From Candidatus Undinarchaeota archaeon (GTDB lineage Archaea > Undinarchaeota > CAZWFW01), in assembly GCA_964633445.1 (NCBI GenBank), contig CAZWFW010000001.1, positions 6,339 through 70,338 of the forward strand: a stretch of 64,000 bases of DNA, given 5' to 3'. Shown here piece after piece: positions 1 through 64,000 of the stretch (its first letter is position 1; each line of letters starts with the position of its first letter). The notes below the pieces were generated by a model that had not been told where the DNA came from, did not search any database, and saw nothing but the letters and a program-made list of their open reading frames with translations. Made by a program: the position numbers and the translations under genes.

Positions 1-1083
1 TATCCACGTCTTAAATGGTAGCGTTAACTCCGTATAATAATTCGCTACAAAAACTTCTGCTGCTTTTGCAAAGCCTAAACCAACTGTAATACCAAGCAGA
101 CCTCCAGCACATCCTATAAATCCAGATTCTAGCAAAAATATAAGAAATATGTGAATCTTCTTAGCACCTATAGCCTTCAATATACCTATCTCTCGTGTTC
201 TTTCAGTTACTGCCATATACATGGTGTTCATAATCCCTGTTGCTCCCACGATTAATGATATCCCAGCAATTCCAACAACAACTGCCGTTATTATTGATAG
301 AATGCTTCCTATCCTTTCAGACAATTCCTCTGTTGTTAAAATCGTAAAATCCTCTCTTTTCCTATCCTTCTTCAAAACCTTTTCTATTTCTTTAGCAACG
401 TCCTCGGGATCTCCCTTAGCTTTAACTAATATTAAATTTGCCTCATCAGCTTTTAAAACTTCCTTCGCAGCATCATAAGGAATATAAATTGAATAATCAT
501 CAAATCTGCTACCTATTTTATTTAAAATCCCGATGACTTTAAAAGGAACACCATTAATAACTATTTTATCACCAACCTCAATTTCTTTGCCAAATTCATA
601 TTTAGCAACTCCATAACCAAGAACAGCCTCATAGCTCTTGCTTTTTCTCAGATATTTTCCTTCTTCCAGGCTATAACCCTGTATGGTTTCCATAATTTCC
701 TTCATTTTATCTACAGGCAAACCGTAAACAAAGGTTACATCAGAGGTATCTTTATAAACAACGGTTGCTGTTTTGAATATCAAAGGAGCTGCTACTTCAA
801 CACCTTTAACTTTCTCTATGTCCTCTATTTCTTTTTCTGAAAATCCTTTTCCAAAAAGCGCGGTTCCAAGCATGCTTTTCTGAGACTTTCCTGGCAGTAC
901 TGTTATTTTATCCTTCCCAAGTTTTTCAAACTCTTCGCTTACGTACTTCTTCATACCAACGCTTATTGAAATCAAAGCCACAATTGCCGAAATTCCGATA
1001 ATTACACCAAGAATTGTTAACCAACTTCTTAATTTTTGTCTTGTAAGGTTTCTTAGTGCTAGGATTGCTATATCCAAAAGCAT
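1..1083 (-). CDS. ABC transporter permease, FtsX/MacB-type (gene 3' end lies outside window)
   Basis: Not in the ORF track because it runs off the window. My translation from ATG 1083 gives MLLDIAILALRNLTRQKLRSWLTILGVIIG..., then a roughly 200-aa extracytoplasmic domain, then ...MAVTERTREIGILKAIGAKK... (FtsX-domain hallmark). TAATG stop/start overlap with the upstream gene. Confidence 0.85.
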   Translation of the reverse strand, partial: MLLDIAILALRNLTRQKLRSWLTILGVIIGISAIVALISISVGMKKYVSEEFEKLGKDKITVLPGKSQKSMLGTALFGKGFSEKEIEDIEKVKGVEVAAPLIFKTATVVYKDTSDVTFVYGLPVDKMKEIMETIQGYSLEEGKYLRKSKSYEAVLGYGVAKYEFGKEIEVGDKIVINGVPFKVIGILNKIGSRFDDYSIYIPYDAAKEVLKADEANLILVKAKGDPEDVAKEIEKVLKKDRKREDFTILTTEELSERIGSILSIITAVVVGIAGISLIVGATGIMNTMYMAVTERTREIGILKAIGAKKIHIFLIFLLESGFIGCAGGLLGITVGLGFAKAAEVFVANYYTELTLPFKTWI

Positions 1084-2546
1084 TATTTACTTTTTATAAC
1101 TCTCTTTCCGAATTTTATCAAAATAATTGCTGAGATCAAGATAATTCCTAAACCACTAAATTTAAGCAAAGGAATTTCTTCTTTTTCCTCCACAGAAAAG
1201 GAGATTTCCTTAGACATAACATTTTCTTTATTAAATGCATCCTTGTAATAAACCTTAACATATAACTTTATCCTTTTACCTAAAGGCTCTATATTCAATT
1301 CTGCTGTTTCGTAATCGTTCTTATCGACATCTCCTACGAAATCAACACCTTTATTTATAACACAACCTTCGCATCTCTCCAATTCAATTAAAACACCAGT
1401 AGCTGTTGCATCTCCTCTATTTATGATTGTTAATGTAACCTTCCCCTCCTCTGTGTCGAAACTATCCAAATTAATTTCTAGATGTGGAGTAGCTTCTATT
1501 TTAACAACACCTAGAAATGTTGAGTTAAAACTTCTTCCAGCATTATCAGCGAAGGTAATGTAAATTGGGAATGCATATTCCCCTGCATCTGCATTTTCAA
1601 AAGCTTTAACGGGGATTTCAATCTTCCTCTTTTCCCCTATCTCTAAGCTATTAACTTTCACAATCTTATCACCCATTATGAAGAACGGCAAGCCCCCTTC
1701 CTGAAGAGTTATAAAAATATTATCTATTTTTGTATTTCCTTTGTTCTCTACGTATATTGTCAAATTAGTTAGGTTGCCTGGTGCTAAAGTTATTTCTGTT
1801 GTTTTTACTGATATTGAGGGAACTCTTGCATTAACTTTTATTTGCAAGCTTTTGATATCAAAAAGTTGAGGATTGTCCCAAGTTTCATATTTAATGAGTA
1901 AAGGAATAGAAAATCTGCCAGGATAATCAGACTCAACTTTTATGCAAAATCTTTGACTTTTGTCAGGGGCAAGAGAAGCAAAAAAGAAGTTGTTATTGCC
2001 AATAACCTGAACGTAAGGTGTGGAGTTTACTACTATCTCAATATTTCTTAAATCTATTTTCCCAACATTTTCGAGATATGCACAAACCTCTTTCCTTTCA
2101 CCAGTAACTAGCTCTGTAGAACTTTGCTTAATCATAAGAATGGGTCTATAGTTAATTGTTAAAGGATAGTACCAAATATCTTCATGATGCCCAGTGGTGT
2201 CGCTGTATTCAATTTTAATCTTTAACGGATATATTCCAGCTTCGCAATCCTTTGCTTTTAAGTCTACAGGTATGCTTCTTATTTCGTTAGCGTACAAATC
2301 CCCTAGATTCATCCTTGCTTCATTTTCCCCATTTACATACCAGCATGTTCCCCTCAAAGTCAACTCTACATTTGAAGATAGCTGCGTGCTTTTTAGTGAA
2401 AGTATCAGAGTCGCTGTTGTATTCGGCTCTATGTAGCTAGGTATTGTGTATGAGGATTGCATGTCAATAAAAACTGTAGAATAAGCTTTAGGTAGTAAGC
2501 ATATTGCCAAGGTTAAACATAGTGCTAAGCCAACAAGCTTTTTCAT
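1083..2546 (-). CDS. Exported, C-terminally anchored protein with repeated beta-sandwich (CARDB/COG1361-like) modules
   Basis: 487-aa ORF with N-terminal signal peptide (MKKLVGLALCLTLAICLL) and C-terminal TM (GLGIILISAIILIKF). Repeated roughly 100-aa modules of the type ...GE..F.I.I.N.G. It sits between the ABC ATPase and permease genes. Confidence 0.6.
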   Translation of the reverse strand: MKKLVGLALCLTLAICLLPKAYSTVFIDMQSSYTIPSYIEPNTTATLILSLKSTQLSSNVELTLRGTCWYVNGENEARMNLGDLYANEIRSIPVDLKAKDCEAGIYPLKIKIEYSDTTGHHEDIWYYPLTINYRPILMIKQSSTELVTGERKEVCAYLENVGKIDLRNIEIVVNSTPYVQVIGNNNFFFASLAPDKSQRFCIKVESDYPGRFSIPLLIKYETWDNPQLFDIKSLQIKVNARVPSISVKTTEITLAPGNLTNLTIYVENKGNTKIDNIFITLQEGGLPFFIMGDKIVKVNSLEIGEKRKIEIPVKAFENADAGEYAFPIYITFADNAGRSFNSTFLGVVKIEATPHLEINLDSFDTEEGKVTLTIINRGDATATGVLIELERCEGCVINKGVDFVGDVDKNDYETAELNIEPLGKRIKLYVKVYYKDAFNKENVMSKEISFSVEEKEEIPLLKFSGLGIILISAIILIKFGKRVIKSK

Positions 2547-2604
2547 GGTACGAAAGAAATTTTCATGTTTTATAAATATAAATCTTTGCTTTACGCTTTA
2601 TCAA

Positions 2605-3324
2605 CTACTCACCTCTAATTATCTCCATAGCCTCATTAATGTTAACATTATCTTTTATTATTTTTCCGTCTCTCATAACCGCAATTCTGTCTGCGTAGTT
2701 GGCTATCTGAGGATCATGAGTCACAACTACTACTGTCTTTCCCTCCTTATTTAATCTTTTAAATAAATCCATAATAATTTTTCCGCTTTTTGTATCTAAA
2801 TTACCAGTAGGCTCGTCAGCAAGCACAACTTCAGGATCATTAGCCAATGCTCTTGCAATAGCAACTCTTTGCCTCTCACCCCCCGAGAGTTCCATAGGTT
2901 TGTGAGACTCTCTACCTTTTAACCCTACCTTCTCTAGCAATTCTCTTGCTTTCTTTATCCTCTCTTTCCTAGGGATATTTTTAAATATTGTTGGCAGTTC
3001 TACATTTTCCAGAGCTGAAAGAGTGGGAAGTAAATAAAAAAACTGAAATACAAAACCAATGAAATTTAATCTTATGTCCGCAAGCTCATTTTCATCCAAA
3101 CAATCAACTCTTCTATTTTTAATAAAGACCTTTCCTTCAGTCGGTTTATCCAAACAACCAGCTATATGAAGGAAAGTTGACTTCCCAGATCCACTAGGTC
3201 CCATTATCGCCAAAAATTCGCCCTTTTTAATTCTTATTGAAACACCTTTCAAGGCTTTAACTTTTATTTTACCTAAATCATATATTTTCCAAACGTTTTC
3301 CAATCTTATTACTGATGAACCCAT
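2605..3324 (-). CDS. ABC transporter ATP-binding protein (MacB/LolD-like)
   Basis: Walker [10 protein letters not shown], signature [15 protein letters not shown], Walker B VVLADEPT and H-loop VVVVTHD, all in canonical order. Confidence 0.95.
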
Positions 3325-4502
3325 CTTCTGAAAATGAAAAACTTTTTCTTCTTCTTTTTCACTTCCTTCCTTCTCTTTACTTTTTCAATAACTTTGCTAG
3401 CATCTTTGTATGTATTACCTACACCAACGGAATTACCAACCCCTATTAAAATTACGCTCCCCCCTTCACCAACCTCTCTAATTAATTCTAAAATCTTTTC
3501 TCTAGCGGGGTTTATAGATTTTACTATTTTCTTATTCATGGGCTCAATAGCTTCAAAAGCATCCATCTTTACTGCAATGGCATCCAACTCTATATTTCTC
3601 TTGCTTGCAATCTCCTCGATAAATGCCTTGTGATAAAAACCTAGACCACCTATAGCAACACCAACACCGCTAGCTACGCTACCAGTCTCTTCCCCCTCTA
3701 ATTTACTAGCAGCATCTACGGTTATTATTTTCTTAATATTTTTATCTTTCTTCAGAATATCTCTAACAGCATCAGCTATCTCCCCAAGTCTCCCTCCAGG
3801 CCCTTTAGCTCTTATAACATAAACCTTTCTTCCTTCAACCTCCTCTTCGGAGCAAACTATATCCTTTGCTATATCTCTAGCTTCCTTAGATATAAAAGTG
3901 GTAACAATTAGAGGGCCTATGCTATCCCCAATAGGTTCATTTTCAAGAAAAGCCTTTGTGCATTTCAGTTCGGATTTAGCAACTTTCATTATTAATGGCA
4001 TTATCATTTGTAGCTCGGCAAGAAAAAGGGGGTTGTTATGTTTCTTAAACATATATAGGTAGTGTTTAACAACCTTCTTTATGGAGTTTAAGCTCCAAAC
4101 AGCTTTTAAAGCCATGGATATATTCATGATGTCTTCCTCACTGGCCTTGGCATTTCTCAGCAATCTTCTCGTTCCGTCTAGAAAACGATCTTCTGATTGG
4201 TCCAGTATATATTTTAATTTTTTTAATATTCCTGAAGGATCAAGATCTACGGGCTCTATAACAAAGAAATTGAGATAATCATCAAGAAACTTCTTAATGC
4301 TTTTCCTGCTTATACCAAATTTCCTAACTCTTGAGGATATCAAATTTCTACCCTTATTTACCATACCTTCAAGTTCAAGTAAGCTGTTCTCAACTCTGAT
4401 TATCATCTGACGTATAAAAAGCCTTGGTAATACAAAAAGTAGCAACATGAAAAATACTAGTGATAATAACCAATCTTTCCAATCTGTTGGTATTAGCATC
4501 AT
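3309..4502 (-). CDS. Conserved archaeal membrane-anchored protein of unknown function (resembles the DUF1512 family, unverified)
   Basis: 397-aa ORF with one N-terminal TM, a Gly-rich core ([23 protein letters not shown]) and a Lys-rich tail. It overlaps the ABC ATPase start by 16 nt and the TrmJ-like stop by 4 nt. Confidence 0.55.
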
Positions 4503-5197
4503 TCTTCTTTAGCTTTTAATATTTTTAATAATTTTCTTAAAATTCCTAGCATAGTATTTACCTCCCTACCAGTAAGGTTTGCTCTGCCAATAATCCTCTT
4601 AAACATTATTATAGCTTTTCTTCTTTTCTCCTTACTACTAGGAAATTCTACTATTTCTAAAAGTTCTTCAATATATTTAAATAAAACCTCCTTTTCTCTT
4701 TGGGAGGCAAGCCTAAATTCCCTTATTTTCAAGCTGGATAGCTCATAGAGGAAAATAGCAACGGCATGCGACAAATTTAATGTTGGATAATCTCTTGATG
4801 TTGGAATCGTTACCAAAATATCACACAGTTTTATTTCCTCGTTTAGCAAACCAATATCTTCTCTTCCAAACACAATCGCCACTTCTCCTTTGAGCATTTC
4901 CTTTAAATCCTTCAGCTTAATATAACTTCTTAAAAAATTAGAATCGCTTTTTGGGATCTTCGCAGTAGTTCCAATAACGAAGTCAAATTCTTTTATTGCA
5001 TCCTCAAACTTTCTAAAAATTTTAACATTGTTTACCAGCTTATAAGCGTGCTTTGCAACTTTCTTTATTTTTTCATCCTCAAAACTAAATTGGGGGTTAA
5101 CGACTATTATTTTCTTAAAACCAAAATTCATCATAACCCTTAATATTGCTCCAAAATTCTCAGGGTTTTTTGGTTCAACAAGAATTACAGTTATCAT
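4499..5197 (-). CDS. SpoU/TrmH-family RNA 2'-O-methyltransferase (TrmJ-like)
   Basis: The family-typical N-terminus starts at M29 of the track ORF (MITVILVEPKNPENFGAILRVMMNFGF). Also has VFGREDIGL and NLSHAVAIFLYEL. ATG 5197 forms an ATGA overlap with the upstream stop, so I prefer it to 5281. Confidence 0.85.
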   Translation of the reverse strand: MITVILVEPKNPENFGAILRVMMNFGFKKIIVVNPQFSFEDEKIKKVAKHAYKLVNNVKIFRKFEDAIKEFDFVIGTTAKIPKSDSNFLRSYIKLKDLKEMLKGEVAIVFGREDIGLLNEEIKLCDILVTIPTSRDYPTLNLSHAVAIFLYELSSLKIREFRLASQREKEVLFKYIEELLEIVEFPSSKEKRRKAIIMFKRIIGRANLTGREVNTMLGILRKLLKILKAKEE

Positions 5198-5559
5198 GCT
5201 ATATGCGCTAAAAATAGGTATTTTACCGAAAGTATCAGTATTATGTAATATAAAAATACTGCAACAAAGCTCTTTAACCAACTATCCAAACCTGCAAGGA
5301 AATTCAGCATTACTATCATAAGAATGATGGAGATAAAGCTTCCAAAAACAATGCCAAATAATGGAAATGCTATGAATGATCCAAAAATTTCTACAAGAAT
5401 AAAGGTTACTATACTGCCCAAAAAACTCCCACCTAAAAGTTTCACTATTATTCCTAAAACTATTGCGCTTACGATTATCACAAGAAGTCCTATAATGCTA
5501 ATGTGAAGATTGGAAACTAAGATTTTTTCTATTAGTTGAATATAAGCAGATTCAAGCAT
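5194..5559 (-). CDS. Small polytopic membrane protein, unknown function
   Basis: 121-aa ORF, almost entirely hydrophobic (3-4 predicted helices). Its ATG lies 3 nt downstream of the tRNA-Ala 3' end and is coupled to the TrmJ-like gene. Confidence 0.55.
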   Translation of the reverse strand: MLESAYIQLIEKILVSNLHISIIGLLVIIVSAIVLGIIVKLLGGSFLGSIVTFILVEIFGSFIAFPLFGIVFGSFISIILMIVMLNFLAGLDSWLKSFVAVFLYYIILILSVKYLFLAHIA

Positions 5560-5562
5560 TTA

Positions 5563-5634
5563 TGGACCCGCGGGGATTTGAACCCCGGGCCTCCTGCTTG
5601 CGAAGCAGGCGCTCTACCCCTGAGCTACGGGCCC
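5563..5634 (-). tRNA. tRNA-Ala (anticodon CGC)
   Basis: Reverse complement is GGGCCCGTAGCTCAGGGGTAGAGCGCCTGCTTCGCAAGCAGGAGGCCCGGGGTTCAAATCCCCGCGGGTCCA. It folds as a cloverleaf with anticodon loop TTCGCAA, the G3:U70 Ala identity pair and T-loop TTCAAAT. No encoded CCA. Confidence 0.9.
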
Positions 5635-5767
5635 TAATGTTATGTTTTATTGTCTCTAGAATTTAAGTTTTAGGAAAGTATTTATCTAACAATCTAACAT
5701 AAAAACATTTTCCATGCTAAATCCTTTTAATAAGTTAATAAAAAATTTAAATGAAAAAAAAGAAGTA

Positions 5768-5923
5768 TTAAACGATTATACCCTCTCTGCGATTCTTTTT
5801 ATTGATCTCTCTGTTCATACGATGTAAACCTCTCCTTACTAGCCACCTTCTAAATTCTTCAAAAGCTTCCTTTTCATATTGCTCATCAATTTTTTCTAGA
5901 ACTTCCTCGATTTCCATAATCAT
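5768..5923 (-). CDS. Possible small charged protein (51 aa)
   Basis: Below the track threshold. My translation is MIMEIEEVLEKIDEQYEKEAFEEFRRWLVRRGLHRMNREINKKNRREGIIV*. GGTGAT lies 5 nt upstream of the ATG. Divergent from hypF. Confidence 0.35.
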   Translation of the reverse strand: MIMEIEEVLEKIDEQYEKEAFEEFRRWLVRRGLHRMNREINKKNRREGIIV

Positions 5924-5998
5924 TTTGATCACCCAAAAGATTAATTAGTTTTAATTAGTTAGCAGTATAGCGCTAGAGTATGTTGCCATTATTTCAAA

Positions 5999-8275
5999 AT
6001 GAAAAACCGCAAAAAAGCAGTCAAAATAATAATTAGGGGAGTTGTTCAAGGCATAGGTTTTAGACCCTTCATTTTCAGAATTGCCAACTCGCTTAATGTT
6101 AAAGGATATGTTAAAAATGTGAAGGGTGGTGTGGAAGTTTATGCTGAAGCCTCTCAAAAGATTTTAGATAGTTTTTTAAATGAAATAATGAGTAAAAAGC
6201 CACCTTTATGCAAAATTGATGAAATCGAAATTAAGAATGTGTCTCTCGCCAATTTCAAGTCTTTTACTATAGAAAAAAGTGGTTTTGAAGATGAACCAGA
6301 GATGGTAATCCCTCCTGATATTGCTATCTGCAATGAATGTGTTAAGGAGCTACGCGATAAAGAAAATAGAAGATTTGGATATTTTTTCATAACATGCACT
6401 TCTTGTGGGCCAAGGTATACCATAATTGAGGATTTGCCTTTCGATAGAAAGAATACCACATTAAAATGTTTTAAATTATGTAAGGAATGTCTTAGGGAAT
6501 ACCTAGATCCCAAGAATAGGAGGTTTCATGCCCAGACAATTGCTTGCGGTAAATGCGGACCAAAGCTGTTTTTGAAAAGTAGCGGTAAGGTTTTGCGTAA
6601 TAATGTTATTAAAAAAGTTGCAAAATTACTGAGTAATGAAGAAGTTGTTGCAATTAAGGGTTTAGGAGGGTATCATCTAGCTGTTAGGGCTGATAGCAAT
6701 TTTGCGGTGCTAAATTTAAGGAAATCACTGAGAAGATCGCAAAAGCCTTTTGCTGTAATGTGTAAGGATGTTAAAACTGCAAAAACGTTTGCAGTAATTA
6801 ACGAAAGTGAGAGAAGGTTGCTAGAATCTTGGCAGAGACCAATAGTTGTTTTGAGAAAAAGCAGTGATTATTGGTTAAGCAAATATGTAGCACCAGGACT
6901 TGATACAATAGGGGTTTTTCTGCCATATACAGCTTTACATTACCTCTTATTTGACCACATAGATTTTCCAATAATCCTAACATCTGCGAATTATCCTAAC
7001 GAGCCTATTGCTAAAGACGAAAATGAAGTAGAGACGTTTGGTTTTGTTGAGCATATTCTTTACTACAATAGAAGAATAGCTAACAGATGCGATGATTCAG
7101 TCGTTAGGATCGTTGCAAATGAAAAAGTCTTTTTGAGAAAAGCAAGAGGTTATGCACCCTGCACGATGAAGTTGATTGGTGTTGACAAGAAAATTCTAAG
7201 TTTGGGCGCGGAACTCAATGTAACCTTTTCAATTTATAAGTATGGCAAGTGTATAACCTCACCGCATATAGGAGACGTTGATAATGAAGCTTGCTTAACA
7301 CATTTGAAGCAAACTTTGTTTAAATTTCTTAGAATGTTAAAAGTCAAACCTGAGATAGTTGTCTGTGACTTACATCCAGGATATCTAACAAGCTCTTTGG
7401 CTGAGGATCTAGCAAGCAAATTTAAGGCAAAGTTAGTTAAAGTTCAGCATCACGAAGCGCATGCATTTTCATTAATGGCTGAAAAAGGGATTAATAATAT
7501 TGTTTGCATTGTTTGCGACGGTTTAGGCTATGGTAATGATGGCAATATATGGGGTGGTGAGGTCTTTGCAATTAAGGGTAAAGAAGTTATAAGAGCTGGT
7601 AGGCTCGAGTACCAACCAATGCCTGGTGGAGAGCTTACAATAAAGTATCCTTTAAGGATGGCTGCAGGAATACTATTCAAAATTTTTGGGGATGATGCTA
7701 AGAGAATCTTAGCTAAATATGAAAACAAATTCAGATATGGTAGAAAGGAAATCACCGCAATTTTAAATCAAGTTATAAATAAGATAAATACTCCTTATAC
7801 AAGTAGCACTGGTAGAATTCTTGATGCGATTTCTGCATTGCTGGGCGTGTGTTATGAAAGAACTTATGAGGGGGAACCAGCAATGAAACTTGAAGCCATT
7901 GCTAAAGGAAGAGATTTGGGTTTTAACTTTAACATTAAAAAAGAAGACAATGCCCATGTTTTAATAACATCTTCAATTATTGAGGAGGTTGCTAATACCA
8001 TCAATCAAAAAAATGCAAAGGATGTAGCATTATCAGCTCATCTAGCATTAGCTAGAGGTTTATTTGAAATTGCTAGGAGAGTATGCAAAAAATATGATAT
8101 TGATAAGATTGGTTTTACTGGAGGCGTCGCTTACAACACTATAATATCTAGCGAGCTCAAAAGACTTTGCAATGAAGAAAATTTTGAGCTTTACTTACAA
8201 ACAAAATATCCTTGTGGAGATGGGGGGATATCCTTAGGTCAAATTTATAGAACATTGTTCTTTAAGGAAATATAA
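5999..8275 (+). CDS. hypF: [NiFe]-hydrogenase maturation carbamoyltransferase HypF
   Basis: Acylphosphatase-like N-terminus (VKIIIRGVVQGIGFRPFI), two paired CxxC zinc-finger motifs (CNEC...CTSCGPRYT; CKEC...CGKCGPK), YrdC-like AIKGLGGYHLAV and a Kae1-like C-terminus. 758 aa is the typical length. Confidence 0.97.
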   Translation: MKNRKKAVKIIIRGVVQGIGFRPFIFRIANSLNVKGYVKNVKGGVEVYAEASQKILDSFLNEIMSKKPPLCKIDEIEIKNVSLANFKSFTIEKSGFEDEPEMVIPPDIAICNECVKELRDKENRRFGYFFITCTSCGPRYTIIEDLPFDRKNTTLKCFKLCKECLREYLDPKNRRFHAQTIACGKCGPKLFLKSSGKVLRNNVIKKVAKLLSNEEVVAIKGLGGYHLAVRADSNFAVLNLRKSLRRSQKPFAVMCKDVKTAKTFAVINESERRLLESWQRPIVVLRKSSDYWLSKYVAPGLDTIGVFLPYTALHYLLFDHIDFPIILTSANYPNEPIAKDENEVETFGFVEHILYYNRRIANRCDDSVVRIVANEKVFLRKARGYAPCTMKLIGVDKKILSLGAELNVTFSIYKYGKCITSPHIGDVDNEACLTHLKQTLFKFLRMLKVKPEIVVCDLHPGYLTSSLAEDLASKFKAKLVKVQHHEAHAFSLMAEKGINNIVCIVCDGLGYGNDGNIWGGEVFAIKGKEVIRAGRLEYQPMPGGELTIKYPLRMAAGILFKIFGDDAKRILAKYENKFRYGRKEITAILNQVINKINTPYTSSTGRILDAISALLGVCYERTYEGEPAMKLEAIAKGRDLGFNFNIKKEDNAHVLITSSIIEEVANTINQKNAKDVALSAHLALARGLFEIARRVCKKYDIDKIGFTGGVAYNTIISSELKRLCNEENFELYLQTKYPCGDGGISLGQIYRTLFFKEI

Positions 8276-8380
8276 TTCCTTTCACTCATCTTTGTGAATA
8301 AGCATATCTTCGATCGTTCTGTTCTTGATTCTTGAGAAATATTTCTTAGAATTGCTAACCCAAAATATAAAAACTTTTCC

Positions 8381-8561
8381 AAATTTTCTACTGTGTTGCA
8401 TGATTCATGCAAAACGGTAGCATAAGCCCTTAAAACTCTAAATAAGCATTATAATTGCTTCCTCAGAGCTCACATCAGAAAGAGCTCGCATACCTCAGAT
8501 TGCCAAAAGAAGGAAGAGATAACGGTTTTTTTAAATAATTGTGCAACACAGTACAAATTTT
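8381..8561. repeat. 181-bp non-coding element bounded by ~20-bp imperfect inverted repeats (MITE-like)
   Basis: aaattttctactgtgttgca (8381-8400) versus tgcaacacagtacaaatttt (8542-8561). The 12-nt core is a perfect inverted repeat and 18/20 match overall. An internal palindrome ttgcatgaTtcatgcaa is present. The core recurs at 63975-63987. Confidence 0.35.
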
Positions 8562-8650
8562 CAATCTGCGAAATAAGGATTATCAGCTAAAGATAGAAAA
8601 GAAACCGATAAAAACTATAATTTTTTAAAAATTTCAACAAAATATATACT

Positions 8651-9295
8651 ATGAAGAAAAACAAGTTTTCACCCTTCCTTTATTTCCTCCTCATTTCCGT
8701 ATCCATAATTCTTTCCTTCGATCTCTTTGCTACCGTTTATGTCAAGGAGGAGGTTTATTCGATTCCTTCGCCTCTTTTTGGGCTTGAATTAGACCCAAAT
8801 TGGAATGTTTCTAAGGAAAACGGTAAAATTATTTTTTCTGGAAGCGAAGTGGGGTTTGTAAGAATCTCGTTAGAAAGAGTGGGAGAGATAAAAATAAAGG
8901 AAGATCTGAAGAAACAAATTCTCCCAAGCGTAGTTGAGAAAATAGAAAAGGTCGAGTTTAGAATGAATATGGAAAAAGGTGGAGTGATCTTAAATTTAGA
9001 GGCTGTCGAGCACAAAGGTGGTTATAGAAGGTATCTAGTAAATTTCTACCAAAATGGAGTAGATATTACAAAGAGAGAGAGTGAAAACGTTTTACTCCAT
9101 GAAACCTTTCCTTTAAATTTGTCGTTCAACCGATGGTATAAAGTCGAAGCTTGGACCGAAAACAAAACGATTTACTTAAAAGTAGATAACTTTACTCAAG
9201 TAAGCTTTTATGATCCAAACCCTTATCGAATTAACAGTATAAGCTTTGAAACTTGGGAAGGCTCGAAGGCTAAAATATCAGAACATAAATATTGA
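8651..9295 (+). CDS. Secreted/anchored protein, possible jelly-roll (LamG-like) fold
   Basis: 214-aa ORF with an N-terminal signal-anchor (FLYFLLISVSIILSF). The C-terminal part WYKVEAWTENKTIYLKVDN resembles lectin-type jelly rolls. No firm family call. Confidence 0.5.
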   Translation: MKKNKFSPFLYFLLISVSIILSFDLFATVYVKEEVYSIPSPLFGLELDPNWNVSKENGKIIFSGSEVGFVRISLERVGEIKIKEDLKKQILPSVVEKIEKVEFRMNMEKGGVILNLEAVEHKGGYRRYLVNFYQNGVDITKRESENVLLHETFPLNLSFNRWYKVEAWTENKTIYLKVDNFTQVSFYDPNPYRINSISFETWEGSKAKISEHKY

Positions 9296-9323
9296 GGTGA
9301 AAAAGAAAGAATTTTTCAAGCTA

Positions 9324-10325
9324 ATGTATGAGGATCTCACCGTACTGGGAAGAATTTGTGGTTACTTATTCTTCTTTCTTGCAATCCTTTTCCTACTTCT
9401 CAAGGTAAATGCAAGGTATGCAACTTGGTTCTTTCTGGGATGCTCAGCTGCTTTCCTAGCGGAAAGACCAACCCTATGGTTTTCTCAGCAAGTGTTCGAC
9501 GAAGGTTTTCTCATAGGTTTTTCTCTCTATACTTTCCCCTTTCTAATAATTTCATCATACCTTCTTAGGAAGGGGTTCAGAGATTTCTACTCTTTACTGC
9601 TCGGTGGCCTAATAACCCACTTACTCATAGATTTTTCTCTGAATGTTGTAAGAATGAATATAGTTGGTCTTTCTTTGATGATTTTTGTCGGACCTCTGCT
9701 CTTAATCGATAAATATATTTCGAAGAAACCCATCATAACCTTTCAAAAAAGGATTTATGATATATTTACAAATAGGAGAAATTTTTATCTCTTACTCTTC
9801 TTTGTCTTCATAATTTACTTGGGATATTCGGAAATGGGTTTGGCTGTTTCCCCTCTACCCTTTTATCTTTCCGTCATAGCACTCTTTGCAGAGTTTACGC
9901 TCCTTTACCTCATGTTTTCCTTTCTTTCGGATTCTCCTATAACTTCGCTAAGCATAAGCGAGATATTGCCCAACAAAAGAGAATGGAAAATCTTAACAGC
10001 ATCTTTTTTGCCAATCTATTTTTTAATCTTGGGTTTTCTTGTTTGGAAAGTTAGCAAGCTTCTTCCTCTCTCTACCATCATAGTCTTGATGGGTATGAAT
10101 TTGTTAGCGGTTCCATTCTTGATAATTTTATTGAAAAGGTGTAAGAAGAAGCACATGGAAACTGTGAACATAGAACTTAAAAAGTATGTGAACAAGAAGC
10201 ATCTTCTTATTTTCCTTTGCTTAGCTTCTCTCCCTCTCTTTTTCCTAGCTCCGGTTTCCGCTACTCTCGGAGTATTAACAACGCTAATAGTGCTTTTCTT
10301 CGTATTGGCGGATATACTTAGATAA
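9324..10325 (+). CDS. Polytopic membrane protein, unknown function
   Basis: At least 8 hydrophobic segments. The track start (9246) is a TTG inside the upstream gene. The first ATG is 9324 and an in-frame GTG at 9297 is an alternative. Confidence 0.6.
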   Translation: MYEDLTVLGRICGYLFFFLAILFLLLKVNARYATWFFLGCSAAFLAERPTLWFSQQVFDEGFLIGFSLYTFPFLIISSYLLRKGFRDFYSLLLGGLITHLLIDFSLNVVRMNIVGLSLMIFVGPLLLIDKYISKKPIITFQKRIYDIFTNRRNFYLLLFFVFIIYLGYSEMGLAVSPLPFYLSVIALFAEFTLLYLMFSFLSDSPITSLSISEILPNKREWKILTASFLPIYFLILGFLVWKVSKLLPLSTIIVLMGMNLLAVPFLIILLKRCKKKHMETVNIELKKYVNKKHLLIFLCLASLPLFFLAPVSATLGVLTTLIVLFFVLADILR

Positions 10326-10424
10326 TTTCTTCGCTTCTTCAAGAAATGATTTGAAATTTAAATGTTATATAACTTTACGTGCTAATTTAATTACAATAGA
10401 AAATCATTAAATAAATTTTTGATA

Positions 10425-10991
10425 ATGGGTGGTTCTTTACCAAGAATAACAAAGGTTTTGGTATGCGTTATGATAACTGTTGGTGTTCTTATAGTATTAT
10501 TTCTGAATATAAACAAGAATATGAGTGGATTTGAATGTCCAAAATATACCCCACCATCTCCAGATTTTTGCAAAGATGGGATAATTATCACAGGATTAAA
10601 AGATTTTAGGGGTTGTAATCTTCCTCCATATTGCTTTAAGAGCGTATCTATGAAACCGCCTTTAAAGAAAATGAACAATAGTGCTATGATATCAAATCCA
10701 GCAGCTGTGTACTGCGAGGCGCTTGGTTATAAATTCAAGATACTGAATGAGGAAAAGGGGCAGAGAGGCTATTGTATATTTCCCGATAATAGTAATTGCA
10801 CCGCATGGTCTTTCTTTGCGGGAGAATGTGGAAAAGAGTGGAGCTATTGTGAAAGATACTTAGGAGGAAAAATTATAGGATATAAACCCTGTAGCGTATC
10901 TACCAAATGCGCTGTATGTAAAGTTAAATTAGATACTACAAGAGAATGTCTTGAATGGAATTTGGTGAGAGGGTTCTGTAGAAATGAATGA
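10425..10991 (+). CDS. Membrane-anchored Cys-rich protein with DUF333-like (putative hemolysin, COG3042-type) domain
   Basis: NPAAVYCEALGYKFKILNEEKGQRGYCIFPDNSNCTAWSFFAGECG matches the DUF333 pattern. N-terminal TM present. The track start 10419 is TTG and the first ATG is 10425. Confidence 0.65.
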   Translation: MGGSLPRITKVLVCVMITVGVLIVLFLNINKNMSGFECPKYTPPSPDFCKDGIIITGLKDFRGCNLPPYCFKSVSMKPPLKKMNNSAMISNPAAVYCEALGYKFKILNEEKGQRGYCIFPDNSNCTAWSFFAGECGKEWSYCERYLGGKIIGYKPCSVSTKCAVCKVKLDTTRECLEWNLVRGFCRNE

Positions 10992-10993
10992 GA

Positions 10994-11066
10994 AGCCCCG
11001 ACCGGGATTTGAACCCGGGACCTCCGCTTTACCAGAGCGGCGCTCTACCAGCTGAGCTACCGGGGC
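10994..11066 (-). tRNA. tRNA-Thr (anticodon GGU)
   Basis: Reverse complement is GCCCCGGTAGCTCAGCTGGTAGAGCGCCGCTCTGGTAAAGCGGAGGTCCCGGGTTCAAATCCCGGTCGGGGCT. Cloverleaf with anticodon loop CTGGTAA. Confidence 0.9.
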
Positions 11067-11140
11067 ATCATTTTTATTTTAAGCAAATTCATAAAATATA
11101 AAAGTGTTGCTAGAGCTCTTGGAAAATAAATCTGCAAGAT

Positions 11141-12013
11141 TTACAAATTTTCAGATTTCAAAATTTCCCTTAGATACTCTATATTTCCTTCAGCACTTTC
11201 TTTTGAATTCTCAGCCCCTGGCAAATAGCCTTCAACAGTTACGTAACCATTATAGCCAATTTCCTTAAGCAAGCTTAAAACCCTAGCAATATCTATATTA
11301 CCCTCATAAAGAGGTAAATGAGGTCTGGCGCCCTTTGGACCATAGTTGTTGCTAATGTGCACATGCCCTAAATAATCTTTACATTCCTTAACGAATCTAG
11401 CAATTTCTTCTATAGAAGAGCTACCATCTCTCTGCAAATTTACATGAGCTATATCTAAGGTCAACTTTAAACCTTTCTTATGGAATCCATCATTCTCCAA
11501 GAGTTTTTTAACGTCATCTCTCGTAACCACAAGCTCTGTTTCTCTTGGATATTTAGGTTCCATATTTTCAACTGTAATCTCAACATCAAGAATTTTTGCA
11601 AATCTTAAAATTTCATCGAGACCATCTACCATTAACCTCCAGACATCTTCTTTGCTTTGGGACGGTGTAACCTTCCTGCCAGGATGAATAACCACAACCC
11701 TAGCATTTAGTATCTTTGCTAATTTTATCGATGATTTTATGCAACGCAATGAATATCTTCTCACCATAGGATTTAAACTTGCAAAATTCAAATCCCATTT
11801 TGTTGCGTGAACGGTTATATCTAAACCCAAACTTTTAAGTTTCTCCTTCCATCTCTCCCAAAACTTTATTGGATATACTTGAAGCATCCAAGGATACTCG
11901 GCCCATATCTCAACAAAATCATACCCGCATCTAGCAACAAATTCCATAGTTTTGTTAAATCCCCACTCATGCAATAAATCCCAAAGTGCTCGTGTAGAAA
12001 TTCCAAATTTCAT
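11141..12013 (-). CDS. Sugar phosphate isomerase/epimerase (xylose-isomerase-like TIM barrel)
   Basis: 290 aa with the beta-strand-end pattern typical of the family (VEIW, ITVHA, VVVIHPG, ITVENM, LTLDIAHV, HVHISNN, VTVEGY). Confidence 0.8.
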   Translation of the reverse strand: MKFGISTRALWDLLHEWGFNKTMEFVARCGYDFVEIWAEYPWMLQVYPIKFWERWKEKLKSLGLDITVHATKWDLNFASLNPMVRRYSLRCIKSSIKLAKILNARVVVIHPGRKVTPSQSKEDVWRLMVDGLDEILRFAKILDVEITVENMEPKYPRETELVVTRDDVKKLLENDGFHKKGLKLTLDIAHVNLQRDGSSSIEEIARFVKECKDYLGHVHISNNYGPKGARPHLPLYEGNIDIARVLSLLKEIGYNGYVTVEGYLPGAENSKESAEGNIEYLREILKSENL

Positions 12014-12063
12014 AACAATAAAAATTATGTTCTTTTGCTATGATATTAATTTTCAGTTCTAAT

Positions 12064-15000
12064 TTATTTTATAATAAGAGTTATTGCCTCGCTCTGTCCT
12101 CTTATATCACTATACATACCATAAGCTACCGCTGGCTTGGCATAAACGACGCTTGGATATTCAGCAACTAATTCATATTCTATGCTTGCCTCACCCAAAT
12201 GATTAATAAACCACGAGATTTTGTTACCATTAATTTCATACCTCACAATATTCTCACTTAAGTCATCCTTTAGCGAAGTTTCTTTAACCCTGAATCCAGG
12301 AGGTATGTAATCTTCAAGAATAACATAGTAGATATCGTTGCCCCTAATGCTTATTTTAACATTCACAACATCCCCAACCCTTGCAACTGTTTTGTTATAA
12401 CTCTTTTCAACGATTATATCTTTTTCAGGTAAAATCTGCAGCGTTTCGGTTGTTTGCTTAACAATTATGGTATAATAAGGATTGCCAATACCCTCTTTTC
12501 TTATTTCAATAACATTTCTTCCTGTTTCTAAATATTTAGTCACATCAATGATGTAAAGTTCGTCCTTATTTTCCTCAGTTACTGTAAAGCTTTGAACCTC
12601 TTTACCATTAACAAAAATGCTTAGTTTATAGTCCGCTTTTTGTTCCTTAGTAATCTTACTATACTCATATATTGCTAGCAGCGCCTCAGCAGTATCTTTT
12701 GTTGTATACCAACCGTAATATCTCTTGTTCTCAATTAACCACTTAATCGCCTCTTGAACAATTCCGTAATACTTAACATTCTCCGTTGCTAATAACGCCC
12801 TTATAGCACATGCAGTTGTTTCAACATCACCTGCAAGTGCTTTACCATGCCAATGGTTATTAACTGCCATGTCATAAAGCTTTTCGGCTAAATGGCTGGT
12901 ATCTCTTCCTGCTTTTTCATAGGCTAGGATTATTAGGGAGAGTGTGTAAGCATCCTCAACATTCTCATGATCTTCCAAATATTCAAGTGCTTTCTGAATA
13001 TGATAATCATCTTTGCTAACACCACTTTCAAGCAAAGCTAAAGTTACGTAAGCTGTCATAGCAACATCATTACCCCTTAACCAATGACTACCATGCCATG
13101 CACCATTGTATTCTTGTCTCTGCATCAAAACCCTCTGAGCCCCATCAATTATGCTCCCATCAACATAGAAACCTACCTGTTTGGCTTTAGCTAGGCCAAA
13201 TAATACGTAAGCCGTCATGAACTCATTAGTAGCATCATTTTCCCACCACCCCCATCCCCCATCGCTATGTCTAAAGCTATAAATTCTTTGTAAACCTTTA
13301 GCTATCATATCATCAAGCTTTTTCTCAAATTCCTCATCAAGCATACCTTTTTCTTTTAGAAGCATTTTGATTATGATATCAGGATATAAGCTACTCATCG
13401 TTTGTTCAACACATCCGTAAGGATACCTTGCAAGTCTTTCTACCCCTACAATTGAAATGCTTAGTAAAGTAGGTTGGATGAGGATCTTAGCATTGGTAAA
13501 TTCTGGAATAGCATTTTCGTATATCTCAAACTCCTTTTTAACATAATTGCTTTCAAGCACACCTGAAAATGATAAGGTTATTGGCTCTATCTTTGGCGTA
13601 ATCAAAATTTGCTTTCTTACGCCATCTGAATACTCGCCTGAATAAGCAACTACAGTGACATTTGCTGAGCCATAACTTGTTAACTTAACATACCAACTTA
13701 CCTCCTTCGCTTCATTTGGTCTTAATCTAACTACTTTTGTTTCATTATCCAGTATGACAAATTTCTTGGATTGAATTAAGGTAACATAAGCATCTATGCT
13801 TTCATCCAAAAAGTTAAACACCCTAGCGCTTATGGTTACCTCATCCCCAACCGTCGCTTCACTAGGCACATGAACCTTTATAAAGAAGTCTTTCTTGGCA
13901 ATAACCTCAGCATCATTATTACTTCCAACATCACAATTCTTAGAGGCTGCTAAGGCAAGAACTTGCCACGTTGTTATACTATCAGGCAATTTGAATTTTA
14001 CCTCTGCGGTACCATCTTTTGCTATAATTTCTTTCCATAAAGCTGTGTCTGGGAAGTAGTATCTTATCTCTATTCCCTTAGGAATATACCCAACACCCCT
14101 TGCCTCTTCTTCTAGCGTTTTAGGTGCCCCAATACCCGCAGCCCATTCCTCATATGTGAGATACTGTGGTGCGGCCCTCATAACCATTCCTCCCATAAGG
14201 AACATGCCTATAAGCAAGAAAACTACAACAAAAATTGCTGAGAGAATCGCTACACAAACAAGCACTGGTTTTCTCATATCTTTTCTTATAGCAGCTAAAA
14301 TGGCCAAAGCTATTATGAAAATTGGTAAAATCCAGAAGGCAGATGCTCCTGAAATTACTAAAAGAAGTAGAGAAAATGGAACAGCTAATCCAGCCAAGTA
14401 GTATCTTGTAGGTCTCCTTTTTACTTTGAGAATTACCAAAGCACCAAGCAAGGACGCAGTTGAGATGGTTGCCCACGCATCTTCATCTACATATCCGATT
14501 CCGAGAACATCAATAATTACTGCAAGAATAAATGCAGCCCCTAAGATTAAAGTTGGTAGTATAGCATACAAATATCTTGCTCTTCCAGTTTTAGCTAAAT
14601 ATACTGATGCAAGCGCTAGTGTTAGCAAAACTATAACTATAGCTAGAAGAATAAGTTTTTCAGCAATTTCGTTAACTTTCCACCTATCCACCTCAATTGC
14701 TGTTAGCGATACTCTGATGCTTTGAGCAGGGTTAGCATAATAGTGCTCAAATGGCGAGAATTTGTTTTCTTTCAGTATTTGAACAGATTTATCTATTACT
14801 GCAAAACTAACTAATGCTGAAATTGGCTTATTATCTTTAGAAACTTTAAATTTTATAGTTGCTTCTTCTCTTGGCTCATAAATTTTCTTATCGGATATTA
14901 TTTCAACATCTAGTTTCTTATCTGGCAAAACGTATATTGAAATTTCGTCATATGGGCAGGGAACACCATAACTTCCTTTAACAAGTTTTGGCGAAACATA

Positions 15001-16701
15001 TTCATAAGCATAAGTTCTATAGTAAGGATAACTGTATTTTCTGCAATCTTTTAAGACATATGCTCTTATAATAGCGTTCTGATATGAGGGCTTAGCTTTG
15101 ATAGTTAATTCAGCTTTTGCATCATTATCAAGCCTTACAGCATAGAAATCTGATGCATAAGATCCTAGAACACTCACATAAACGATTTCGTTTCTGTACT
15201 TCTCCTTTGCCAGTATGCCAAGCTTTATATCCTCGTTTTCTCTATATTCTTTCTTATCAGAGAAAACAACTATGTTTTTTTGCTCAATTTCATTAACTTG
15301 TGGTCTGCAATAAATACCCCTTCTGGAGTAATACCAGCAAGGTTTATAATTTAGGAAAATCTCTTTTTCTGCTGAATAAACACCATCATCTATGCTGAGT
15401 GTTATTTTAACATATTCAACTCCGCTTGGGTACCTGAACTTTATTAAAAACCCAGCACCCCTGCTTGCACCTTCGTCTAGTACCTCCTCCTGCAACTCGT
15501 TATCAACAATTTTATATCCTATAAGCTTCCATGTAGTTCTCGCATTACTTGCCTCTGTGCTATCAGGATATGCTATTGAAACGTAAACTTCAACATTGTC
15601 CCCCTCTCTATAAACTTCCTTGTTTTTCTGAATTTCTACATTAAATGCAGATGTTACGATGGGTATTTTCTTTATAGCTGAGGTTTCTATACCTAAAACT
15701 TCGCTTTTTGCTTCTATTACAAGGGACTTTGGATATCTCCAATAATGGTGGTAGTAATAGGGAATCTCAAAGGGAAATCTAACTATGCAAATTCCTTGGG
15801 AATTTGTTATACAGCTATCCTGTTGAATAATATTCCTTTCACGCCACCCAGATACTTCCAAATAAACCTTGTAATCGATTTTCTGGTTAACAACTGGATC
15901 TCCGAAAATATAAGTCAATTTGAATTTTACCTCAAACTCCTTATCATCCCTTGTAATCCAGTTTTTGCTCAGAATATCTAATTTAGCCTCTGGTTTTTCG
16001 TATTTTCTTATCTCGACAACCAATTTTTCAGTAGTATTCCCATATAATGCTGTAAATGAATAGTTTCCAATCTCAGCTTCTTTATCTATAGGGAAGCTAA
16101 GGGAAAAATGACTAAAATCGTCTGTCTCAACATTTTTCTTAAAGATAATTCTATTAGACGGATTTCTTACTATTAAAGCAACGGTTTTATGAGTAATTGG
16201 TGCGTATGTTCCATTGATTTGCTGCCAAACAAAACCAGCAACCTTTATTTCCTGGCCTGGCTTATAAATTTTTCTATCTGAATATAAATATATCTTAGCT
16301 TTTCTTTTCTCGATCTTTATCATTCTAGAGATCTCTCTGCTCTTACCGTGGTGCCATGCTTTAACTTTAAGCTCATAATTCCCTTCTGGTAAGTCTGGCA
16401 AAGTTATTCTTGCCATACCTGCTTTATTTGCTATTACGGTTTCCTCAAAATCGCCAATCCCAAAAGTTATTTTTGCATAAGGTAGTGGTTTGTAATCGGG
16501 GGATAATGCCATAGCAAAACCGTTAAGCTCTTCACCAGCATATTGCGTATCAGATATTTCTAAAAGCAGATTTATTTTCGTGTATTTGTTGTATAAATAG
16601 AAAAGCTTAGATAACCATAGCGGTGATGAGAAAAGCAGAATGCTTAAAGCTATAAGAGATATTATCGCAAACTTCAATTTTCTAAAAGAAACTTTTTTCA
16701 T
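12064..16701 (-). CDS. Alpha-2-macroglobulin-like thioester protein with internal multi-TM block
   Basis: N-terminal signal-anchor. Several MG-type repeats (SDRKIYKPGQEIKV, SDKKEYRENEDIKL, SDKKIYEPREEATI). Hydrophobic block at about nt 14177-14660. Then YFPDTALW...LPDSITTWQVLALAAS, the thioester motif YPYGCVEQT (CVEQ = 13402-13413) and DGGWGWW in a TED-like region. Confidence 0.85.
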   Translation of the reverse strand: MKKVSFRKLKFAIISLIALSILLFSSPLWLSKLFYLYNKYTKINLLLEISDTQYAGEELNGFAMALSPDYKPLPYAKITFGIGDFEETVIANKAGMARITLPDLPEGNYELKVKAWHHGKSREISRMIKIEKRKAKIYLYSDRKIYKPGQEIKVAGFVWQQINGTYAPITHKTVALIVRNPSNRIIFKKNVETDDFSHFSLSFPIDKEAEIGNYSFTALYGNTTEKLVVEIRKYEKPEAKLDILSKNWITRDDKEFEVKFKLTYIFGDPVVNQKIDYKVYLEVSGWRERNIIQQDSCITNSQGICIVRFPFEIPYYYHHYWRYPKSLVIEAKSEVLGIETSAIKKIPIVTSAFNVEIQKNKEVYREGDNVEVYVSIAYPDSTEASNARTTWKLIGYKIVDNELQEEVLDEGASRGAGFLIKFRYPSGVEYVKITLSIDDGVYSAEKEIFLNYKPCWYYSRRGIYCRPQVNEIEQKNIVVFSDKKEYRENEDIKLGILAKEKYRNEIVYVSVLGSYASDFYAVRLDNDAKAELTIKAKPSYQNAIIRAYVLKDCRKYSYPYYRTYAYEYVSPKLVKGSYGVPCPYDEISIYVLPDKKLDVEIISDKKIYEPREEATIKFKVSKDNKPISALVSFAVIDKSVQILKENKFSPFEHYYANPAQSIRVSLTAIEVDRWKVNEIAEKLILLAIVIVLLTLALASVYLAKTGRARYLYAILPTLILGAAFILAVIIDVLGIGYVDEDAWATISTASLLGALVILKVKRRPTRYYLAGLAVPFSLLLLVISGASAFWILPIFIIALAILAAIRKDMRKPVLVCVAILSAIFVVVFLLIGMFLMGGMVMRAAPQYLTYEEWAAGIGAPKTLEEEARGVGYIPKGIEIRYYFPDTALWKEIIAKDGTAEVKFKLPDSITTWQVLALAASKNCDVGSNNDAEVIAKKDFFIKVHVPSEATVGDEVTISARVFNFLDESIDAYVTLIQSKKFVILDNETKVVRLRPNEAKEVSWYVKLTSYGSANVTVVAYSGEYSDGVRKQILITPKIEPITLSFSGVLESNYVKKEFEIYENAIPEFTNAKILIQPTLLSISIVGVERLARYPYGCVEQTMSSLYPDIIIKMLLKEKGMLDEEFEKKLDDMIAKGLQRIYSFRHSDGGWGWWENDATNEFMTAYVLFGLAKAKQVGFYVDGSIIDGAQRVLMQRQEYNGAWHGSHWLRGNDVAMTAYVTLALLESGVSKDDYHIQKALEYLEDHENVEDAYTLSLIILAYEKAGRDTSHLAEKLYDMAVNNHWHGKALAGDVETTACAIRALLATENVKYYGIVQEAIKWLIENKRYYGWYTTKDTAEALLAIYEYSKITKEQKADYKLSIFVNGKEVQSFTVTEENKDELYIIDVTKYLETGRNVIEIRKEGIGNPYYTIIVKQTTETLQILPEKDIIVEKSYNKTVARVGDVVNVKISIRGNDIYYVILEDYIPPGFRVKETSLKDDLSENIVRYEINGNKISWFINHLGEASIEYELVAEYPSVVYAKPAVAYGMYSDIRGQSEAITLIIK

Positions 16702-16707
16702 GAAAAT

Positions 16708-18504
16708 TCACCACATAACCTTCTTAATGGCATTCCTTTTCCATACTATGATTATAATGAAAAGAATTAGCAAAAATGTCCAGAGAATCTTAGACTCAAG
16801 CTTCATGCCAACAACCTCAACATAAACTTCCTCATTCGGTTTCAAATTTCTAAATTTCCCTTCCAAATACTTATTCATTCTTGGAATCTCTATTTCTATT
16901 GGTACACCTCTCTTTGTTACAACAACCTCCTCAACTTGCTTCTCAACACCTATCTCCCTTAAAACTTGAGCTTGCTGAGCAAAAAATCCTTTACCACCCA
17001 GCGTTATTTGTCTATATGGTCTTGTGGGAATAAATTCAACAATCTTCAACTCCATTTCAGGTTTCGAGCTCATTTTCAATTTTTTGAAATCTGTTGGCAG
17101 ACCTAGCTTAATCGCCCCTTCAAGAATTGGTGCTGAAATCTTGGGCAAATACGCTAAGTAAGTTAATAGAACATTTCCTTTTTGAACATTATCTTGTGTG
17201 TAGATTACTATTAATTCGAAATCTCTATAGTCATTACCAACTTTTTCTGAAAGAGGCAGAGGAATTTTTATTTTTTCTTGCTCCTTATAGGCGAAAGCAT
17301 TTTCACCGTCTATCAAAGCTCCCCAGAACGTTGCATTATCTGGCAAAGTCAACTCCAATGTTTTACCAGGCTCCGTATTTACAATGCGATACGTTGCTTT
17401 AACAAGTGCAAAATCCTTTGTAGGTAATATATCGTACGTTGCTTGCTTAATAATAGTAGCTAAAACACCTACTTCCTCAACTTTTTCTTTGGATATAAGC
17501 AGAGAAAATTTTTGGCCTTCATACGTTGCCACCAAAACGTAATCTGCAGCATATTTTCTTCCAAAATCCAGCAAATCCTGCCTTTCATACGGGGATATCT
17601 CCCTTACATTAGTTGCAGATGTAACGTTAATCTCAAATCCCTTTGCATATACTGCCAATGCACAAGCATACGCATCTGTAGCTCCTTTTTCTAAAAATAT
17701 CGTTGGCTGTGTAATATTGAGAGTTAGAACTTCAAATTTAAGCGTTAATAGAAGACTGTTTGTAGATCTAGGCAAGACTGCTGAGAGAGTATTATTTTCA
17801 ATCTCAGCAAAATCTAAAAGATGATAGTCGCTTCCAGCATAAGTGGCTATCGCATCCTCCAATCTATAGTTTGATGGGAAACTTAATTTTATGTAATTAA
17901 AGCTACCCGCGGATGTTGGGTGATATATAAATATTGCTTTGTCCTTATCTGCTAGGGTTATTATAGCATATGCCCTCTCTATTTCCTGCGGTAAAGTTAT
18001 CTCCTGCCATTCAGATTTAACATTTAGAGAATTTGCATTTGTAACCAGCCAAACAATCTTGTTTTCAACCCATTCATAGGGTTCAGGAGTGGGGTGAACC
18101 TTTAATTTTCTATAAAATTCATTATCGAACTCATATTCCATCTCCAAAATTTTTGCGGGGCTTGGCAAAGAAATTGAAGATTCCGCCTTATTCTTACAAA
18201 TCTTAATCCCATCAGCTAAGATTATATGTTTACCAGAAGTTAAATTAATTTTAAGCAAGTTGTAAGCATATTGCTCCTCAGAAACTGGGTTATTATCTAC
18301 ATAAACATCTTCAACAGCAAAATCCCCTAATGGCAGAGTGATTGTTGTATTCCTGAATGCTGAAATTTCTATTCTTAGCGAGACATCGCACTTATTCTCA
18401 GAAATCTTGTAAGCAAGTTCGTATTTATTTATGGTGTAATCCTGAGCATGTGCGTAATTCAAGCTTGTCAAGACCAGTAAAAGTAATATAAACAGACCCC
18501 TCAT
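16708..18504 (-). CDS. Exported protein with C-terminal TM anchor, unknown function
   Basis: 598 aa with signal peptide MRGLFILLLLVLTSLNYAHA|Q and C-terminal TM ILWTFLLILFIIIIVW followed by KRNAIKK. 6-nt gap to the A2M-like gene and ATGA overlap with the upstream gene. Confidence 0.7.
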   Translation of the reverse strand: MRGLFILLLLVLTSLNYAHAQDYTINKYELAYKISENKCDVSLRIEISAFRNTTITLPLGDFAVEDVYVDNNPVSEEQYAYNLLKINLTSGKHIILADGIKICKNKAESSISLPSPAKILEMEYEFDNEFYRKLKVHPTPEPYEWVENKIVWLVTNANSLNVKSEWQEITLPQEIERAYAIITLADKDKAIFIYHPTSAGSFNYIKLSFPSNYRLEDAIATYAGSDYHLLDFAEIENNTLSAVLPRSTNSLLLTLKFEVLTLNITQPTIFLEKGATDAYACALAVYAKGFEINVTSATNVREISPYERQDLLDFGRKYAADYVLVATYEGQKFSLLISKEKVEEVGVLATIIKQATYDILPTKDFALVKATYRIVNTEPGKTLELTLPDNATFWGALIDGENAFAYKEQEKIKIPLPLSEKVGNDYRDFELIVIYTQDNVQKGNVLLTYLAYLPKISAPILEGAIKLGLPTDFKKLKMSSKPEMELKIVEFIPTRPYRQITLGGKGFFAQQAQVLREIGVEKQVEEVVVTKRGVPIEIEIPRMNKYLEGKFRNLKPNEEVYVEVVGMKLESKILWTFLLILFIIIIVWKRNAIKKVMW

Positions 18505-19130
18505 CTTACAACGCTTGCTTTTTCTACAAATCCATAGCTTGCCTCAGCTAGGATTCCCGCTCTTACTTTTGGGGTCGGATGGAAAAGTAGATCCACAAAT
18601 TGAACTAGTGTAAAGATAAGAATACATAAAGTTACTATAATTAAAATAACTGTCTCCCAATCTTTTCTCTTTTCATGCTTAAAATATAAGTAAAGATATC
18701 TTATACTTGCAGCACCTCCTAACCATATTGAGATTATATGTAACACTACTGGCGAATGATCTGTTAAACTATAAAGAATGTTTAACGGTAGGATGGCAAG
18801 CATGACTAAAGTTGCTACCAAAAAAGTTACAAGGTTTCTTGAAAATGCATTAATAACAGTGTCTCTTGAGCCAAAAATCCATGTAAGCATATAAAGAGGA
18901 ATTGTTGCAAAAAGAATTGTTAAAATTTCTGTTACAGGAAATTTCCACGCAAATGCTAAAGATGTTTGGAAAATTTTATCTAATAAGTATCCGTAGATTG
19001 CCCCATAGATTGAGGAAAATATAATAAGCGCCAAGGAAAAATATAAGACGGTTATTTTTTCCTTGTTTAGCATATCAAAACTCTTCTCAGGCTTTTTTAG
19101 GAGAGATATTACTGCTGTTATAGCACCCAT
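18501..19130 (-). CDS. Polytopic membrane protein (about 5 TM; Yip1-like impression, unverified)
   Basis: 209 aa with a short soluble N-terminus followed by 5 hydrophobic helices. First gene of the three-gene unit ending in the A2M-like gene. Confidence 0.6.
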   Translation of the reverse strand: MGAITAVISLLKKPEKSFDMLNKEKITVLYFSLALIIFSSIYGAIYGYLLDKIFQTSLAFAWKFPVTEILTILFATIPLYMLTWIFGSRDTVINAFSRNLVTFLVATLVMLAILPLNILYSLTDHSPVVLHIISIWLGGAASIRYLYLYFKHEKRKDWETVILIIVTLCILIFTLVQFVDLLFHPTPKVRAGILAEASYGFVEKASVVR

Positions 19131-19295
19131 ACCAAATAGTATAGGTTACTGCTAAACTTTATAAAATTAACTTTTGCGTTGTATCTTGGTTTCTGTAGCT
19201 ATTGTTTGGTGATTTTGTTCATGATAAAATGCGGAAATTGCGATCATATAGTAACTTTCAAAGCAAAAAGGGTGTAAAATTGAGATAGGGGAGTA

Positions 19296-20252
19296 TCAAC
19301 CAAGACTTGCTAGAAACTTTATTCTCTTAAGAGTATTCGGATGTGTGCTAAGCAACTCCATAATTCTTTCGGCAAATCCTACTCTTATTTTCTTACTCCT
19401 TAAAGCTGCAAGCTCGTCTTCTTCAATTTTTCCACTCATATCCATATCGATTTGCTTTAATTCAGTAATTTCGTTGTAAGCCCTTGAAACATCATTTAAA
19501 AAGAATGCCTTTAATCCCTCAACTCTCCTCAATTCGCTTTCATCACTTCTTGCGGAACCATAAACTATCTTGTAAAGCGCTGAAGCTAGAGCGCTTGGCT
19601 TATTACCAAGCTTAACACTCCCTAAATCAGCATAGTACTCTCTTATTCTTGAAGCATATAGAACGACAAGATTTGTTATTAGGTAAAATATAAATGCTGC
19701 TAACCCAATTATTATTGCTTGCGCTGGTCTTTCCTCAAATGCTGCAACATAAATACTGTTTCTTGCGATCATCCAGCAAATTAGTGGTATTGCGCTTAAC
19801 ATCGTAATTATTATGACATCCCTATTTTTCAAGTGCGAAATTTCGTGCCCTAAAACAGCTTTTAATTCCTCTCTATCAAGCAACTCTACTATTCCTCTTG
19901 TTACACAAACTCTACCATCTCCAACTCCTCTGCCAAATGCAAATGCGTTTGGTATGCTTAAGTTGCATATACCAACTTTAGGTTTTCTAATTTTTGCTTT
20001 TCTCGCGAGCTCTTCAACAATTTCATGCAACTCTGGGTATTCCTCTTTGCTAATATATCTTACACCCATGCTAAGCTCCACAATCTTAGGACCGATAAGA
20101 TATTGGATAAAGAGAAGAAAACATGCGAAAGATACTGCAAACGCAATGCTATAAAATCCAAAAATAACACTTACTATAGATGCTATAGCATAGAATAAAG
20201 CAAATGCTAGCATCAAAACAAAAAACATCTTTATTCTTAGGATAAATGTCAT
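19296..20252 (-). CDS. htpX: HtpX-like M48 zinc metalloprotease
   Basis: HEISHLKNRD (HExxH) sits between TM helices. N-terminal 2 TM plus a further TM pair, and C-terminal STHPNTLKRI, as in HtpX homologues. Confidence 0.9.
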   Translation of the reverse strand: MTFILRIKMFFVLMLAFALFYAIASIVSVIFGFYSIAFAVSFACFLLFIQYLIGPKIVELSMGVRYISKEEYPELHEIVEELARKAKIRKPKVGICNLSIPNAFAFGRGVGDGRVCVTRGIVELLDREELKAVLGHEISHLKNRDVIIITMLSAIPLICWMIARNSIYVAAFEERPAQAIIIGLAAFIFYLITNLVVLYASRIREYYADLGSVKLGNKPSALASALYKIVYGSARSDESELRRVEGLKAFFLNDVSRAYNEITELKQIDMDMSGKIEEDELAALRSKKIRVGFAERIMELLSTHPNTLKRIKFLASLG

Positions 20253-20490
20253 AATTTTTTAACTTAAAGTGAACTATTTAAAAATTTTTATCAATGTATG
20301 GCTGAAAGAGTTTAGCCTGCCAGATTTCTGAAAAAGTTAAAGAAAATTTGAGAAAAAGTATTTAGAAGATTGGATGATTGATGGTTTGTTGACCATGGAG
20401 TATGTAGAATACCTATGGCCCTTTAACAAGGAAAAATAACTATTTTAAAAACTTATTGCGAGTATCAGGTGTTAGTTTTTCAAACATAAT

Positions 20491-20506
20491 AAAGTTTAAA
20501 TATTTT
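20491..20506 (+). promoter_or_regulatory. Putative TATA/BRE promoter of rgy
   Basis: aaagTTTAAATAtttt lies about 25-33 nt upstream of ATG 20529, implying a very short or absent leader. Confidence 0.4.
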
Positions 20507-20528
20507 GAGGGGATTCCAACATACAGGT

Positions 20529-23500
20529 ATGAAAGCCATTTTCAAAGACTTTTGCCCAAACTGTAATGGGGAAATAGATGATGAGAGACTTTGGCATAAA
20601 GTTCCTTGCGAAAAGTGTTTACCCTTATCTTTGGACAAAGTTAAAAAACTAAGCGAAAATCTCAGCAATTTAGAATTTAAAGAGCTAATTTACGAGTTAC
20701 TAAATGAAAGAGGAACTCTAAAGAATTATTCAAAAATATATGAGCTGGAGAGAAGGGTTGAGGAAGTTAACAAGATTTTTGAGGCATGTATAGGCAGCGG
20801 TCTTTGGTCTGCCCAGAAAGTTTGGGTAAAGAGAATTTTAAACAAAGTAAGTTTTGCTTTGATAAGTCCTACAGGAATGGGAAAAACAACGTTTGGTATG
20901 GTAATGTCCCTTTATTTGGCAAAGCATGGTAAGAAATGTTACATAATTTTGCCAACGACGATCCTTGTTAAACAAATAAACGATAGACTTGAAGAGTTTA
21001 TGGAAAAAAGCGGGGTTAGAGTTAGAGTTTTAGCATATCATACCGAATTAAAAAAAGGCGAGAAAGAGGAGGTAAAGGAGAAGATAACTAAAGGAGAATT
21101 CGATATATTAGTAACATCAAGTCAATTCCTAGCAAGAAACTTTGAGATAATAAAAAAGCAGAGATTCTATTTCATATTTGTGGATGATGTTGACGCTTTT
21201 CTTAAAGCATCCAAAAACATTGACAGGGTTTTGTTTCTCATGGGATTTTCTGAAGATGCCATCAAAGCCGCTATGGAGATTATTAAAATTAAAAAACAGT
21301 TAGTTGTCAGGAGGGATAAAAATCTCGAAGATAAGCTAAAAACTCTTGAAAGAAGTTTGGAGGAGTTTAAGGATGTCGAAAGCATTCTTGTGGTTTCCTC
21401 AGCAACTGGTAAGGTTAAGGGCGATAAGGTAAAAGTTTTTAGAGAATTACTCAACTTTGAAGTTGGCACTGCAAGGGAAGGGGCTAGAAATATAGAGCAT
21501 ATTTGGCTTGAAGGCAAGCTAGAGGATATCTGTGAAATAATTAGGAAAATGGGTGGTGGTTGCTTAATATTTGTTCCTATAGATGCTGGTACAGAGCTTG
21601 CCAAGGAAATTGAGCAGTTTTTAATTTCGAAAGGAATTAACGCTAAAGCTGTTCATGCAAAAACTAAAAAGAGTGTTATTGATCGCTTTGCTAAAGGGGA
21701 AATTGATGCGTTGATAGGAGTAGCGAGTTATTATGGTGTTATTGTGAGAGGATTGGATATTCCCGAGAGGGTTAGGTATGCAATATTTTATGGAATTCCG
21801 AAATTCAAATTCTCCTTAGAGATAAAGGAGAGGAATCCGATTAGGGTTCTGTCCCTGCTATCTACCTTAAGGGAATTTTCAAGTAACAAAGAAAGAGTTG
21901 ATAGAATGATTATAAAATTAAGAAGGATACTGTCAAAGCTGTCACCAGAGGATTTGAGGAAAGTTGAGGAAAGCCAACAGTTAAATGATTTTTTGGTGTA
22001 TGTTAAGCAAGAATTTGAAAAAGCTGCTGAATTTTTGCAGAATATGCTCAAAAATAAGGAGGTTCTAGATAAAATAGGAAAAAGCCCGTATATTTCTCTA
22101 GTTAAAGAAAGTGAAGGATTATTCATAAAAATACCTGATGTAAGAACATACATACAGGCTACAGGTAGAACTTCAAGAATGTATGCTGGTGGTATTACCA
22201 AAGGAGCTTCCTTTGTCTTTATAGATGATGAAAAGGTGTTTAATGGTTTGAAAAGGCAGCTGATATTACTTGATGAGGAGTTCAAAAGTATTGGTGAAGT
22301 TGATCTTAAGAAGATTAAGGAGGAGATAGAAAGGGATAGGAAATTGCTTACTGAAATCAGGGAGGGTAAAGTTAAAGTTGAGGCAAAAGAACCCGTTAAA
22401 TCTTGTTTGTTTATTGTTGAATCCCCAAACAAAGCAAAAACAATTGCAAATTTCTTTGGTAGACCATCTAAGCGTAGAATTGGTGAATTGGTTGCTTATG
22501 AAACACATACTGGAGATTTCGCTTTAACAATAATTGCAACTGGTGGACATATTTTAGATTTAGCTCATGATGGTATATATGGGGTTAAGAGGGTTAATGG
22601 TAAATTTATTCCGATCTACACGACAATTAAAAAATGTAGGAAATGTAATGAGCAATTTGTTGAGGGTGATGTATGCCCGAATAAGAAATGCAATTCAAAG
22701 GACATATTTGATAGCAGGTATACAATTGAAGCATTAAGGCATCTTGCAGATGAAATAGGATATGTTATAGTCGGTACAGATGCTGATTCGGAAGGTGAGA
22801 AAATTGCTTGGGATGTAGCAACATTAATCGCACCTTTTGCAAAAGAAATAAAGAGAGCTGAGTTTCACGAGGTTACTAGGAGAGCTATTTTGAACGCTTT
22901 GGAAAATCCAAGAGAAATTGACGAATTTAGGGTTAACGCTCAAATTGTAAGGCGTATTGAGGATAGGTGGATTGGCTTCTACTTAAGCCAAGATTTATGG
23001 AGAATATTTGAAAAGGGTTGGCTTTCGGCTGGTAGGGTGCAAACGCCAGTACTTGGCTGGGTAATTGAGTTTGAGAAGCTTGCAAGAAAGAAGAAGTCAG
23101 TAGTTAGGATAGTACTTGAGAATGATGCTGTTGTGGATTTTGAGTTTAAAAACATTAGACAGGCTAAGAAATTTGCTGAAGATGTTGAGGAAGCGTATGT
23201 GGAAATACTTGAGGAGAAAGAGGAGAAAATAAAGCCGAATCCCCCATATACAACTGATACTTTACTAAGGGACGCTTCTCGCTTCTTCAGACTTGATGCT
23301 CCAAAGGTTATGCAAATTGCGCAGGATCTTTTCGAGGCTGGGTTATGCTTGACACCAGACACCTACGTAATTATGCATGATGGAAGTATTAAGAAGATAG
23401 GCGATATCTCCGAAAATGAAAATGTTTTGGGCTTGAACAATCTACATGAGATGCCTGCAAAGGTACTAAGGTTTTGGAAGATACCGTATAAAGGTGTGAT

Positions 23501-25598
23501 CAAAGAAATAGTGCTTGAGAATAATTATAGCATAAAGGCTACTCCAGATCACGGAATTTTTGTTTACAGAGATGGTAAATTTGGTTGGGTTTCAGCTAAG
23601 AATGTAAGGGTTGGAGATTATGTGGCAGTAGCTTTCAATGTCAACATTAAAAGAGAAAGCTTAGGTTTACTCGAATTATTGGCGAAGCTTGGAATATTGG
23701 ATATATGCGTCGAATTCAAGAAAGATTCAAAACTATTTGAAAAGCTTAAAAAGAGAGTTGATGGAAGTAAGGCAAGTGCAAAATATAAGTATATGGGAAG
23801 CAGGGCAATTCCTTTAAAGTATTTAGATAAATGGGGCATTGATCTAAAAGCCGTTGAAAGGGAAGCAACCACCATTTCCAAGCAGAGATCCTCAGCTGAA
23901 AAAATTCCAATTTTTAAATTAAATAGCGATTTTTGGTACTTCGTTGGACTGGTTATGGGTGGTGGAACAATCGAAGAAGAGAAAATTGTAATATCTCAAA
24001 AAGATGCTAAGGAAATCAAAAGGATACTTGAAAATGTGTTTCCATTTGCCAATGTGAGGATTGCTGGCACGCAAGTTTACCTTGCTAATTCGATTATAGC
24101 AGAGATTTTAAGAAAACTGGATGTAAGGGGCAAGTTAAATGGTTTAGTGTTTTCACTGCCAGAGGATTGCATAAATGCTATGATAGCTGGATATATTGAT
24201 GCTGATGATAGCATTTCGTTGAAGTTTGACAAGAAATGTTGTAAAAACAATCTTAGAATTGTTATAAGTAATAAAGAAAGGGAAAAAATTGAGAAAATTG
24301 GATATTACCTATGCTTGATTGGTATTTTGAACACATTGCATAAGGATGAAAAAACAGGTATTTGGAAACTAATTTTAGGCAATAAATCGCTTAAGACGTT
24401 TAAAAAGAAGATTGGTAAACATCTTAGAACTAGGAGAAAGATTTTTGAGAAAGCATACAAAGCATGCGCAAGTGAGCATCTAGAGTCAGATTTTGTTCCG
24501 TTTAGTAAATTTTTCAAGTTACTTAAATTTGGGAAAGGTGTTGAGGGTAGAATTCTCAAAGAACTTTGCACTGATGCTCGAAATTTGGATGACTGTGCAT
24601 GTATACAAAGAGAAAAGCTTAAGAAGGTAGTTAAATTGGCTGAAGACACTGATGTTAAGACATTTTTGCTTGAACTGTTAAATGCCAATGTTTCATGGGT
24701 TAGAGTGAAGGAGGTTAGGAATAGGCAATATAACGGATATGTTTACGATATAACAACTGCAACATCAAACTTCTTTGCTAATGCGATACTTAACCACAAC
24801 TGCACCTATCACCGTACAGATTCAACAAGAGTATCAAAGGAAGGTTTGAACGTTGCTAGGGAATTGGTTGAGGAAAGTTTTGGCAAGGAATATTTCAAAG
24901 CAAGAATTTGGTATATGGAAGGTGCCCATGAGTGCATAAGGCCCACAAAACCACTTACGAGAGAGTATCTCGAGGAGTTGATTAATACTGGCGCGCTAAC
25001 ATTGCCTAGACAATTAACCTTTTGGCATCTTGTAGTTTATGAGCTCATTGTGAATAGATTTATGGCAAGTCAGATGAGAGAGGCTAGAGTTGTTAAACAG
25101 AAAGTAAAAGTAAGTGTTAAAGATGTTGAAAAAGAAGTTGAAGGATACGCTAAGGTAGCTGATGAAAGTTTCCTAAAGATAACTAAGGTACCAATGATAC
25201 CCGAGTTTAGGAATGGTAGGGTAAAAGTTAAAGATGTAAAGGTAATGAGGGTACCATCATCCAAGTTGCTTACGCAAGCGGATCTCGTTGCTTTAATGAA
25301 GGAGAGGGGTATAGGTAGGCCATCAACCTATGCTACAATAATTGCTAAATTGTTCAAAAGGGGTTACCTTTACGAGCTTGGTAAGGAGAAGAGGATTAAT
25401 AAAATTGTGGCAAGGAAAATTGGCAAGGAAGTTTTTCAGTATTTGATTAGCAATTATCCTCATTTAATTAGCGAGGAGCGTACAAGGAAACTTGAGGAGG
25501 ATATGGATATGATAGAGGAGGGTAAGAAAGATTATCAGGAAGTTCTAAATGAAATTTACAAGGAAATCTTTGAGCCAGAAATACTCAAGCAATATTAA
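20529..25598 (+). CDS. rgy: Reverse gyrase (helicase-topoisomerase IA fusion), interrupted by an intein
   Basis: N-terminal Zn finger CPNCNG...CEKC, helicase Walker A SPTGMGKTT and FVDDVDA. Toprim/topo IA region with active-site CTYHRTDS restored after intein removal. The track start 20505 is TTG and the first ATG is 20529. The extein is 1204 aa from ATG 20529 (1212 from the track TTG start). Confidence 0.97.
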   Translation: MKAIFKDFCPNCNGEIDDERLWHKVPCEKCLPLSLDKVKKLSENLSNLEFKELIYELLNERGTLKNYSKIYELERRVEEVNKIFEACIGSGLWSAQKVWVKRILNKVSFALISPTGMGKTTFGMVMSLYLAKHGKKCYIILPTTILVKQINDRLEEFMEKSGVRVRVLAYHTELKKGEKEEVKEKITKGEFDILVTSSQFLARNFEIIKKQRFYFIFVDDVDAFLKASKNIDRVLFLMGFSEDAIKAAMEIIKIKKQLVVRRDKNLEDKLKTLERSLEEFKDVESILVVSSATGKVKGDKVKVFRELLNFEVGTAREGARNIEHIWLEGKLEDICEIIRKMGGGCLIFVPIDAGTELAKEIEQFLISKGINAKAVHAKTKKSVIDRFAKGEIDALIGVASYYGVIVRGLDIPERVRYAIFYGIPKFKFSLEIKERNPIRVLSLLSTLREFSSNKERVDRMIIKLRRILSKLSPEDLRKVEESQQLNDFLVYVKQEFEKAAEFLQNMLKNKEVLDKIGKSPYISLVKESEGLFIKIPDVRTYIQATGRTSRMYAGGITKGASFVFIDDEKVFNGLKRQLILLDEEFKSIGEVDLKKIKEEIERDRKLLTEIREGKVKVEAKEPVKSCLFIVESPNKAKTIANFFGRPSKRRIGELVAYETHTGDFALTIIATGGHILDLAHDGIYGVKRVNGKFIPIYTTIKKCRKCNEQFVEGDVCPNKKCNSKDIFDSRYTIEALRHLADEIGYVIVGTDADSEGEKIAWDVATLIAPFAKEIKRAEFHEVTRRAILNALENPREIDEFRVNAQIVRRIEDRWIGFYLSQDLWRIFEKGWLSAGRVQTPVLGWVIEFEKLARKKKSVVRIVLENDAVVDFEFKNIRQAKKFAEDVEEAYVEILEEKEEKIKPNPPYTTDTLLRDASRFFRLDAPKVMQIAQDLFEAGLCLTPDTYVIMHDGSIKKIGDISENENVLGLNNLHEMPAKVLRFWKIPYKGVIKEIVLENNYSIKATPDHGIFVYRDGKFGWVSAKNVRVGDYVAVAFNVNIKRESLGLLELLAKLGILDICVEFKKDSKLFEKLKKRVDGSKASAKYKYMGSRAIPLKYLDKWGIDLKAVEREATTISKQRSSAEKIPIFKLNSDFWYFVGLVMGGGTIEEEKIVISQKDAKEIKRILENVFPFANVRIAGTQVYLANSIIAEILRKLDVRGKLNGLVFSLPEDCINAMIAGYIDADDSISLKFDKKCCKNNLRIVISNKEREKIEKIGYYLCLIGILNTLHKDEKTGIWKLILGNKSLKTFKKKIGKHLRTRRKIFEKAYKACASEHLESDFVPFSKFFKLLKFGKGVEGRILKELCTDARNLDDCACIQREKLKKVVKLAEDTDVKTFLLELLNANVSWVRVKEVRNRQYNGYVYDITTATSNFFANAILNHNCTYHRTDSTRVSKEGLNVARELVEESFGKEYFKARIWYMEGAHECIRPTKPLTREYLEELINTGALTLPRQLTFWHLVVYELIVNRFMASQMREARVVKQKVKVSVKDVEKEVEGYAKVADESFLKITKVPMIPEFRNGRVKVKDVKVMRVPSSKLLTQADLVALMKERGIGRPSTYATIIAKLFKRGYLYELGKEKRINKIVARKIGKEVFQYLISNYPHLISEERTRKLEEDMDMIEEGKKDYQEVLNEIYKEIFEPEILKQY
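23346..24800 (+). mobile_element. Intein (485 aa) with LAGLIDADG homing-endonuclease domain in the rgy topoisomerase active site
   Basis: Starts ...EAGL|CLTPDTYV and ends ...AILNHN|CTYHRTDS. Block B TPDH is present. LAGLIDADG-like motifs are FVGLVMGGGT and MIAGYIDADD. Boundaries were placed by codon counting from 20505. Confidence 0.9.
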
Positions 25599-25636
25599 GT
25601 TTATGACATAATCACTAGAACGGATTTGAAGCTTAT

Positions 25637-25696
25637 CGTTAACATCGTTAAGAATGTTAAGTTTATTATCGTTAAGTAAAATTTAAGTAGTGTTAA
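25637..25696 (+). repeat. Left copy of 60-bp direct repeat (GTTAA pentamer array)
   Basis: cgttaacatcgttaagaatgttaagtttattatcgttaagtaaaatttaagtagtgttaa. 54/60 identical to 27003-27062. Five GTTAA units. It ends 16 nt before ATG 25713 and contains a TATA-like taaaatttaag. Confidence 0.85.
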
Positions 25697-25712
25697 GTTA
25701 ATTTGATTTTTT

Positions 25713-27002
25713 ATGAGGCTAGAGGAATTCTTTAAATTGATTGAAAATGGAGAAAGTGAGAGAATAGAGTTTAAGGAGAAAGTAACGAAAAATATTGCTG
25801 AGGAGATAGTTGCATTTGCAAACTCTTTGGGAGGTTACTTGTTAATAGGAGTGAAAGACGATAAAACACTTGTAGGTCTTAATACTAAAGAATTGCAAGA
25901 GGCCAAAAGATTCATATCTAATTGCCTAGCGAATATTGCTCCACCCATAACAGTAAAATTTCATGAAGTGAGAATAAATAGAAAGAGTTTTCTAATAGTG
26001 GAAGTTCCAAAATCAAAATATATTTGTTCCATTGGTGGTATAGCCTACATTAGAGTTGGCACATCCAAAAGACCTTTATCAATTCAAGAAACACTAACTT
26101 TAGGCGCAGAAATTCTACTTTTTCCCTTCGATAAAACACCAACAAAAATTCCTGCAAAATTAATCTGGGAAGATGCCTTGAAGAGGTACGAAAGAGGTTT
26201 GAAGGAGAGAAATATTAAGGTAAGCGATATCTACTATCATTTAAAAAAATTGGATGTAATTATATCAAAGAAAGGTAGAGATTTCTTGACATTTGGAGGT
26301 GCCTTAATTTTCCTTGAAAACCCCCAAGAATATTTTCCACAGAGTTACTTAAGGGTTTGCTTTGAAGAAGGTTACACAAGAATCTCAGGCCCTCTATGGA
26401 AAATTATTGACAAGTTTGTGGAAGCTTTCTTTAAGCAAGAGATCCTTAGATATGTGCTAAAAGGATTTAGGAGAATAGATTATGAAATGTTGCCAGCAAG
26501 GATTTTAAGAGAAGGTGTAACTAACGCTTTGATTCATAGAAATTATACAATATCCTCTGAAACTTTTGTTTCCTTAGAAAGCAACGCTATCAAAATAAAG
26601 AATCCTGGAGCCTTTCCTCCTGGAGTTACCCCTGAGGATCCTCATCCTGTGGCGAGAAATCCACTAATATATGAATTGATGTTTAATATGGGTTACATAG
26701 AGAAGCAAGGTGCTGGGGTAAAAATGATATTTGAAGAAGCGAGAAAAAATCCTTATTTGGATGTTGAATATAAGATTTCGCCAAACTTCACAACATTGCT
26801 ATTAAAATTTAAGGTTGAGCTAGATGAAGTCGATAAGAAAATACTAGACGCCTTAATTGGTCCAAAATCTTCAAGTGAGATTGCTAGAATTGTAGGATTA
26901 AGCAAACCAGCTGTAATTAATAGGCTAAACAGACTAATTGATGCCAAACTTGTTAAAAGGATTGGAAGTGGGGCAAAAACCAAATATAGGTTAACAAGTT
27001 AA
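25713..27002 (+). CDS. Schlafen/AlbA_2-type DNA-binding protein with HATPase_c_4-like and C-terminal wHTH domains (COG2865-type putative regulator)
   Basis: ESERIEFKEKV...IVAFANSLGGYLLIGVKDD (AlbA_2 signature), REGVTNALIHRNY (ATPase-like region), and a C-terminal wHTH (SSSEIARIVGLSKPAVINRLNRLIDAKLVKR). Confidence 0.8.
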   Translation: MRLEEFFKLIENGESERIEFKEKVTKNIAEEIVAFANSLGGYLLIGVKDDKTLVGLNTKELQEAKRFISNCLANIAPPITVKFHEVRINRKSFLIVEVPKSKYICSIGGIAYIRVGTSKRPLSIQETLTLGAEILLFPFDKTPTKIPAKLIWEDALKRYERGLKERNIKVSDIYYHLKKLDVIISKKGRDFLTFGGALIFLENPQEYFPQSYLRVCFEEGYTRISGPLWKIIDKFVEAFFKQEILRYVLKGFRRIDYEMLPARILREGVTNALIHRNYTISSETFVSLESNAIKIKNPGAFPPGVTPEDPHPVARNPLIYELMFNMGYIEKQGAGVKMIFEEARKNPYLDVEYKISPNFTTLLLKFKVELDEVDKKILDALIGPKSSSEIARIVGLSKPAVINRLNRLIDAKLVKRIGSGAKTKYRLTS

Positions 27003-27062
27003 CGTTAACATCGTTAAGAGTGTTAAATTTTCTAGCGTTAAGTAAAATTTGAGTAGTGTTAA
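27003..27062 (+). repeat. Right copy of 60-bp direct repeat (GTTAA pentamer array)
   Basis: cgttaacatcgttaagagtgttaaattttctagcgttaagtaaaatttgagtagtgttaa. It starts on the nucleotide after the stop codon of the 25713-27002 gene. Confidence 0.85.
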
Positions 27063-27090
27063 AAATAGTAAGCTTAAATGGAAGAATAGT

Positions 27091-27105
27091 TTTTATTTAA
27101 ATATT
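27091..27105 (+). promoter_or_regulatory. Putative TATA promoter of thiM (leaderless-type spacing)
   Basis: ttttaTTTAAATAtt. The octamer starts 23 nt upstream of ATG 27119. Confidence 0.4.
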
Positions 27106-27118
27106 GTTTTTTAAGTTA

Positions 27119-27931
27119 ATGAATGTAGAAATTTCGCTAGAAAAAGATTTAAGCCTAATAAGAAAAAATAAGCCGCTAATCCTCCACTTAGTTAATTATG
27201 TTGCTATGAACGATTGCGCAAATGTTACGCTTGCTTTGCATGCTTCTCCAATAATGACAAGCTATGAGGACGAAATTAAGGAAATTGTTAGCAAATCTGA
27301 TTCTCTTTATATAAACATTGGCACACCAACAAGAAGAATAATTGATGTTATTAAACAAGCATGCAAAGTCGCAAATGAAAATAAAAAGCCAATAATTCTT
27401 GACCCTGTTGGAGTTGGGGCTACTAAGGCAAGAACTAGTTTTGTTCATTATTTACTCAAGAATTATGAAATAGATGTTTTGAAAGGCAACTATGGCGAAA
27501 TTTGCTCAGTTGCTGGCTTAAATAATGCTATGAAGGGTGTCGACTCCTTAGAAATTAATGAAAAAATTGTTTTAAGAAGTTGCAAAGAAATTGCTAGGGA
27601 ATATAGTATTTGTGTTGTAGCTACTGGTGAAAAGGATTTTGTTGTTGATAAAAATGAAAATGCTTATGTAGTGTTAAATGGTCATGAGATGCTTAGCATG
27701 CTCACAGGTAGCGGATGCATGCTTGGTAGCGTAATTGCCTGCTTTTTAACAACACAAAAGCCATTAAATGCTTGCTTAGAGGGATTAGTAGTTTTTAATG
27801 TCAGCGCTGAAATTGCTGCGAAGCATGCTAATGGTTTGGGTAGTTTTAAAGTAAGATTGCTCGATGAAATATCAAATGTTGATACTGAGCAAATTAAGAA
27901 ACTTGCAAGGATTAAAGTTTGCCAGTTTTAA
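27119..27931 (+). CDS. thiM: Hydroxyethylthiazole kinase ThiM
   Basis: PLILHLVNYVAMNDCANVTLALHASPIM, DPVGVGAT and GSGCMLGSVIA match ThiM motifs. The track start 27104 is TTG and the first ATG is 27119. Confidence 0.9.
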   Translation: MNVEISLEKDLSLIRKNKPLILHLVNYVAMNDCANVTLALHASPIMTSYEDEIKEIVSKSDSLYINIGTPTRRIIDVIKQACKVANENKKPIILDPVGVGATKARTSFVHYLLKNYEIDVLKGNYGEICSVAGLNNAMKGVDSLEINEKIVLRSCKEIAREYSICVVATGEKDFVVDKNENAYVVLNGHEMLSMLTGSGCMLGSVIACFLTTQKPLNACLEGLVVFNVSAEIAAKHANGLGSFKVRLLDEISNVDTEQIKKLARIKVCQF

Positions 27932-29445
27932 GGATTTAGCAAGAATAGAATAATGTTGGCTAGTAAGGATGTGAAAATGGCAGTTAATATTAAAAATAGA
28001 CAAAGCATGCCAACAGCAACTAATGTTTTAGGAATTACTTGCTTTATATTGATCTTTTTCAAATATCTTAGCTTCAAATATCTCAGCAATATTGCTATTG
28101 TTGGGATAATGCATATAAGGAGGAGAAACTCTAAGGGGTGATATTCCAGTAAATCTAGTAGTAATGATAGAATAAAGCCAAAAATGTAAGGAATTGCTAC
28201 AAAAAATGCTACTTTTTTAATACCTCTGTTGAACTTCAAGAAGAATAGAAGTAATAAAACTGCTATAGTAACGCTTATAGGCACCAAATTATCTGAAATT
28301 GCGATTAAAATCGAAGCAGAATTTGAAGGGAGCAGATACAAATCATCCTTTATTTTATTAGAGTCTATTTCAAATTTCGTGTAAACGTTATCTCCTATTC
28401 TTCCATATTTCCCTTTGTAATTTCCTTTATAGGCCCCTTTCGCGTACACAGCAATTTTTATATCATGGTTAGCCATTAAGAGCAAAGGATAATAAGGCTT
28501 GTTATCCAGGGGTATAAACTCTATTTCTATATTAGCTCTTCTTTGACATTTAAAAAATAGGTCACGAGCAAGACCCCAACGCGCTTCACGGACTTTTTCA
28601 CATGTTATAGGGATTTTTGTGTAGTCTTCTATGTAACCAACAATAAAGTATGTTGTATCACTTTTAAGCTTTTCAAGCATCTCTTTTTCTTCTTGAGTCA
28701 AATTTCCAAATTTTGACAAATATGCAATGATGTTCTCGCTTGATGGTATTAGTTCAAGAGCTATGCCGTATTTTTTAATTGTTAGCAGCTTCTTAACTTG
28801 CACCTCTTCAGAAACACCAGCGGCACCTATATAAAAAGTAAATAAATCTAGCCAAGAAGTCAAGGGGCGAATTACTGTAGCTTCAGTAACATCGGAGGCA
28901 ACTTTTCTTAGGGATTCTTCTATAGGAATGAACTCTAGATTAATGTTGGTTTCCGTTATGTCGAGTTTAATTTGCTTAGGATATTTAGTTTCAATAGGGA
29001 TAACCCAAAAAATGTTTGTAAAGTTTTTCTTATCAATTTTTTCATAGAAGTTCTCTGGTGAAATGTCCCAGCAGTAGATGCAATTATAACAATAGACACA
29101 ATTTCTGGAAATCTTCCCATACTTCTCTATACAGTGCTCCAGTACAATCCAATGAAATTTTGGTTCTGGACAAGTTTCCTTATATAATATATGAGAACTA
29201 ATAGAAAGGTTTAAAGGAAAAATCTTCACGTTGCCAACGTATGTTTTTATAATCTCTTCTCTTCCAAAATCATTTATTATAGTCATTTTTTCTTTTTCAC
29301 CATCATACTCAACAATTCCAACCTGATCGTAGCCGTACAACGACTTTAGCAAAGCTGTTCTTTCTTCAAAAAAGTAAACAGTTCCATCGCAAAACACACT
29401 AGGTAAAGTTAAAAGAAATGCTATAGCAATAAGGAGAAACCTCAT
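27928..29445 (-). CDS. Membrane protein with Cys-rich extracytoplasmic domain and C-terminal multi-TM region, unknown function
   Basis: The signal-like N-terminus begins at M22 (MRFLLIAIAFLLTLPSVFC). Contains the cluster CVYCYNCIYCWD and about 4 C-terminal TM helices. The alternative start 29508 would overlap the upstream gene by 17 nt. Confidence 0.55.
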   Translation of the reverse strand: MRFLLIAIAFLLTLPSVFCDGTVYFFEERTALLKSLYGYDQVGIVEYDGEKEKMTIINDFGREEIIKTYVGNVKIFPLNLSISSHILYKETCPEPKFHWIVLEHCIEKYGKISRNCVYCYNCIYCWDISPENFYEKIDKKNFTNIFWVIPIETKYPKQIKLDITETNINLEFIPIEESLRKVASDVTEATVIRPLTSWLDLFTFYIGAAGVSEEVQVKKLLTIKKYGIALELIPSSENIIAYLSKFGNLTQEEKEMLEKLKSDTTYFIVGYIEDYTKIPITCEKVREARWGLARDLFFKCQRRANIEIEFIPLDNKPYYPLLLMANHDIKIAVYAKGAYKGNYKGKYGRIGDNVYTKFEIDSNKIKDDLYLLPSNSASILIAISDNLVPISVTIAVLLLLFFLKFNRGIKKVAFFVAIPYIFGFILSLLLDLLEYHPLEFLLLICIIPTIAILLRYLKLRYLKKINIKQVIPKTLVAVGMLCLFLILTAIFTSLLANIILFLLNP

Positions 29446-29491
29446 TAAGTTTTTATTTTGATGTCCCATTAATAAACTTAAGGAAAATCTT

Positions 29492-30010
29492 TTATTTGGA
29501 ATTCTCAAATTTCTTTATTTCTTCCTGCAGATGCAGGAGTAACCACGAAACCCTACCTTTTTCTACCAATTCTTTGATTAACCTTTCCACTTTGCTTAAA
29601 CTTGCTGTCTTCCCGCTCTTAACTTCAACAAATATTATTTCCTCAGGCTCTTCTTTATGCAAACCTTTAAACACGACAAAATCCACGGGAGTCCCTAAGA
29701 ATCTAACATCCTTTGGTTCAATTCCGTAATTTGAAAACAAAATTATTGGTGCTAGTTGCTCACCTACTCTTCCCAAAATAGTTGCTGCTGATCTTTTTAC
29801 AGCATCCTCCCTGATATCCTCCTCCGCTTTAAGCCTCCATTCCTCAAATAAAACTTTTGCTCTTTCATTAGCTTCTCGTTCAAGCTCTGAAACACGCCAG
29901 TTATCAAATAATTTCCTTGCTCTTTCCTCAATTTCGTCTTTGATTTTCAAGTAATTCCAGAATAATACTAACAAAGCAACAATTAATATTAATAGTATAA
30001 GTTCAAGCAT
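29492..30010 (-). CDS. Membrane-anchored protein with coiled coil and Holliday-junction-resolvase-like PD-(D/E)xK domain (COG4741-like, unverified)
   Basis: N-terminal TM (LELILLILIVALLVLFW), then charged repeats (WRVSELEREANERAKVLFEEWRLKAEEDIRED). C-terminal GTPVDFVVF...IIFVEVKSGKTASLS fits a D...E-x-K nuclease core. Confidence 0.5.
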   Translation of the reverse strand: MLELILLILIVALLVLFWNYLKIKDEIEERARKLFDNWRVSELEREANERAKVLFEEWRLKAEEDIREDAVKRSAATILGRVGEQLAPIILFSNYGIEPKDVRFLGTPVDFVVFKGLHKEEPEEIIFVEVKSGKTASLSKVERLIKELVEKGRVSWLLLHLQEEIKKFENSK

Positions 30011-30119
30011 TTTAATTTGTGTTTATTTAATCTTATTAAATAAATTTAGAGGCAAGCTACATCCTACTATCTTCCTTAGCTTAAAACGCATAAATATATT
30101 CAAATAATTTTATAATAAA

Positions 30120-31481
30120 ATGGTGGGTATACAAGAGATCCCAGAGGATGTTAGAGAATTGGAAAGAGTTGCTGCACATAGCCACATTAAGGGCTTGGGA
30201 TTAGAAGGCTTGAAGGCAAAATTTATTGCTGATGGATTTGTTGGGCAAGAAGAGGCAAGAGAAGCTGCAGGTATAATTGTTAGGCTTATAAAAGCTGGTA
30301 GATTTGGTGGAAGAGCGATATTGATCGCTGGACCACCTGGCACAGGTAAGACTGCAATTGCTGTGGGTATAGCAAGGGAGCTTGGTAAAGACGTTCCGTT
30401 TGTTCCTTTAACCGCAAGCGAAATATACTCTGCTGAAGTTAAGAAAACGGAATTTTTGACACAAACACTAAGAAAGGCTATTGGTGTTAGAATAAGGGAA
30501 TTAAGGAAAGTTTATGAGGGTGAAGTAGTTGAGCTTAATATTGAGCGCAAACCCCATCCCTATAATCCATATTTTCAGATTCCTGTAGCTGCAACAGTTA
30601 AGCTTGAGACTAAGGATGAATCAAAACGTTTGAGCGTTGATCAGAATTTCGCAATGCAATTGATGCAGCAGGGTGTTAATGAAGGGGATGTTATACAAAT
30701 AGATGTTGATGGCGGGCGATTAATAAGACTTGGACCAAGTGAGAGAATAGCTAATAAACTCAAGGATATAACTACTGAAAAGCCAGTTCCTCTGCCAGTA
30801 GGTAAAGTACTTAAAGAAAAGGAATTTGTTTATGTGCTTAGCTTACATCAGCTTGATATGATGCGTGCTAGAAGTGAGGTTGACATATTTGGCTTGCTTT
30901 TTGGTTCAACAAGAAAGGAGGTTGATTCCGAGGTAAGGAGAGAGGTAGATGAACTTGTAAAAGAGATGGTTGAAAAAGGTAAAGCTGAGCTTGTACCAGG
31001 GGTAATATTTATTGATGAATGCTCACTGCTTGATATTGAAACGTATGCATTTCTTAACAGAGCGTTGGAGCAAGAATTAAGTCCAATAATAATATTTGCT
31101 ACAAATAGAGGAACCGCAAGAATTAGGGGCACTGATCAGGTTTCCCCTCATGCAATGCCGCTTGATTTGCTTGATAGAGTTCTGATAATTACCACAAGAC
31201 CGTATAATGAGGAGGAGATAAGAGAGATAATAAAGATAAGAGCTAAGGCAGAAAAAATTGGAATTGATGAGCAGGCATTGGAATTATTAACGAAACTTGG
31301 AGTTGAGCGTTCCTTGCGTTATGCTTTGCAATTACTTGCGCCAGCTTATGAAGTTGCTAAGGAAGAAGGTAAGGAAAAAGTTTGTAAAGAACATGTTGAA
31401 GCTGTTGCTAAGCTATTTGTTGATGTTAAGAAATCATCTAAATACTTAAAGAAGATGGAGGAAAAATTGCTTAGTTACTAA
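30120..31481 (+). CDS. TIP49/RuvB-like (RuvBL1/2 homologue) AAA+ ATPase
   Basis: HSHIKGLGL, Walker A GPPGTGKTAIA, an inserted OB-like domain II (about aa 125-235) and Walker B VIFIDECSLLD. 453 aa, collinear with eukaryotic pontin/reptin. Confidence 0.92.
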   Translation: MVGIQEIPEDVRELERVAAHSHIKGLGLEGLKAKFIADGFVGQEEAREAAGIIVRLIKAGRFGGRAILIAGPPGTGKTAIAVGIARELGKDVPFVPLTASEIYSAEVKKTEFLTQTLRKAIGVRIRELRKVYEGEVVELNIERKPHPYNPYFQIPVAATVKLETKDESKRLSVDQNFAMQLMQQGVNEGDVIQIDVDGGRLIRLGPSERIANKLKDITTEKPVPLPVGKVLKEKEFVYVLSLHQLDMMRARSEVDIFGLLFGSTRKEVDSEVRREVDELVKEMVEKGKAELVPGVIFIDECSLLDIETYAFLNRALEQELSPIIIFATNRGTARIRGTDQVSPHAMPLDLLDRVLIITTRPYNEEEIREIIKIRAKAEKIGIDEQALELLTKLGVERSLRYALQLLAPAYEVAKEEGKEKVCKEHVEAVAKLFVDVKKSSKYLKKMEEKLLSY

Positions 31482-31636
31482 TTAAAGCAATACATAAACT
31501 TTTACAGATTTTTAATGACTATAGAAAACTGGAAAATTTGGAAAGTTCATTTTTGGAAATTTTCAAAGTAATGATATATATCAGCAACCTCTATAACGTT
31601 AGATGTTTTTATTTCTGGAAAATACGTGATGCATAC

Positions 31637-32572
31637 TCATTTTATTTTTATACTCCTTACAATGTCTTTTCCAAATGCTATATTAAGAATAAGGTTAAGA
31701 TAACATTCACCTTCACCAAATCCTATTAAAACTGGCTTTTTAACGCTTAATTTTTCTAAAAGTTTTGAAGGATGGATATTCTTCGATAAGGAAAGTACTA
31801 TGAAATCGTCATCCAGATTCAATTGCTTTACCACATTAATTGAGCCCCTGCTTGCTTCCGCAAGAGTTAAACTGAATTTCCTATTCTTTCCAACACAGCA
31901 CAACTCCACTCTTGCACCTCTGCATTTTCTCTTTGGAAGGGTTTCAAGAGTCCCCTCAATTTTTCCTTCTTCTATTTTACCGAAAAACCTTGCATTTCCC
32001 TTTTCATCATATATTTCAAGTGACACCTCCTTGTTTGGAAGATAACATACCTTTGGTATGAGTAAAAGATACGCTTTAGAGCCCTCTATTTCAAATTCTA
32101 GAGAAGGCAAGTGCATATAGCTTGTTAAGTCTTTTCTTACAAAAATCGTATTTTTCCTTAGAAACTCGGGATTAATCTTAACATCATCACCAAAGCCCTC
32201 CTGCATAGAATTAAAGTTACTGCTTATATTATACGTTACTACCCTGCCATAATACTCCCATTCTCCAACTATATCCAAGTAGCCTAATTTATATCTTGTC
32301 TTGCGTCTAAATTTAATTCTTTCCAAAGAACTGCTTTCAGCATCAAAAATTTCGCTAACAAAGCTTAAAATCTTTCTTTTCTTTTTTTGCTTAAAAAACA
32401 TAAGCAAGAAAAACGCAACATTTATAATCGCTAGTAGAAGAACAAGGTATTTTATTGAAGGAGCTTTCAGATAGAAAAGGAGGAAGATGAAGAACGCTAA
32501 TAGCGCAACGAAAGGTGCTACTGCTAAGGTGAATATCCTGCTACCATAATCTTTAACTATGTGAAATTTCAT
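31637..32572 (-). CDS. Hypothetical membrane-anchored protein
   Basis: 311 aa with two N-terminal TM helices followed by a soluble domain with no motif I recognise. Confidence 0.55.
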   Translation of the reverse strand: MKFHIVKDYGSRIFTLAVAPFVALLAFFIFLLFYLKAPSIKYLVLLLAIINVAFFLLMFFKQKKKRKILSFVSEIFDAESSSLERIKFRRKTRYKLGYLDIVGEWEYYGRVVTYNISSNFNSMQEGFGDDVKINPEFLRKNTIFVRKDLTSYMHLPSLEFEIEGSKAYLLLIPKVCYLPNKEVSLEIYDEKGNARFFGKIEEGKIEGTLETLPKRKCRGARVELCCVGKNRKFSLTLAEASRGSINVVKQLNLDDDFIVLSLSKNIHPSKLLEKLSVKKPVLIGFGEGECYLNLILNIAFGKDIVRSIKIK

Positions 32573-32597
32573 GATAATTTAGTACTAACAAAACAAT

Positions 32598-33089
32598 TCA
32601 AATAACTTTACCACCTTGATACCTACCATTGTATTTCTCAGCTTTTCCTTCAACTTTTTCAAAAACAATTTGAGCAATTTTGGCAAACCTTTTAACTCTA
32701 AATTCGTAATTTGAAAAATTCTTAATACCAAAAGTTAATGCGCCTTTATAACCAGGATCTACTAATGCTGTAAAAATATAAACTCCGCATCTAAAAAGCG
32801 TAGATCTTGGTAAAATTCTTGCAATTAAGTTACTTGGAATATTAACCTTTTCAACAGTTTTTACAAGATAATACTCATTTGGTTTAATTACATAAACATC
32901 CCCACAAATCTCTTCAACTTCTGGAAGCTTTCTTGAATTAATTCCAAGTCTAGCATCACTTTTTATCTTATACAGAACATCAAGTCTCAAATCATAGCCT
33001 GCTCCTTGCAAATTTTCTTTCTTAAAATTCTCTATTAAAGGAGGGTTTTCCGCAACTAACTTTTCAATTTCACTTTTTGCAAGTATCAT
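32598..33089 (-). CDS. dUTPase/dCTP deaminase-family protein (Dut-like)
   Basis: 163 aa. LQGAGYDLRL, LVDPGYKG and the overall size match archaeal trimeric dUTPase/Dcd-family proteins. Confidence 0.8.
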   Translation of the reverse strand: MILAKSEIEKLVAENPPLIENFKKENLQGAGYDLRLDVLYKIKSDARLGINSRKLPEVEEICGDVYVIKPNEYYLVKTVEKVNIPSNLIARILPRSTLFRCGVYIFTALVDPGYKGALTFGIKNFSNYEFRVKRFAKIAQIVFEKVEGKAEKYNGRYQGGKVI

Positions 33090-33110
33090 ATAGTTATTTT
33101 AGGTTTTTTG

Positions 33111-33368
33111 AAAAATTTATCTTCATGTTGTTTGCAAGACCCAATGCGTAAGCGTGGGGATACGCAATGGGAGGCGGGTGGGAAATATTTAAATACTTTG
33201 AAGTTGTATAAACAGTAATCTCGCAACAGCCGTTAAGGCCGGACAGCCCGTGAGGATAACGGGTAGTGGCCTCGTGAACAGGCCTGTGAGGATAAGGGTG
33301 GTAGAAATCCACCAAACTCCTCACGAAGCTCCTTTCGTAAGGGAGGGGCAGTTTACAGCCCTGTTTTT
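33111..33368 (-). ncRNA. G+C-rich structured island 1 (candidate ncRNA or cis-regulatory leader; strand tentative)
   Basis: 36/60 G+C in 33241-33300 versus 17/60 in 33421-33480. Hairpins at 33140-33171, 33268-33284 and 33286-33324. Shares blocks with islands 2 and 3. Oligo-T is present on either strand (33364-33368 on plus; 33111-33115 on minus). The track ORF 33094-33372 is probably spurious. Confidence 0.5.
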
Positions 33369-34004
33369 CCAATATTTCTTGAGAAGCTCTCCAGAAGCAT
33401 ATGCACTAAGAAGTGCGAAAAGTGAAAAATTAACTCTTCTTTCAAAGCTGCCAATTAATTTCACTTCTACAAATTCCTTTCTTTCAAAAGCTTTGACAAG
33501 AATTCTACAAACCTTTCTATTGTTTAAATAACCCTCCAAATAAATAAACTCGTTTTTTAAAATTTTTATAGTGTAGGATGTTTTTTTGATTTTACCCATT
33601 AAAAATCTAAATTCGCTATTCTTTATCAAAAGTTTTGCGAATTGTTTTCTTAGTGAAAGCAATATCGGATTTCCACTCCCACCAAATTCCAAAATAACGT
33701 CCTTTAAAGACTTTTTAGTAGTAAGAATTATTTTACCCTCCAGATATACAGGTATCGAAAAAAGTAGATAATAGGAGGTAGAAACAGCATCCAGCCAGAT
33801 CTCGTAATAACAATGTTTACAGAATAGAAAAAGTGAAAATGAAGATAGAAAATATCCAGGGGAATGAGGAATACCATTTTTAATGAAAGGGAATATTAGA
33901 GCATAGATACATGAATGCAACAAAAATAGATATGTTGCTAAAAATAGTTTAAGCAAACCAAAAATTATAAACAGAGAATCGAGAAGATAAATCAAACTTA
34001 CCAA
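33321..34004 (-). CDS. Hypothetical membrane protein (C-terminal ~16 codons overlap island 1)
   Basis: 227-aa ORF with a hydrophobic N-terminal half and no recognisable motif. It overlaps the 63-aa ORF 33949-34140 in another frame, so this could be two genes or one frameshifted gene. Confidence 0.4.
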   Translation of the reverse strand: MVSLIYLLDSLFIIFGLLKLFLATYLFLLHSCIYALIFPFIKNGIPHSPGYFLSSFSLFLFCKHCYYEIWLDAVSTSYYLLFSIPVYLEGKIILTTKKSLKDVILEFGGSGNPILLSLRKQFAKLLIKNSEFRFLMGKIKKTSYTIKILKNEFIYLEGYLNNRKVCRILVKAFERKEFVEVKLIGSFERRVNFSLFALLSAYASGELLKKYWKNRAVNCPSLTKGAS

Positions 34005-34140
34005 TAAAAGTGCAAAAGTAGCATAAAGGTATTTTTAAAATAATTTCTCTTAATTCAAAAATTAATAAATAAAATGTTAAATAGTAAAAGCTTAAGTATA
34101 TGCCCAATAGGAAAATCTTGTAAATTTTGCTGAAGTTCAT
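33949..34140 (-). CDS. Possible small membrane protein
   Basis: 63-aa hydrophobic ORF starting 11 nt after the recJ-like stop. Very AT-rich. Weak support. Confidence 0.25.
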   Translation of the reverse strand: MNFSKIYKIFLLGIYLSFYYLTFYLLIFELREIILKIPLCYFCTFIGKFDLSSRFSVYNFWFA

Positions 34141-34151
34141 AAATTTCCATA

Positions 34152-35576
34152 TTATTCTTGTTTTATTTTGCTAATATTAATTTGCCTCACCAACAACTTC
34201 TCAAATTTCTCAATAAATTCGCTTATTTTATCCTTAGGAACAAACGCTCCTGCTGCTGGTGCGTGTCCTCCACCACTACCTCCAACTTCGCTTGCAGCAA
34301 TCCTTATCGCCTTACCTAAATTCATATTTTTCATTGCAAGTAATTTTGAGCATCTTGCTGAAACTTTGTACCCCTTTTCAGTCTCAACGAATCCTACTAA
34401 TGGTTTATAGTGGTTAACAATATCAGAACCTAAAATTAATCCAACAACACTTCCAAGCAAAACTGCATCTACTTTATTTTTAGCATCGAAAAATTGCAAA
34501 TAGCCTTTTGGCGCGTAATCAATACCCTCCTCAATAATTACCTCACATGCCTTAGCTAAGTTGCGTCTATGCTTTTCAAGCAACCTCTGCAAAACCTTAT
34601 AATACAACCCACGTCTACCGGTGGCAACCTCTATGCCAATGATTTCTTTTTTATTTCGTCCAGCAGCATTTAAACAAGTAGCGAACTCTTCCACATCTTT
34701 TAATGGTGATTTGTCGCTTTCATCTTTAAGCGAATATACTTCACCGATTATAAGTTTTGGAACATAAATGGCAAGCTCCTTTGGTGCATATGCCATTGCT
34801 CTTGCTATCAAAGCATCCGCAATTTTTCTTTTTTCCTCTTCACTTAAATCAACAAGTCTTCGCCAGGAATTTTCTTTATTATCATTTTGTAATTTTATAC
34901 CTAATTTGTTAAGAAAATTTATACTGCCTGCCTCACTACCAGAGATACCTGGAATGTAAGGATCCGTAAGCAGCTCTAATGCCTTGAAAACTGGTCTTGT
35001 ATATCTTCCATAAAGCGCTAAGTCAACTTTAACTTCTATCTTATCAGCCTTTATGGCATCCTCCAGTATTTTCCTATTCATCCCTGTGAAACTGCCCCAG
35101 AAGTTTTGCATATCCCCAATTGCCCCTATAATAGCGAGATAACTTAAATCTACATTTCTTTCATTTAAATACTTAGCAAATAGATATGCTGAACCAGCTC
35201 CAGAAATTTCGCTGGATCCATCTATTCCAAAAAAGTAAGGATTGAAATGCACAAGTTCTTGCCAACTTTCACGTTCAGGTTGGTGATGATCAAGAATAAT
35301 GGTGTCATGCCCCTTAAATTTTTCCTTAAGTAAATTCGTTTGTCCAGAACCAAGATCCGTAAAGAATGTTAAGTCATCTGGAGCTAAATCCTCTATTGTT
35401 TCTGGGTCTATTTGCCTGATAGTAACAATATTCGCCTCAGCACCTTCCCTCTGCAAACATTTATAAAGAATAGCTGCTGCAGACAAACCATCAGCATCTA
35501 TATGCGATATAATAGTTATGGAATCATTTTTGTGCTTTCTGAACAAATCTATTGCCTTTTTTATTATTCTTATCAT
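34152..35576 (-). CDS. Archaeal RecJ/Cdc45-like DHH phosphoesterase (GAN-type)
   Basis: DHH motifs ISHIDADGLSAAA, FTDLG and ILDHHQP, plus DHHA1 GGSGGGHAPAAGA. 474 aa. Confidence 0.9.
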   Translation of the reverse strand: MIRIIKKAIDLFRKHKNDSITIISHIDADGLSAAAILYKCLQREGAEANIVTIRQIDPETIEDLAPDDLTFFTDLGSGQTNLLKEKFKGHDTIILDHHQPERESWQELVHFNPYFFGIDGSSEISGAGSAYLFAKYLNERNVDLSYLAIIGAIGDMQNFWGSFTGMNRKILEDAIKADKIEVKVDLALYGRYTRPVFKALELLTDPYIPGISGSEAGSINFLNKLGIKLQNDNKENSWRRLVDLSEEEKRKIADALIARAMAYAPKELAIYVPKLIIGEVYSLKDESDKSPLKDVEEFATCLNAAGRNKKEIIGIEVATGRRGLYYKVLQRLLEKHRRNLAKACEVIIEEGIDYAPKGYLQFFDAKNKVDAVLLGSVVGLILGSDIVNHYKPLVGFVETEKGYKVSARCSKLLAMKNMNLGKAIRIAASEVGGSGGGHAPAAGAFVPKDKISEFIEKFEKLLVRQINISKIKQE

Positions 35577-35625
35577 TTTACACTCAGATTAAAATATGAG
35601 ATTTAGCTATTTTTAAATTTAAACA

Positions 35626-36963
35626 ATGAAAGACGCGGGAATAAGCATAGAGGATATTGGCAAATTAAGGAGAACTCACTATACTATAGATGTTATAGAG
35701 GAGGAAGAAGGGAAAGAAGTTGTATTAATGGGATGGGTTCATGAAATAAGGGATTTGGGAGGTATAAAATTTCTTTTGCTTAGAGATAGAGAGGGTATAA
35801 TTCAAATAACTTTTCCAAAGAAGAAAGTGCCAGGGAATATCTTTAAAATTGCTTCAAAGTTAACAAAGGAGAGTATTATAGCTGTTAAAGGAAAAATTAT
35901 AAGAAATAAGCAAGCCCCCAATAGTGTTGAAATTTTACCGAGCGATTTAAAGGTTTTAAGTTTGGCTGATGCTTTATTACCTTTAGATGTAACTGAAAAG
36001 GTTAAGGCTGATTTGGATACGCGTTTAGATGCAAGAGTTTTGGATTTGAGGAAGCCAAAAATTCAGGCGATTTTTAAAATTAGAATGACAATTTTAAATG
36101 CATTCAGAGAGTATTTGAAAAATCAAGGATTTATTGAAGTTAACACGCCAACAATAGTGGCTGCCGCTACTGAAGGTGGTGCAGAGCTATTCCCTGTAGC
36201 ATATTTTGAAAGAGAGGCATTTCTAAGGCAATCACCTCAATTGTATAAACAAATGCTCATGGCCACAGGATTTGATAGGGTCTTTGAGATTTGCCCAGTT
36301 TTTAGAGCAGAAAAGCACAATACCGTTAGGCATCTAAACGAAATTACGCAAATGGATATTGAAATGGCTTTCGCAACACATGAAGATGCCATGCGGATGC
36401 TTGAGAATGTTGTTAGGTACATGATTGAAAAAGTTGCCAAGGAAAACAAAAGAGAATTAGAATTACTTAATAAAAAGATTGATGTGCCTGAAACACCATT
36501 TAAAAGGCTTACCTATGATGAAGTTCTTGAGATAGCAAAGAAGTATAACTTAGCGTTTGAATGGGGCGAAGATGTACCCACGCAAGTTATGAAATTGCTT
36601 GGCAAGCTATACAAAGATCCTATTTTTATTGTAGACTGGCCTACGGAAGCAAGAGCTTTTTATGCAATGCCGCATGAAGATGATGAGAAATATTGCTATG
36701 CATTCGATTTGGCTTATAGAGGTATTGAGATTTCCTCTGGCACATGCAGAATTCATCAGTACGATTTGCTTGTGAAGCAATTAAAGGCTAGAGGATTAAG
36801 CGTTGAGAGCTTTAAAGCTTATCTTGACGCTTTTAGATATGGAATGCCTCCGCATGCAGGTTGGTCTATTGGAGCCGAGCGTTTTTTAATGGCTTTGCTT
36901 GATTTGGATAATATAAGAGAAGCTACGCTATTTCCGAGGGATAGGAAAAGGTTATTGCCTTAA
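35626..36963 (+). CDS. aspS: Aspartyl-tRNA synthetase (archaeal type)
   Basis: N-terminal OB anticodon-binding domain. Class II motif 2 [21 protein letters not shown] and motif 3 [15 protein letters not shown]. Confidence 0.95.
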
Positions 36964-37084
36964 ATTTTGGTTATCTAGTTAAAACCTCTTAGCATCTTAA
37001 ACATAATTTTTGCATAAGTTACTAGTTTGCACGGATTATAATGTTGGAAATCCTAAATTATACTCAAAATTCGGAAAATAGAAA

Positions 37085-37384
37085 CTAGAACTCCTCAGCC
37101 TCTTCATACTTTCTAGGTACTCTTATTAAAACAACATCACCGAACGCCGAGACTTCTGAGAAAGGAACAAGCAAAACTTTGGCTTTCTCAGGATCTGTAC
37201 TTTCCTTCATTAATTCAAGAATTCTTTTATAAATTATACTATCAGACGAGAGCTGGATGACCAAACCATAAACGTGACTCCTCTCTATATCAAGCTGAAT
37301 ATCCTTAACTTTTCCTACATAATTAGCATTCATCGTGTAAACATCTCTACCTATAATCTCCGAAAGAGGAAGCTTCTCAACCAT
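37085..37384 (-). CDS. PRC-barrel domain protein
   Basis: 99 aa. IIGRDVYTMNANYVGKVKDIQLDI...GLVI is typical of archaeal PRC-barrel proteins. Confidence 0.7.
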   Translation of the reverse strand: MVEKLPLSEIIGRDVYTMNANYVGKVKDIQLDIERSHVYGLVIQLSSDSIIYKRILELMKESTDPEKAKVLLVPFSEVSAFGDVVLIRVPRKYEEAEEF

Positions 37385-37454
37385 ACTGGGTCACCTTAAA
37401 TAACTATTCTTTTATGTTTATAAATCTATTTCTTTTTTAAACTTTGCTATGATT

Positions 37455-38291
37455 TTAAAAATCAAAAAGGCTTTTCTGGGCACCTTGCATAATGAAATTT
37501 GCTAGCTTTATTTGCATATTATCCCTAGCTGCTATTGTTTTAACCTTTGCTTTTTCTTCAATGATTCTCGCTTCTTTTTCAGGATTTGCCTTCAGCATAG
37601 CTAATCCGAAATGCTGTATGATTGCTAATTTTGGTTTAATTTCACTTAGAATTTTTATAACATCCTCGGTACATAGATGAAACTTTATTCTTCTAGCATT
37701 TGGACGCATAACATTAATTATTAAAACATCTACGTCAGAAAATTGAGAGGCCAGACCAGGAAAATACTCAGTATCACTTGTATATCCTAAAGTTACGTCT
37801 TTGAAATAAATTTTAACGCCTATGGTTGTTGGATCCTCGTGCTTACATTTTGTTGCTTCAAACTTAATACCCATGATTTCTCTGAATTCTCCTTCATTCA
37901 GAATGAAAATGTTGCAAAGGCTTGCATGGTATTTTGTTATTACAGGAAATCTGTCATCAACTCCCTCAACAACGCTTTCGCTTGCCAAAACGTATCCTCT
38001 CTTCGTACTTGCCCCCTTAGCCATTGCCTCTATCAGAACATTAGCATCATTGCAGTGATCTGGATGGGCATGGGTAACTATAATAACATCAAGATTTCTA
38101 GGATTCAGGTTGTTATCGACAGACCTTACCAAAGCACCTGGCCCAGGATCGACATGAATGTTAAGGTTGCTGTGGATTCTGAATCCTGCAGTTGCTCGCA
38201 TTTGCGTAGTCATGCAATGTCTTCCTCCACCACTACCGAGGAAAAATATTTCAGTGGCAACTTGTTCATGCATTAAAGAAAAAAATAACAT
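37455..38291 (-). CDS. Metallo-beta-lactamase-fold hydrolase
   Basis: FLGSGGG and the HAHPDH metal-binding motif. M7 (38273) is an alternative start. Confidence 0.8.
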   Translation of the reverse strand: MLFFSLMHEQVATEIFFLGSGGGRHCMTTQMRATAGFRIHSNLNIHVDPGPGALVRSVDNNLNPRNLDVIIVTHAHPDHCNDANVLIEAMAKGASTKRGYVLASESVVEGVDDRFPVITKYHASLCNIFILNEGEFREIMGIKFEATKCKHEDPTTIGVKIYFKDVTLGYTSDTEYFPGLASQFSDVDVLIINVMRPNARRIKFHLCTEDVIKILSEIKPKLAIIQHFGLAMLKANPEKEARIIEEKAKVKTIAARDNMQIKLANFIMQGAQKSLFDF

Positions 38292-38308
38292 TGATTAGAT
38301 AAAACTTA

Positions 38309-39361
38309 ATGATAAACAAAAAAGTAAGATTGATAGAGTTTTCAAAATTTGACAAATGTACGACTGTTTATGAAACCTCTAGGCGAATTCCATTATTCAA
38401 GACATTAATTTCCAATAAATGCATAAATAATTGCTTATATTGCGCATTCAGAAGAGATAGAAGATGCGAGAGGATGGAGTTTAACAATGAGGAAATTGTG
38501 AAATTGACTTTTCTGTTAAAAAATAAGGGTTTAATAAGGGGCGTATTCTTTAGCTCAAGCGTTGATAGAGACCCTGATGCGACAACTCAGAAACTTGTTA
38601 GCATTTCTATGGAACTTAGAAAGAAAGGATTTAGTGATTACATACACCTTAGGCTGATGCCTGGTTGCAGCAAAGATCTGATAAAAACAGCTTTATGCCT
38701 AGCAGATAGAGTTGGCATAAATGTTGAGGCTCCAAAGGGCGTTTTCAGCGAAATTTGTCCAGATATAGACCTCAAATACGACATTATCAAAAGATTTCAA
38801 ATTATGTTTAAATTAAAGAAAAAGTTAGGTGTTAAGACCGACATTGACACTCAGTTTGTCGTTGGAGCAGGTAACGAGACTGATAAAGAAATTCTTCTAA
38901 CAACTTACAGACTTTATAGGAAGTTCAATCTTAAAATTATTTACTTCAGCCCATTCGAACCTGTGAGGGGGACTCCCCTGGAGAATAGGAAGGTCTGCGA
39001 AAAGAAAAGGATTTTAAGGTTGTATCAGGCAAGCTTCCTAATAAGAGATTATGGAATAAGAATTAGGAATTTGCTTGATATTCTGGAGAATGACATGCTA
39101 CCTGATGAAGATCCTAAGGTGCTGATTGCAAGGGGTATGGGCATCTTTCCTATAGACCTAAATAATGCAAGCATAAAGGAATTAATGTTTTTACCTGGAG
39201 TTGGAAAATTTACTGCGAGAGAAATAGTAAAATTGAGGGAGAAAAAGAGAATTGAAAAACCTGGAGATTTACTTAGCATCATGAGCGTTGAAAAAATAAG
39301 GAAAATTACACCCTTTGCAAAATTTAGATATGCTCAAAGAAAGCTAATAGAAGACTACTGA
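38309..39361 (+). CDS. Radical SAM protein with C-terminal helix-hairpin-helix (putative DNA modification/repair type)
   Basis: CINNCLYC (CxxxCxxC) cluster motif and C-terminal Hh[21 protein letters not shown]. Confidence 0.8.
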
Positions 39362-39669
39362 TATTCTCGCCAAGTATACTTACATTTTGTGCATCTGAAG
39401 AATCTTGTTTCAGGCTCATCCGCAGCTCTTGTTTGCTGTGTCCAGTAATATGCTTCGTTATGACCACATTTAGGACACTCAACTTTTGTTTTTGGTAGAA
39501 GCTCCACATCTTTAACAATTGCCAGTTCGTCTCTTTCTTCTTTCTTTATCTTTCCAGAGATGGTATACTCCTCTTTATCAAATTTACTTTCCTTATATCC
39601 GCATTTCCTGCAAACTAGTTCATCTCCCTTTGGGAACATCATGCTACCACACTTAGGACAAAACTTCAT
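39355..39669 (-). CDS. tfs: Transcription factor S (TFS/RpoM, TFIIS-like)
   Basis: N-terminal Zn ribbon CPKCGS...CRKCG and C-terminal ribbon CPKCGH...[19 protein letters not shown] with an acidic tip. 104 aa. Confidence 0.9.
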
Positions 39670-39710
39670 TGTTCCACAAAAAGGATAGTATTAGAGAAGT
39701 ATATTTAAAA

Positions 39711-40190
39711 TTATTTTCTAAGCAAGAAGGTGATTATTTCTGAAAAAATTACCTTAACCCAACCAATGTAGGGTATTCTAAAAACAACTCTACCCAAAAC
39801 CATGTTTGGGTTCACTGGTGGAGATATTCCTACATCCTGATCTGCAGCTGGATTATTATCTCCTCTAGTTATAAAATATCCCTCATTGGTAATATTAATA
39901 ACTCTGTGAACAATTCTCATGCCACTTGGTGCCTTATAAACAATTATATCACCAATTTTTATGTCCTGAGGGTCTACCCCTTTAACAATTAGCACATCAC
40001 CTTTATGAATAGCGGGATACATGCTATTAGACATAACAGCTACCAAAGGCGTCTCCGTTTTTAGAGCGTAACCTAAGGCATGATTGAAAGTGAAACTAAA
40101 AACTATGGCGAAAGCTATCCAGAATATCCAACTTTTCAACTCCTCTTTATCAATTTTTAATACAATTCTCAAGTCCAACACCCCTTGCAA
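39711..40190 (-). CDS. Signal peptidase I (archaeal Sec11/S26B type)
   Basis: SNSMYP (catalytic Ser), VHRV and RGDNN boxes, plus an N-terminal TM. The start is non-ATG (TTG 40190 or GTG 40181), so the 5' end is uncertain. Confidence 0.82.
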   Translation of the reverse strand: MQGVLDLRIVLKIDKEELKSWIFWIAFAIVFSFTFNHALGYALKTETPLVAVMSNSMYPAIHKGDVLIVKGVDPQDIKIGDIIVYKAPSGMRIVHRVINITNEGYFITRGDNNPAADQDVGISPPVNPNMVLGRVVFRIPYIGWVKVIFSEIITFLLRK

Positions 40191-40746
40191 TTATATGAGC
40201 AACTCTTATTGGCTCTGGTATAAGGCTTCTGGTTGCACTCAGCCTTGTTATGTTTATTGCATCCTCCAAATAAATTCCCTTTGTTTGGATATAAATATAT
40301 TTAGCAGGTCTTACGGCAACTTTATAAATTTCACCGGCCTTCTGAATCATACGCCACCTGATTTCTGCGTCCTTAAAATTATTGAACAAGGCCTTTCTAA
40401 TTTTTTTAAAGTTTGGTTTATCTCGCATAACGACTATAACGGGCAAATTCGTATTTTTATAAATTTCCTCGATATCCATAACATTAAAGCCAGCATATGT
40501 TATACCATCAAGCATAATAACTCTTAGCTGCTCCTTGTGATTGCTTTTGTTAATAACCTCGATAAGTTTTTGCGTAGCATCTAATCCATCAACAGTTATC
40601 TTTGTTGCTAACAACCCATCAAGCCACAAACCCCCTCTGAAAATGGTGCAAATAAGAAAAGTCTTCTCATGATTTTTATTAAAAGGCCCATCATCAACGC
40701 CCAAAATTCTAATTTCAGGCTTTGCCTCTATTCTTTTGTAGCTCAT
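40150..40746 (-). CDS. UPF0215/DUF99 protein (endonuclease V-like fold)
   Basis: IRILGVDDGPF...ICTIFRGG.WLDG pattern. The second ATG (40746) is preferred, and 40764 is the alternative. Confidence 0.72.
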   Translation of the reverse strand: MSYKRIEAKPEIRILGVDDGPFNKNHEKTFLICTIFRGGLWLDGLLATKITVDGLDATQKLIEVINKSNHKEQLRVIMLDGITYAGFNVMDIEEIYKNTNLPVIVVMRDKPNFKKIRKALFNNFKDAEIRWRMIQKAGEIYKVAVRPAKYIYIQTKGIYLEDAINITRLSATRSLIPEPIRVAHIIARGVGLENCIKN

Positions 40747-41005
40747 TATTAAATTCCTTTTCAAATTCCTTAATTTGTTTTCTTAAAGACTTTATAGTCC
40801 TTAGTAAAGCTTCCTTAGCATCCTCCTTACATACCAAGTAAAGCCGAGGATTTGAGAGATACGGGTGATCAATAACATAACTTGCCACTTTAACGTCTTT
40901 ATCCCTATGCAAAGCCTCTCTAAGCAAATTTGCAAGTGTATGTGTCTCCCCCTCAAGTTCAATCTCCAACTTATTCTTTTTTATCTCCAAAACCTTAACT
41001 TTCAT
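40715..41005 (-). CDS. rpoL: DNA-directed RNA polymerase subunit L (Rpo11)
   Basis: LEIELEGETHTLANLLREAL...VASYVIDHPYLSNPRLYL is the canonical RpoL core. Confidence 0.85.
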   Translation of the reverse strand: MKVKVLEIKKNKLEIELEGETHTLANLLREALHRDKDVKVASYVIDHPYLSNPRLYLVCKEDAKEALLRTIKSLRKQIKEFEKEFNNELQKNRGKA

Positions 41006-41023
41006 GATAATTGGAAATTCATA

Positions 41024-41776
41024 CTATGTAATATAAATTTTTATTCTCTCATATATACTTCTTAACTCCTCTATAGAAAGGGAATAAACTTTTCTATGTA
41101 GAATTTCATCATCAAAAGGTAAACGAACTCTATATGCAGCCTCAAAAGCATTTTTTAGTGTTTTTCTTCTGTAGCAGAAAACTTTGTCAACGAATCTGCC
41201 GAAATCATTGTCAAGAATTCTTTTAGATTTCGGTTCTATAAGAACTATAGCTGAAAATACTTTTGGAACGGGTCTAAAATTTCTTGGATGGATAAATCTC
41301 AATATTTTCCCTTCGGCAAGCATATTAAATTTGACTGAGAGTCTACCATAATTAGGCATACCTGGTTTAGCTATCATCTTCTCAGCAAATTCTTTTTGAA
41401 ACATTAAAACTCCTAGCTCAAAATCGTAGCTCAAAATTTTAAAAAGTAGTTTGGAGGATATTGAATAGGGAATGTTGGATACCACTTTATTAAATTTTGG
41501 GAAATTAACTTTAAGAGCATCTCCCAAAATTACCTCTAAATTCTTAGCATCTTTAAACCTATTTTTTAGATATTCTACCAATAACCTATCTTTTTCTATT
41601 ACAATAACTTTCCTAGCTTTCCTGATGAGATATTTTGTTAGTATTCCTCTCCCTGCCCCTATCTCAAAAACTGTGTCCTTCTTATTCACATTTGCATACT
41701 TAACTTGCTTTTTTGCAATATTTTCGTTAATCAAAAATACTTGTCCTAGCTTTTTAGCTCTATAATTCCTTGGCAT
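41024..41776 (-). CDS. ksgA: 16S rRNA dimethyladenosine transferase KsgA/Dim1
   Basis: LGQVFL, SAM motif EIGAGRGILT and NIPYSISS. Confidence 0.92.
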   Translation of the reverse strand: MPRNYRAKKLGQVFLINENIAKKQVKYANVNKKDTVFEIGAGRGILTKYLIRKARKVIVIEKDRLLVEYLKNRFKDAKNLEVILGDALKVNFPKFNKVVSNIPYSISSKLLFKILSYDFELGVLMFQKEFAEKMIAKPGMPNYGRLSVKFNMLAEGKILRFIHPRNFRPVPKVFSAIVLIEPKSKRILDNDFGRFVDKVFCYRRKTLKNAFEAAYRVRLPFDDEILHRKVYSLSIEELRSIYERIKIYIT

Positions 41777-42350
41777 CTAGCATGCCAGGTCTCTTCTTAA
41801 ATTTAGGCGTAAAAACGTAGTATCTTGTTTCACCCGTAAGCTCTTTAAGGATTCTTTCAATGATCATCTTCCTAGGATCAGGTACCAGCTTTAGTCTTCT
41901 CTTTATATCTTCGAAGCTTTCAAAAGGCTTTTTTTCTCTTTCCTCTATTATCTTCTTCATATGTTGCTTCCCTATACCAGGTAATAGTTCCAAAGCATGC
42001 AACCTTGGTGTTATTGGCCCTGCTTTATTGAAAAACTCTATAAACCTCTCCTCATTCTTCTTAACCAGCTCCTCAACAACATACTTTAACTCCCCCTCCG
42101 CAGCTGGTGTTAGCTCTTGTCTTGTTAATCTTCTCTTTATATGCTTAATTTTGTCTCTAATACCCTCCCCAATATATACTCTTTCGTGTAATTCTAAAGT
42201 TGTACCTTCTTTAGGGATTACCTCAAGTAAAACAAAATTTTGCTCCGTAATTACCTGAGCTATTGGTTTTTTTAGATGAGGTGGTCTAGTATCAGTAGGG
42301 TACCCTTCAGGTAAAAAATCTAAAACTATAGCATATTCGTCCTTTGGCAT
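41760..42350 (-). CDS. DUF655 protein (OB plus HhH, putative nucleic-acid binding)
   Basis: MPKDEYAIVLDFLPEGYP... and C-terminal LELLPGIGKQHMKKIIEERE (HhH). ATG 42350 is preceded by GGTGGGG. The track start is a GTG 9 nt upstream. Confidence 0.75.
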   Translation of the reverse strand: MPKDEYAIVLDFLPEGYPTDTRPPHLKKPIAQVITEQNFVLLEVIPKEGTTLELHERVYIGEGIRDKIKHIKRRLTRQELTPAAEGELKYVVEELVKKNEERFIEFFNKAGPITPRLHALELLPGIGKQHMKKIIEEREKKPFESFEDIKRRLKLVPDPRKMIIERILKELTGETRYYVFTPKFKKRPGMLDAKEL

Positions 42351-42368
42351 TATCCCCACCTAAAATTT

Positions 42369-42701
42369 TTAACTCGATTTTAGAACGCTATTAACAGCCT
42401 CAAGTATCTTATTTATATCTTCTTGCTTTAACTTGTATCTCTCTCTAGCGAAAATTATTCTGACATCATCAGCATCTTTCGGTAAGATATCAACAATCTT
42501 TGCTGCAACCTTCTCATCATATCCCAGTTCTAAAATTTTCTTCTTTAATTGTTTTGCTTTTGATAATTCTAGTTTAGCATATTTTTCTGCGTAATCCAAT
42601 GCTAGTTTTTGATAATCATTCAGATTTTCTAAGGAATTAAGCATATCTGCAACCTCTGCTAAACTTAACACCTTTTCTTTAACAACTTTTTTCCCAATCA
42701 T
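42369..42701 (-). CDS. rpoF: DNA-directed RNA polymerase subunit F (Rpo4)
   Basis: 110 aa in the conserved position after rpl21e. The pattern ...LSLAEVADML...YAEKY...KIVDILP... resembles Rpb4/RpoF. Confidence 0.78.
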   Translation of the reverse strand: MIGKKVVKEKVLSLAEVADMLNSLENLNDYQKLALDYAEKYAKLELSKAKQLKKKILELGYDEKVAAKIVDILPKDADDVRIIFARERYKLKQEDINKILEAVNSVLKSS

Positions 42702-42994
42702 CTAACCTTCACAAGCTTTAAATGTTCTGGTAATGCGATAATCTTTTTTATCGTATTCCCATCCTTCACCTCAATAACATACGCTCTTCCTCTTTTCTCT
42801 ACAACTTTACCTGTTCTTCCATAAAACCTTGGATGTGGCATTCCCTTGTGTATGCTAGGGTCAATTTTTATGGCTACATAATCTCCAACATTAAATTCTT
42901 GAAGGGCTTTTGTAACATAGATTTTCCCCTTCTCTCTAACCCCCTTGCGAAGCTTTTTTCGCGTTTTTCTTCTAAAACCTTTTGATCTTCTCAT
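42698..42994 (-). CDS. rpl21e: 50S ribosomal protein L21e
   Basis: MRRSKGFRRKTRKKL...FNVGDYVAIKIDPSIHKGMPHPRFYGRTGKVV is the canonical L21e sequence. Confidence 0.93.
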   Translation of the reverse strand: MRRSKGFRRKTRKKLRKGVREKGKIYVTKALQEFNVGDYVAIKIDPSIHKGMPHPRFYGRTGKVVEKRGRAYVIEVKDGNTIKKIIALPEHLKLVKVR

Positions 42995-43062
42995 TTTTTA
43001 AAATAATAGAAAAACTTATAAATATACATTACTTTCAGATAGTTTTTGAAACTTCTTAAAAA

Positions 43063-43452
43063 TCAGCCACTTCCCTCCTCTGGTAGTTCCTCAGCTGCCA
43101 AAACTTTTCTAATAACTTCTATAACTGCAGATGGTTCAAAGGGTTTAACAACGTAATCCTCCGCTCCTAAATCTAAAGCCTTCTTTATAATTGCATCCTG
43201 ACCAACTGCAGAAACCATAATAACTTTTATTTCTGGAAACTCTCCCTTTATTTCTTTAAGTGTTTCAATACCATCTTTTCCCTCCATTATAATATCAAGC
43301 ATAACTAGTTCTGGTTTTTCAATCTTGACTTTTGCAATAGCCTCATCACCAGATCCTGCTTCAATAATATCAGAGTAACCCTCCTTCTCAAGTATTCCTC
43401 TAAGGACTCTTCTCATAAACTTGGAGTCATCAACTATTAGTACTTTGACCAT
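43063..43452 (-). CDS. cheY: Chemotaxis response regulator CheY
   Basis: Single receiver domain with VLIVDDS, phospho-acceptor context VMLDIIM, SAVG and a conserved K (VVKPF). Confidence 0.9.
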   Translation of the reverse strand: MVKVLIVDDSKFMRRVLRGILEKEGYSDIIEAGSGDEAIAKVKIEKPELVMLDIIMEGKDGIETLKEIKGEFPEIKVIMVSAVGQDAIIKKALDLGAEDYVVKPFEPSAVIEVIRKVLAAEELPEEGSG

Positions 43453-43608
43453 TTTCCTAAGAGTTTTATTGTAAATAAATTATACTTAAATTGTTCTACA
43501 CCTTCGTATGAATCTTTTTTCTTCACATAGGCTGCAACATCTATTACAATGTATGCTTTAATCTACTATATATATGCTTTTCGGTTACTCTCTCTTGTGT
43601 GTGAAGTA

Positions 43609-44079
43609 TTATTGAGGTGTTGTTAAACTACTTAGTTTTTCGAGCTCCTTAGGCGAAAGAATTTTTTTTACATCAATTATAAGAATTATTTTCTTATCTA
43701 TGGTTATGACTCCTGTCAAATACTTCGCTGAAATTAAAGATGTTAAAACTTGAGGAACTGGTTTTATTTCCTTTTTCGGAACTCTGATTATCTCGGAAAC
43801 ACCGTCTACAATTATTCCAACAAAAGATTCTTTCTCTACCTCAACAATTATAATATTACTACCCTTTTTCTTACTTTCAACGTTAAATCTCTTCTTTAAA
43901 TCTATAACAGGAATTATGTCACCACGCAAATTAATTAACCCTTCAACAAATTCTGGAACATTTGGCACCTTTGTTACCTCTTCTCTCACAATTATTTCCT
44001 TAGCTTGAAGTATATCCATAGCGTATTCTTCATCCTCCAATTTAAAGACTATAAGTTGCGCTTCCTCGCTTCCAACCAT
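43609..44079 (-). CDS. cheW: Chemotaxis coupling protein CheW
   Basis: LIVFKLEDEEYAMDILQAKEI...VPNVPEFVEGLINLRGDIIPVIDLKKRF is the canonical CheW domain. Confidence 0.9.
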   Translation of the reverse strand: MVGSEEAQLIVFKLEDEEYAMDILQAKEIIVREEVTKVPNVPEFVEGLINLRGDIIPVIDLKKRFNVESKKKGSNIIIVEVEKESFVGIIVDGVSEIIRVPKKEIKPVPQVLTSLISAKYLTGVITIDKKIILIIDVKKILSPKELEKLSSLTTPQ

Positions 44080-44085
44080 TTTTAT

Positions 44086-45207
44086 TTATTTTTTAAATTT
44101 TCTAATCTCCTCTAATTTTTTGCTGAATTCCTTTAGAGAATTAGCAAATCCCTCAACACTTGCTGTAACTTCCTCAGCCCCAGCTGCGTTCTCTTCAGCT
44201 GCTGCAGCAATTTCTGTTATTGTTGTCGAAACTTGTTGTATATTTTTAGCTTGTTGTTGTTGGGATGCAGAAACTTGCTGCATTTGTGCAGCAATTCTCT
44301 GAATGGCTTCAGCAATAGTTCTAAATGCTAGTAAAGCATTAGCAGATGTTTTGACAGCCTTTGTAACACTACTTTTGGCTATTCCTGCAGATTCTACAGA
44401 TTTAGCGCTATAAGTTTGTATTTCTCCAAGTAAATCGGAAATTTTTGTTGCAGCAACTCTTGAATTTTCAGCCAACTTTCTAATCTCATCAGCAACTACT
44501 GCGAATCCTCTACCAGCTTCACCAGCTCTTGCAGCTTCTATAGCAGCATTTAATGCTAGTAAGTTAGTTTGTAATGATATATCTTTTATAGTTTCGACAA
44601 TTTTTCCAATTTCCTGACTTTTACCACCCAAATTTTTAATTATATCAGAAAGCTCCACAACAATTTTCTCGCTATTTTTAAGCTCCTCTATAGCTTTTTC
44701 AGCGCCTTCCTTACCCCTAGTAGCACTTTTACTTATATCAACTGCAAGTTTTTCTGCTTTCTGAATACTTGAGCTAATTTGTTGTGAAGCTGCTGAAAGC
44801 TCTATAATTGCTTTTCTAATGTCCTCAATTTGAATAGATTGATTTTGAGCATTTTTTGCCATTTGCTGAGTAACAGCATTAATTTCCTTGGAAACATCGA
44901 CAATATTTGAAAAAGACTTCATCATCTTTTCTATTTCGCTGGAAATACCTTCTTTTACTTTCACTTCAATAGAGTCTAAAACATCGTTTAAAGCTTGTGC
45001 AAAAACTTTGAAATTAGGATCGGGAATCTCATCTGGGTTTACTCTTGCCTTTATATTTCCCTCCTTGTATATTCTAAGCAAAACTTCACATATCTTACCA
45101 ATACTTTCACTAATTTCAGAGGCTACTCTTCCCACTTCCTCAGGTTTGTTAACATGTTCAAAAACTTTAGCTTTTAACTCGTTTATGTCCAAAAATTTCT
45201 CAGTCAT
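44086..45207 (-). CDS. Soluble methyl-accepting chemotaxis protein
   Basis: Highly conserved signalling hairpin [35 protein letters not shown] see no hydrophobic segment, so it is probably cytoplasmic. Confidence 0.92.
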
Positions 45208-45291
45208 TCTATTTTTTTGTTTCTTTTACATAATTTTTATCAAAGCTCAAAGGAATTACCATCTATAAGTAATTGTTATCATCTAAAAGTT

Positions 45292-45445
45292 AAAAATCTT
45301 ATTATCTTCATGTTACTTGCAAGATCCCAGTAGCCCACTCTTAACGAGAGTGGTATGCGGGGACTGTGAGCTGGAGGGTGTATGAGCTTAGAGCGTAAAG
45401 CTCTGGGTGAATGTCTAAACTTGCAAGCCATGAAAAGATTAAGGA
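45292..45445 (-). ncRNA. G+C-rich structured island 2 (candidate ncRNA or leader; strand tentative)
   Basis: Terminal inverted repeats at 45304-45324 and 45420-45439 around the palindrome cttgcaag. Hairpin 45335-45353. The 5' block is shared with island 1. On the minus strand it ends in T5 (45292-45296). The track ORF 45279-45473 is probably spurious. Confidence 0.45.
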
Positions 45446-45753
45446 TTGGATTGAAAGTGTGTACGGAAAACAATCAACTCCTCTTCTAATGAAGGATCTG
45501 AAGAAAAAATATGAAAAAATATATGAATAGGAAAGTTTTGGTGGGAAAGATACTTTTTCTAACCTTTAGGAATCTTTGGGAAATGTTAAGGCAAGTTTGA
45601 AAACAGATCAATTAGTTTTATGAATCTGCAAATCGAATGGATCTGGTGGTTTGGTTATGTGTGTTTATAATCAAAAATTATTGAAACGCAACGTATTCAA
45701 TTAGGAAAAATTACTTAATTATAAAAATAAAAATTAGAGAGCTAGAAGTAAAG

Positions 45754-46491
45754 TTATTGTCCGATACTCTTAAAAATTCTTAAAAACTCCATTGGAATCA
45801 CTATGGTGACATTCTTCTCCGCTGCAACCTCCGAAATTGTTTGTAAGTATCTTAAACTTGCAGCATCTACGCCAAGAATTTCAGCTGCTTGTTTTAATCT
45901 TTGCGCAGCTTGAACTTCAGCCTCAGCGGTTATTATTCTTGCCCTTCTATCTCTTTCAGCTTCTGCAGCTCTAGCCATTGCTCTATGCATCTCCTCAGGA
46001 ATCTGTACATCTTTTATCTCAACCGCTGAAACTTTTACACCCCAAGGATCTGTTGCCAAATCGATTTGCTCCTGCAATACCTGATTTATTTTCTCTCTTT
46101 CAGCAAGTACCTCATCAAGCTCTGCTTTACCAACAACCGCTCTTAACGTAGTTTGAGCAATCTGGCTTGTTGCATACATGTAATCTTCAACCTTACAAAC
46201 TGCTTTTTCTGCATCGAAGACTCTTGCGTATACTACTGCATTGACCTTTACTGGTACATTATCCTTCGTAATGATTTCCTGGGGAGGCACATCAATTACA
46301 AATGTCCTCAGACTTATGATGTTTATCTTATCTATTACTGGTATAACGAATATTAATCCTGGTCCCTTAACACCGTGCAACCTTCCTAGTCTAAAAACAA
46401 CTGCTCTTTCATACTCTTTTAGTATCCTAATGGCTCTGCTCACTATAAAAAGCAAGATTATTAATACTGCAATTAATGTTCCCCATCCCAT
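45754..46491 (-). CDS. Stomatin/SPFH-family membrane protein
   Basis: N-terminal TM plus the SPFH core [27 protein letters not shown] and a Glu/Ala-rich coiled coil. Zero-nt gap after the nfeD-like gene. Confidence 0.92.
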
Positions 46492-47751
46492 TCACATCTC
46501 CTCCACTATTAATATTAGCCCATCCTCCTTTATATCAACTATTCTAACCTTTCTCCCTTCCTCAGCCTTACCATCTTTATTTCTAAGCACAGCATTCCAA
46601 ATCTCACCTTCAACCAGAACTTTACCCTCTGGTTGTAATGTCTTAATTACTTTAGCTTCCTTACCAATCAATTCCTCCTTACCAACCTTAGGCTTACCTA
46701 TCTGGGCCCTTATACCTTTATAGATTGCAAAGATGAAAAAAGCTGCAAATGTACCAACAGTTGCAAGTATTACCTCTATGGGCAAACTCGGCATCAGAGG
46801 TTCTTTTAGAAGCATTAGAGAGCCTAGTATTATTGCTACTGAAGCACCTAATGTTAATAAGCCATGAGAAGGTACAAAGAGTTCTGCAGCGAGCATAGCT
46901 GTGCCAATCATTATAAGTAAAATCGCTGCTGCGCTAACTTCAAGAGTCCCAAAGGCGTATAAAGCCAAAATTAATAGCGTTATGCCCAGAACACCACCAA
47001 TTGTTATTCCTGGAATTAATAATTCAAAAATTAGGCCGTATAAACCAAGGATAAAAAGTAGATAGGCAACAGTTGGATCCGTAATTAACCTTAGGAAGTA
47101 TTCTCTTGACGTTTCTTTTATCTCGATTCTTCCTCTGGTATTTAAAGTAAAAGGCTTTCCTTTAACGGTAATGTTTTTTCCATCCAAATAATCAAGCAGG
47201 CTATCCTCGTTTTCAAAAATGCCATTTATAATGTGAGCTTTATATGCTTCATTAGCATCATATGCTTTGCTTTCATTTATCATAACCTCTATTGCGGTAG
47301 CATTTCTATTTCTTTCCTCTGCAAATGCTTTTAACCTTGCCATATATGCCCTAGTTATTTTCTCAAGCAAAACCTCATCTTCAGCACCAACGGGATGCGC
47401 TGCACCAATTGCCGAGTTATTAGCCATTGCCGCATAATGACTTGCAATAACAATAAATGCGCCTGCTGAAAATGCTTTCTTACCCGCAGGAACATATGTG
47501 ATTATAGGAATTCTCGATTCCTCAATTTTCTCGAGAATTCTGTCAGTGGCGTCTGCTGTTCCTCCTGGGGTATTAATAATTATCAATAAAGCAGCATCCT
47601 CAGAATTTGCTAAGTTTATACATCTTTCCAAATATTCAGCCACACCATGATCTATTACGCTATCAACCTCAGCAATGTAAACTTTAGCACAGGAAGTTTT
47701 GGAAATTAAAACTAGCATTAAGGTAAAAATGAGTACTTGCTTGATCGTCAT
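46492..47751 (-). CDS. NfeD-type membrane-bound ClpP-class serine protease (stomatin-operon partner)
   Basis: IINTPGGTADA...KKAFSAGAFIV (Ser nucleophile context), a central multi-TM region and a C-terminal OB domain (GKVLVEGEIWNAV). Confidence 0.9.
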   Translation of the reverse strand: MTIKQVLIFTLMLVLISKTSCAKVYIAEVDSVIDHGVAEYLERCINLANSEDAALLIIINTPGGTADATDRILEKIEESRIPIITYVPAGKKAFSAGAFIVIASHYAAMANNSAIGAAHPVGAEDEVLLEKITRAYMARLKAFAEERNRNATAIEVMINESKAYDANEAYKAHIINGIFENEDSLLDYLDGKNITVKGKPFTLNTRGRIEIKETSREYFLRLITDPTVAYLLFILGLYGLIFELLIPGITIGGVLGITLLILALYAFGTLEVSAAAILLIMIGTAMLAAELFVPSHGLLTLGASVAIILGSLMLLKEPLMPSLPIEVILATVGTFAAFFIFAIYKGIRAQIGKPKVGKEELIGKEAKVIKTLQPEGKVLVEGEIWNAVLRNKDGKAEEGRKVRIVDIKEDGLILIVEEM

Positions 47752-47797
47752 AAGATTATTTAAGTGAATGGATAATATAATTTTATACTCATAGATT

Positions 47798-47870
47798 GGG
47801 CCCGTGGTCTAGTGGTTAGGACGTCCCGCTGACGCCGGGAAGGTCGCAGGTTCGAATCCTGCCGGGCCCA
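47798..47870 (+). tRNA. tRNA-Val (anticodon GAC)
   Basis: GGGCCCGTGGTCTAGTGGTTAGGACGTCCCGCTGACGCCGGGAAGGTCGCAGGTTCGAATCCTGCCGGGCCCA. Cloverleaf with anticodon loop CTGACGC. Confidence 0.9.
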
Positions 47871-48090
47871 TTAAAGCCAAAAAAATCTTGAATCCTAGCT
47901 TTCTTATTTTTCTAGTTTTCCCAAGATATGCTTTCGAATTCCTTGAATCTTCTCTATCTCCTTGAGTTTAGCTATCTTCTCAAAATTTTCGAAAAATCCT
48001 ATCCTCAAACCGCTAGCTTTGATAGTATCTTTCAATTCTCATTCTTATTTTTAATAAGTTTTAATTTTTATTCTGAAGATTATAATTTTT

Positions 48091-48912
48091 ATGAAGCTGC
48101 AAGAAAGAATACTTGAGCAAATAAGACTCTATGGTCCGAGTACACCTGTAGATGTTGCTCAGAGAACAAAGGAAAACTCAATAATCATTACTGCAATATT
48201 AGAAGATTTGGTGAAGCAAGGTATGCTCTTAAAAGCCAAAAAGAAGTTTGGCTCGCTTGAGATATACTATCTACCTCATCAAAAAAGTACTTTGAGGAGG
48301 GTTTTAATGGAAAGGATATACAATGAGATTGAAAAATATCTTTTGCGGAAGATAGAGGCTAGGGGTTACATTCATGAAAGCGAATTAAGTGATGAGGAAA
48401 AGAAGGCGATTTATGGGCTTGCGGATTTTGTTGAAAAGGAAAACAAATTTTGGAAGTTGAAAGGATTTGTAATACCTAAGGAAGAGATACCTGAAATCAA
48501 AACTGAGGAAGAAGTAAAAGAAAAAGTTGAGCAAGTACAAATACAACCAATTAAGAAAGAAAAGGATAAACTTCCTAAAGATGTTAAGCAAATAAAGGCA
48601 AAGGTATTGGATTGGCTTAAGGATAAAGGTGTAGAGATATTAAAGGAGGAGGAAGTGAGAAAAAATGTCTACAAGCTAGTTGCAAAGGCTCCTACAGCTT
48701 TTGGTAAACAAAAATACTATGTGTTCATCAAGATAAAGAAGAAAGTTGCGTATCAAGACATGGCTGATATTTTGAATATTTGCATAACAGAGAAAGTGCC
48801 AATTGTTATTATAACAACTGGCGAATTTTCAAAATCAGCGAAGGAGTTCCATAAGAAGAATTTGGGTGAGATGGTTAAACTTGTAGAACTTAAGGAAATT
48901 GACATGTCCTAA
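48091..48912 (+). CDS. Hypothetical protein: N-terminal wHTH-like, Lys/Glu-rich linker, C-terminal Mrr-like (restriction-endonuclease-fold) region
   Basis: The C-terminus KYYVFIKIKKKVAYQDMADIL...PIVIITTGEFSKSAKEFHKK...VKLVEL follows the Mrr_cat pattern, but I cannot find the usual upstream acidic catalytic residues. Confidence 0.5.
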   Translation: MKLQERILEQIRLYGPSTPVDVAQRTKENSIIITAILEDLVKQGMLLKAKKKFGSLEIYYLPHQKSTLRRVLMERIYNEIEKYLLRKIEARGYIHESELSDEEKKAIYGLADFVEKENKFWKLKGFVIPKEEIPEIKTEEEVKEKVEQVQIQPIKKEKDKLPKDVKQIKAKVLDWLKDKGVEILKEEEVRKNVYKLVAKAPTAFGKQKYYVFIKIKKKVAYQDMADILNICITEKVPIVIITTGEFSKSAKEFHKKNLGEMVKLVELKEIDMS

Positions 48913-48924
48913 GGTTTTTAAGAT

Positions 48925-50145
48925 TCAGGTGAGAACGCCGTAACCGATTAATCTCCACCTACCTTTAACTTGCCTACTTATTGTTACCCTATCCCCCTCC
49001 TCAGCACAAATTGGTAGTCTAAATACCACCTCGACATATTCCTTTTTAACATTTTTAACTATACTCAGCGTTGTTCTCGTGCCGCAAGTTATCATTAATG
49101 GTTCGTTAACTTTCAAAGGTTCAACCTTAATCTCTTTATCCAACCCAACTACCCTCTCTAACAAATTATATTCGATTGTTGCTTGCATTAACACATCTGG
49201 CAGCTTGTCTGGTAAGCCAACAACATTACCAACTAAGGCATCGGCTTTGGTTAAGTTAGGGTCAAGATACGTGCCGATAGCTATTGAACCTCCAGCATGT
49301 ACCTCTTCGAGCTTTACATCACCAGCATATAAACTTGCTGTCTCTGTAAATAAACTTTGCCATCCCTTTCTCTCATCATATATTCCAGGCCTAATTTCTA
49401 TTTCCTGCCCAACCTTTAATTTTCCTTTAATTAAACTACCTCCGAGTACACCTCCTACAAGCTCCTCTGGAGGCATACCTGGCTTATTAACATCAAAACT
49501 TCTAGCAACATAAAATTTTGGGTTTGCATCCAGATCACGTTTTGGTGTTGGTATGAATTCCTCAATTGCTTGAATTAATGCATCTATGTTAACCTTATGC
49601 TGTGCCGAAACCGGTATTATGGGAGCATCTTCAATTTGCGTGTTTTCTAAAAATTTTTTTATTTCTTCATAATTCCTCAACGCTTTTTCCTTGTTAACAA
49701 GATCTATCTTATTCTGGACAACAACAACATTCTTGATTCCAGTTATCTTCAGAGCAATTAAATGTTCCTTTGTTTGAGGTTGAGGACAATGTTCGTTAGC
49801 TGCAATTATTAGCAAAGCGCCATCCATTATTGCAGCACCACTCAGCATTGTAGCCATTAGCGTTTCATGACCAGGCGCATCAACAAACGATACTCTTCTT
49901 AAAAACTCCGTTTTGCTTCCACAGTGTTCACATGTTTCCTTGGTAGTGTAAGCTTCGGGCTCCCCACATCTTGGACATTTATAAAAATTCGTATCTGCAT
50001 AACCTAATTTTATTGTTATTCCACGCCTTAGCTCCTCAGAATGTGTATCCGTCCACTTTCCTGTTAATGCTTCGGTAAGTGTTGTTTTACCATGATCTAT
50101 GTGACCTACTAACCCAATATTTACCTCTGGCTGCTTCTTAATCAT
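48925..50145 (-). CDS. eif2g: Translation initiation factor aIF2 gamma
   Basis: GTPase G1 GHIDHGKTTL, Zn ribbon CPRCGE...CEHCGS, DAPGHE and NKIDL. Confidence 0.96.
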   Translation of the reverse strand: MIKKQPEVNIGLVGHIDHGKTTLTEALTGKWTDTHSEELRRGITIKLGYADTNFYKCPRCGEPEAYTTKETCEHCGSKTEFLRRVSFVDAPGHETLMATMLSGAAIMDGALLIIAANEHCPQPQTKEHLIALKITGIKNVVVVQNKIDLVNKEKALRNYEEIKKFLENTQIEDAPIIPVSAQHKVNIDALIQAIEEFIPTPKRDLDANPKFYVARSFDVNKPGMPPEELVGGVLGGSLIKGKLKVGQEIEIRPGIYDERKGWQSLFTETASLYAGDVKLEEVHAGGSIAIGTYLDPNLTKADALVGNVVGLPDKLPDVLMQATIEYNLLERVVGLDKEIKVEPLKVNEPLMITCGTRTTLSIVKNVKKEYVEVVFRLPICAEEGDRVTISRQVKGRWRLIGYGVLT

Positions 50146-50528
50146 TTCTCTTTCTTGGGAATTAGCTCCTCAAGATTTCTCTTGCCTCTCTTAACAACAA
50201 CGGTATTTATTTGAACAATATCTTGAGATATTGTATTACCTCTTACTCTTTTTCTTCTCCTCATACCCCTCTCCTTAGGCCTATAACCTGGACCAGAAGT
50301 GAGCAAAACATATTTTACACCAGGCCCATTAATATCCTTACGCATCGGGAAACCATCTTTATCTGTTCCGCCAGTAATTTTTAGCTTATAACCAGCTAAG
50401 CCTAAAGGGGTAGCATCAAATTCTTGCCCTATTTTCATACCTATCAAAAATTTAGCTTTGTTCTCATCCACTTCAAGCTGATGTGCCTTACCGCTTTCGG
50501 GATCTGAGATAACTATTTTGAATACCAT
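50142..50528 (-). CDS. rps6e: 30S ribosomal protein S6e
   Basis: KIVISDPESGKAHQLEVDE...GYKLKITGGTDKDGFPMR is the canonical S6e sequence. ATGA overlap with aIF2-gamma. GGTGGTGAT lies upstream. Confidence 0.93.
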   Translation of the reverse strand: MVFKIVISDPESGKAHQLEVDENKAKFLIGMKIGQEFDATPLGLAGYKLKITGGTDKDGFPMRKDINGPGVKYVLLTSGPGYRPKERGMRRRKRVRGNTISQDIVQINTVVVKRGKRNLEELIPKKEK

Positions 50529-50881
50529 CCTATATCACCACCTAAATTTTATAGACATTATTAATGTGGTCACAATTTTAATAAAATTATTCAATTCCAA
50601 AAAACTGTCAACTTACCCTAGCATAGAACAAGTTATACAAAACACAAGCAAAAATTCGTAAATCGCTTCAAATCTTTCAAAAAGCAATTATAAATCTCCC
50701 TTAGTTATGTGTCTCATCAAGAAAAATTTTGCATGTTGCATTCCTCAAAAGAATTTCATAATTTAACTAAATTTTTCAAAAGCATGATAGCATGACCCTC
50801 TATTGCAAAGAATTAGCTTTCTTTAAGGGCAATGTTAAGTTGACAAGTTGAAATCTCAAAGGTCTGTCCAGCAGCAAAAAA

Positions 50882-52621
50882 CTATACTCTTTCAATTTTT
50901 ATCCTCTTTATCTCGTTAAGCAATTCTTTTTCCTCGTCGCTTAACATATTTAGCAGTTTTTCCTCAATGATACTGATATCCCTGTCCTCAAGAAAAACAT
51001 AAAGCATATCTCCCTCATTTGCTTGTCTGCCAATTGTTAAACCCTCTACTGCAATCGCAACGCGCTTGCCTTTCTTTGCCTCTTTAATATTTTCACCATG
51101 CTCCTGCATGCTTTTCAGTCTTCCTACAATTCTTCCATCTTTTCTCATTAAATAACAATTTGGTTTTAGAGTTCCGCAAATCACCTCTATACCGAAAATT
51201 GCTGGCTTACTTTGCCTAAATATATAACCTGGTAGGATCTTTATCTTTGCTGGTAGTGTAGCCTTCAGTTTTTCAATCTCCTCTTTTTTAGCCTTTTCAA
51301 TCCACTTCTCGTAATCCTCCTTAAGCTTGTAAATAACATTGCTCAGGAAAATCTTTATTTTATAATCTTCAGCAAGCTTTTTAGCGTCTTCATTGACATA
51401 TACATTAAATCCAAAGATAACAGCTTTCAACGGATCCTCAGCCCTAACACTCTTAACCTCCATGATGTCAGCTCTTGAAATATTACCGACATCTGCCTTC
51501 CTTATAGGAACTACGCCCTCAAGTAGCTTTGTTAACGCTTCTAACGAGCCTAGAGTATCGGCTTTAACGATTGCCCCTATATTCTGCTTGTTAAATATTA
51601 TTTTAGCTATTTCCTTTTGAACATCTTTACATGCTTTATCAATGTCTTTTGCGACAATTAAAGGTGAACCAGCTAGTGCTTCCTCAATATTTTTTGCGAG
51701 AATCCTTATACCTGCCGCAGCGTAAGCTTCGTCAATTTTCCTAAATTTTCTCTCACTTTCTCTTAATTCGCTTAAAGGCTTAGGTTTAAGGATCGCCCTT
51801 ATTTTCGTTATTATTGGCCCTTGCTTACCAGCCAGAACGATCGTATCCCCTTGCTTAATATGCCCATCGTAGAGAATAACGTCTAGTGCGATTCCAGCAA
51901 GCGTCTTTTTAACGTCGAGCACAACACCTTTACCAGGGCCCTTGACCTCGATTTTTAGCTTATCCTCAAGATATTTTTGTGCTAAGCCAGTTAAAATCAT
52001 TAGCAACTCAGCAATACCCTCACCAGTTTTTGCTGAGATCGGCACGATGCATATCTGCTTTGTAAAATCAGTAACTCTGTCGAAGCGATCCGCATTAAAG
52101 TTATACTTTGCAAGCTCCTCAACAATCTTGTAAATTCTCTCCTCAAGCTTTGCTACAGCATCGTCTCTTTGATTTCTCAGGTTTTGTGTAAATGGTTCAT
52201 GGCTACTTTGCCAACCATCTATTAAATCAATTTTGTTTGCGGCAACAATAAAGGGAACTTTGTATTTTCTCAAAATTTCTACGCATTCAATTGTTTGGGG
52301 CTGAAAGCCTTGCACTATGTCAATTACCAAAATAGCTAAATCAGAAATTGATCCTCCTCTGGCTCTCAAATTTGTGAATGCCTCGTGTCCTGGCGTATCT
52401 ATGAAGAGCAATCCAGGTATTGTTATTTTTATTTTCAAAGTCTCTAACAATCCCTTGCAAATTTTTTTAATAGCACTTATTGGTATTTCAGTAGCTCCTA
52501 TATGCTGTGTTATACCTCCTGCCTCTTTTGCCGCAATTGCAGTTCCTCTAATTTTATCGAGTAGTGCTGTTTTTCCGTGATCTACATGCCCAAGCACTGT
52601 AATTATTGGCTGACGAATCAT
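50882..52621 (-). CDS. infB: Translation initiation factor aIF5B (InfB)
   Basis: RQPIITVLGHVDHGKTALLDKIRGT, DTPGHEAF and NKIDL. 579 aa, and no intein-sized insertion. Confidence 0.95.
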   Translation of the reverse strand: MIRQPIITVLGHVDHGKTALLDKIRGTAIAAKEAGGITQHIGATEIPISAIKKICKGLLETLKIKITIPGLLFIDTPGHEAFTNLRARGGSISDLAILVIDIVQGFQPQTIECVEILRKYKVPFIVAANKIDLIDGWQSSHEPFTQNLRNQRDDAVAKLEERIYKIVEELAKYNFNADRFDRVTDFTKQICIVPISAKTGEGIAELLMILTGLAQKYLEDKLKIEVKGPGKGVVLDVKKTLAGIALDVILYDGHIKQGDTIVLAGKQGPIITKIRAILKPKPLSELRESERKFRKIDEAYAAAGIRILAKNIEEALAGSPLIVAKDIDKACKDVQKEIAKIIFNKQNIGAIVKADTLGSLEALTKLLEGVVPIRKADVGNISRADIMEVKSVRAEDPLKAVIFGFNVYVNEDAKKLAEDYKIKIFLSNVIYKLKEDYEKWIEKAKKEEIEKLKATLPAKIKILPGYIFRQSKPAIFGIEVICGTLKPNCYLMRKDGRIVGRLKSMQEHGENIKEAKKGKRVAIAVEGLTIGRQANEGDMLYVFLEDRDISIIEEKLLNMLSDEEKELLNEIKRIKIERV

Positions 52622-52690
52622 ATTAGATTAAACTTAGGGGTTTATTTATAAAAAACTTCAAACTAAATTTATCAGCAGGAGAATATTAGC

Positions 52691-55600
52691 CTAAAATAAT
52701 CTAAGTGCCCTGCACCTTGAGAAATAGGCGAGTGCCAGAATAACAGCTAAAATAATTGCATAAGTGTTTATACCACTTGCAATCTTAATCGTTACGGGAA
52801 TCCAAGGAGTCACTTGAACGTCCTCCACTATATCAACACTTATTGATTTTTCAGGATAATCACATATATCGCCATAAGGGCCTTTTTCACAAACTTTAAT
52901 TCCAATAGTGTCAGTACCAGCCTGTGCACCCAATAGAGTAATAGTAACTTTAATTTCGCTAAAACCTTTTACATTCTGTATGCAGAACTCAGAAATACCA
53001 CACTTAAAGATGCCTGATCCTGTATCAGGATCAGCTCCTGAAACATCCTCTATTTTAACATTACCTTTGTTTATGTCTATGGTTATCGTAATATTTCTTT
53101 CCTCCTTTAATCTTTTACCTATTTTTAGCAGAATTTCTCTATCTTGACCCAAAGGGATTTCTACTTTAGTCTGGGAAATAGCAGCAGATATGCAAGCGCC
53201 ACATCCACTATTTATTCCGCAATCTACATCCTCCTCATTGCAAATGTTATCATCCTTAATATTATTCTCGCAATGATTATCGTACCAAGTTCCATTTAAG
53301 CAAACCCCTCCTTCATATATATGGCACCAGTTATCTGTTGGCTTGTCGCAGCATTTGTTAAAGTTAATATCCGTGTTATATGGAGAGTCATCATCCCAGT
53401 GATGTCCAAAGGCTTCGCAGATTGCCGAGTCCAGCTCTTTCTCATATTCGCTTCCCCAATATATCTTTCCAGCTGACGAATTATATCTCGATCCAGTTAG
53501 GTTAACGCATGCATATTTGGTGCCATTATATACAGTAACAATTTCATTCAAATCTTTTTCTTTAACAAAATTACTCTCATCAGAGCTCACGTCAAAGTAA
53601 CACTTGTATACATAAGATTGAGTACCTTCGTCAGAATCTGAACCATAACCAGATGTTATCGTATCGTTACCTGGGCAGAGGTAGCAGTTGTAGCAAAGAG
53701 ATGGCGTATCTGTTGCATTTACTCTCCAAATCTCGTTTAGTTTACATGATTTGTAAACAGTTATGGAATGCTTACTTTCCTCCTCACCAAAAGTACCATC
53801 CGTGCTTAATATGCTTAACCTTGTTTTAAGTTCAGATTGATTAACAATACCATCACCATTTTCGTCTGCTGTAAATGGTAGGTCTTCAACTTCACCAACA
53901 CCACAGTGAGCTACCTCATAAAACCCTCCTCTACTTCTTTTTATGCATTTATCGAAATTATAAAGGCATTCTGCTAAAGTTAGTGGTTCCAGATCTTGAA
54001 AGCTTGCATATGCCCACGCTTGACTGCAGTTATAAGAAATTTGCTCGGTTATGTTAAGTGATACTGTGAGGTCATCCAACCATGATAAAGCAAGATCCAA
54101 CTTTATGTCTGCAATCTGGTTAATCTTAATAGTTAGATCTCCAACAAGATCGTTTTCCCAGCCTATTGTGAGATTTAATGTGATGTTGGCCAAATCCTTA
54201 TTTACAGGAGAAACTTCTATAGAGTTAACACTCTCGGATGCTACACTTGGCACATATCCCTCGCAAAGGGAATATTTTTTCTCAATTTCATCTTTTAACT
54301 TGCTTTTAATTTGGGAATCAGTTACAACGCCTTTATTTTTAATATCATTGTAAACAGTGTTGTAGTTTGTGTAGTCCTCAGCATAATTCTCAAATTCAGT
54401 GGAATTCATACCGAATATTTCAGTAGTATTTATATCTGAAAGATTCATCATTATATTAAAGGTTTCAGTTGGTAGTGGTGAAGGAAGACTTGCAGAAACG
54501 CTTTCTATACCTCCATCTACGCCGCATTTACTCTTTATTAATGCTTCAAAAGATTTCCAATTTGAATTTATATCATTAGCTAGCTCAGTAGCATTGCAAT
54601 AACCCCAGTCAGTTGCTATGAACCCACAAATTTTTGTTACTTCGTAATACGTGTCTGGTGTAACAGCTATGTTAGCTGGTGGTTTTTCAACATAGAATAT
54701 TGGGTTATACGAGGGGCAAACACTTGGACTTATATAACCAAGGGAGGTTAGTTTGTTAATCAGTTTTTGCTTTAGAACAGTTTTATCTATATAACCAGAA
54801 GAATTTAGTTCATCAAAAGTCTCATTATAATTTACAGGATTTTCGGCATAAGTCTTGAACTCGGAGGCACTTAAGCCAAATAGTTTTGTTACGTTAACAT
54901 CATCTAAAGTTAATAGAACATTAAAAGATGTATATCCTGCAGGAACATTTGCTTGGACATCCTTAATATTTTCCTCCTTAACACCACACTCGGTAGCAAT
55001 GGCACTTTTAAAACTCTGCCAATTACCATTTATATCATTAGCTAAACTATAAGCATCACAATAACCACTCCAACTGCTACTTGTTGCTATAGAAACGCAT
55101 GAGGAGTATTGAGTTACAGTTAATTCACATTCTGTAATATTTGGAGGCACTTCATGCTGTCCTAGGACAAATGATTCGGAAAAATAAATATCTCCAACTC
55201 TTTTTGGACCCTCTGTCTCGGTAGGAACATAAATACCTTTGGCTGTAAGATTTACCCAACCAGGAATTCCCCCACTTCTACCAATCTCAACAGTCTTGTT
55301 AATAGCTTCTATGAGCGCTCTTCTCCATGCCCAACTTTTATACCCTTTACCTATCAATTTTAGCGTATAATTTTTCCTAAAAACTTGCTGTTCAGGAATT
55401 GTAAAATTTTCCAGAATTCCGGTATTACCTGCAGTAAGATTTAAGCTTTGATGAGCAACAAATATACCATATTCAGTGCTTAAAACATTACTGCCATCTA
55501 AAAGGCTTGCATTAACTCCTAACATTGGAATTCTGTCTACACAAGCTTCTATAAATGCTGAGAAAGTGACAGTGACATTCTCACCGGAACGCCATATATT

Positions 55601-57562
55601 GTTTGCATCTCTTATCCCAGGGTTGCTTAATCCAAGAGATAAACTATCAATTGATGTTAAATTTAAACCAATACGTGACAATTCTTTTTCTAAAACATTT
55701 TCTCGAAGCTCTCCAATAACTCTACACATTGGACAAATCCATCCTCCCGAAATTGTAAGTGTGGAACTGGACCCAGAAGTAAGTGAGCAACCCCCACTGA
55801 AAGGATTGCAACCTTCAGAAGGGATGGTATAGGATACTATGCATGGCTGCGTTACGGTTGTGCTACCTGCCTCATTTTTATATTCCCATTTACATTGGGG
55901 AGGATCACACCATGTTCCATATTGTACACATCTCCTACAACTTTCAGCAGCCTTTATTTCAGTTTTCTCAACTGGATGGGGGCAAAAACTTAAGGAAGCT
56001 GCACCAAAACTACAACTTGCATTTTTATATAAGCTTAATGGCTGGTATAGCGTTGTTGTTTCTCCTCCACTACAACATGGCCAAGGATTACTTGGAGAAT
56101 AAAGACATCTCGCACATTCCGAGGTACAACATCCTGCGTATGCAAATTTCGTATTAAGAAACAAAGTGAATAAGAGTAGAACGATTGGAAGGTATTCCTT
56201 CCTTCTAAAGAACTTGAAGAATAACATCGTTGCTAATATAATGGTTAGAGCTACTAAAATATATACTTTGTTCGACTTCTTAACTTCAACTTTTTCCCCA
56301 AAACCTGGAGTTTCCTCACCAGTTTCTTTTGCAGGCATGAAGCTTATGCAATCCATACAATTAAGTTTTTTCTCAAAATCATCGCAAATTCCATCATCAA
56401 AGCATTGATTGGCATTCAAATATTTGACTCTCCCATCCTCAGCAAGTATTATCTCAGGTTCTAAATCATAATACTCTATTTGCTCTTCATCAAAAACACG
56501 ACCATCTTTTCCTAATTTTACAACAACCTTATATTTCAACAAATCTTCTTTGGCTCTAAATTTGAACGTAAAACTTTCTGGTTTAAAAGTAAGGTCTATT
56601 GTCTTATTCTCACTAAACACCTCCTCATTATTCCTATAGATTTCAAGCAAAAGATATGCATTGCTGACAATTGATTTATCTGCAGGCCCTACAACCGTAA
56701 CGTTAATTTCAACTTCATCACCTTTTTTATAGACGTCCTTCTTATTTTCAATACTTAGTATTGTGCCACCTTCACCCATGATAACAGCTCTGCATTCGCT
56801 CGTAGCTAATAAATTGTTCTGCAAATCGTAAATCTCTATAACAACTCTATAAGTTCCTGGGATTGTTATGCTAATAGGAATCTCAATAACTTTTCTAGCA
56901 TTACCTTCTAGCTCTCCAATATCAACCTCCTTCTCAAAGATAACATTGCCAGAGTAAGTACCAATCGCTTTTACTAATCCCTTTACTTTTATGCTAAAAG
57001 GATTTTTATTTATTAAGGGAGCGATTAGACGAATTTCGGCTGATGGTGGTATTTCTCTCCCCCAATCTGAATAGGAATACCATACAATTCTCCTGACAAT
57101 TGTGTCTGAGCGTTGAATTTGAATAACTTTTAAATAAACAGTTTTCTCAAATGAAACCTTTGGTAAGGTTGCAATGTCGCTTAAGTTCACATCACTTGAT
57201 AACCATGTAAGAGGCTTTCCAAACTCGTATACTTTGCAATATACCTTATAATTATCTCTTGGAAGTTTCTCTGGTAGTGTTAAGCTAAAACTTAAATCTT
57301 TTACCTCTCTTGAATCTAGAAGCACTGTCTCAGTATTTCTTGCGAAGATGCTGGAATCAGATCCTGCAAGAATGACCTCAACGTTAAATTTCTTTACGAC
57401 GTATTCCGTATTAGCAACTCTTACAGAAACATCTAAAGCATTACCTACATTCTCAGCTTCACATTGAAGCAAAGTAACACAATTTGCCACATTTAATATA
57501 ACAAGCTGTGCTAGGCAAATAATAAAAAAAACCTTAAAATTTTTCAATCCTCGCCTAACCAT
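52691..57562 (-). CDS. Giant (1623 aa) Cys-rich surface protein with N-terminal signal, mid-protein TM pair and C-terminal anchor
   Basis: Signal-like N-terminus, CARDB-like repeats (aa about 30-400) and a [12 protein letters not shown] junction (nt about 56130-56290). The rest is a very Cys-rich remainder with a ~155-aa tandem duplication. C-terminal [16 protein letters not shown]. Confidence 0.75.
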
Positions 57563-57999
57563 TCCTCATCACATCTCCTATAATCATATATTTCATTATC
57601 ATTAAAATAAATTCTTATTTCTCTTTCAGCTGTTTTTCTTGAATCAGAAGCATGAACAATATTATTTGGCAAGCCTATTGCAAAATCTCCTCTTATACTA
57701 CCTGGTAAAGCTTCCCTAGGATTTGTTGCGCCTACAAGATTTCTAACAACTTTAATAGCCTCCTTACCCTCAACAACCATAACAACGCTGGGGGCTGAGG
57801 TTATATATTTTATTAAACCTTCATAAAATGGTTTGCCTTTATGCATCTCATATTGCTTCTCCGCAAGCCTTTTATTAATCCAAATCATCTTCATTGCAAC
57901 GATTTTAAGCCCTTTTTTCTCAATTCTTTTAACAACCTCTCCAACTAGCCCCCTAACAACACCATCTGGTTTTACTATAACAAGTGTTTTTTCGATCAT
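57544..57999 (-). CDS. ndk: Nucleoside diphosphate kinase
   Basis: [22 protein letters not shown] and the active-site context NIVHASDS. M16 of the track ORF (ATG 57999) matches the family N-terminus. Confidence 0.95.
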
Positions 58000-58049
58000 G
58001 CTATATTTTATGATAGTAAAGCAGAAATTTATATCATAAAGCATGATAC

Positions 58050-58676
58050 ATGAACATTGAGAAAATTATAGATGCTCTAAAGGAAGCAAGAATTTGTGAG
58101 AAGTTGCCTTCCGAGAGATACAAGGATCCGTTCAAAGTTTTGGTTTCTGCCTTTCTTAGCACGAGAACCAAAGATGAGGTTACTGAGCAAGCTACCAAAA
58201 AACTTTTCAAAGTTGTTAATAATCCTGAGGATTTGCTTAAGCTTGATGTTGAGCAAATCGAAAAGCTAATCTATCCCGTTGGGTTTTATAAGGTTAAGGC
58301 TAGAAGGCTGAAAGAACTTGCCGAACAAATTTGCAAAGAGTTCAATGGCAAGGTGCCAGATAATTTTAATGATCTAATAAAACTTAAAGGTGTTGGAAGG
58401 AAAGTAGCGAATGTTGTTTTAGCTTACGCTTTTAACAAAGATGTTATAGCTGTAGATACTCATGTGCATAGAGTCGCTAACAGGCTCGGTATTGTTAACG
58501 CAAAAACTCCAGAAGAAACTGAGAAAGCGTTAAAAAATGTAGTACCAAGAAGATTTTGGAAAGATATAAATCATCTGTTTGTTAACTTTGGAAAGAAAGT
58601 TTGCAAACCAGTTAAGCCGAATTGCAAAGCCTGTCCAATAAGGAAATTTTGCAACCTTTCACAGCATCCAAAATGA
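58050..58676 (+). CDS. nth: Endonuclease III (Nth) DNA glycosylase/AP lyase
   Basis: Hh[33 protein letters not shown] and the 4Fe-4S ligand pattern [17 protein letters not shown]. Confidence 0.93.
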
Positions 58677-58800
58677 GAATTTTTCAACATTCTCTACCAT
58701 TCTTTCTGAGTTTTTGCTGTAAGTGGTGGGAATGTAATCCACTTTACAGTGGTTACTCTGAAACACTTTAAAACTTTTATGTTAATTAAAATTTAAGTGG

Positions 58801-61278
58801 ATGCTAAAGATGATAAGTGCAAACGCCATTCCCAAAATATTTAAGGGAAAACTTGGTGTTGTTATAGTTGTGGTATTTTTAGTAATTTTAGTTGGTCTCT
58901 TAATTCACCATACAACTGTCTCGAATGTCTCTAACGCATCCTCAACTGAGGAGGTAGGTCAGGAAACGCCGTCTCCTGAATCATCTCCCGAAATAACTAA
59001 AGAAATTGAGGAGGAAATTAAGAAAGAGGAAGAACTTGAGGAGTCTGACAAAAGCCCTCCAGAGATTTTTGTGAAGTTATCTAAGGAAAAGGTTAAAAAA
59101 GGAGATACTGTTGACATTGAGGTTACAGCAAGAGACGAGTCTGGAGTTGCTAGTGTTGTTGCGGAGGTTGAAACTGAGGGAACCTTCAATTTACAACTTG
59201 CTGAGGGTAGTGAATATAGTGGTATATGGAGGGCCTCATTTGTCATTGTTTCCGATTTGGAGAAGGATAAGAAGTATAAGATAGTTATTAAAGCATTTGA
59301 TAGAAGAGGAAATTTGGCCGTAAAAACTTTGGAATACTACGATCCAGTTACCAAAATTGTGATACCTAGAGCTGATGATGATATGAACTATCAAACCCAG
59401 GACTCAGATTGTTCATCGAATCCTGAATATAAATATTATACTTGCAGCAATTGCGATGAAAATGATATTCCTGGTTGGTATATGCTTAGCTATGATGATT
59501 CCTCATGGCCAACGGGCTACGCACCTTTTGGTCAACCTGCTTGGGGAGAATGCACTCAAGCCTTAACTTCAGCTCCAGATGATTTGTTTGTAAGGAAGTG
59601 GTTCTTTATTCCTGGCACTCCTCAAGGCGCTACATTAAGATTGAGTTATGATGATGGGATTAAATGCTACATTAATGAGAATGTTGTAATTAATGTTATA
59701 AGCGAAGCTCATGGCCCTTCATATTGGAATAGGCAAGTTACTATATCTAGCTCTGTTTTGAAGTCTGGCCAAAATCTTTTAACTTGTTGGGTTGCTAATG
59801 GTGGTGAGAATAGTGGCAGTGGAGGAGGCTGGCTTGATTTAGAGCTAGAAGTTACTTATGAACCTATATATATAACGAATGTTACAGTTGAAACAGATAA
59901 ACAAGCCTACGATCCTGGTGATGACGTCAACATAACTGTTACAGTCTTCTCGGACTCCACAAGACTAAGCAACGTTCCCGTTACCATAAAGATCTATGAT
60001 CCAGACGAAAAAATTGTTTTAGATAAACAAGCGGTAACTGATAACAACGGTGAAGTGAAACTCACATATACTTTACCTGTCGATGCGAAGTGGGGTGTTT
60101 ACGTAATTAATGCTACTGCTGAAATGGAAAATACATTCAGCACAATTAAAAAATTTGGTGTTGGTCCAGCTGTTGATATATTTGACATAAAAACAACTCC
60201 TCAAAAGGTTAAGGCACCTGCTAATGTTACAATAACTGCAGACATTTCAAATATAGGTAGCATGAACCTTAGCAATTTGGTTGTTGAAACAAAGATTATT
60301 GGAGGGTCATGGTTTGATGCTTCGTGGAATTACAGAGTACCTATAACAATAACCGAGCAAAGTGGGAATGTTTTGACAGACTATCAAGTTCTGGTTACTT
60401 TAGATACCGCTTCTTTGATTTCAGCAGGGAAAATGCGAAGTGATTGCGGAGATATAAGGTTTGCTGACTCAAATGGAAATACATTAAGCTATTGGATAGA
60501 GTCTGGTTGTGGTTCAGCTAATACAAAAATCTGGATAAAAGTTCCAGAGATTATGGCTAATAAGAATACAACAATTTATGTTTACTATGGGAATCCTAAC
60601 GCAGAAAGTATGAGTAATGGAAATGATGTATTTTTAGACTATGAAGAAACACTTTACTGTCAAGGTTCAACTGCTTCAGGGGGATGTTATGTAACGTTCT
60701 CTCTTTCTAATGAAAAATTTGCTCCTTATCAATCTTCAGGCTATGGTGTATTAGATTGGAAAATGGCTGGAGACTTTAATTCCGGAGGAAGTTATTCATC
60801 CTCGGGCTGTAGCTGTGTCTCAGAAAGCTATGAAAGAGCAAGATTATGTGCAGATTCAACTACTTGTTCAGATACTCATCCAAATTGTCTTGGATGCTAC
60901 TCAACTGGATATCAAGATTGTACGCTGCGCTCTCCTTCTGGCTTCCCAAAGGATGTTAGCAGCTATATAATAGATAAAACTTCTGTGTCTTTTGCAACAG
61001 ACACTACGAATGAAGTAAACTATAATCCTGGCTGTGGTTATTATTACAAATTTGAGTTTCATTTGAAAGCTAAAACTCGCAAGTATGTCTCTCCAGAACC
61101 AACAACAAGTGTAGGTGATGAGGAAACTTTAAGCTCTGTAATACTGGCATCACTTTCAAAAACAATCTCAAGCTTAGCAGTAGGCCAAACAATAAATGAT
61201 TTCCAATTAGGTAAAGTAGATGTTGACTGCTGGGATGTAGGGAATTATAACATAGTCATAACCGTTAAGCAAGGATGA
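58801..61278 (+). CDS. Large secreted/anchored protein with CARDB/MG-like modules and a DUF2341-like domain
   Basis: N-terminal TM. Modules of the type TDKQAYDPGDDVNITVTV. WNYRVPITITE...LTDYQVLVTLD...CGDIRFADSNGNTLSYWIE...KIWIKVPEI...TIYVYYGNPNA matches the DUF2341 pattern. Confidence 0.72.
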   Translation: MLKMISANAIPKIFKGKLGVVIVVVFLVILVGLLIHHTTVSNVSNASSTEEVGQETPSPESSPEITKEIEEEIKKEEELEESDKSPPEIFVKLSKEKVKKGDTVDIEVTARDESGVASVVAEVETEGTFNLQLAEGSEYSGIWRASFVIVSDLEKDKKYKIVIKAFDRRGNLAVKTLEYYDPVTKIVIPRADDDMNYQTQDSDCSSNPEYKYYTCSNCDENDIPGWYMLSYDDSSWPTGYAPFGQPAWGECTQALTSAPDDLFVRKWFFIPGTPQGATLRLSYDDGIKCYINENVVINVISEAHGPSYWNRQVTISSSVLKSGQNLLTCWVANGGENSGSGGGWLDLELEVTYEPIYITNVTVETDKQAYDPGDDVNITVTVFSDSTRLSNVPVTIKIYDPDEKIVLDKQAVTDNNGEVKLTYTLPVDAKWGVYVINATAEMENTFSTIKKFGVGPAVDIFDIKTTPQKVKAPANVTITADISNIGSMNLSNLVVETKIIGGSWFDASWNYRVPITITEQSGNVLTDYQVLVTLDTASLISAGKMRSDCGDIRFADSNGNTLSYWIESGCGSANTKIWIKVPEIMANKNTTIYVYYGNPNAESMSNGNDVFLDYEETLYCQGSTASGGCYVTFSLSNEKFAPYQSSGYGVLDWKMAGDFNSGGSYSSSGCSCVSESYERARLCADSTTCSDTHPNCLGCYSTGYQDCTLRSPSGFPKDVSSYIIDKTSVSFATDTTNEVNYNPGCGYYYKFEFHLKAKTRKYVSPEPTTSVGDEETLSSVILASLSKTISSLAVGQTINDFQLGKVDVDCWDVGNYNIVITVKQG

Positions 61279-62309
61279 AGAATTTAAAGCTAATTATTAT
61301 AGCTTTACTATTTTTACTCTTTGCTGAAAATTCTTTTTCACAAACAATTTATGGAAAGGCTAAGTCAGAATTATGCATAATTTATTCTTGTATTCCTGAG
61401 AACTTCACTTATGCTCAAGCTCTGCAGGAAATGAGAATAATCTATTCATGTATACCTAAAAATTTCACTTATACAGAAACTTCTGGAAAATTTAGGGTAA
61501 TCTATTCATGTATACCTAAAAATTTCACTTATACACAAATTTCTGGAAAAATGAGGGTAATTTATTCTTGCATACCACCTAATTTTATTTATCAAAGTTA
61601 CGAATTCGAAGGTTTTGAAATAAATGAAACCTGCCCACCCCAGCCAGCTGATCTGAAAATTCTAGACTATGATATTATTCCATTGTCAAGCCCCTTGGAG
61701 TCATTACAGAAATTCAGGCTCGAGGTTCTTGTCACATCAAACACAACGTGCTATGCAACTCTACTATTTAAGGATTACTCCACGTCTTTTTATATTCGTG
61801 CAAATGAAACAAAGGAGCTAGCAATTTATTTCGATGAAAATGTAAGTACAGAAAGCTTAACAAGGAAAATAGAAATAAGCTATCCACTTGAAGTTAATGA
61901 AAGCGATAATAAAAAAACAATAGTTCTTTACGTTCAGAACCCACCTAACGTTTTGAAAGCAAACGAAACATATGATTTTTCAGCCTCTGAGGGTAAGATA
62001 ATCGCAAGTGTTGATCTGAAATCTAGTGATGTTTGGACATGGATTGAGATTGAAGAAAACGATGATGCGAGGGGAATGAGTATAAAAAAGATTGTTAGGC
62101 AGGATGGAAAAGTTATTGAGAGATGGTTTAGAATAGGAAACAAGGTATACATTTTTGACGATCCATCAACCTACATCGTATACTATGTGAAACCATATCT
62201 GCCTGTAGTTGCCTATGAAACTAGCTTATTCATAGCAGTTCTAATTTCACTGGCAATAGGGATAATTGTTAGTTTGAGAACGGTTAGACGAAGTAAGATA
62301 GGAAGTTAA
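61275..62309 (+). CDS. Secreted protein with four 20-aa IYSCIPxNFTY repeats and C-terminal TM anchor
   Basis: Signal peptide (IIIALLFLLFAENSFS|Q), repeats at aa 34-113 and C-terminal TM LFIAVLISLAIGIIVSL followed by RTVRRSK. ATGA overlap with the upstream gene. Confidence 0.7.
   Translation: MKNLKLIIIALLFLLFAENSFSQTIYGKAKSELCIIYSCIPENFTYAQALQEMRIIYSCIPKNFTYTETSGKFRVIYSCIPKNFTYTQISGKMRVIYSCIPPNFIYQSYEFEGFEINETCPPQPADLKILDYDIIPLSSPLESLQKFRLEVLVTSNTTCYATLLFKDYSTSFYIRANETKELAIYFDENVSTESLTRKIEISYPLEVNESDNKKTIVLYVQNPPNVLKANETYDFSASEGKIIASVDLKSSDVWTWIEIEENDDARGMSIKKIVRQDGKVIERWFRIGNKVYIFDDPSTYIVYYVKPYLPVVAYETSLFIAVLISLAIGIIVSLRTVRRSKIGS
61374..61613 (+). repeat. 4 x 60-nt in-frame tandem repeat
   Basis: Copies 2 and 3 are nearly identical (taatctattcatgtatacctaaaaatttcacttataca...). 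The peptide units are C/R-[IV]IYSCIP[EKP]NF[TI]Y plus a 7-aa spacer. Confidence 0.9.
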
Positions 62310-62317
62310 GTATTAAG

Positions 62318-62493
62318 GTCTGTGAACTACCCACCGTTTTTAATGGGTGGCTTCCCCCAGATAAACACCACCACGGCTGGGGTCGGGCTGTTCACGAGCC
62401 CCGATGCCACCCATCAAAGGTATTTAAATATTTCCCACCTCCTCCCTAATTCACCCACCGATTGAAATCAGGGGTACTCTTAGCGACATTTTT
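62318..62493 (+). ncRNA. G+C-rich structured island 3 (candidate ncRNA or leader of hypC; strand tentative)
   Basis: Hairpin gggct-gttcacg-agccc (62385-62401). Long-range stem 62343-62351/62406-62414. A 33-nt block (62414-62446) is shared with island 1 in inverted orientation. T5 at 62489-62493. Confidence 0.45.
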
Positions 62494-62570
62494 ATGGAAA
62501 TATTTATACTCTGCAAGACATTATTTTAACCTCTCAAATTTAGAAATACAGGGAAGTCAATGAAAAATTT

Positions 62571-62777
62571 ATGTGCTTAGGTGTGCCTGGTAAAGTGATT
62601 AAAATAATTGGCGATGAGGGTATAGTGGATTTTGGAGGTGTTAAAAGGAGAGTTGTGTTGGCTTTGCTGAAGGATTTAAAGGAAGGAGACTATGTTGTTG
62701 TTCATGCTGGTTTTGCGATTGAGAAAATTAATATGCAAGAGGTTAGAAAGCTAAAAGAAATACTTGAAAAATTTTGA
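62571..62777 (+). CDS. hypC: [NiFe]-hydrogenase maturation chaperone HypC/HupF
   Basis: MCLGVPGKVIKI... has the essential N-terminal Cys2 and OB-fold pattern. 68 aa. Confidence 0.92.
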   Translation: MCLGVPGKVIKIIGDEGIVDFGGVKRRVVLALLKDLKEGDYVVVHAGFAIEKINMQEVRKLKEILEKF

Positions 62778-62785
62778 AAGCAAAT

Positions 62786-63700
62786 ATGGTGAAGTATTAT
62801 CTATTTGCTGGCAAAGGCGGTGTTGGTAAAACTACAATGGCTTCCTCCTTAGCCTTATTGCTTTCAGAAAATTCAAAAGTTTTGCTGATATCTACAGATC
62901 CAGCGCATTCGCTTTCAGACATTTTTGAAACAGAAATTGGTGGTAAGGAAACAGAAGTAGACGAAAATTTGTTTGCCATAGAAATCTCTCCAGAGGATGC
63001 TTACAGAGAATATAAGCGCATAGTATCCTCTGCAAATTTAAATTTGCCTATGGATCTAAATTTTGATTTAACGCTAGAGGATTTTGAAGCACCTGGTGTT
63101 GATGAGGCTACAGCTTTTATGAAGTTTGTTGATTTAATAAATAATGCTAATTATGATTACATTGTTTTCGATACTGCTCCTACTGGACATACTCTAAGAT
63201 TTCTATCACTGCCTGACATATTGGACAGCTGGCTCGGAAAAATGATTAAATTGAGACTAAAGCTGGAAAGCATATTTGCTACATTCAAAGCATTGATACC
63301 TTTCATGAAAAAGGAGGATGAAAAAGATAAATCCTTAGAATTGTTGGATGAGCTAAGAAAAAAAGTTGAAAACTGTAAAGAGGTGCTAAGGGATGATAAA
63401 AAAACTAAGGTGAATATAGTTATGATTCCAGAGGATTTATCTATTTTTGAATCTGAAAGGGCAATAAAACAACTAGCAAAATATGGAATAAAAGTCAGCA
63501 GCATTATTGTCAACAAAGTTCAACCTCAATGCTCGTGCAATTTTTGTCAAGCAAGGATAAATATGCAAAAGGAGAAAATGAGAGTTATAAGATCGAAATT
63601 TTCAAATATGAAGATCATTGAAGTGCCTTTCTTTGAAAGGGAAGTTAAAGGCAGAGAAATGCTTTGGAAAGTTGCGAACTATTTACAAGAACTGTGCTGA
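62786..63700 (+). CDS. ArsA/Get3-family ATPase
   Basis: Deviant Walker A GKGGVGKTT, STDPAHSLSD, the ArsA/Get3 signature DTAPTGHTLRFL and the Cys cluster CSCNFC. The track start 62774 is TTG and the first ATG is 62786. Confidence 0.9.
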   Translation: MVKYYLFAGKGGVGKTTMASSLALLLSENSKVLLISTDPAHSLSDIFETEIGGKETEVDENLFAIEISPEDAYREYKRIVSSANLNLPMDLNFDLTLEDFEAPGVDEATAFMKFVDLINNANYDYIVFDTAPTGHTLRFLSLPDILDSWLGKMIKLRLKLESIFATFKALIPFMKKEDEKDKSLELLDELRKKVENCKEVLRDDKKTKVNIVMIPEDLSIFESERAIKQLAKYGIKVSSIIVNKVQPQCSCNFCQARINMQKEKMRVIRSKFSNMKIIEVPFFEREVKGREMLWKVANYLQELC

Positions 63701-63712
63701 TTATATCATAAT

Positions 63713-63895
63713 TCATCGGGACTTTGTGAAAATCCTTATCCTCTGTAAGATTAGCCAAATCCCCCAAAGCTTTCCTGTTATATTTTTCTTTTTCCTTTTT
63801 CCTGTATTCTTTAAAATTCTTATAATTTCTTCAGCAGATTTTCTTCTTTTTATTAATGGACCTTCCTCCGAAGGTATAACTATAAACTTCTCCAC
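63713..63895 (-). CDS. Short basic ORF; the open frame extends to 63988 without any ATG/GTG/TTG (possibly 5'-truncated gene)
   Basis: The GTG start at 63895 gives 60 aa. Upstream, the in-frame sequence reads ...YRLVIYVGTANSIPKILREAYGIKR and looks protein-like, but no start codon follows the in-frame TAA at 63989-63991. Confidence 0.3.
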   Translation of the reverse strand: MEKFIVIPSEEGPLIKRRKSAEEIIRILKNTGKRKKKNITGKLWGIWLILQRIRIFTKSR

Positions 63896-64000
63896 CCTCT
63901 TTATACCGTACGCTTCTCTAAGTATTTTGGGAATACTATTTGCCGTTCCAACATATATAACTAATCTATAGGTGTACTGTGTTGCATTTTAATAATTTTT

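Follow-up and report, generated by a model that had tools for sequence, protein, structure and literature searches.

An A2M/TEP-family thioester protein of a hyperthermophilic archaeon with predicted transmembrane helices in the bait loop

Introduction

Among the eukaryotic members of the family of the animal protease trap alpha-2-macroglobulin (A2M) and the TEP proteins, A2ML1, CD109 and insect TEP1 carry six MG domains before the bait and act as monomers by thioester-dependent covalent capture; A2ML1 and TEP1 are soluble, and CD109 is tethered to the membrane by a C-terminal GPI anchor. The type-I bacterial proteins ECAM/YfhM of E. coli and SaA2M of Salmonella are also monomer-sized, with MG domains, a bait, CUB, a thioester domain (TED) that contains CxEQ, and one more MG domain at the C-terminus; they face outward at the cytoplasmic membrane, with a presumed snap-trap mechanism. 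In their diderm hosts they are periplasmic lipoproteins, attached through a lipid at the N-terminus, and their bait is soluble (described in part in PMC4498604; PDB name 'lipoprotein YfhM'). In Makarova et al. 2021 (PMC8416519), archaeal A2M homologs, with examples mainly from Halobacteria and Methanomicrobia, are Ig/MG-like surface proteins with a TED and an intact CxEQ, encoded near genes for surface or membrane proteins; the main text of that paper mentions signal peptides and variable domain organisations, but no transmembrane (TM) helices at the bait position. The type-II A2M MagD of Pseudomonas aeruginosa acts at the inner membrane with operon-encoded partners as the Mag complex (PMC5764988 and PMC3735191).

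The protein analysed here is encoded in a window of 64,000 nt of archaeal DNA, the whole stretch under analysis, and shares with A2ML1, CD109 and TEP1 the six MG domains before the bait and, presumably, covalent capture through the thioester by a monomer, and with the prokaryotic ECAM and SaA2M the monomer size, domain order, outward orientation and presumed mechanism. With the archaeal homologs of Makarova et al. it has in common the Ig/MG-like domains, the TED with an intact CxEQ and the nearby genes for surface or membrane proteins. Like CD109 it is predicted to be membrane-tethered, and like MagD it is an A2M homolog with membrane partners encoded in a putative operon. Unlike ECAM and SaA2M, it has a TM signal anchor and six predicted TM helices in the bait loop, a location where A2ML1, CD109 and TEP1 also have none, and its gene neighbours differ, pbpC not being among them. 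MagD lacks a thioester, and its partner proteins, not TM helices of its own, keep it at the membrane; the partners of the window A2M are ORFans unrelated to those of MagD. No description of TM helices inside the bait loop of an A2M was found in the literature searched, in agreement with the original prediction, made from the DNA alone, which knew of no described A2M of this architecture.

Results

A thioester protein of the A2M/TEP family

The frame at 12064..16701 of the minus strand is unbroken and encodes a product of 1545 aa (ORF list and translation), which by sequence and modelled fold is a thioester protein of the A2M/TEP family, as originally proposed. Pfam matched the TED, A2M and MG2 domains, together with a weak A2M_BRD match and a weak bMG10 match slightly under its cutoff (Table 1). 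Sequence searches of the PDB retrieved A2ML1 (7e-40) and human A2M (4e-38), and the similarity to the bacterial type-I proteins (6e-17) was weaker than that to eukaryotic members, among which A2ML1, CD109 and TEP1 were the best matches in both sequence and fold. A Foldseek search with the predicted fold gave E values of 1e-53 to 1e-42 against A2ML1, C5, CD109, TEP1, ECAM and SaA2M (5a42 and 4u48 for the two bacterial proteins); structures in the native state scored better (TM-score about 0.42-0.50) than those in an activated or cleaved one (about 0.21-0.31). All motifs quoted in the original prediction were located in the translation, namely the MG-module motif SDRKIYKPGQEIKV (aa 141-154), the segment YFPDTALW...LPDSITTWQVLALAAS (aa 882-919), whose FPDTALW (aa 883-889) straddles the start of the A2M domain, and DGGWGWW in the TED-like region (aa 1147-1153). 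The thioester motif YPYGCVEQT was likewise intact at the position claimed for it, and its C, E and Q were invariant among 65 aligned TM-type relatives.

Table 1. Features of the A2M locus in the window.
Feature	Position (nt)	Strand	Residues (aa)	Basis and remarks
A2M/TEP-family CDS	12064..16701	-	1-1545	Complete, stop codon included; ORF list and translation, Pfam, identical protein elsewhere
Signal anchor TM0, N-terminal (predicted)	16609..16668	-	12-31	Hydropathy; AF2 helix 6-41
N-terminal extracellular half, six MG-type beta-sandwich domains (predicted)	14773..16572	-	44-643	AF2 pLDDT mostly 80-97; Pfam MG2, E 2.1e-17, aa 136-222; weak Pfam A2M_BRD tail, aa 584-642
Six-helix TM block (predicted)	14176..14661	-	681-842	Hydropathy, AF2 helices, loop charges; 88% identical in ortholog
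Hydrophilic, disordered, hypervariable linker; probable bait region	14059..14175	-	843-881	pLDDT 35-43
A2M domain (MG7 region) with LPDSITTW	13777..14046	-	886-975	Pfam A2M (PF00207), E 7.6e-23; AF2 pLDDT about 96
TED	12661..13455	-	1083-1347	Pfam TED_complement (PF07678), E 1.4e-38; AF2 high confidence
Thioester motif CVEQ	13402..13413	-	1097-1100	Inside YPYGCVEQT; translation
CUB remainder and C-terminal MG8/bMG10-like domain (predicted)	12067..12660	-	1348-1545	Weak Pfam bMG10, aa 1434-1531; AF2 beta-sandwiches
598-aa protein gene	16708..18504	-		Upstream, co-oriented, 6 nt from A2M start; signal peptide, large ectodomain, C-terminal TM anchor
209-aa polytopic membrane protein gene	18501..19130	-		First gene of putative operon; overlaps 598-aa gene by 4 nt
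TATA-box-like A/T-rich element TTAATTTTATAAAG	19155..19172	-		About 30 nt upstream of ATG of 209-aa gene; read from sequence

Membrane anchors and topology

The N-terminal signal anchor of the original prediction was borne out by hydropathy, an AlphaFold2 (AF2) helix and a preceding K/R-rich tail (MKKVSFRKLKF, 5 K/R); in relatives, the helix equivalent to TM0 is an uncleaved anchor, since a cytoplasmic anti-sigma domain precedes it there. The second hydrophobic region, preceded by the Pfam A2M_BRD domain and followed by the A2M domain in this protein as well as in its relatives P0026 and P0067, was resolved by Kyte-Doolittle hydropathy into six segments, and each of two independent AF2 models predicted six helices (in one of them about 673-705, 711-732, 740-758, 765-783, 791-804 and 807-835), supporting the count first made by eye, at a low pLDDT of 35-60 across the block. 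TM3 and TM4 were marginally hydrophobic, with crude insertion free energies of +6.7 and +3.7 kcal/mol. The region had been described as an uninterrupted hydrophobic stretch of ~160 aa; the hydrophobic block itself stands, but short charged loops part its helices. The predicted cytoplasmic loops contained 10 K/R in 17 residues and the outer loops 0 in 11, and this positive-inside pattern, together with the even helix counts across the family given below, supports the earlier proposal that both halves of the protein are extracellular. In the resulting model, which combines hydropathy with loop charges and the secondary structure given by AF2, the chain would run from the K/R-rich tail inside through the signal anchor to six MG domains outside, then through three helical hairpins to an outside linker of ~40 residues, followed outside by MG7, CUB, the TED with CVEQ, CUB and MG8.

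A probable bait between TM6 and MG7

The FPDTALW segment, originally placed directly after the TM block, is separated from it by the hydrophilic linker. This linker was the least conserved segment between the window protein and an 85% identical ortholog, with a protein identity of 55% and a dN of 0.35 over aa 843-885, and a nucleotide identity that drops to 62%, compared with 92-98% on its upstream flank and 96% immediately beyond it downstream. Among family members it was between 35 and 155 aa long, and its end coincided with that of the human A2M bait when EIRYYFPDTALW was aligned with human TVRKYFPETWIW. Because it is present between TM6 and MG7, ends where the human bait ends and is hypervariable, the linker is probably the bait of the protein, as judged from sequence and model. 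The ortholog comparison is a mosaic that includes a 1.35-kb tract of 92-98% identity, so that the contrast at the linker could partly reflect recombination rather than diversifying selection. The earlier suggestion that the TM block replaces the bait thus does not agree with the retention of such a linker at the human bait position, and the block probably does not take the place of the bait.

A large family in archaea and bacteria

TM helices occurred at the same site in 91 of the best 149 representative relatives, from archaea and bacteria, and the architecture is therefore not the one-off that had been implied but that of a large family. According to a crude helix caller, an even count was found in 80 of these 91 members (two helices in 50, four in 6, six in 23 and eight in 1). 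Neither the sequence nor the helix number of the insert is conserved: the TM blocks of 18 clusters aligned poorly and without shared conserved polar residues, similarity between hairpins and between the P0001 and P0123 blocks did not exceed the level expected from composition, and the closest genome relative, a 47% identical protein from a Nanoarchaeia MAG, had only two helices. Since neither sequences nor helix numbers are conserved, the TM block is most likely an anchor rather than an enzyme or channel.

Gene neighborhood

In a distant archaeal contig, both upstream genes are kept beside an A2M gene at 27-32% identity, with the homolog of the 598-aa protein (27%, E 5e-43) at the equivalent place upstream of P0123, a distant A2M of the TM type, and that of the 209-aa protein (32%, E 1e-27) at the equivalent place in L085. 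The 598-aa protein had no Pfam match at family cutoff, no solved-structure match and no PADLOC match, and the 209-aa protein gave a weak Pfam Yip1 match under the cutoff (E 4.5e-4). The element TTAATTTTATAAAG is a candidate archaeal promoter of the three-gene unit. Genes in the window for reverse gyrase, TIP49 and aIF5B, together with FEN1 in the orthologous locus, point to a hyperthermophilic archaeon. Further surface proteins, with MG2 or CARDB domains, are also encoded in the window, and the organism has HypF and other genes of a free-living metabolism.

Discussion

We favor, with a probability of about 0.6 for the full explanation including its mechanism, a protease trap of the A2M/TEP type at the surface of a hyperthermophilic archaeon, seated in its cytoplasmic membrane; protease trapping we infer from homology alone. 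In this model the bait loop interrupts MG6, and the TM hairpins would form a second membrane anchor at its N-terminal edge; only even helix numbers would be tolerated there because both ends of the loop leave the same domain. A protease arriving at the membrane surface would cut the linker as the real bait, the cleavage would set off an A2M-type rearrangement, and the exposed thioester would bond covalently to the protease, leaving it tethered at the cell surface. In an archaeon that we take to lack an outer membrane, and hence a closed periplasm, a soluble or lipoprotein A2M would not be retained as it is in Gram-negative bacteria. The presumably co-transcribed 209-aa Yip1-like and 598-aa type-I membrane proteins probably form a complex with the A2M protein.

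The possibility that mis-assembly or a restored frameshift fused three separate proteins, one with MG domains at the N-terminal end, a small one of the membrane and one with the TED at the C-terminal end, or that the block does not span the membrane, is effectively refuted. The integrity of the frame, a concern from the outset, is secured by an identical protein encoded by the same uninterrupted ORF on independent assemblies from ENA, Logan, NCBI and JGI. The layout recurs in the ortholog of GCA_054010715.1, under purifying selection (whole-gene dN/dS 0.15), in relatives of 47% and 30% identity and in the 91 clusters among the best 149. No evidence in favor of an artefact was found beyond two oddities, a slightly higher GC content in nt 14000-14499, spanning the downstream two-thirds of the block, and an unusually low dS of 0.14 in the block, the latter being part of the 1.35-kb tract that extends far past it. 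A genuine protein of this kind might instead be a TEP/C3-like adhesin or opsonin, whose membrane-held thioester would couple the cell by a covalent bond to another surface, be it a host or partner cell, an S-layer, a mineral or a polymer. The closer sequence relation to A2ML1, CD109 and TEP1 than to ECAM would fit such a function, as would the closest genome relative, from a MAG of the Nanoarchaeia, many members of which live attached to host cells, and the other MG2 or CARDB surface proteins. The hypervariable bait-like linker, however, is a hallmark of protease-activated family members, and HypF and the free-living metabolism speak against an attached life. Activation by proteolysis is, however, a requirement of C3 and TEP too, and the linker is therefore compatible with an adhesin as well; on balance we regard this function as distinctly improbable.

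The protease trap leaves one feature to be accounted for, because the N-terminal anchor would be enough to keep the protein in place and a second anchor therefore calls for a further reason. The TM helices and the N-terminal helix could pass a signal of bait cleavage, or of the conformational change, through the membrane. In the archaeon the output would go to the co-encoded Yip1-like protein, and in bacterial relatives an anti-sigma domain fused to the A2M would receive it and set free an ECF sigma factor. In line with this, the TM-type A2Ms P0145, P0126 and P0228 carry an N-terminal zf-HC2 anti-sigma domain with a score exceeding the Pfam cutoff, the start of P0126 and an ECF sigma gene share 4 nt, and the archaeal operon retains the gene of the polytopic partner. 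Among the best 149 representatives, a cytoplasmic N-domain was present in 47 of 91 TM-type but in only 1 of 58 non-TM proteins, and HxxxCxxC in 24 of 91 as against none of 58. The window protein, in contrast, has no anti-sigma domain, a cytoplasmic tail of only 11 residues and loops of 5-6 residues; archaea have no sigma factors, the TM sequences are not conserved, and there is no regulator in the three-gene unit. We regard a transmembrane protease sensor as a possible but doubtful reading. No report of anti-sigma factors with A2M ectodomains was found in the literature searched, and the anti-sigma domain encoded after an ECF sigma gene hints at protease sensing by some bacterial relatives. 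The coupling of this architecture to anti-sigma domains in many relatives suggests that the TM segments are capable of more than anchoring.

Identity and integrity of the predicted thioester protein

The gene encoding the window protein, an ORF on the minus strand at 12064..16701, runs for 1545 codons without interruption, and all motifs quoted in the original prediction were found in its translation at the positions assigned to them. The assignment of the product to the alpha-2-macroglobulin (A2M) family was borne out by Pfam matches to MG2, A2M and TED_complement, together with the CxEQ motif and a Foldseek search. None of the NCBIfam A2M models matched the protein. In an alignment of 65 relatives with helices at the bait site (hereafter TM-type), the C, E and Q residues of the thioester motif were invariant. 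The presence of an MG series, an alpha-alpha toroid TED inserted in a CUB domain and CxEQ places the protein, as judged from its sequence, in the alpha-2-macroglobulin/C3/TEP superfamily, with a predicted thioester.

The fold was examined with two AlphaFold2 models, one covering aa 347-1545 (pLDDT 74.5) and the other aa 1-1085 (pLDDT 78.7, pTM 0.68). The two models gave a domain order of six MG domains, a helical block, MG7, CUB, TED and MG8, with the TED region predicted at high confidence. A Foldseek search with the aa 347-1545 model matched A2ML1, C5, CD109, frog A2M, TEP1, ECAM and SaA2M with E values of 1e-53 to 1e-42 (as low as 3.5e-53 for the set A2ML1, C5, CD109 and TEP1), and the TM-scores were ~0.42-0.50 against native conformations versus ~0.21-0.31 against activated or cleaved ones. 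By sequence, the nearest solved structures were eukaryotic (A2ML1, 7e-40; human A2M, 4e-38; CD109, 7e-37; TEP1, 6e-33), with ECAM reaching only 6e-17. That the archaeal sequence lies nearer to the eukaryotic proteins A2ML1, CD109 and TEP than it does to ECAM bears on the debate over the origin of the complement/A2M family.

An assembly artefact, against which the original prediction had cautioned, is discounted, because the identical protein was recovered on contigs from four sources (ENA, Logan, NCBI and JGI) and an ortholog of the same layout exists. This ortholog, in L003 (GCA_054010715.1), is 85% identical, with the same length, block and neighbours; between the two, dN/dS was 0.15 over the whole gene and the block was 88% identical in protein.

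Features of the window protein and of the two genes upstream (aa, residues of the window protein; nt, window positions)
Feature	Position	Strand	Evidence or remark
MG2	aa 136-222		Pfam, E 2.1e-17
A2M_BRD	aa 584-642		Pfam, weak
A2M (MG7)	aa 886-975		Pfam, E 7.6e-23
TED_complement	aa 1083-1347		Pfam, E 1.4e-38
Thioester motif CVEQ	aa 1097-1100; nt 13402-13413	-	ORF translation; GCVEQ = aa 1096-1100
bMG10	aa 1434-1531		Pfam, weak: 25.9 bits vs cutoff 26.2
N-terminal tail			MKKVSFRKLKF; predicted inside, 5 K/R
Loop 1-2			GRARY; predicted inside, 2 K/R
Loop 2-3			LGIGYVD; predicted outside, 0 K/R
Loop 3-4			KVKRRP; predicted inside, 4 K/R
Loop 4-5			SGAS; predicted outside, 0 K/R
Loop 5-6			RKDMRK; predicted inside, 4 K/R
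598-aa protein	nt 16708..18504	-	Signal peptide, ectodomain, C-terminal TM anchor; upstream of the A2M gene
209-aa polytopic protein	nt 18501..19130	-	Weak Yip1-like match; upstream of the A2M gene, same strand

A six-helix membrane block at the bait site

Kyte-Doolittle analysis resolved six hydrophobic segments within aa 681-842 (peaks 1.66-3.4) in addition to an N-terminal anchor at aa 12-31. The aa 1-1085 model placed helices at approximately 673-705, 711-732, 740-758, 765-783, 791-804 and 807-835, and six helices at near-identical positions were present in the aa 347-1545 model; the packing of the helices was predicted with low confidence. On an insertion scale, TM3 and TM4 were only marginally hydrophobic, yet still above any 19-mer of the soluble domains. 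The block follows the A2M_BRD match and precedes the A2M (MG7) match, as it does in the relatives P0026 and P0067 (Pfam).

The loops of the block showed a positive-inside pattern, with 10 K/R residues inside and none outside, which fits a location of both flanks outside the cell. In its hydrophobic helices and positive-inside charge distribution, the block fits the pattern expected of a polytopic membrane protein (helices of at least ~19 residues), with a predicted topology. The proposal that an even helix number keeps both halves of the protein outside was thus supported by the loop charges, as well as by the mostly even counts in relatives; even numbers are indeed expected, because the bait loop leaves and re-enters MG6 and its two ends must therefore face the same side. 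The short ORFs that occur on either strand within 14150-14725 probably reflect the composition of TM-coding DNA.

A disordered, hypervariable linker at the bait position

Between TM6 and RYYFPDTALW lies a hydrophilic linker of ~40 aa (aa 843-881), which was disordered in the AlphaFold2 prediction (pLDDT 35-43). The segment EIRYYFPDTALW, from aa 878 onward, aligns to the human A2M precursor at residue 730, TVRKYFPETWIW, and the human bait, which we take from the UniProt annotation to be residues 690-728, ends just before this point. The linker thus lies exactly where the superfamily has its protease-sensitive, poorly conserved bait or activation segment, which interrupts MG6 and directly precedes FPxTW. 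A hypervariable bait is a recognised hallmark of the A2M family. Compared with the ortholog, aa 843-885 showed a protein identity of 55% and a dN of 0.35. At the nucleotide level, identity to L003 was 92-98% over nt 15550-14200, 62% over nt 14204-14055 (the linker) and 96% just downstream, although part of this contrast may reflect mosaicism, because the high-identity tract of ~1.35 kb (nt 14200-15550, aa ~385-835) resembles the product of a recent recombination event and stops exactly at the linker. Identity over the rest of the locus was ~75-88%, and dS was 0.14 in the TM block versus 0.46-0.88 elsewhere. An overlapping element was considered as the cause of the low dS of the block and was rejected, because the high-identity tract extends well past it.

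As the linker is disordered, is hypervariable and ends where the human bait ends, we read aa 843-881 as the probable bait, with cleavage predicted, and the helices as having been inserted at the N-terminal edge of this bait. A replacement of the bait by the block was not supported, since a disordered, hypervariable linker persists at the bait position. A cleavage site is thereby predicted to be placed beside the lipid bilayer in a membrane-embedded A2M.

Comparison with described A2M proteins

Textbooks present A2M, complement and TEP proteins as traps and opsonins that are either soluble or tethered by a lipid. Those bacterial A2Ms that have been characterised are lipoproteins (PDB molecule names; PMC4498604), and those of type I (ECAM/SaA2M) carry an N-terminal lipobox and are otherwise soluble in the periplasm. 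The window protein differs in both respects: its N-terminus, MKKVSFRKLKFAIISLIALSILLFSSPLWLSK, contains no Cys and therefore no lipobox, and it has six TM helices besides the N-terminal one. Of the bacterial-type domain set (bMG1-10 and NIE; PF11974, PF17972, PF17973), just the sub-cutoff bMG10 was detected, and a Pfam scan of neighbour ORFs gave no match to a penicillin-binding protein, which the pbpC linkage of type-I A2Ms would have predicted. Makarova et al. 2021 (PMC8416519) have reported A2M homologs from archaea that have CxEQ, signal peptides and a variable domain organisation, in a text that makes no mention of such helices; for Vampirococcus, a pair of A2M-domain "large membrane proteins" has been named in passing (PMC8080830). 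A full-text search of the literature found no description of TM helices in the A2M bait region or of A2M-type anti-sigma factors. A bait loop threaded through the membrane is engineering unlike that of the soluble or lipid-tethered A2M kin, and the architecture class appears to be undescribed.

Distribution of the architecture among relatives

An exhaustive HMMER search with aa 1-1000 as the query against 1.84 billion representative proteins yielded 8565 matches at E<=1e-3. Among the best 149 of these matches, 91 had TM helices after the BRD end and before the A2M domain, a proportion that is not an unbiased family-wide frequency because the query contained the block and enriched TM-containing matches. 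An insert at this site is thus shared within the family. As counted by a crude caller, there were two helices in 50 of the 91, four in 6, six in 23, eight in 1, and odd or higher numbers in 11. The linker joining the last helix to FPxT had a median length of 62 aa (range 35-155) in the TM-type representatives. The class is large and appears to be common among archaea, within a Firmicute-like lineage and among bacteria where it is paired with an ECF sigma factor.

When C-terminal halves were compared in a rough NJ tree, all TM types fell on a single large branch, which comprised 79 TM-type and 58 other leaves and showed at least 10 state changes; the window protein belonged to an all-TM clade of four with the representatives P0002, P0124 and P0123. 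The closest relative in the genome collection, L005:2-3406 from a Candidatus Nanoarchaeia MAG (DRTY-6), is 47% identical, is cut off by a contig end and has just two TM helices versus six in the window protein; helix number therefore changes quickly within the clade. A scan of the genome collection with the patterns YSDRKIYK and YP[YH]GC[VA]EQ gave 80 matches, mostly conventional bacterial A2Ms, with the TM insert only in L005, and a word-index search with a 65-sequence TM-type profile returned no TM-type members beyond the single-sequence list.

The TM blocks of 18 six-helix clusters aligned poorly and shared no conserved polar residue, and the flanks across these clusters were conserved (VDExVFAL...PGxE and RxxFPETLxW). 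An origin of the six helices from a triplicated hairpin was rejected, as was homology of the block to the two-TM hairpin of L005 or to the P0123 block, the alignment scores being no better than those of shuffled sequences. Likewise, no similarity above composition was seen between the blocks of P0001 and P0123 or among the hairpins within the window protein. Such variable, unconserved blocks favour an anchor-like role that would be under a simple hydrophobicity constraint.

Conserved upstream genes and their products as probable membrane partners

The 209-aa and 598-aa genes overlap by 4 nt, a 6-nt gap precedes the A2M gene, and a TATA-like element lies ~30 nt upstream of the first (209-aa) gene. 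For the 598-aa protein, the word-index search returned only orthologs, and there was no Pfam match at the family cutoff, no PDB match and no PADLOC match. Synteny revealed the single distant homolog of this protein, next to P0123, a six-helix A2M that is the next closest of the TM type, ~30% identical to the window protein, on an archaeal contig with GINS, L44e, S27e and aIF2-alpha. Upstream of P0123, in the same order, are a 211-aa gene (32% identity to the 209-aa protein, E 1e-27) and a 610-aa gene (27% identity to the 598-aa protein, E 5e-43). Given this shared gene order and homology, the three genes constitute a conserved module, and their products probably associate in a membrane complex. 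On the same strand, 165 nt upstream of the module, the gene at 19296-20252 (-) encodes an M48 (HtpX-like) membrane metallopeptidase; it is conserved at this place in L003 and is absent upstream of P0123 in L085.

Trap or sensor

Our data suggested, with a probability of roughly 0.6, that the window protein acts as a thioester protease trap that is exposed at the surface and anchored twice, with its bait by the membrane and two conserved membrane partners. An anchored block of this kind points to a way in which a thioester trap might be displayed on cells that lack an outer membrane. A broader reading, which we regard as unlikely, is that TM-inserted A2Ms are widespread, undescribed prokaryotic transmembrane protease sensors, in which a cut bait would trigger a switch relayed through the membrane to the cytoplasm. 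Cleavage of the membrane-proximal bait would set off the A2M conformational switch, and the bait-flanking TM hairpins together with the N-terminal helix would carry it inward; in bacteria an ECF sigma factor would then be freed from a fused zf-HC2 anti-sigma domain, and in this archaeon the signal would pass to the co-encoded Yip1-like membrane protein. If so, a thioester protein would be both trap and receptor, a prokaryotic counterpart of innate protease sensing.

The evidence for a sensor comes from the bacterial relatives. Among seven N-termini scanned, those of P0145, P0126 and P0228 carry a zf-HC2 anti-sigma domain above the Pfam cutoff, and an ECF sigma gene precedes P0126 with an overlap of 4 nt. 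In the related loci L087:5423-11136 and L088:4131-9844, the A2M is 1711 aa long, begins with a zf-HC2 domain and has six TM helices at the bait site; an ECF sigma gene (Sigma70_r2/r4_2, 193 aa) runs 4 nt into the start of its gene, and the A2M would then be the anti-sigma factor. A cytoplasmic N-domain was present in 47/91 TM-type versus 1/58 non-TM representatives, opening many two-helix and six-helix forms, and HxxxCxxC in 24/91 versus 0/58. This suggests that, in the zf-HC2 bacteria, release of the sigma factor may be coupled to the A2M ectodomain through the N-terminal helix and the hairpin beside the bait, and the fusions offer a directly testable model of transmembrane sensing of extracellular proteases. 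The window protein has only an 11-aa tail and no HxxxCxxC zinc finger, and its neighbours are the Yip1-like protein and the 598-aa ORFan; as it is devoid of an anti-sigma N-domain, signalling remains a minority hypothesis for this protein, and an anchored trap is the preferred reading. In the Firmicute-like context of P0026 (L004:8001-12995; Spo0A, YabP, YqfD, sortase and AgrB), the A2M has eight helices and an intact CFEQ, and a YfhO-family membrane protein gene comes after it.

Other features of the window

The gene content (an intein-bearing reverse gyrase, TIP49 and aIF5B, with FEN1 in L003) identifies the window as archaeal DNA of a hyperthermophile. The intein (Intein_splicing and LAGLIDADG_3) lies in the topoisomerase part of the reverse gyrase gene, 20505-25598 (+), and is conserved in L003. 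A second MG2-domain protein, of 825 aa with MG2 and DUF2341, is encoded at 58801-61278 (+), and its gene is overlapped by a 344-aa ORF at 61275-62309 (+) with a weak Big_5 match; this pair may be another surface-protein module. A 1623-aa ORF at 52691-57562 (-) encodes a large uncharacterised protein with no significant Pfam match and a sub-threshold DUF7490, and the CARDB domain of a 487-aa ORF at 1083-2546 (-) marks its product as a cell-surface protein.

Follow-up and report, generated by a model that had tools for sequence, protein, structure and literature searches.

Thioester-containing proteins of the A2M family lie at the core of complement in animals and of a periplasmic defence in bacteria. 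Bacterial A2M genes are found in operons; in E. coli, ECAM (also named YfhM) is encoded together with PBP1c, an operon partner that is murein-specific, while the YfaS-type proteins are encoded with yfaPQTA. In archaea, 27 A2M/TEP proteins, found mostly in Halobacteria and Methanomicrobia, have been described, and the genes that follow them, as listed in parts of that survey, include those of arCOG14565, Ig-domain proteins, transporters and endoproteases (Makarova et al. 2021, PMC8416519).

The three-gene module described here bears on the question of how an A2M trap works in cells that have neither murein nor an outer membrane, and it offers three concrete, testable answers. The first is a different set of conserved partners, the second an A2M held in the membrane by a staple at its bait region, and the third a functional context for the protein types of the partners. 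The two partners are a Yip1-like and a ribophorin-I-like (Ost1-like) protein. Both types of protein are otherwise hallmarks of the eukaryotic ER/Golgi membrane, where Ost1 is an accessory subunit inside OST. To our knowledge, hardly any role in archaea has been assigned to prokaryotic Yip1 proteins or to the Ost1-like fold, and the module would provide a first functional context for both. Described prokaryotic examples include YknW, a Yip1-family protein of the B. subtilis group that is an accessory subunit modulating assembly of YknXYZ (PMC4887032), archaeal cassettes in which the Yip1 protein arCOG02054 is found with the SpoIIM-like arCOG01996 (PMC5898192), and homologues of Ost1 reported in Asgard and TACK archaea (PMC11417166).

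The module is found in the window (i.e., the whole stretch of 64,000 nucleotides that was analysed). Because the window encodes an intein-containing reverse gyrase, aIF5B, eIF2-gamma and TIP49, the host is judged to be archaeal and probably hyperthermophilic; the nearest relative at the locus is GCA_054010715.1, and the locus is also carried by SRR7051321 and SRR7051322. The trio is a variant of the A2M/thioester-protein systems that has not been described previously, and it points to a previously undescribed archaeal surface complex. All three gene products are predicted membrane proteins with large parts on the same, outer side. We assign a probability of roughly 0.55 to the reading in which the trio is one translationally coupled operon that encodes a surface complex of the cytoplasmic membrane, built around a membrane-stapled thioester protein.

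Gene order and junctions

The three genes are co-directional on the minus strand (Table 1), and inspection of the sequence bore out the coordinates and both junctions reported in the first-pass annotation. At the first junction the TGA stop codon of the 209-aa reading frame overlaps the ATG of the 598-aa frame (ATGA, −4 nt; ...AGATGAGG...), and at the second the TGA of the 598-aa frame is followed by the six nucleotides attttc and then by the ATG of the 1545-aa frame. A promoter or terminator would not fit between the genes at these junctions, and neither junction showed an oligo-T tract on inspection. A scan for bacterial sigma-70 promoters and intrinsic terminators gave counts that did not exceed the shuffled expectation, a result that is irrelevant because the host is archaeal.

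A candidate archaeal TATA box is found upstream of gene 1 only, in the 165-nt spacer between the end of the HtpX gene and the start of the 209-aa frame, where a T-rich stretch also follows the HtpX stop codon. The window contains 11 copies of the motif as compared to 8.9 expected, and it is therefore its position alone that is suggestive; the candidate is probably the promoter of the three-gene unit.

Table 1. Features of the locus, with positions given in the numbering of the window.
Feature	Position	Strand	Basis
HtpX-type M48 membrane metalloprotease	19296..20252	-	Pfam 1.3e-39, NCBIfam HtpX 2.3e-65
Candidate archaeal TATA box TTTATAAA	19158..19165	-	Position ~31 nt 5' of gene 1 ATG (box centre)
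Gene 1: 209-aa Yip1-domain-family membrane protein	18501..19130	-	ORF, Pfam, hydropathy
Gene 2: 598-aa type-I membrane protein	16708..18504	-	ORF, signal peptide, C-terminal TM helix
Gene 3: 1545-aa A2M/thioester-containing protein	12064..16701	-	ORF, Pfam domains
Gene 3 internal cluster, six predicted TM helices (aa 675-845)	14167..14679	-	Hydropathy, translation, alignment
Gene 3 thioester motif GCVEQ in TED (Cys1097...Gln1100; aa 1096-1100)	13402..13416	-	Sequence

The HtpX gene is located immediately upstream on the same strand, at the distance noted earlier. This proximity, which is also seen in L001 and L004, allows a reading in which HtpX belongs to a four-gene unit and either processes a membrane-embedded "bait" or is itself a regulated target, consistent with a membrane metalloprotease acting where the transmembrane (TM) cluster of the thioester protein is found (see below). 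We consider it very unlikely; the adjacency is confined to one genus (85−100% identity), the spacer holds the TATA-like box and the T-rich stretch, and the upstream genes differ by lineage, encoding a class II aaRS-like protein in L007 and L008, a hydrolase in L012 and an unrelated ORF in L006. Because other genes replace it at these loci, HtpX is not a member of the module, which agrees with its having been kept apart from the trio in the first-pass annotation.

The thioester protein and its transmembrane cluster

On the basis of its domain matches, the 1545-aa protein is a true A2M/TEP homologue. The Pfam models MG2 (2.1e-17) and A2M (7.6e-23) both score above gathering, TED_complement (1.4e-38) and bMG10 (1.2e-5) match as well, and the match to A2M_BRD is weak (1.7e-3). 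Together with the GCVEQ motif, the MG2, A2M and TED domains support the description of gene 3 as A2M-like from which the analysis started. The layout consists of an N-terminal membrane anchor, MG domains, a six-TM insertion, the A2M domain, the TED and a bMG10-like domain, and the CxEQ thioester motif is kept by the A2Ms of all trio loci.

The six-TM cluster occupies the position of the A2M bait region, and the soluble, protease-accessible bait expected between BRD/MG6 and the A2M domain is not found there. In an alignment of the trio A2Ms with the A2M of L014, which does not harbor a TM cluster, the insertion site is found between a ...VDxS..L...PFE..Y block and IR..FPDTA.W. Basic loops of the cluster (KTGRAR, KVKRRPTR and RKDMRK) alternate with acidic or short ones, a charge pattern that fits a location of both large A2M halves outside the cell. 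The number of helices is always even, i.e., six in the window, L012 and L006, two in L007 and ten in L010. Behind TM6 follows a polar linker of ~35 aa, RAAPQYLTYEEWAAGIGAPKTLEEEARGVG, possibly a residual bait, and linkers of 25−40 aa are retained behind the TM cluster across the trio A2Ms. These A2Ms display 33−39% mutual identity over their full length, while their identity to the nearest A2Ms outside the trio loci does not exceed 30%, over ~43% of the length. A polytopic A2M with an even number of TM helices in place of the bait is the most unusual feature of the locus, and it was missed in the first-pass annotation.

With the bacterial A2Ms the protein shares an MG array with MG2, the A2M domain, a TED with CxEQ and a bMG10-like C-terminus. 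Like them, it is anchored in the cytoplasmic membrane, faces outward and is encoded in one operon with envelope proteins dedicated to it. In contrast to these A2Ms, its anchor is composed of an N-terminal helix and an internal staple (2−10 helices across the trio loci) instead of a lipid, the bait is replaced by this staple, and the host is archaeal. Pfam and NCBIfam models were compared with both upstream genes and with the gene downstream, which encodes a xylose-isomerase-like TIM barrel, and none of PBP1c, DUF2135, DUF2300, DUF1175 and DUF2138 was found. Features in common with the A2Ms of PMC8416519, as these are described in parts of that study, are an archaeal host, a signal peptide, an intact CxEQ motif, a location among surface-protein genes and a proposed role in defence or conflict. 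Yip1 was not found in the main text and parts of the supplements of that study, nor HtpX in parts of the supplements, and in its A2M passages there is no mention of a ribophorin-like partner or of a bait replaced by TM helices.

Two other A2Ms, P0028 (L018) and P0047, which are encoded on contigs with sporulation genes, likewise have a multi-TM cluster that separates the BRD from the A2M domain and is followed by a polar linker, and their CxEQ motif is intact. These proteins are ~25% identical to the trio A2M over 43% of the length and differ in that they have no Yip1-like or Ost1-like neighbours; the context in L018, which is of sporulating-Firmicute type, comprises Agr/LytTR/YfhO and sporulation genes. 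This comparison of sequences suggests that an internal TM cluster may be a solution found repeatedly by cells that lack an outer membrane.

Because the canonical bait is replaced by TM helices, classical trapping through bait cleavage is not assured, and the thioester protein could instead be a covalent adhesin or a complement-like tag against other cells or surfaces, with the pair of partners as a membrane receptor or signalling platform. Such a function would be compatible with the origin of three related loci from MAGs labelled DPANN-type (Nanoarchaeia, "Nanohalarchaeota"), and attachment to a host is a known lifestyle of DPANN archaea. For the archaeal homologues of A2M/TEP, parts of PMC8416519 also propose functions in immunity or conflict. 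However, the linker of 25−40 aa behind the last TM helix could still be a bait, the window also encodes an MCP and HypF, which suggest a free-living cell, and a target-recognition domain is not evident. This function is entirely one that we infer, and we regard it as unlikely.

The Yip1-like and Ost1-like partners

The two partners were initially taken to be uncharacterised, a description that does not hold for either; the small one is assigned, at the family level, to the Yip1 domain family and the large one has a predicted Ost1/ribophorin-I-like fold. The hydropathy profile of the 209-aa protein displays four strong hydrophobic segments and a weaker fifth at ~128−150, which agrees with the five TM helices counted before, and the charge distribution fits an N-in/C-out orientation; the profile is thus consistent with ~5 predicted TM helices in this topology. 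The Pfam model Yip1 (PF04893) matches the window protein over profile positions 2−168 of 173 with 20.6 bits (E=4.5e-4), where the gathering cutoff is 28.6, and it matches seven of ten orthologues at E<=0.05 (best 3.5e-7; the match of the L005 orthologue is "faint"). Judged by these profile matches, the protein is probably, at the family level, a member of the Yip1 domain family.

Features shared with other Yip1-family proteins such as YknW and yeast Yip1p are the size of ~200 aa, the five TM helices and the family-level HMM match. The orthologues, which are 31−37% identical across lineages, contain an invariant polar cluster, LPLNxLYxxTxH(x5)H plus QFVD, at the predicted outer membrane face; its invariant residues N117, H125, H131, Q177 and D180 are lineage-specific. 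Unlike eukaryotic Yip1p, the 209-aa protein, with ~24 residues before TM1, does not have a cytosolic Rab/Ypt-binding N-terminal domain, which is a mark of the eukaryotic Yip1 subfamily and not of the Pfam domain. The proposed role is of the YknW type, i.e., that of an accessory subunit of an envelope complex, while the partners differ from those in the arCOG02054/arCOG01996 cassettes. Sequence-profile searches of the PDB with the 209-aa and 598-aa families returned nothing meaningful; matches of the Yip1-like profile to SPC1 (E 0.011−0.27) covered TM helices only and were dismissed as hydrophobic.

The 598-aa protein begins with a signal peptide (MRGLFILLLLVLTSLNYAHA, predicted to be cleaved before QD) and ends with a single predicted TM helix (~569−594), as expected for the exported, C-terminally anchored protein described earlier. 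Its cytoplasmic tail of ~10 aa is basic (WKRNAIKKVMW) and ends in an invariant Trp. The ectodomain of ~545 aa is modelled as an all-beta, multi-domain structure with an Ost1/ribophorin-I-like (M1-aminopeptidase-N-terminal-like) fold, and the predicted architecture, i.e., signal peptide, two tandem M1-N-like beta-sandwiches and a C-terminal TM helix, matches that of Ost1. This likeness is that of a predicted model with ~10% identity and low global TM-scores (0.25−0.33), and would hold at the fold level only. A first AF2 model made with 5 sequences (pLDDT 62) was left out of the fold search.

The M1-N-like beta-sandwich is also found in M1 aminopeptidases, TAF2 and VIT domains, and homology to Ost1 specifically is therefore unproven. 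The Ribophorin_I model (PF04597) matched none of 26 family members at E<=1, Ost1/RPN1 chains were not found in profile searches of PDB sequences, and a comparison of the family with the VIT domain (PF08487) indicated no relation (hhalign probability 0.2). A sub-cutoff Pfam match of the 598-aa protein to Phage_lambda_P (E 1.9e-4) was rejected as spurious because it is confined to three near-identical sequences. In contrast to Ost1 of metazoa and Asgard archaea, the protein does not have a cytosolic ribosome-binding C-terminal four-helix bundle, a bundle that yeast Ost1 is not known to have either. A second difference from Ost1/ribophorin I lies in its partners, a Yip1-like protein and an A2M; neither an STT3 match nor an AglB-sized ORF adjoins the pair in the loci examined. 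Neither Pfam nor NCBIfam has a model for the 598-aa family, of which ~40 representatives were found among 1.84 billion proteins, and it is a previously unannotated protein family.

Conservation of the pair and a possible mechanism

Word-indexed homologue searches with both small genes identified relatives at 83−100% identity only, for which synteny is uninformative, and an exhaustive HMMER scan was therefore needed. This survey of 185,579 species representatives revealed distant orthologues at 26−29% identity, and a metagenome scan added just one further locus. The Yip1-like and 598-aa-like genes are adjacent at every locus, and an A2M gene is found directly behind them in three of the four lineages (the window with L001, L002 and L004; L007 and L008; L006, L010, L011 and L012), with junctions of −4 to +6 nt. 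The A2M domains were confirmed in L010 and L012; in L006 an N-terminal A2M fragment carries MG2, in L008 the A2M N-terminus starts just behind the 583-aa gene, and in L011 the A2M (81% identity, tblastn) runs off the contig end.

In the fourth lineage, which is of Altiarchaeales type (L005, L009 and L021), the pair is found with a 225-aa 7-TM protein, and no A2M adjoins it at the locus itself. The pair is carried there by the Altiarchaeales genomes QMZG01 and Ga0190361. The idea that the 7-TM protein is a detached A2M TM cluster is unsupported (BLASTP E 0.11, hydrophobic matches only). The presence of the pair without an adjacent A2M at these loci speaks against a dedicated complex, as do the TM-cluster A2Ms without these partners (P0028 and P0047) and the remote 598-aa homologues without a neighbouring A2M (L015−L017 and L022).

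The gene-neighbourhood check suggested in the first-pass annotation thus found the trio in three deeply diverged lineages. The lineage-specific partnership proposed there is largely supported; the A2M gene follows the pair in three of four lineages, but the conserved core is the pair and not the trio. Because the pair persists without a neighbouring A2M at the loci of the fourth lineage, its function is not strictly tied to an adjacent one.

The independent lineages are few (three with the trio, one without) and represented by only a handful of metagenome-derived loci, among which the close relatives (85−99% identity) are uninformative; the adjacency could on these grounds be seen as chance, or as recently inherited and functionally meaningless. 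We consider this extremely improbable. The arrangement is beyond chance because it recurs, with the same order and with junctions of −4 to +6 nt, in lineages that are only 26−39% identical and have unrelated flanks, and protein identities in this range argue against recent lateral transfer of one cassette. The identity matrices of all three trio proteins diverge congruently. In addition, the arrangement has been reinvented with a remote 598-aa homologue, P0132, which overlaps an A2M gene in L014.

It is possible, if doubtful, that the pair is an autonomous two-gene envelope module (acting in surface-protein biogenesis, as a glycosylation-linked holdase or in membrane-protein quality control), for which the A2M is a frequent client or a tolerated passenger. 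The invariance of the core, which extends to the loci with the 7-TM protein, and the remote homologues without an A2M would fit such a module, as would the best structural match of the model, an accessory subunit of OST with a role in handling nascent proteins destined for secretion or for the membrane. Yet in three of four lineages the A2M gene either overlaps the pair or lies 6 nt behind it, and A2M and pair have diverged together; the independent homologue in L014 is again found in an operon with an A2M. Neither the Ribophorin_I result for the 26 family members nor the neighbourhoods, where no AglB/STT3-sized gene is adjacent at any locus, point to this function, and a general biogenesis factor would be expected far beyond four archaeal lineages among the species representatives surveyed.

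In the surface complex that we favor, the partners may serve in anchoring, assembly or sensing, as was proposed in the first-pass annotation. The Yip1-like protein would form a hetero-oligomeric membrane platform with the one TM helix of its Ost1-like partner; precedents are YknW in YknXYZ assembly and Ost1 inside OST. This platform would dock onto the TM staple of the A2M. In other proteins the beta-saddle fold makes contact with extended peptides or with client proteins; in the complex, the beta-saddle ectodomains may hold or position the two exported A2M halves, both while these are exported and once they are at the surface. If a foreign protease cut the exposed post-TM linker, the conformational change usual for A2Ms and the attack by the thioester would follow. 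Because both A2M halves stay anchored, the protease so captured would end up fixed to the cell membrane. Such a membrane-fixed trap would suit a cell without a periplasm or murein, where the bacterial PBP1c partner would be meaningless.

A broader and rather improbable extension of the surface-complex reading is that in some archaea from hydrothermal habitats, including DPANN-labelled MAGs, ribophorin-I-like and Yip1-like proteins assemble around a stapled thioester protein to form a complement-like device that covalently fixes proteases, or surface molecules of hosts or competitors, to the membrane. If true, the Ost1 fold existed outside Asgard and TACK archaea in a role unrelated to N-glycosylation. 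Among the remote 598-aa homologues, P0151 (L022) is followed by genes for small Cys-rich proteins.

Gene order and conservation of the A2M-linked gene trio

The ORF table and the sequence bore out the arrangement described in the first-pass annotation, i.e., the coordinates of the two envelope-protein genes, their common orientation with the A2M-like gene, an ATGA tetranucleotide common to the overlapping 209-aa and 598-aa ORFs, 6 nt between the stop of the latter and the start of the 1545-aa ORF (TGA-attttc-ATG), and an HtpX gene at a distance of 165 nt. At these junctions there is no space for a terminator, promoter or other intergenic signal; only two T6 runs are found on the sense strand across the trio (~7 kb), neither of them at a junction. 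A scan for bacterial promoters and terminators yielded no more than is expected from shuffled sequence. The centre of a TTTATAAA box lies ~31 nt upstream of the ATG that opens the 209-aa gene, the first of the trio, and because this motif is not enriched within the window, the box is only suggestive of a promoter.

Coordinates of the trio, of other genes in the window and of homologous loci
Feature	Sequence	Position	Strand	Remark
1545-aa ORF (A2M-like)	window	12064-16701	minus	ORF table and sequence
Six predicted TM helices, aa 675-845	window	14167-14679	minus	within the 1545-aa ORF
598-aa ORF (Ost1-like)	window	16708-18504	minus	ORF table and sequence
209-aa ORF (Yip1-like)	window	18501-19130	minus	ORF table and sequence
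M48/HtpX gene	window	19296-20252	minus	165-nt spacer to the 209-aa ORF, which lies downstream
Reverse gyrase, 1697 aa	window	20505-25598	plus	divergent from the HtpX gene
Schlafen/AlbA_2 + HATPase_c_4 + wHTH protein	window	25713-27002	plus
TIP49/RuvB-like ATPase	window	30120-31481	plus
Methyl-accepting chemotaxis protein	window	44086-45207	minus
1623-aa ORF	window	52691-57562	minus	between aIF5B and nucleoside diphosphate kinase
MG2-domain protein, 825 aa	window	58801-61278	plus	DUF2341 + MG2 + weak A2M_BRD, no TED
225-aa 7-TM protein	L005	2537-3214		lineage D
225-aa 7-TM protein	L009	11765-12442		lineage D
225-aa 7-TM protein	L021	11765-12442		lineage D
A2M with sub-threshold Ribophorin_II_2nd match	L010	2988-8216		lineage C
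First A2M ORF, with the same match	L006	3457-4677		lineage C
A2M split into two overlapping ORFs	L006	3457-8257		406 + 1260 aa
P0132, overlapping A2M gene and VIT-vWA gene	L014	622-9760
P0028, A2M of 1664 aa	L018	8001-12995

Word-indexed searches returned relatives at 83-100% identity only, and because of this high identity their synteny was uninformative. When 1.84 billion representatives were scanned exhaustively with HMMER, 40 matches were obtained, three of which are full-length orthologues at 27-31% identity, and further loci were gained from genome and metagenome scans. The loci were sorted by sequence into four lineages: A (the window, L001, L002 and L004), B (L007 and L008, the latter titled Nanoarchaeia), C (L006, L010, L011 and L012, from MAGs titled 'Nanohalarchaeota') and D (L005, L009, which is identical to L019 and titled Altiarchaeales, and L021). 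The Yip1-like and 598-like genes are side by side in every locus, either overlapping or with a gap of 0-31 nt. In lineages A, B and C the A2M gene directly follows this pair, at -4 or +6 nt. It encodes 1449 aa in L007, is visible from its N-terminus as far as the contig end in L008, has Pfam-confirmed domains in L010 and L012, and in L011 is found at 81% identity and runs off the contig. In L006 it is split into two ORFs with MG2 within the first, either by an assembly-error frameshift or as a pseudogene.

The flanking genes differ between lineages: in A the trio lies between HtpX and a downstream TIM-barrel gene, in B an aaRS-like gene precedes it, and in C it comes after a hydrolase gene (L012) and before GINS and ribosomal protein genes (L006). 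The neighbourhood comparison proposed earlier shows the trio order kept in three lineages with different flanks. The suggestion that the two envelope proteins may serve a surface thioester system as lineage-specific partners survives the refuting condition set for it. Pairwise identities give congruent matrices for all three proteins, and the trio A2Ms are mutually 33-39% identical over their full length, as compared to at most 30% over ~43% with A2Ms from outside the trio in the large database.

In lineage D the place of A2M behind the pair is taken by a 225-aa 7-TM protein, and no A2M similarity is found anywhere on these contigs. The 7-TM protein matches nothing in Pfam and does not significantly resemble the A2M TM cluster (E 0.11). 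The conserved core is the pair. Its retention without an adjacent A2M keeps in play the main rival explanation, in which the pair works on its own and A2M is a client or passenger.

Properties of the three proteins

A true A2M/TEP homologue, the 1545-aa protein has MG2, A2M and TED domains, a sub-threshold bMG10 match (Pfam) and an intact thioester (GCVEQ). Between the end of its bait-region domain and the A2M domain are six predicted TM helices, which were absent from the first-pass annotation. Alignment of the window A2M with its orthologues and the cluster-less A2M of L014 places the insertion exactly at the bait-region position, between ...VDES..L...PFE..Y and IR..FPDTA.W. Helix counts are always even, i.e., 2 (L007), 6 (window, L012, L006) or 10 (L010, through internal duplication). 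Basic loops alternate with acidic ones in the 1545-aa protein, which fits a topology where its two large halves are both extracellular. After the last TM helix there is a polar linker, 25-40 residues long, which could be a residual bait. As read from sequence, the trio A2M is a predicted polytopic membrane protein with the bait region replaced by TM helices; no description of such a replacement was found in the literature searched. The MG2 region of lineage C A2Ms gives a sub-threshold Pfam match to Ribophorin_II_2nd (E 2e-4 to 7e-4), curious beside a ribophorin-I-like partner, although a common beta-sandwich alone may explain it.

The 209-aa protein has about five TM helices and matches Pfam Yip1 over nearly the whole profile, below the gathering score (E 4.5e-4). 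Seven of ten orthologues also match Yip1 (best E 3.5e-7), and family-level membership was therefore accepted. The motifs LPLNxLYxxTxH(x5)H and QFVD are invariant among orthologues and are predicted at the outer ends or face of TM3 and TM5. Their polar residues (N117, T123, H125, H131, Q177, D180) could form a metal-binding, ligand-binding or catalytic site; we know of no intramembrane-enzyme motif that matches this cluster.

In the 598-aa protein a signal peptide precedes an all-beta ectodomain, and a single TM helix lies at the C-terminus; the protein has no match in Pfam, NCBIfam or PDB sequences. An AlphaFold2 model became usable with 26 homologues (pLDDT 79.8, compared to just 62 from 5 sequences), and its top eight Foldseek matches are all Ost1/ribophorin I (E 1e-8 to 2.5e-7, ~505 aligned columns). 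By this layout and these matches, the modeled protein shares the whole Ost1 architecture, at the level of fold alone; global TM-scores are low and the beta-sandwich is a widespread fold. The protein is termed Ost1-like on the basis of the model, not a ribophorin I family member. The earlier label "uncharacterised" needs amending, as both partners have recognizable relatives (the Yip1 family and the Ost1 fold). Giant proteins of 1400-2700 aa (P0130, P0131, P0134-P0137 and others) carry the conserved C-terminal beta-sandwich module of the 598-aa protein (query residues ~285-480), so that the family extends beyond the archaeal orthologues; no Pfam domains were found in the two checked, P0130 and P0134.

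A putative membrane complex and its parallels

The most economical mechanism, we infer, has the three proteins joined in a membrane complex. In it, the TM cluster of A2M would carry a platform made of the Yip1-like protein and the Ost1-like TM helix, and the beta-saddle ectodomains would help the two exported A2M halves to leave the cell, fold or take position. A protease that cuts the exposed linker would set off the thioester and, once trapped, would stay membrane-bound. One precedent is Ost1, itself an accessory subunit of OST. Another for the platform role is YknW, a Yip1-family accessory that modulates YknXYZ assembly (PMC4887032).

An autonomous pair is also kept in play by A2Ms with internal TM clusters that exist without these partners. 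P0028 is such an A2M. A multi-TM cluster separates its BRD from its A2M domain, its CFEQ is intact, and it has no Yip1-like or Ost1-like neighbors on its contig, which is of the sporulating-Firmicute type (Spo0A, YabP, YqfD). A similar cluster is found in the A2M P0047, and the design may be a recurrent one for cells without an outer membrane. A different A2M operon on the partner family of the 598-aa protein is found in L014, where P0132 (710 aa, three C-terminal TM helices), a remote 598-aa homologue, overlaps the start of a 1577-aa A2M gene, which in turn overlaps the gene of a 759-aa VIT-vWA protein. This A2M has CVEQ, a C-terminal TM anchor and no internal TM cluster. Other remote homologues of the 598-aa protein are not A2M-linked.

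Archaeal A2M homologues and their neighborhoods were surveyed by Makarova et al. 2021 (PMC8416519); Yip1 is absent from the main text and from the available parts of the supplement, HtpX from those supplement parts, and the A2M passages mention no ribophorin-like partner and no bait replaced by TM helices. Archaeal Yip1 cassettes described in 2015 (PMC5898192) have partners different from those of the trio, and OST1 homologues were reported in Asgard and TACK archaea only (PMC11417166). Our literature search found no paper combining Yip1, macroglobulin and operon.

Host and other genes of the window

The window, which encodes reverse gyrase, aIF5B, eIF2-gamma and TIP49, is archaeal, and its source is probably a hyperthermophile. 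The identical locus is present in runs SRR7051321 and SRR7051322 and an ENA assembly, and at 85% identity in GCA_054010715.1. An intein that carries a LAGLIDADG homing endonuclease splits the reverse gyrase. The 1623-aa ORF matched nothing in Pfam, and there was no Pfam match at E<=1e-5 for a 344-aa ORF after the 825-aa protein, the second with an MG2 domain in the window. The methyl-accepting chemotaxis gene suggests a motile, free-living host.

Follow-up and report, generated by a model that had tools for sequence, protein, structure and literature searches.

The window analyzed here, a 64-kb stretch of archaeal DNA, carries a gene for a putative regulator (25713 to 27002; 429 amino acids) between two other genes of the forward strand. 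Upstream lies a reverse gyrase gene that contains an intein (20505 to 25598) and falls outside the module described below. Downstream lies thiM, which encodes hydroxyethylthiazole kinase (27119 to 27931; Pfam HK family, E = 7e-77). Both flanks had been named in the initial annotation, and Pfam searches confirmed them. The start codon of thiM is the ATG at 27119, not the TTG at 27104 chosen by the ORF caller, and a candidate TATA box for this gene, TTTTTATTTAAATA, occupies forward-strand positions 27090 to 27103, starting 29 nt before the ATG.

The regulator had been described initially as a Schlafen/AlbA_2-type protein with a winged helix-turn-helix (wHTH), and Pfam matched both parts: PF04326 (SLFN_AlbA_2) covers residues 14 to 122 (E = 2e-25), and residues 364 to 428, a C-terminal domain of ArsR/AsnC type, match several wHTH families. 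The central region matches PF13749 (HATPase_c_4; E = 3e-14), a GHKL-like domain with a histidine-kinase-like ATPase fold, and the protein carries a conserved E267/N271/H275-R-N-Y motif. The AlphaFold monomer model (mean pLDDT of 87) has as its top structural match PDB 3LMM, the uncharacterized protein DIP2311 (Foldseek, E = 8e-21; phmmer, E = 9e-11). Other structural matches are Schlafen N-terminal domains, 2KYY (over the SLFN_AlbA_2 part), histidine-kinase CA domains, and ArsR-like wHTH domains. The regulator thus has the AlbA_2/HATPase_c_4/wHTH domain set of COG2865-type, DIP2311-like proteins.

Two copies of a GTTAA array bracket the regulator gene

The copies of a direct repeat lie on either side of this gene, at 25633 to 25696 (copy 1) and 26999 to 27062 (copy 2), and are identical at 57 of 64 positions. 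A 60-bp version of the repeat (25637 to 25696 and 27003 to 27062) had been reported with 54/60 identities, and our recount gave the same figure. Each half of the repeat occurs exactly twice in the window, against zero occurrences expected from 100 dinucleotide-preserving shuffles; the repeat is real and nonrandom. Both copies contain five GTTAA units on the forward strand, as had been counted before, at 25638, 25647, 25656, 25671, and 25692 in copy 1 and at 27004, 27013, 27022, 27037, and 27058 in copy 2. Both sets are spaced 9-9-15-21. At the sequence level, two separated clusters of identical unit geometry, as in looping systems, are therefore present, 1,366 nt apart. A search of both strands of the window for at least four GTTAA within 70 nt, a check that the initial annotation had suggested, returned these two bracketing arrays only.

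Units 4 and 5 of copy 1 enclose an A/T-rich, TATA-like stretch, GTAAAATTTAAGTAGT (25676 to 25691), which copy 2 keeps at 27042 to 27057. In the window and in its relatives, this A/T-rich box lies about 25 to 31 nt before the ATG between units 4 and 5; judged by sequence, the units surround a TATA-like box whose distance from the ATG suits an operator that overlaps its promoter. We infer that copy 1 serves the regulator gene as promoter and operator. It ends 16 nt before the ATG at 25713, as had been noted earlier. The intervening 16 nt of the forward strand (25697 to 25712) have no duplicate downstream and contain a sixth GTTAA (25697 to 25701). In archaea, the TATA box usually lies about 26 nt from the transcription start, and from this distance transcription is predicted to start within 25697 to 25712, giving a near-leaderless mRNA.

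Copy 2 begins at the stop codon. The repeat had been said to start right after the TAA (27000 to 27002), which holds for the 60-bp version, but the homology reaches 4 nt further back, over the stop codon. Three extra GTTAA had also been counted in the last codons of the gene. There are only two (at 26990 and 26998, within 26990 to 27002 on the forward strand), the second of which overlaps the TAA stop; the supposed third is unit 1 of copy 2. Because they are not conserved in relatives, these extra units are probably specific to the lineage of the window.

Bracketing recurs among archaeal homologs

The four closest homologs (54 to 60% amino acid identity; GC content of 27 to 48%) have a five-unit upstream array and a copy starting at the stop codon, and all have different neighbors. 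A spacing of 9-9-(14/15)-21 is kept in the clade of the window, with the same geometry upstream of all its members. In a survey of 80 further loci, 17 archaeal loci showed a match between upstream and downstream flanks far above in-locus controls. Bracketed loci were found in Thermococcus, Methanosarcinaceae, Woesearchaeota, Iainarchaeum, Hadarchaeota, Thermoplasmata, and unclassified archaea, in neighborhoods unrelated to one another. The second copy is located at the stop codon in 17 of approximately 32 archaeal loci from deep clades, with an offset of -26 to +21. Essentially all archaeal homologs examined have an upstream array whose last units enclose an A/T-rich, TATA-like box, with the ATG a short distance behind, and no further array copy was found within 3 kb on either strand of the examined loci. 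The surveyed bacterial homologs showed no bracketing repeats of such a kind.

The bracketed state is scattered over the whole archaeal subfamily tree, deep branches included, and the most parsimonious history would be ancestral bracketing followed by several losses. Since it recurs in about half of the archaeal relatives, bracketing is an inherited family trait and not the scar of a one-off insertion. About half of the archaeal homologs, including those of Pyrococcus abyssi, Thermococcus barophilus, Archaeoglobi, and Methanomicrobia, lack the downstream copy; it is therefore dispensable. This promoter-gene-promoter design is apparently undescribed, and we found nothing in the searchable literature library on the targets of this regulator family or on bracketing.

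The repeat unit differs by lineage (CGTTAA, ACYGTAAA, TCGTAAAC, GTTAAC, TTCGTAACA, AATCGTCAG, and GTMCACC), and the most deviant units accompany the most deviant recognition helices. Because arrays of the same style lie upstream of the homologs and their unit varies with the protein, this co-occurrence and covariation make the arrays look like operators of the wHTH regulator. One reading in the initial annotation was that an operator array had been duplicated so that the regulator controls both itself and thiM. Its first part stands, in that the arrays look like the regulator's operators, but control of the downstream gene is not the general reason for the duplication: of the 16 scorable bracketed loci, about 9 have a convergent and about 7 a codirectional downstream neighbor. 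Given the convergent neighbors, the second copy is not simply the promoter of the next gene.

Constraint, conversion, and decay of the copies

With a single exception, units 1 to 3 are invariant in all upstream and downstream copies of the clade of the window. Three downstream copies (loci L006, L007, and L008) show decay of unit 4, the TATA-like box, and unit 5, and orthologous downstream copies have derived states of their own in common (L007 with L008 and L016 with L017). When copy 1, copy 2, and the single array of the closest relative, L101 (about 86% DNA identity to the window), were compared, 10 of 10 substitutions fell outside the 25 core GTTAA bases. There are 3 to 4 array changes per branch, against a neutral expectation of about 9; divergence at 4-fold sites is 0.29, and the array differences have a p of about 1e-4 to 5e-4. 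The L101 array evolves approximately three times more slowly than 4-fold degenerate sites, and its GTTAA cores are unchanged.

Spacer variants common to both copies of one locus indicate concerted evolution, or gene conversion, of spacers within loci, and it is common for the two copies of a locus to match at every position (63 nt in L005, 71 nt in L010, and 51 nt in L033). Copy 1 and copy 2 of the window are as divergent from each other as either is from the L101 array; therefore, conversion has been infrequent in the window. Mismatches between the copies of a locus amount to 60/725 in units and 77/421 in spacers (ratio of about 0.45; odds ratio, 2.5; p = 1e-6). We considered and rejected this difference as proof of selection on the downstream copy, since constraint on the upstream copy alone would yield about the same ratio.

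The closest relative has a single array in front of thiM and no regulator gene beside it

L101 was found via a protein search followed by a contig look-up; a metagenome scan with a ThiM query returned relatives at about 41% identity only. In L101, one array precedes thiM, and the regulator gene is absent there. The sequence of the candidate thiM TATA box and its 29-nt spacing are kept. In the window, copy 2 lies 27 nt upstream of this conserved box, a distance that differs by 19 nt between the two species. Synteny between the window and L101 ends precisely where the array begins on its left side. The left flank of the L101 array is like that of copy 1 and its right flank like that of copy 2, as expected for a crossover between the two copies. 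No regulator ortholog above 60% identity was found in the L101 assembly, GCA_054010715.1, a metagenome-assembled genome (MAG) that may be incomplete. A protein search with the C terminus of reverse gyrase, seeking the gene that follows it in the genome of L101, returned nothing closer than 49% identity.

A single repeat copy between rgy and thiM in a related genome had been put forward as proof of insertion. A single array, in front of thiM, is what we found in L101. Since the promoter-gene-promoter layout is inherited across deep archaeal clades, this array is more simply read as a deletion scar than as proof of insertion. Because the L101 site has one array and no regulator gene, the repeats may also serve as substrates for recombination or deletion. 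No strain-level presence/absence polymorphism of the module was seen in four metagenome contigs of the species of the window.

In a separate observation, the three assemblies of one sample all begin at 25690, and the upstream M48 peptidase was found only in the sample that spans the region. The start at 25690 fits a coverage gap or a structural variant equally.

A putative autoregulated module

We propose, with a probability of roughly one half, that the locus is a self-contained autoregulated archaeal module: a regulator gene, its promoter-operator array, and a functional second array behind the stop codon that would act through a loop or as a roadblock. The protein would bind the repeated units through its wHTH, and occupied units around the TATA-like box and the start site would repress the regulator's own promoter. 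The downstream array would also be bound and functional, either in cooperation with the upstream array, with the 1.3-kb gene looped out between the two, or as a protein roadblock or insulator at the gene's 3' end. Being direct repeats, the arrays would recombine: gene conversion would keep both alike, and crossing-over between them would delete the gene and leave a single array, as before thiM in L101. Two counterpoints apply. Gene conversion from a selected upstream copy could keep a functionless downstream copy for some time, and the always-direct orientation and tight stop-codon position are not specifically predicted by the looping model.

Archaeal transcription factors are poorly characterized, and we know of no function for COG2865/DIP2311-type proteins, for which a structure has been solved. 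The locus offers a likely DNA target for one of them, in the form of an array sequence, a unit geometry, and lineage-specific variants, as well as a conserved cis-architecture that places a second promoter-operator array at the stop codon. Should the downstream array be functional, the locus would be a compact natural case of operators on both sides of their own gene, acting as a loop, roadblock, or insulator, in a TBP/TFB-type system. The bracket would also exemplify repeat-driven gene loss, with a single-array scar in the closest relative, and such scars could mark the past presence of the module elsewhere.

Alternative explanations

The array-gene-array unit might instead be an excisable or mobile single-gene cassette with the arrays as recombination sites, which we regard as fairly unlikely. 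A circle of the gene and one array would be excised while a single array stays behind, and re-integration, perhaps assisted by the protein, would restore the bracket. The single array of L101, with synteny breaking at its edge, is the empty site that a cassette would leave, and it is the one case of presence/absence at orthologous sites. The modules of L006, L007, and L008, at 80 to 84% DNA identity, are homologous only within a block that starts at the first array or slightly before it (about 45 nt upstream when L007 is compared with L008) and ends with downstream units 1 to 3; neither flank shows homology. Unrelated flanks at this level of identity fit a mobile element at least as well. The frequent complete identity of the two copies of a locus is also in keeping with a cassette, and in L023 and L007/L008 a few bases that resemble the gene's 3' end stand before the upstream copy, as a circular or tandem form would leave them.

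Yet a recombinase, transposase, or reverse transcriptase is absent, and no short target-site duplications were seen. The GC content of the gene tracks that of the host flanks, and the protein tree broadly follows taxonomy, which argues for mostly vertical inheritance. L012 and L015, which have no downstream copy, also have unrelated flanks; relocation is thus independent of the bracket. Searches of plasmids, phages, and IMG/VR gave no close homolog, only bacterial ones at 30% identity or less. Moreover, the derived decay shared by orthologous downstream copies argues against regeneration of the repeat at each move, and the four metagenome contigs mentioned above likewise speak against a cassette.

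The initial annotation had considered insertion into a preexisting GTTAA-array site, but the array appears to be the gene's own promoter, and the layout is inherited in unrelated neighborhoods. As for an integron-type cassette, the arrays are direct pentamer repeats without inverted-repeat structure, and neither the 10 kb around the module in the window nor most related loci contain an integrase. As for a transposable element, the regulator is the only gene, the terminal direct repeats seem to be its own promoter, and no short duplications were found outside the arrays. An outer 97-nt direct repeat at L016, examined as a possible target-site duplication, seems to be an unrelated repeat of the intergenic region, with no upstream counterpart in L017. 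The GTTAA-array pattern in IMG/VR retrieved unrelated tandem or coding repeats only, plus one AT-rich contig resembling a giant virus.

According to another reading, which we consider unlikely, copy 2 is the operator of thiM, the regulator controls itself, thiM, and possibly more genes, and the duplication serves thiM control. In the lineage of the window in particular, thiM coregulation is possible. Copy 2 keeps its five units and TATA-like box close before the conserved thiM TATA box, and in L101 an intact, slowly evolving array with unchanged cores lies directly before thiM with no regulator gene adjacent. The codirectional neighbors in about 7 of 16 bracketed loci would also suit such control, but in the approximately 9 of 16 with a convergent next gene the copy is wedged between gene ends (as in L005, L006, L008, and L019), and the downstream genes are functionally unrelated between loci. 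Nor are there other arrays in 64 kb of this genome, or within 3 kb at any locus. Two features of L101 count against thiM control as well, namely, the 19-nt shift in the array-to-TATA distance and the missing regulator ortholog, the latter in a possibly incomplete MAG.

The downstream copy could also be functionless, a relic of one ancient duplication that is repaired by conversion from the selected upstream promoter until it is lost. The concerted changes in spacers within loci are evidence of conversion, the copy has been lost in about half of the lineages, the unit-to-spacer mismatch ratio of about 0.45 fits upstream-only constraint, and L006, L007, and L008 display partial decay. This decay is uneven, however, with distal units perfect and the promoter-proximal part lost, and the decayed state is stably common to orthologs and has not been converted back. 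The copy persists among proteins that are only about 30 to 45% identical, with the unit changed in both copies, and in the window, where conversion is infrequent, copy 2 shows no core change. We consider a relic quite unlikely.

Highly unlikely is a minimal selfish or switchable element, in which the protein, bound to two arrays, would promote synapsis and recombination so that a circle is excised and re-integrates at single arrays; if true, it would explain both the fluid positions and the near-identical repeats without a canonical recombinase.

An RNA element or riboswitch was rejected, given no Rfam matches and no tRNA nearby: no TPP riboswitch was found between the regulator and thiM (no Rfam match at E <= 1 in 24000 to 29000) or at gathering score in the whole window. 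PADLOC defense models gave partial domain-level matches only (pAgo-associated and Csa3/CasR HTH), with no partner genes nearby. Oligo-T terminators after the stop codon showed no consistent pattern, and a scan for bacterial-type promoters and terminators was uninformative, the host being an archaeon.

Comparison with known systems

For the autoregulated module that we favor, the closest structural counterpart of the protein is DIP2311 of Corynebacterium diphtheriae (PDB 3LMM), which, like other COG2865-type "RecG-like" putative regulators, shares the three-part architecture and the fold. DIP2311 comes from structural genomics, and we know of no function for it. With regard to the promoter, autoregulated archaeal repressors of the wHTH/Lrp type (MDR1, LrpA, Phr, Lrs14, and the TrmB family) are alike in having units around the TATA box and a near-leaderless start. 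Units around the BRE/TATA and the start site are the classical archaeal way to block recruitment of TBP/TFB or RNA polymerase. Unlike these repressors, the module protein has additional AlbA_2 and GHKL-like domains, and we know of none among them with a second operator array behind the stop codon.

LTR retroelements and solo LTRs also have promoter-bearing direct repeats flanking a coding region, and recombination leaves one repeat, as in the window versus L101. In contrast, the module has no reverse transcriptase, integrase, primer-binding site, or target-site duplication, its repeats are about 60 nt long, and orthologous downstream copies are inherited and not regenerated per insertion. Integron cassettes and Xer/dif modules (IMEX and pdif) likewise place a single gene between short sites in varied neighborhoods, but the ends of the module are not imperfect inverted repeats of the attC or dif type, there is no association with an integrase or Xer, and the sites appear to be the gene's own promoter.

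The nearest functional analogy may be lambda CI with OL/OR, in which a repressor gene also lies between multisite operator arrays at least 1 kb apart; in the module, cooperative binding to the two arrays and looping would sharpen autoregulation in a similar manner. The lambda operators are mirror oriented, with outward-facing lytic promoters and 17-bp palindromes for an HTH dimer, whereas the module has a direct promoter copy at the stop codon, direct-repeat units of 5 to 9 nt, and an archaeal TBP/TFB-type promoter. The auxiliary operators of lac, gal, deo, and ara are similar in being distant extra sites, sometimes in or beyond the coding sequence, that raise the local repressor concentration. 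They consist, however, of one or two single sites and not of a duplicated five-unit array, and they are neither placed at the regulator's stop codon nor conserved family-wide. Finally, ParR/parC of plasmid R1 offers a possible parallel for the arrays themselves, with two sets of five short direct repeats around the par promoter, cooperative binding, and an adjacent autoregulating gene. In parC, both clusters are found upstream of the operon and function in plasmid segregation, whereas in the module they bracket a chromosomal gene.

Two array copies flank the regulator gene

The initial annotation described a 60-bp direct repeat around a single regulator gene, each copy with five GTTAA units, and both observations hold: 54 of the 60 positions are identical, and the five units have the same start-to-start spacing (9-9-15-21) in either copy. 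The repeat can be extended to 64 nt (copy 1, 25633-25696; copy 2, 26999-27062; 57/64 identical). Each half of it occurs exactly twice in the 64 kb and not at all in 100 shuffles. Apart from these two arrays, neither strand of the window (35% GC) has four or more GTTAA within 70 nt, and all remaining 9-spaced GTTAA pairs lie within coding sequence.

Between the arrays is an ORF of 429 aa (25713-27002) with SLFN_AlbA_2, HATPase_c_4, and C-terminal wHTH domains. Its AlphaFold model (pLDDT 87) gives a predicted fold that matches the uncharacterised DIP2311 structure 3LMM over the full length, and the modeled single domains resemble Schlafen N-terminal domains, histidine-kinase ATP-binding domains, and ArsR-like wHTH domains. 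The neighbors are thiM, whose start is the ATG at 27119, and a reverse gyrase gene (20505-25598) whose topoisomerase part is interrupted, at protein residues about 955-1432, by an intein that includes a LAGLIDADG homing-endonuclease domain. Farther upstream, at about 12700-17300 (L001 1-990 and L148 13551-18188 among the compared loci), is a gene for a 1545-aa bacterial-type alpha-2-macroglobulin with MG2, A2M, and TED domains, an unusual find in an archaeal genome encoding reverse gyrase.

Three contigs (L002, L003, and L004) all start exactly at 25690, within copy 1 and 23 nt before the ATG. They come from ENA k141, Logan, and JGI assemblies, probably of one sample, in which that strain's upstream genes are unassembled. 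The shared start could reflect a coverage gap or a structural variant with its breakpoint in the array.

The upstream array resembles a promoter with its operator

Units 4 and 5 of the upstream array flank an A/T-rich box, which is about 25 to 31 nt before the ATG and has three or four units upstream of it and one between it and the start. Archaeal promoter geometry is well established, and against it this arrangement reads as a promoter with an operator, from which a near-leaderless mRNA is predicted. Different lineages have different repeat units (CGTTAA, ACYGTAAA, TCGTAAAC, GTTAAC, TTCGTAACA, AATCGTCAG, and GTMCACC). The gene is always found together with the array, and the two vary in step. 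It is therefore most economical to infer that the encoded wHTH protein binds to the array and so would regulate its own gene. The most deviant units go with the proteins that have the most deviant recognition helices, a correlation that is weak because phylogeny confounds it.

Bracketing recurs across the gene family

The four closest homologs of the regulator protein (54 to 60% identical) are encoded on contigs of 27 to 48% GC in four different neighborhoods, and each of the four genes is preceded by the same five-unit (C)GTTAA array, with a second copy that starts at its stop codon. The downstream copy is 63 nt long and 100% identical to the upstream one in the homolog L005, and 69 nt and 86% identical in L008; in L006 and L007 it consists of the first three units only (28 to 39 nt).

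We then searched one genome per species with the family alignment, which gave 80 loci. At each locus, the 220 nt ahead of the start codon were aligned with the sequence surrounding and following the stop codon, alongside in-locus controls. Seventeen archaeal loci, the window included, scored far above their controls; they belong to Thermococcus, Methanosarcinaceae, Woesearchaeota, Iainarchaeum, Hadarchaeota, Thermoplasmata, and unclassified archaea. Their downstream copy starts at -26 to +21 of the stop codon (median, about +1), and no further array copy was found within 3 kb when both strands of each whole locus were searched. Another 15 archaeal homologs, including those of Pyrococcus abyssi, Thermococcus barophilus, Archaeoglobi, and Methanomicrobia, keep the upstream array and have no downstream copy. 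Their arrays are of the same style: units are direct and inverted, the last ones flank a TATA box, and the ATG follows after a few bases. The bacterial homologs in the survey showed nothing comparable.

The bracketing seen in the window is confirmed and is more general than that single site. On a neighbor-joining tree, the bracketed state is on deep and shallow branches alike, and the simplest history is an ancestral bracket followed by several losses.

The contig of the homolog L013 ends 3 nt past the regulator stop codon (2722-2725), in GGTTAACGT, which resembles unit 1 of a downstream array; here, too, the assembly may have broken at the repeat. At L016, from a Methanosarcinaceae MAG, a 97-nt GC-rich element (GCTTYGCCCGGAARCCGCC...) forms a direct repeat of 75% identity outside both arrays (2727-2823 and 4537-4633). 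In the related L017 it is present downstream only (5058-5150). It is probably an unrelated intergenic repeat and not a target-site duplication.

A single array in the closest relative

The closest relative found, L101 (GCA_054010715.1), has a ThiM 81% identical to that of the window, and its shared genes are 85 to 88% identical in DNA. It offers the empty site that had been proposed as proof of insertion: thiM is preceded by one intact GTTAA array with the 9-9-15-21 spacing, and no regulator gene lies within 10 kb on either side. The upstream neighbor is a divergent methyltransferase gene, not reverse gyrase, and homology with the window begins exactly at the array's first base. The left flank of the single array is like that of copy 1, the right flank like that of copy 2, and at the seven sites where the copies differ it is a mosaic of both.

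This site does not prove insertion. In the whole family the array serves as the predicted promoter of the regulator itself; a single array must therefore descend from a module, and the simpler reading is that crossing-over between copies 1 and 2 deleted the gene in the lineage of L101. Re-integration into a single-array scar is a conceivable alternative. A regulator ortholog of >60% identity was found only in the window's own species, and as the L101 genome is a MAG, the gene may have been missed there. The L101 array is too well conserved for neutral drift since the split (p about 1e-4). It was either orphaned recently or is still functional, perhaps as an operator of thiM to which a regulator encoded at another site binds.

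The stretch from copy 2 to the thiM TATA box is longer in the window by 19 bases (AAGCTTAAATGGAAGAATAG; 27063-27089 versus L101 9963-9970), which L101 lacks. A GTTAA overlaps the thiM start codon in both (window, 27115-27119). Two genes between thiM and a TIP49-like ATPase gene (27928-30010) are absent there from L101 (10840-11113): a minus-strand ORF of 526 aa (514 aa in the gene call) with no Pfam hit, and an Endonuc_Holl (PF10107) gene. Beside the module, it is the second place where the two genomes differ by an insertion or deletion.

Unrelated flanks and the question of mobility

That array, gene, and array form an excisable or mobile cassette appears unlikely. The best evidence for it is the single array of L101 together with the modules of L006, L007, and L008, which are 80 to 84% identical in DNA but unrelated in both flanks. 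When L006 is compared with the other two, conservation sets in at the first array; between L007 and L008 it does so about 45 nt upstream of that array. In all three comparisons it ends at downstream units 1 to 3. Yet we found no recombinase, no target-site duplication, and no close homologs on plasmids, phages, or IMG/VR contigs; moreover, the GC content of the gene tracks its host, and the protein tree broadly follows taxonomy. Two homologs without a downstream copy (L012 and L015) also have unrelated flanks, so life in fluid regions seems to be a property of the gene rather than of the bracket.

Toxin-antitoxin or abortive-infection genes adjoin the modules at L005 (9074-9863), L006 (8703-9101), and a further locus, L105 (5497-7028) (HepT/MNT pair, AbiEii, resolvase). 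This suggests that the family is often in variable, defense-type regions, though the window copy sits between housekeeping genes.

Evidence for and against a function of the downstream copy

Several observations argue that the downstream copy has a function. Among 11 aligned arrays of the window's clade, units 1 to 3 are invariant with one exception; in L006, L007, and L008 the downstream copy shows decay of the TATA-like box and of units 4 and 5 on either side of it. When copy 1, copy 2, and the L101 array are compared, all 10 substitutions fall outside the 25 core bases, with 3 to 4 changes per branch in 64 nt against about 9 expected (4-fold-site divergence, 0.29). Persistence of the downstream copy across proteins of down to about 30 to 45% identity, with unit sequence turned over in both copies, likewise argues for a function; its absence from half of the family argues against one. 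A unit-versus-spacer mismatch test does not discriminate.

Such a function could be co-regulation of thiM or other downstream genes by copy 2, which we consider improbable for the family and more plausible for the window's lineage. The next gene is convergent in about 9 of 16 scorable bracketed loci and co-directional in about 7, so the downstream copy is not generally that gene's promoter or operator. Less probable still is a relic maintained by gene conversion: conversion operates, since spacer variants are common to both copies of one locus, and could temporarily preserve a copy that has no use, but orthologous downstream copies hold common derived states (one in L007 and L008, another in L016 and L017) that were therefore inherited, not overwritten by conversion, which also speaks for a function.

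A candidate autoregulatory module

We favor, with a probability of about 0.5, a conserved autoregulatory module whose operator array is present twice, once at the promoter and once immediately after the stop codon. The protein would bind the first array and thereby regulate its own gene; the second would be an auxiliary platform for binding that works as a loop or as a roadblock/insulator; and gene conversion and gene loss would be side effects of the direct repeats. For an uncharacterised protein family, the bracket supplies a candidate DNA target together with a cis-architecture that can be tested. PADLOC, NCBIfam, Rfam, and the searchable literature contain no description of this bracketing design. 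We assign the module to a known kind, as a variant of autoregulated repressors with auxiliary operators.

Follow-up and report, generated by a model that had tools for sequence, protein, structure and literature searches.

What kind of feature is the G+C-rich, strongly folded stretch that lies beside the dCTP deaminase (dcd) gene of this AT-rich genome: an RNA gene, a leader of dcd, a small protein-coding gene or a piece of mobile DNA? The DNA analysed, called the window here, is a 64,000-nt stretch from a Candidatus Undinarchaeota archaeon (GCA_964633445.1 CAZWFW010000001.1:6339-70338). The original prediction had singled out this island (island 1) for an abrupt shift in composition, and its base counts were exact: 36 of 60 positions are G or C in 33241–33300, against 17 of 60 in 33421–33480. 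Between 33100 and 33350 the G+C fraction of a 100-nt profile climbs to 0.55, from about 0.30, before it drops again. The G+C content of segment 33121–33356 is 50%, a value that just 0.03% of the 236-nt segments of the window reach; the window averages 35.4% (s.d. 3.6%). The three hairpins that had been proposed are all present: CCCAATGCGTA-N10-TACGCAATGGG at 33140–33171, where one A·A mismatch leaves 10 of 11 pairs to form; GGCCT-CGTGAAC-AGGCC at 33268–33284, which can fold on the plus or the minus strand; and GTGAGGA-TAAG-GGTGG-TAGAAAT-CCACC-AAAC-TCCTCAC at 33286–33324. The near-duplicated segment was also found, as the motif CC[C/T]GTGAGGATAA at 33247 and 33283. Oligo-T runs do occur at both ends, but not one per strand as had been described, since T6 (33104–33109) and T5 (33363–33367) both lie on the plus strand; the T run of the minus strand corresponds to A5 at 33111–33115. 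Comparison of the island fold with dinucleotide shuffles gave z = −3.8 for the plus strand and z = −5.0 for the minus strand, with none of 200 shuffles as stable as the island sequence. Because the fold beats the shuffles on both strands, the island is a real observation that goes beyond chance.

The origin of the island emerged from a scan of representative genomes with a 17-mer promoter core. Most of the matches listed were chance bacterial ones, and among those listed five thermophilic archaeal loci (L035, L055, L078, L084 and L085) were informative, with similarity extending far beyond the 17-mer. In a metagenome-assembled genome (MAG) of Candidatus Alkanophaga liquidiphilum (L035), island-1-type upstream sequence and a BRE/TATA block stand 25 nt before the ATG of a 419-aa ORF with the Pfam domains OrfB_IS605 (3.4e-21) and Cas12f1-like_TNB (2.3e-22). 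The island aligned with this locus by blastn in two separate blocks: island positions 26–129 match L035 4323–4412, comprising the left end and the promoter, and island positions 158–269 match L035 5569–5683, comprising the tnpB 3′ end and the right end. Consistent with the second block, the plus strand of the window codes ..GLVNRPVRIRVVEIHQTPHEAPFVREG, which is 63% identical to residues 382–419 of the L035 TnpB (tblastn, E 5.5e-6). At 236 bp, the element is too short for a transposase or a TnpB, and this 38-codon TnpB tail is its sole coding remnant, its stop codon changed from TAG to CAG; no Pfam domain was found in the scanned window ORFs that overlap the element. From these homologies we conclude, with high confidence, that 33121–33356 on the plus strand represents an ORF-less miniature of a TnpB-only IS200/IS605-family (IS1341-type, ISTsi2-like) element that carries an omega-RNA scaffold. 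The features of the locus are as follows.

33117–33120 (+): TTAT left flank, candidate target site or transposon-adjacent motif (TAM), found 5′ of the left end in every sequence compared
33121–33356 (+): the whole ORF-less element, 236 bp, delimited by blastn to L035, by alignment and by the flanks of other copies
33121–33139 (+): left-end terminus CTTCATGTTGTTTGCAAGA, conserved in L035, L084, L128, L132, L135, L136 and at window position 45306
33140–33171 (+): subterminal imperfect palindrome of the left end, with a hairpin at the same position in other copies
33172–33196 (+): purine-rich block and BRE/TATA-like sequence GGGAAA-TATTTAAATA, matching the promoter block of the parent tnpB
33197–33239 (+): AT-rich spacer and mini-element-specific leader, recognized by similarity to ORF-less copies
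33238–33348 (+): tnpB remnant of the last ~38 codons, ..GLVNRPVRIRVVEIHQTPHEAPFVREG, by tblastn
33240–33356 (+): predicted omega-RNA (reRNA) scaffold at the right end, from a covariance-model match and covariation; it comprises helices P1–P4, with the CGUGAAC hairpin at 33268–33284 and a terminal GUAA-loop hairpin at 33328–33349, and ends ...AGTTTAC
33357–33376 (+): right flank AGCCCTGTTTTTCCAATATT, the would-be guide; between-copy homology ends after AGTTYAC
33094–33372 (−): 92-aa ORF, an artefact, antisense to the element and with halves that are out of frame elsewhere
~62320–62508 (−): island 2, a second ORF-less TnpB element of a different subfamily, by blastn to L085

Relatives of the parent element are numerous. 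At E ≤ 1e-20 the L035 TnpB has 2,954 homologues, whose annotation is RNA-guided endonuclease InsQ/TnpB and which include the orfB product of ISTsi2 from Thermococcus sibiricus (80% identity) and proteins of Geoglobus, Alkanophagales, Asgard archaea and thermophilic Firmicutes; Altiarchaeota were absent from the named top matches of this protein homology search. A metagenome scan with a right-end pattern yielded 10 loci, namely the ORF-less copies L128, L130, L131, L132, L135, L136 and L133 (partial), the full-length tnpB copies L127 and L134, and a right-end-only fragment (L129). A locus in a Thermococci MAG (L084) is also ORF-less. Scans of viral contigs with three patterns gave chance matches or none.

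Comparison of these copies defined the boundaries of the element. In all sequences of this type the left end begins CT(T/C).. straight after TTAT, and the DNA further upstream is unrelated. TTAT stands before the left end in all eight of these sequences, the two window elements and six other loci, which amount to six distinct sites (L035 and L127, and likewise L128 and L132, are the same loci sampled twice). By analogy with IS200/IS605 elements (PMC10055086), we infer that TTAT acts as the TAM. At the other end every copy finishes with AGTTYAC, and the flanks beyond differ from copy to copy. We found no target-site duplication, as the right flanks are unrelated and the left flank is not repeated there, and terminal inverted repeats had no support (6 of 22 positions match between the termini of 33121–33356). 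Ends of this type are diagnostic of IS200/IS605-type elements and of the ORF-less derivatives of such elements (PMC3119063). Instead, both ends carry subterminal hairpins, at 33140–33171 on the left and 33328–33349 on the right. In IS200/IS605 biology such hairpins serve TnpA, and the left hairpin is presumed, by analogy, to be the TnpA recognition hairpin. Elsewhere, in genomes and metagenomes, the family occurs with at least five different flanks and beside unrelated genes. Judged by its sequence, the window element is a member of an ORF-less lineage that occupies many sites in other thermophilic archaea.

The right half of the element behaves in comparisons as a conserved RNA. RNAalifold folded an alignment of the window copy with nine others into a consensus of 45 pairs, of which 12 show compensatory changes, and the CGUGAAC loop is invariant both in these 10 island-1-family sequences and in the subfamily of island 2 and L085. 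For a covariance model (R1), the window sequence was left out and the input was seven ORF-less copies together with two 3′ ends of tnpB. Searched against the 64-kb window, R1 returned a single match, at 33240–33356 on the plus strand (77.5 bits, E 3.2e-17, model positions 1–131), and it also detected the right end of L085, the parent of island 2 (41.6 bits). The 17 R1 matches were aligned by fit to the model, and several of them are near relatives of one another; in this alignment pairing holds in 97% of cells, and both sides have changed in 29 of 41 pairs. None of 500 shuffles equalled the observed pairing and covariation, and sliding the 3′ partners by 1–3 columns, as a control, lowered pairing to 40–50%. 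In the tnpB-bearing L035 and L134, the R1 region ends 6 nt past the tnpB stop codon, at ...AGTTCAC, and these comparisons indicate that the structured part is the omega-RNA region over the tnpB 3′ end. The window copy is diverged: it scores 77.5 bits versus 113–162 bits for its relatives and has lost the inner P1 helix and part of P3, but the four main helices are retained and show compensatory changes. The original prediction had proposed two checks of this kind. Gathering of homologous loci for covariation could be carried through, with the 29 covarying pairs as its outcome, albeit by means of our own model. The proposed Rfam search yielded no family at gathering level: with Rfam 15 (4,227 models) and the gathering threshold nothing was found in the island and three tRNAs were found elsewhere in the window, and at E ≤ 10 the island gave two chance-level matches of 14–16 bits. 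As no Rfam family matched, that check could not have settled the identity of the island. Inspection by eye for H/ACA and C/D box sRNAs, K-loop motifs and tRNA halves or T-arm-like hairpins revealed no fit, nor did RNase P RNA or SRP RNA fit by eye, a point made moot by the TnpB homology.

The window holds further elements of this type. A self-BLAST of island 1 within the window revealed the exact 20-mer GGTGGGAAATATTTAAATAC at 62439–62420 (−), inside island 2. Positions 53–144 of island 2 match L085 4391–4481 at 83% (left end and promoter), and positions 146–241 match L085 5645–5741 at 88% (tnpB 3′ end and right end). In L085 the island-2-type block lies 20 nt upstream of the tnpB ATG, and the 408-aa ORF contains Cas12f1-like_TNB (2.8e-18). 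The hairpin GGGCU-CGUGAAC-AGCCC of island 2 differs from GGCCU-CGUGAAC-AGGCC of island 1 by a compensatory change, and its 3′ motif, AGTTYACAG, is similar to that of island 1. By sequence, island 2 has the same two-part architecture, derived from another TnpB subfamily. In the closest relative, whose Dcd and ArsA are 88% identical, the hypC/arsA locus (L004) is without island 2 and has HEPN/nucleotidyltransferase gene pairs upstream of hypC. Synteny at this locus and at the dcd locus (L001), where island 1 is missing, ruled out a local function that is conserved, and it supplied no homologues. A third window element, at 45306, has the same left-end terminus as island 1.

We then considered how the element relates to its neighbours. 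The adjacent gene, which had been called dut-like, encodes a 163-aa dCTP deaminase whose best named relatives are in Candidatus Altiarchaeota; an ArsA-family ATPase encoded towards the opposite end of the window shows the greatest similarity to Aenigmarchaeota. By these affinities the host is an uncultivated, AT-rich archaeon from around these lineages. In the closest relative, GCA_054010715.1, where Dcd and ArsA are 88% identical, the interval between a RecJ-like DHH gene and dcd has no G+C island and holds two TPR-like genes on the other strand instead. The island is also absent upstream of a 63%-identical dcd (L003), which has just ~80 nt upstream of it. Because it is absent in these relatives, the island is no conserved feature of the dcd locus. 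The element lies directly 3′ of TTAT and 31 nt upstream of the dcd start codon, and it interrupts the last 8 codons of the ORF upstream. Its excision in silico joins GAAAAATTTAT to AGCCCTG..., with the reconstructed empty-site junction GAAAAATTTAT/AGCCCTGTTTTTCC, and restores the upstream ORF, which then ends ...KNRAINFSKNLK-stop, 4 nt before the dcd ATG. We recovered no allele with an empty site, and the interval is rearranged in the closest relative; the insertion is thus a reconstruction rather than an observed event. As expected of a repeat, the island breaks three further assemblies of this organism, whose ends fall at ~33290–33299.

These observations bear on three other readings of the locus. 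The 92-aa ORF (33094–33372, −) is uninterrupted and was predicted by a gene caller in L137, yet it lies on the strand opposite to that of the element; L084, L128 and L136 have its two halves in different frames, 1.1 kb separates the halves in L035, and its last 8 codons (INFSKNLK-stop) are the displaced C-terminus of the upstream ORF. The excision that restores that ORF explains this tail. It is almost certainly not a real gene, and its dismissal as an artefact in the original prediction was correct. The case for a cis-acting leader or a riboswitch that belongs to the dCTP deaminase gene draws on the position of the island 31 nt upstream of the dcd ATG and on the palindromic TATA element ATATTTAAATAT, which could in principle fire towards dcd too. 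A leader of this kind is expected to be conserved upstream of orthologues and on the strand of its gene; the polarity of the element is opposite to that of dcd, the island is missing upstream of both the 88%-identical (L001) and the 63%-identical (L003) dcd, and the same element sits beside unrelated genes at other loci. Moreover, the TATA-like sequence ATAAATTT on the flank side is nearer to dcd and older than the insertion. We therefore abandon the leader of the dut-like gene, which we consider exceedingly improbable. Slightly less remote, and still highly improbable, is a free-standing gene for a cellular structured RNA unconnected with mobile DNA. Such a gene would stand out by its G+C content in an AT-rich genome, fold stably and have a BRE/TATA-like box ahead of it, as the island does, and the description 'unannotated ncRNA' holds in so far as the scaffold is conserved, covarying and RNA-like. 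It does not hold for a free-standing gene: the two halves of the island share homology, coding sequence included, with the ends of a tnpB element, copies occur at unrelated sites across several phyla, the island itself is absent from the closest relative, no Rfam family matches, and the scaffold is part of a TnpB mobile element.

For the miniature TnpB element, the left end supplies a candidate promoter. The block GGGAAA-TATTTAAATA is the predicted tnpB promoter of the parent element: 33172–33196 is identical to the corresponding block of the full-length L035, and the 20-mer 33177–33196 is identical in island 2. The block-to-ATG spacing of 20–25 nt agrees with that of archaeal BRE/TATA promoters that serve leaderless mRNAs. 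Downstream, 33225–33251 matches the leader of the ORF-less copies L130 and L132 (92.6% over 27 nt). This leader, which in L084-type copies has two GNRA hairpins, is missing from the full-length L035, L127 and L134. Because it is exclusive to ORF-less copies, island 1 is a member of the ORF-less lineage and not the product of a private deletion.

On the basis of these features we propose a role for the element. The TATA spacing places the predicted transcription start near 33219, from which the left-end promoter would probably initiate a plus-strand RNA of ~140–160 nt, directed away from dcd. This RNA would begin with the omega-RNA scaffold and continue into a guide that the right flank encodes; the flanks differ between copies, as expected if they served as guides. 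The T5 run at 33363–33367 begins 7 nt into the would-be guide, and early termination there could leave a guide of ~7–11 nt or less. (A sigma-70 and terminator scan, of a type inapplicable to archaea, flagged the terminal hairpin and T run alone.) A cognate TnpB, if encoded elsewhere in the genome, could load the RNA in trans and, after excision, could cut the empty site (TTAT + AGCCCTG...), so that retention of the element by recombination would be favoured. For movement, a Y1 TnpA would have to be supplied in trans and act at both subterminal hairpins. Within the 64-kb window, tblastn with two TnpB queries and Pfam searches of 20 of the 53 ORFs of at least 90 aa detected neither tnpB nor tnpA, and the Y1_Tnp domain was absent from ten suitably sized window ORFs (Pfam). 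A TnpB or TnpA partner, if there is one, would need to lie elsewhere in the genome.

The same data can be read less actively. The element may be an inert fossil, a decayed mini-element that is not transcribed, or whose RNA is unused by TnpB, and that no longer moves. An R1 score below those of its relatives, the internal deletions in P1 and P3, the loss of the tnpB stop codon to CAG, the T5 run 7 nt into the guide region and the lack of tnpB and tnpA hits within the window searches described above would all suit a relic. Set against these are a promoter block identical to those of L035 and island 2, four main helices kept, with compensatory changes, and subterminal hairpins and termini that are intact at both ends; in addition, analogous loci of Pyrococcus abyssi are transcribed (PMC3124441). 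We regard the fossil as a serious possibility, if a somewhat doubtful one. Exaptation is, on the other hand, very unlikely: the host would keep the RNA for a purpose other than transposon maintenance, for example to serve as an L7Ae-bound sRNA or to guide a nuclease-dead TnpB-like regulator. The invariance of the CGUGAAC loop across the 10 island-1-family sequences and the island-2/L085 subfamily, the maintenance of the promoter and a mini-specific leader in the ORF-less lineage, and the binding of L7Ae by the P. abyssi analogues through a K-loop (PMC3124441) would fit such a function, yet the position of the island is without syntenic conservation, and the copies, their transposon ends intact, have the behaviour of mobile repeats.

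Elements of this kind are already known. Palindrome-associated transposable elements (PATEs), IS605-type transposons minus their core, were first described in Haloquadratum walsbyi (PMC3119063) and met again in Geobacillus stearothermophilus; PATEs often encode omega RNAs that need TnpB action in trans (PMC10055086). By sequence, the island is a PATE-like ORF-less IS200/IS605 derivative with a TnpB omega-RNA module. It shares with PATEs the lack of a protein-size ORF, of terminal inverted repeats and of a target duplication, the subterminal palindromes, the position beside a short target oligonucleotide, ends homologous to a TnpB element, a C-terminal remnant and an omega-RNA region. Unlike them, its family differs in sequence and resides in thermophilic archaea rather than haloarchaea or Geobacillus, and it fuses a complete tnpB BRE/TATA promoter to the omega-RNA region, with an ORF-less-specific leader added. 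The scaffold can likewise be set beside the omega RNAs of ISDra2 and of the ISGst elements of G. stearothermophilus, and beside the sotRNAs encoded at the tnpB 3′ ends of archaeal IS1341-type elements (PMC4615843, PMC12558985, PMC10055086). In common are the location over the tnpB 3′ end up to the right-end boundary, a covarying multi-helix scaffold, a tetraloop hairpin just before the transposon end and flanking DNA that would supply the guide. In contrast to those RNAs, that of the island has no attached tnpB, so that any use must be in trans; it is predicted to be a primary transcript from the left-end promoter and not a processed tnpB mRNA; and its scaffold has no Rfam family, its binding to TnpB and its part in DNA cleavage being predicted by analogy.

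The recurrence of ORF-less copies raises a broader idea, which we put forward as speculative and think rather unlikely: that they form a self-propagating, guide-RNA-only transposon lineage spread across archaeal phyla and are not random deletion products. Its hosts in hot sediments would be the Altiarchaeota-like window genome, Thermococci, Thermoplasmata and Alkanophaga. Such a lineage would have kept a strong BRE/TATA promoter, acquired a 5′ leader of its own in which two GNRA hairpins form, and maintained its scaffold by compensatory evolution, and it would parasitize the TnpB nucleases and TnpA transposases of other elements for its own retention. Expression of the ORF-less copies that bear a promoter, if it occurs, would make them archaeal guide RNAs that hitch-hike on TnpB acting in trans, an idea raised for bacterial PATEs and little documented. 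For annotation, three G+C islands of the window can be explained as transposon-derived guide-RNA modules, and the mistaken annotation of a 92-aa gene, of a new cellular ncRNA and of a dcd riboswitch is avoided. An omega-RNA family lacking in Rfam now has a covariance model, defined ends (TTAT/CT.....AGTTYAC) and a candidate TAM, and could aid the mining of thermostable pairs of TnpB and omega RNA.

A close experimental parallel for the proposed RNA in a hyperthermophile comes from P. abyssi, where the transposase-related ncRNAs sRk48/sRk52 and sRkB/sRkC are encoded at repeated intergenic loci similar to the 3′ ends of orphan OrfB genes (PMC3124441). These loci have a BRE/TATA element 22 nt upstream of the start and produce primary RNAs of 177/180 nt and processed RNAs of 130 nt, which comprise a P0 leader stem-loop and helices P1–P3 and bind L7Ae (PMC3124441). 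The likeness extends to G+C-rich intergenic repeats in an AT-rich hyperthermophile, the BRE/TATA box and the similarity to OrfB 3′ ends. Sizes are comparable too: L084-type copies span ~180 nt from predicted start to end, and the scaffold of the island family has 131 positions. The two differ in that the P. abyssi RNAs have demonstrated expression and L7Ae binding and the RNA of the island is a predicted one. Its family motifs CGTGAAC and AGTTCAC are absent from the sRk48/52 alignment and the other supplementary files (PMC3124441), and we rejected membership of the island in the sRk48/sRk52 family, which is a different sequence family of analogous architecture. The right ends in the supplementary sRk48/52 alignment finish ..CCAGAACGG (PMC3124441).

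The G+C-rich sequence upstream of hypC was compared with island 1, the ORF-less TnpB element upstream of dcd, and derives from a different TnpB subfamily.

Window ~62320–62508, minus strand: island 2, the second G+C island, an ORF-less derivative of a TnpB subfamily other than that of island 1.

The parent-like copy is L085, a locus with full-length tnpB in Ca. Alkanophaga liquidiphilum. Island 2 gave no match to model R1, the covariance model of the island-1-type omega-RNA region, in the window search; the promoter 20-mer of island 1 is also present in it. Its right end finishes with AGTTCAC (62328–62322), and 13 nt separate this motif from the 344-aa ORF's stop codon. The 7-nt hairpin loop CGUGAAC (window 33273–33279 in island 1 and 62396–62390 in island 2) was unchanged in 10 of 10 aligned island-1-family sequences and in the island-2/L085 subfamily; its stem covaries, and the island 2 hairpin carries a compensatory change relative to island 1. 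In Pyrococcus abyssi, the P2 loop of the analogous transposase-related RNA sRk52 is a K-loop bound by L7Ae (PMC3124441). The TATA element ATATTTAAATAT, at window 33185–33196 in island 1 and 62420–62431 in island 2, is a perfect palindrome and could in principle drive transcription through the left-end hairpin towards dcd and hypC, respectively.

Further candidates were found in the window and, at 20–39 bits, among the weaker matches to model R1 elsewhere.

Window 45305–45436, plus strand: third G+C-rich element, with a left-end terminus as in island 1.
L129 5698–5852: weaker R1 match.
L129 496–591: weaker R1 match.
L078 5623–5738, minus strand: weaker R1 match.
L127 24–141: weaker R1 match.

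The third element lies after TTAT and begins with CTTCATGTTACTTGCAAGATCCC, the left-end terminus also seen in island 1; an imperfect inverted repeat is possible between its ends (..CTTGCAAGCCATGAAAAG), and a GUAA-loop hairpin lies inside. Both a TATA block and a model R1 match are missing from it, and nothing similar was detected among the other loci compared. The weaker R1 matches belong to the same omega-RNA superfamily, as members that have decayed or diverged further; one, in L129, is a right-end-only fragment with clear homology confined to the last ~45 nt.

As a hot spot for mobile DNA, the stretch from the RecJ-like gene to island 1 also raises doubts about the 'membrane gene' ORFs within it.

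Window 33321–34004, minus strand: upstream 227-aa ORF, with its original tail at 33094–33120, as obtained by in silico removal of island 1.

Insertion of island 1 seems to have replaced the last eight codons of this ORF, which had no Pfam match; with island 1 removed in silico, the ORF ended 4 nt before the dcd ATG. In L137, an assembly of the same organism from another sample (99.7% identical), gene callers cut the ORF region into two genes of 113 and 92 aa. The interval that separates island 1 from the RecJ-like gene holds, in the same assembly, an additional classical MITE of 164 bp (L137 1867–2030, equivalent to window ~34050), with terminal inverted repeats TATTGTGTTGCA/TGCAACACAGTA and a flanking 8-bp duplication, GAATTAAG.

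Within island 1, GUGAGGAUAA occurs twice (33250–33259 and 33286–33295) and is complementary, with one G·U pair, to UUAUCUUCAU (33117–33127), which comprises the TTAT target and the left-end terminus. In the MFE structure of the complete island, the complementary segments pair with each other; the element in L035, a full-length tnpB locus, has the same complementarity, and the ORF-less L084-type copies are without it. Contigs of three independent assemblies of the window organism (L138, L139 and L140; ENA and two Logan runs) end at window ~33290–33299, inside the omega-RNA region, consistent with a sequence repeated in the community.

Toxin-antitoxin-like gene pairs crowd the hypC/arsA neighbourhood of the closest relative (L004).

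L004 4040–4755, 5912–6729 and 7008–7672: HEPN/HepT and nucleotidyltransferase gene pairs.

The corresponding position in the window is instead occupied by island 2 and the 344-aa secreted or membrane protein.
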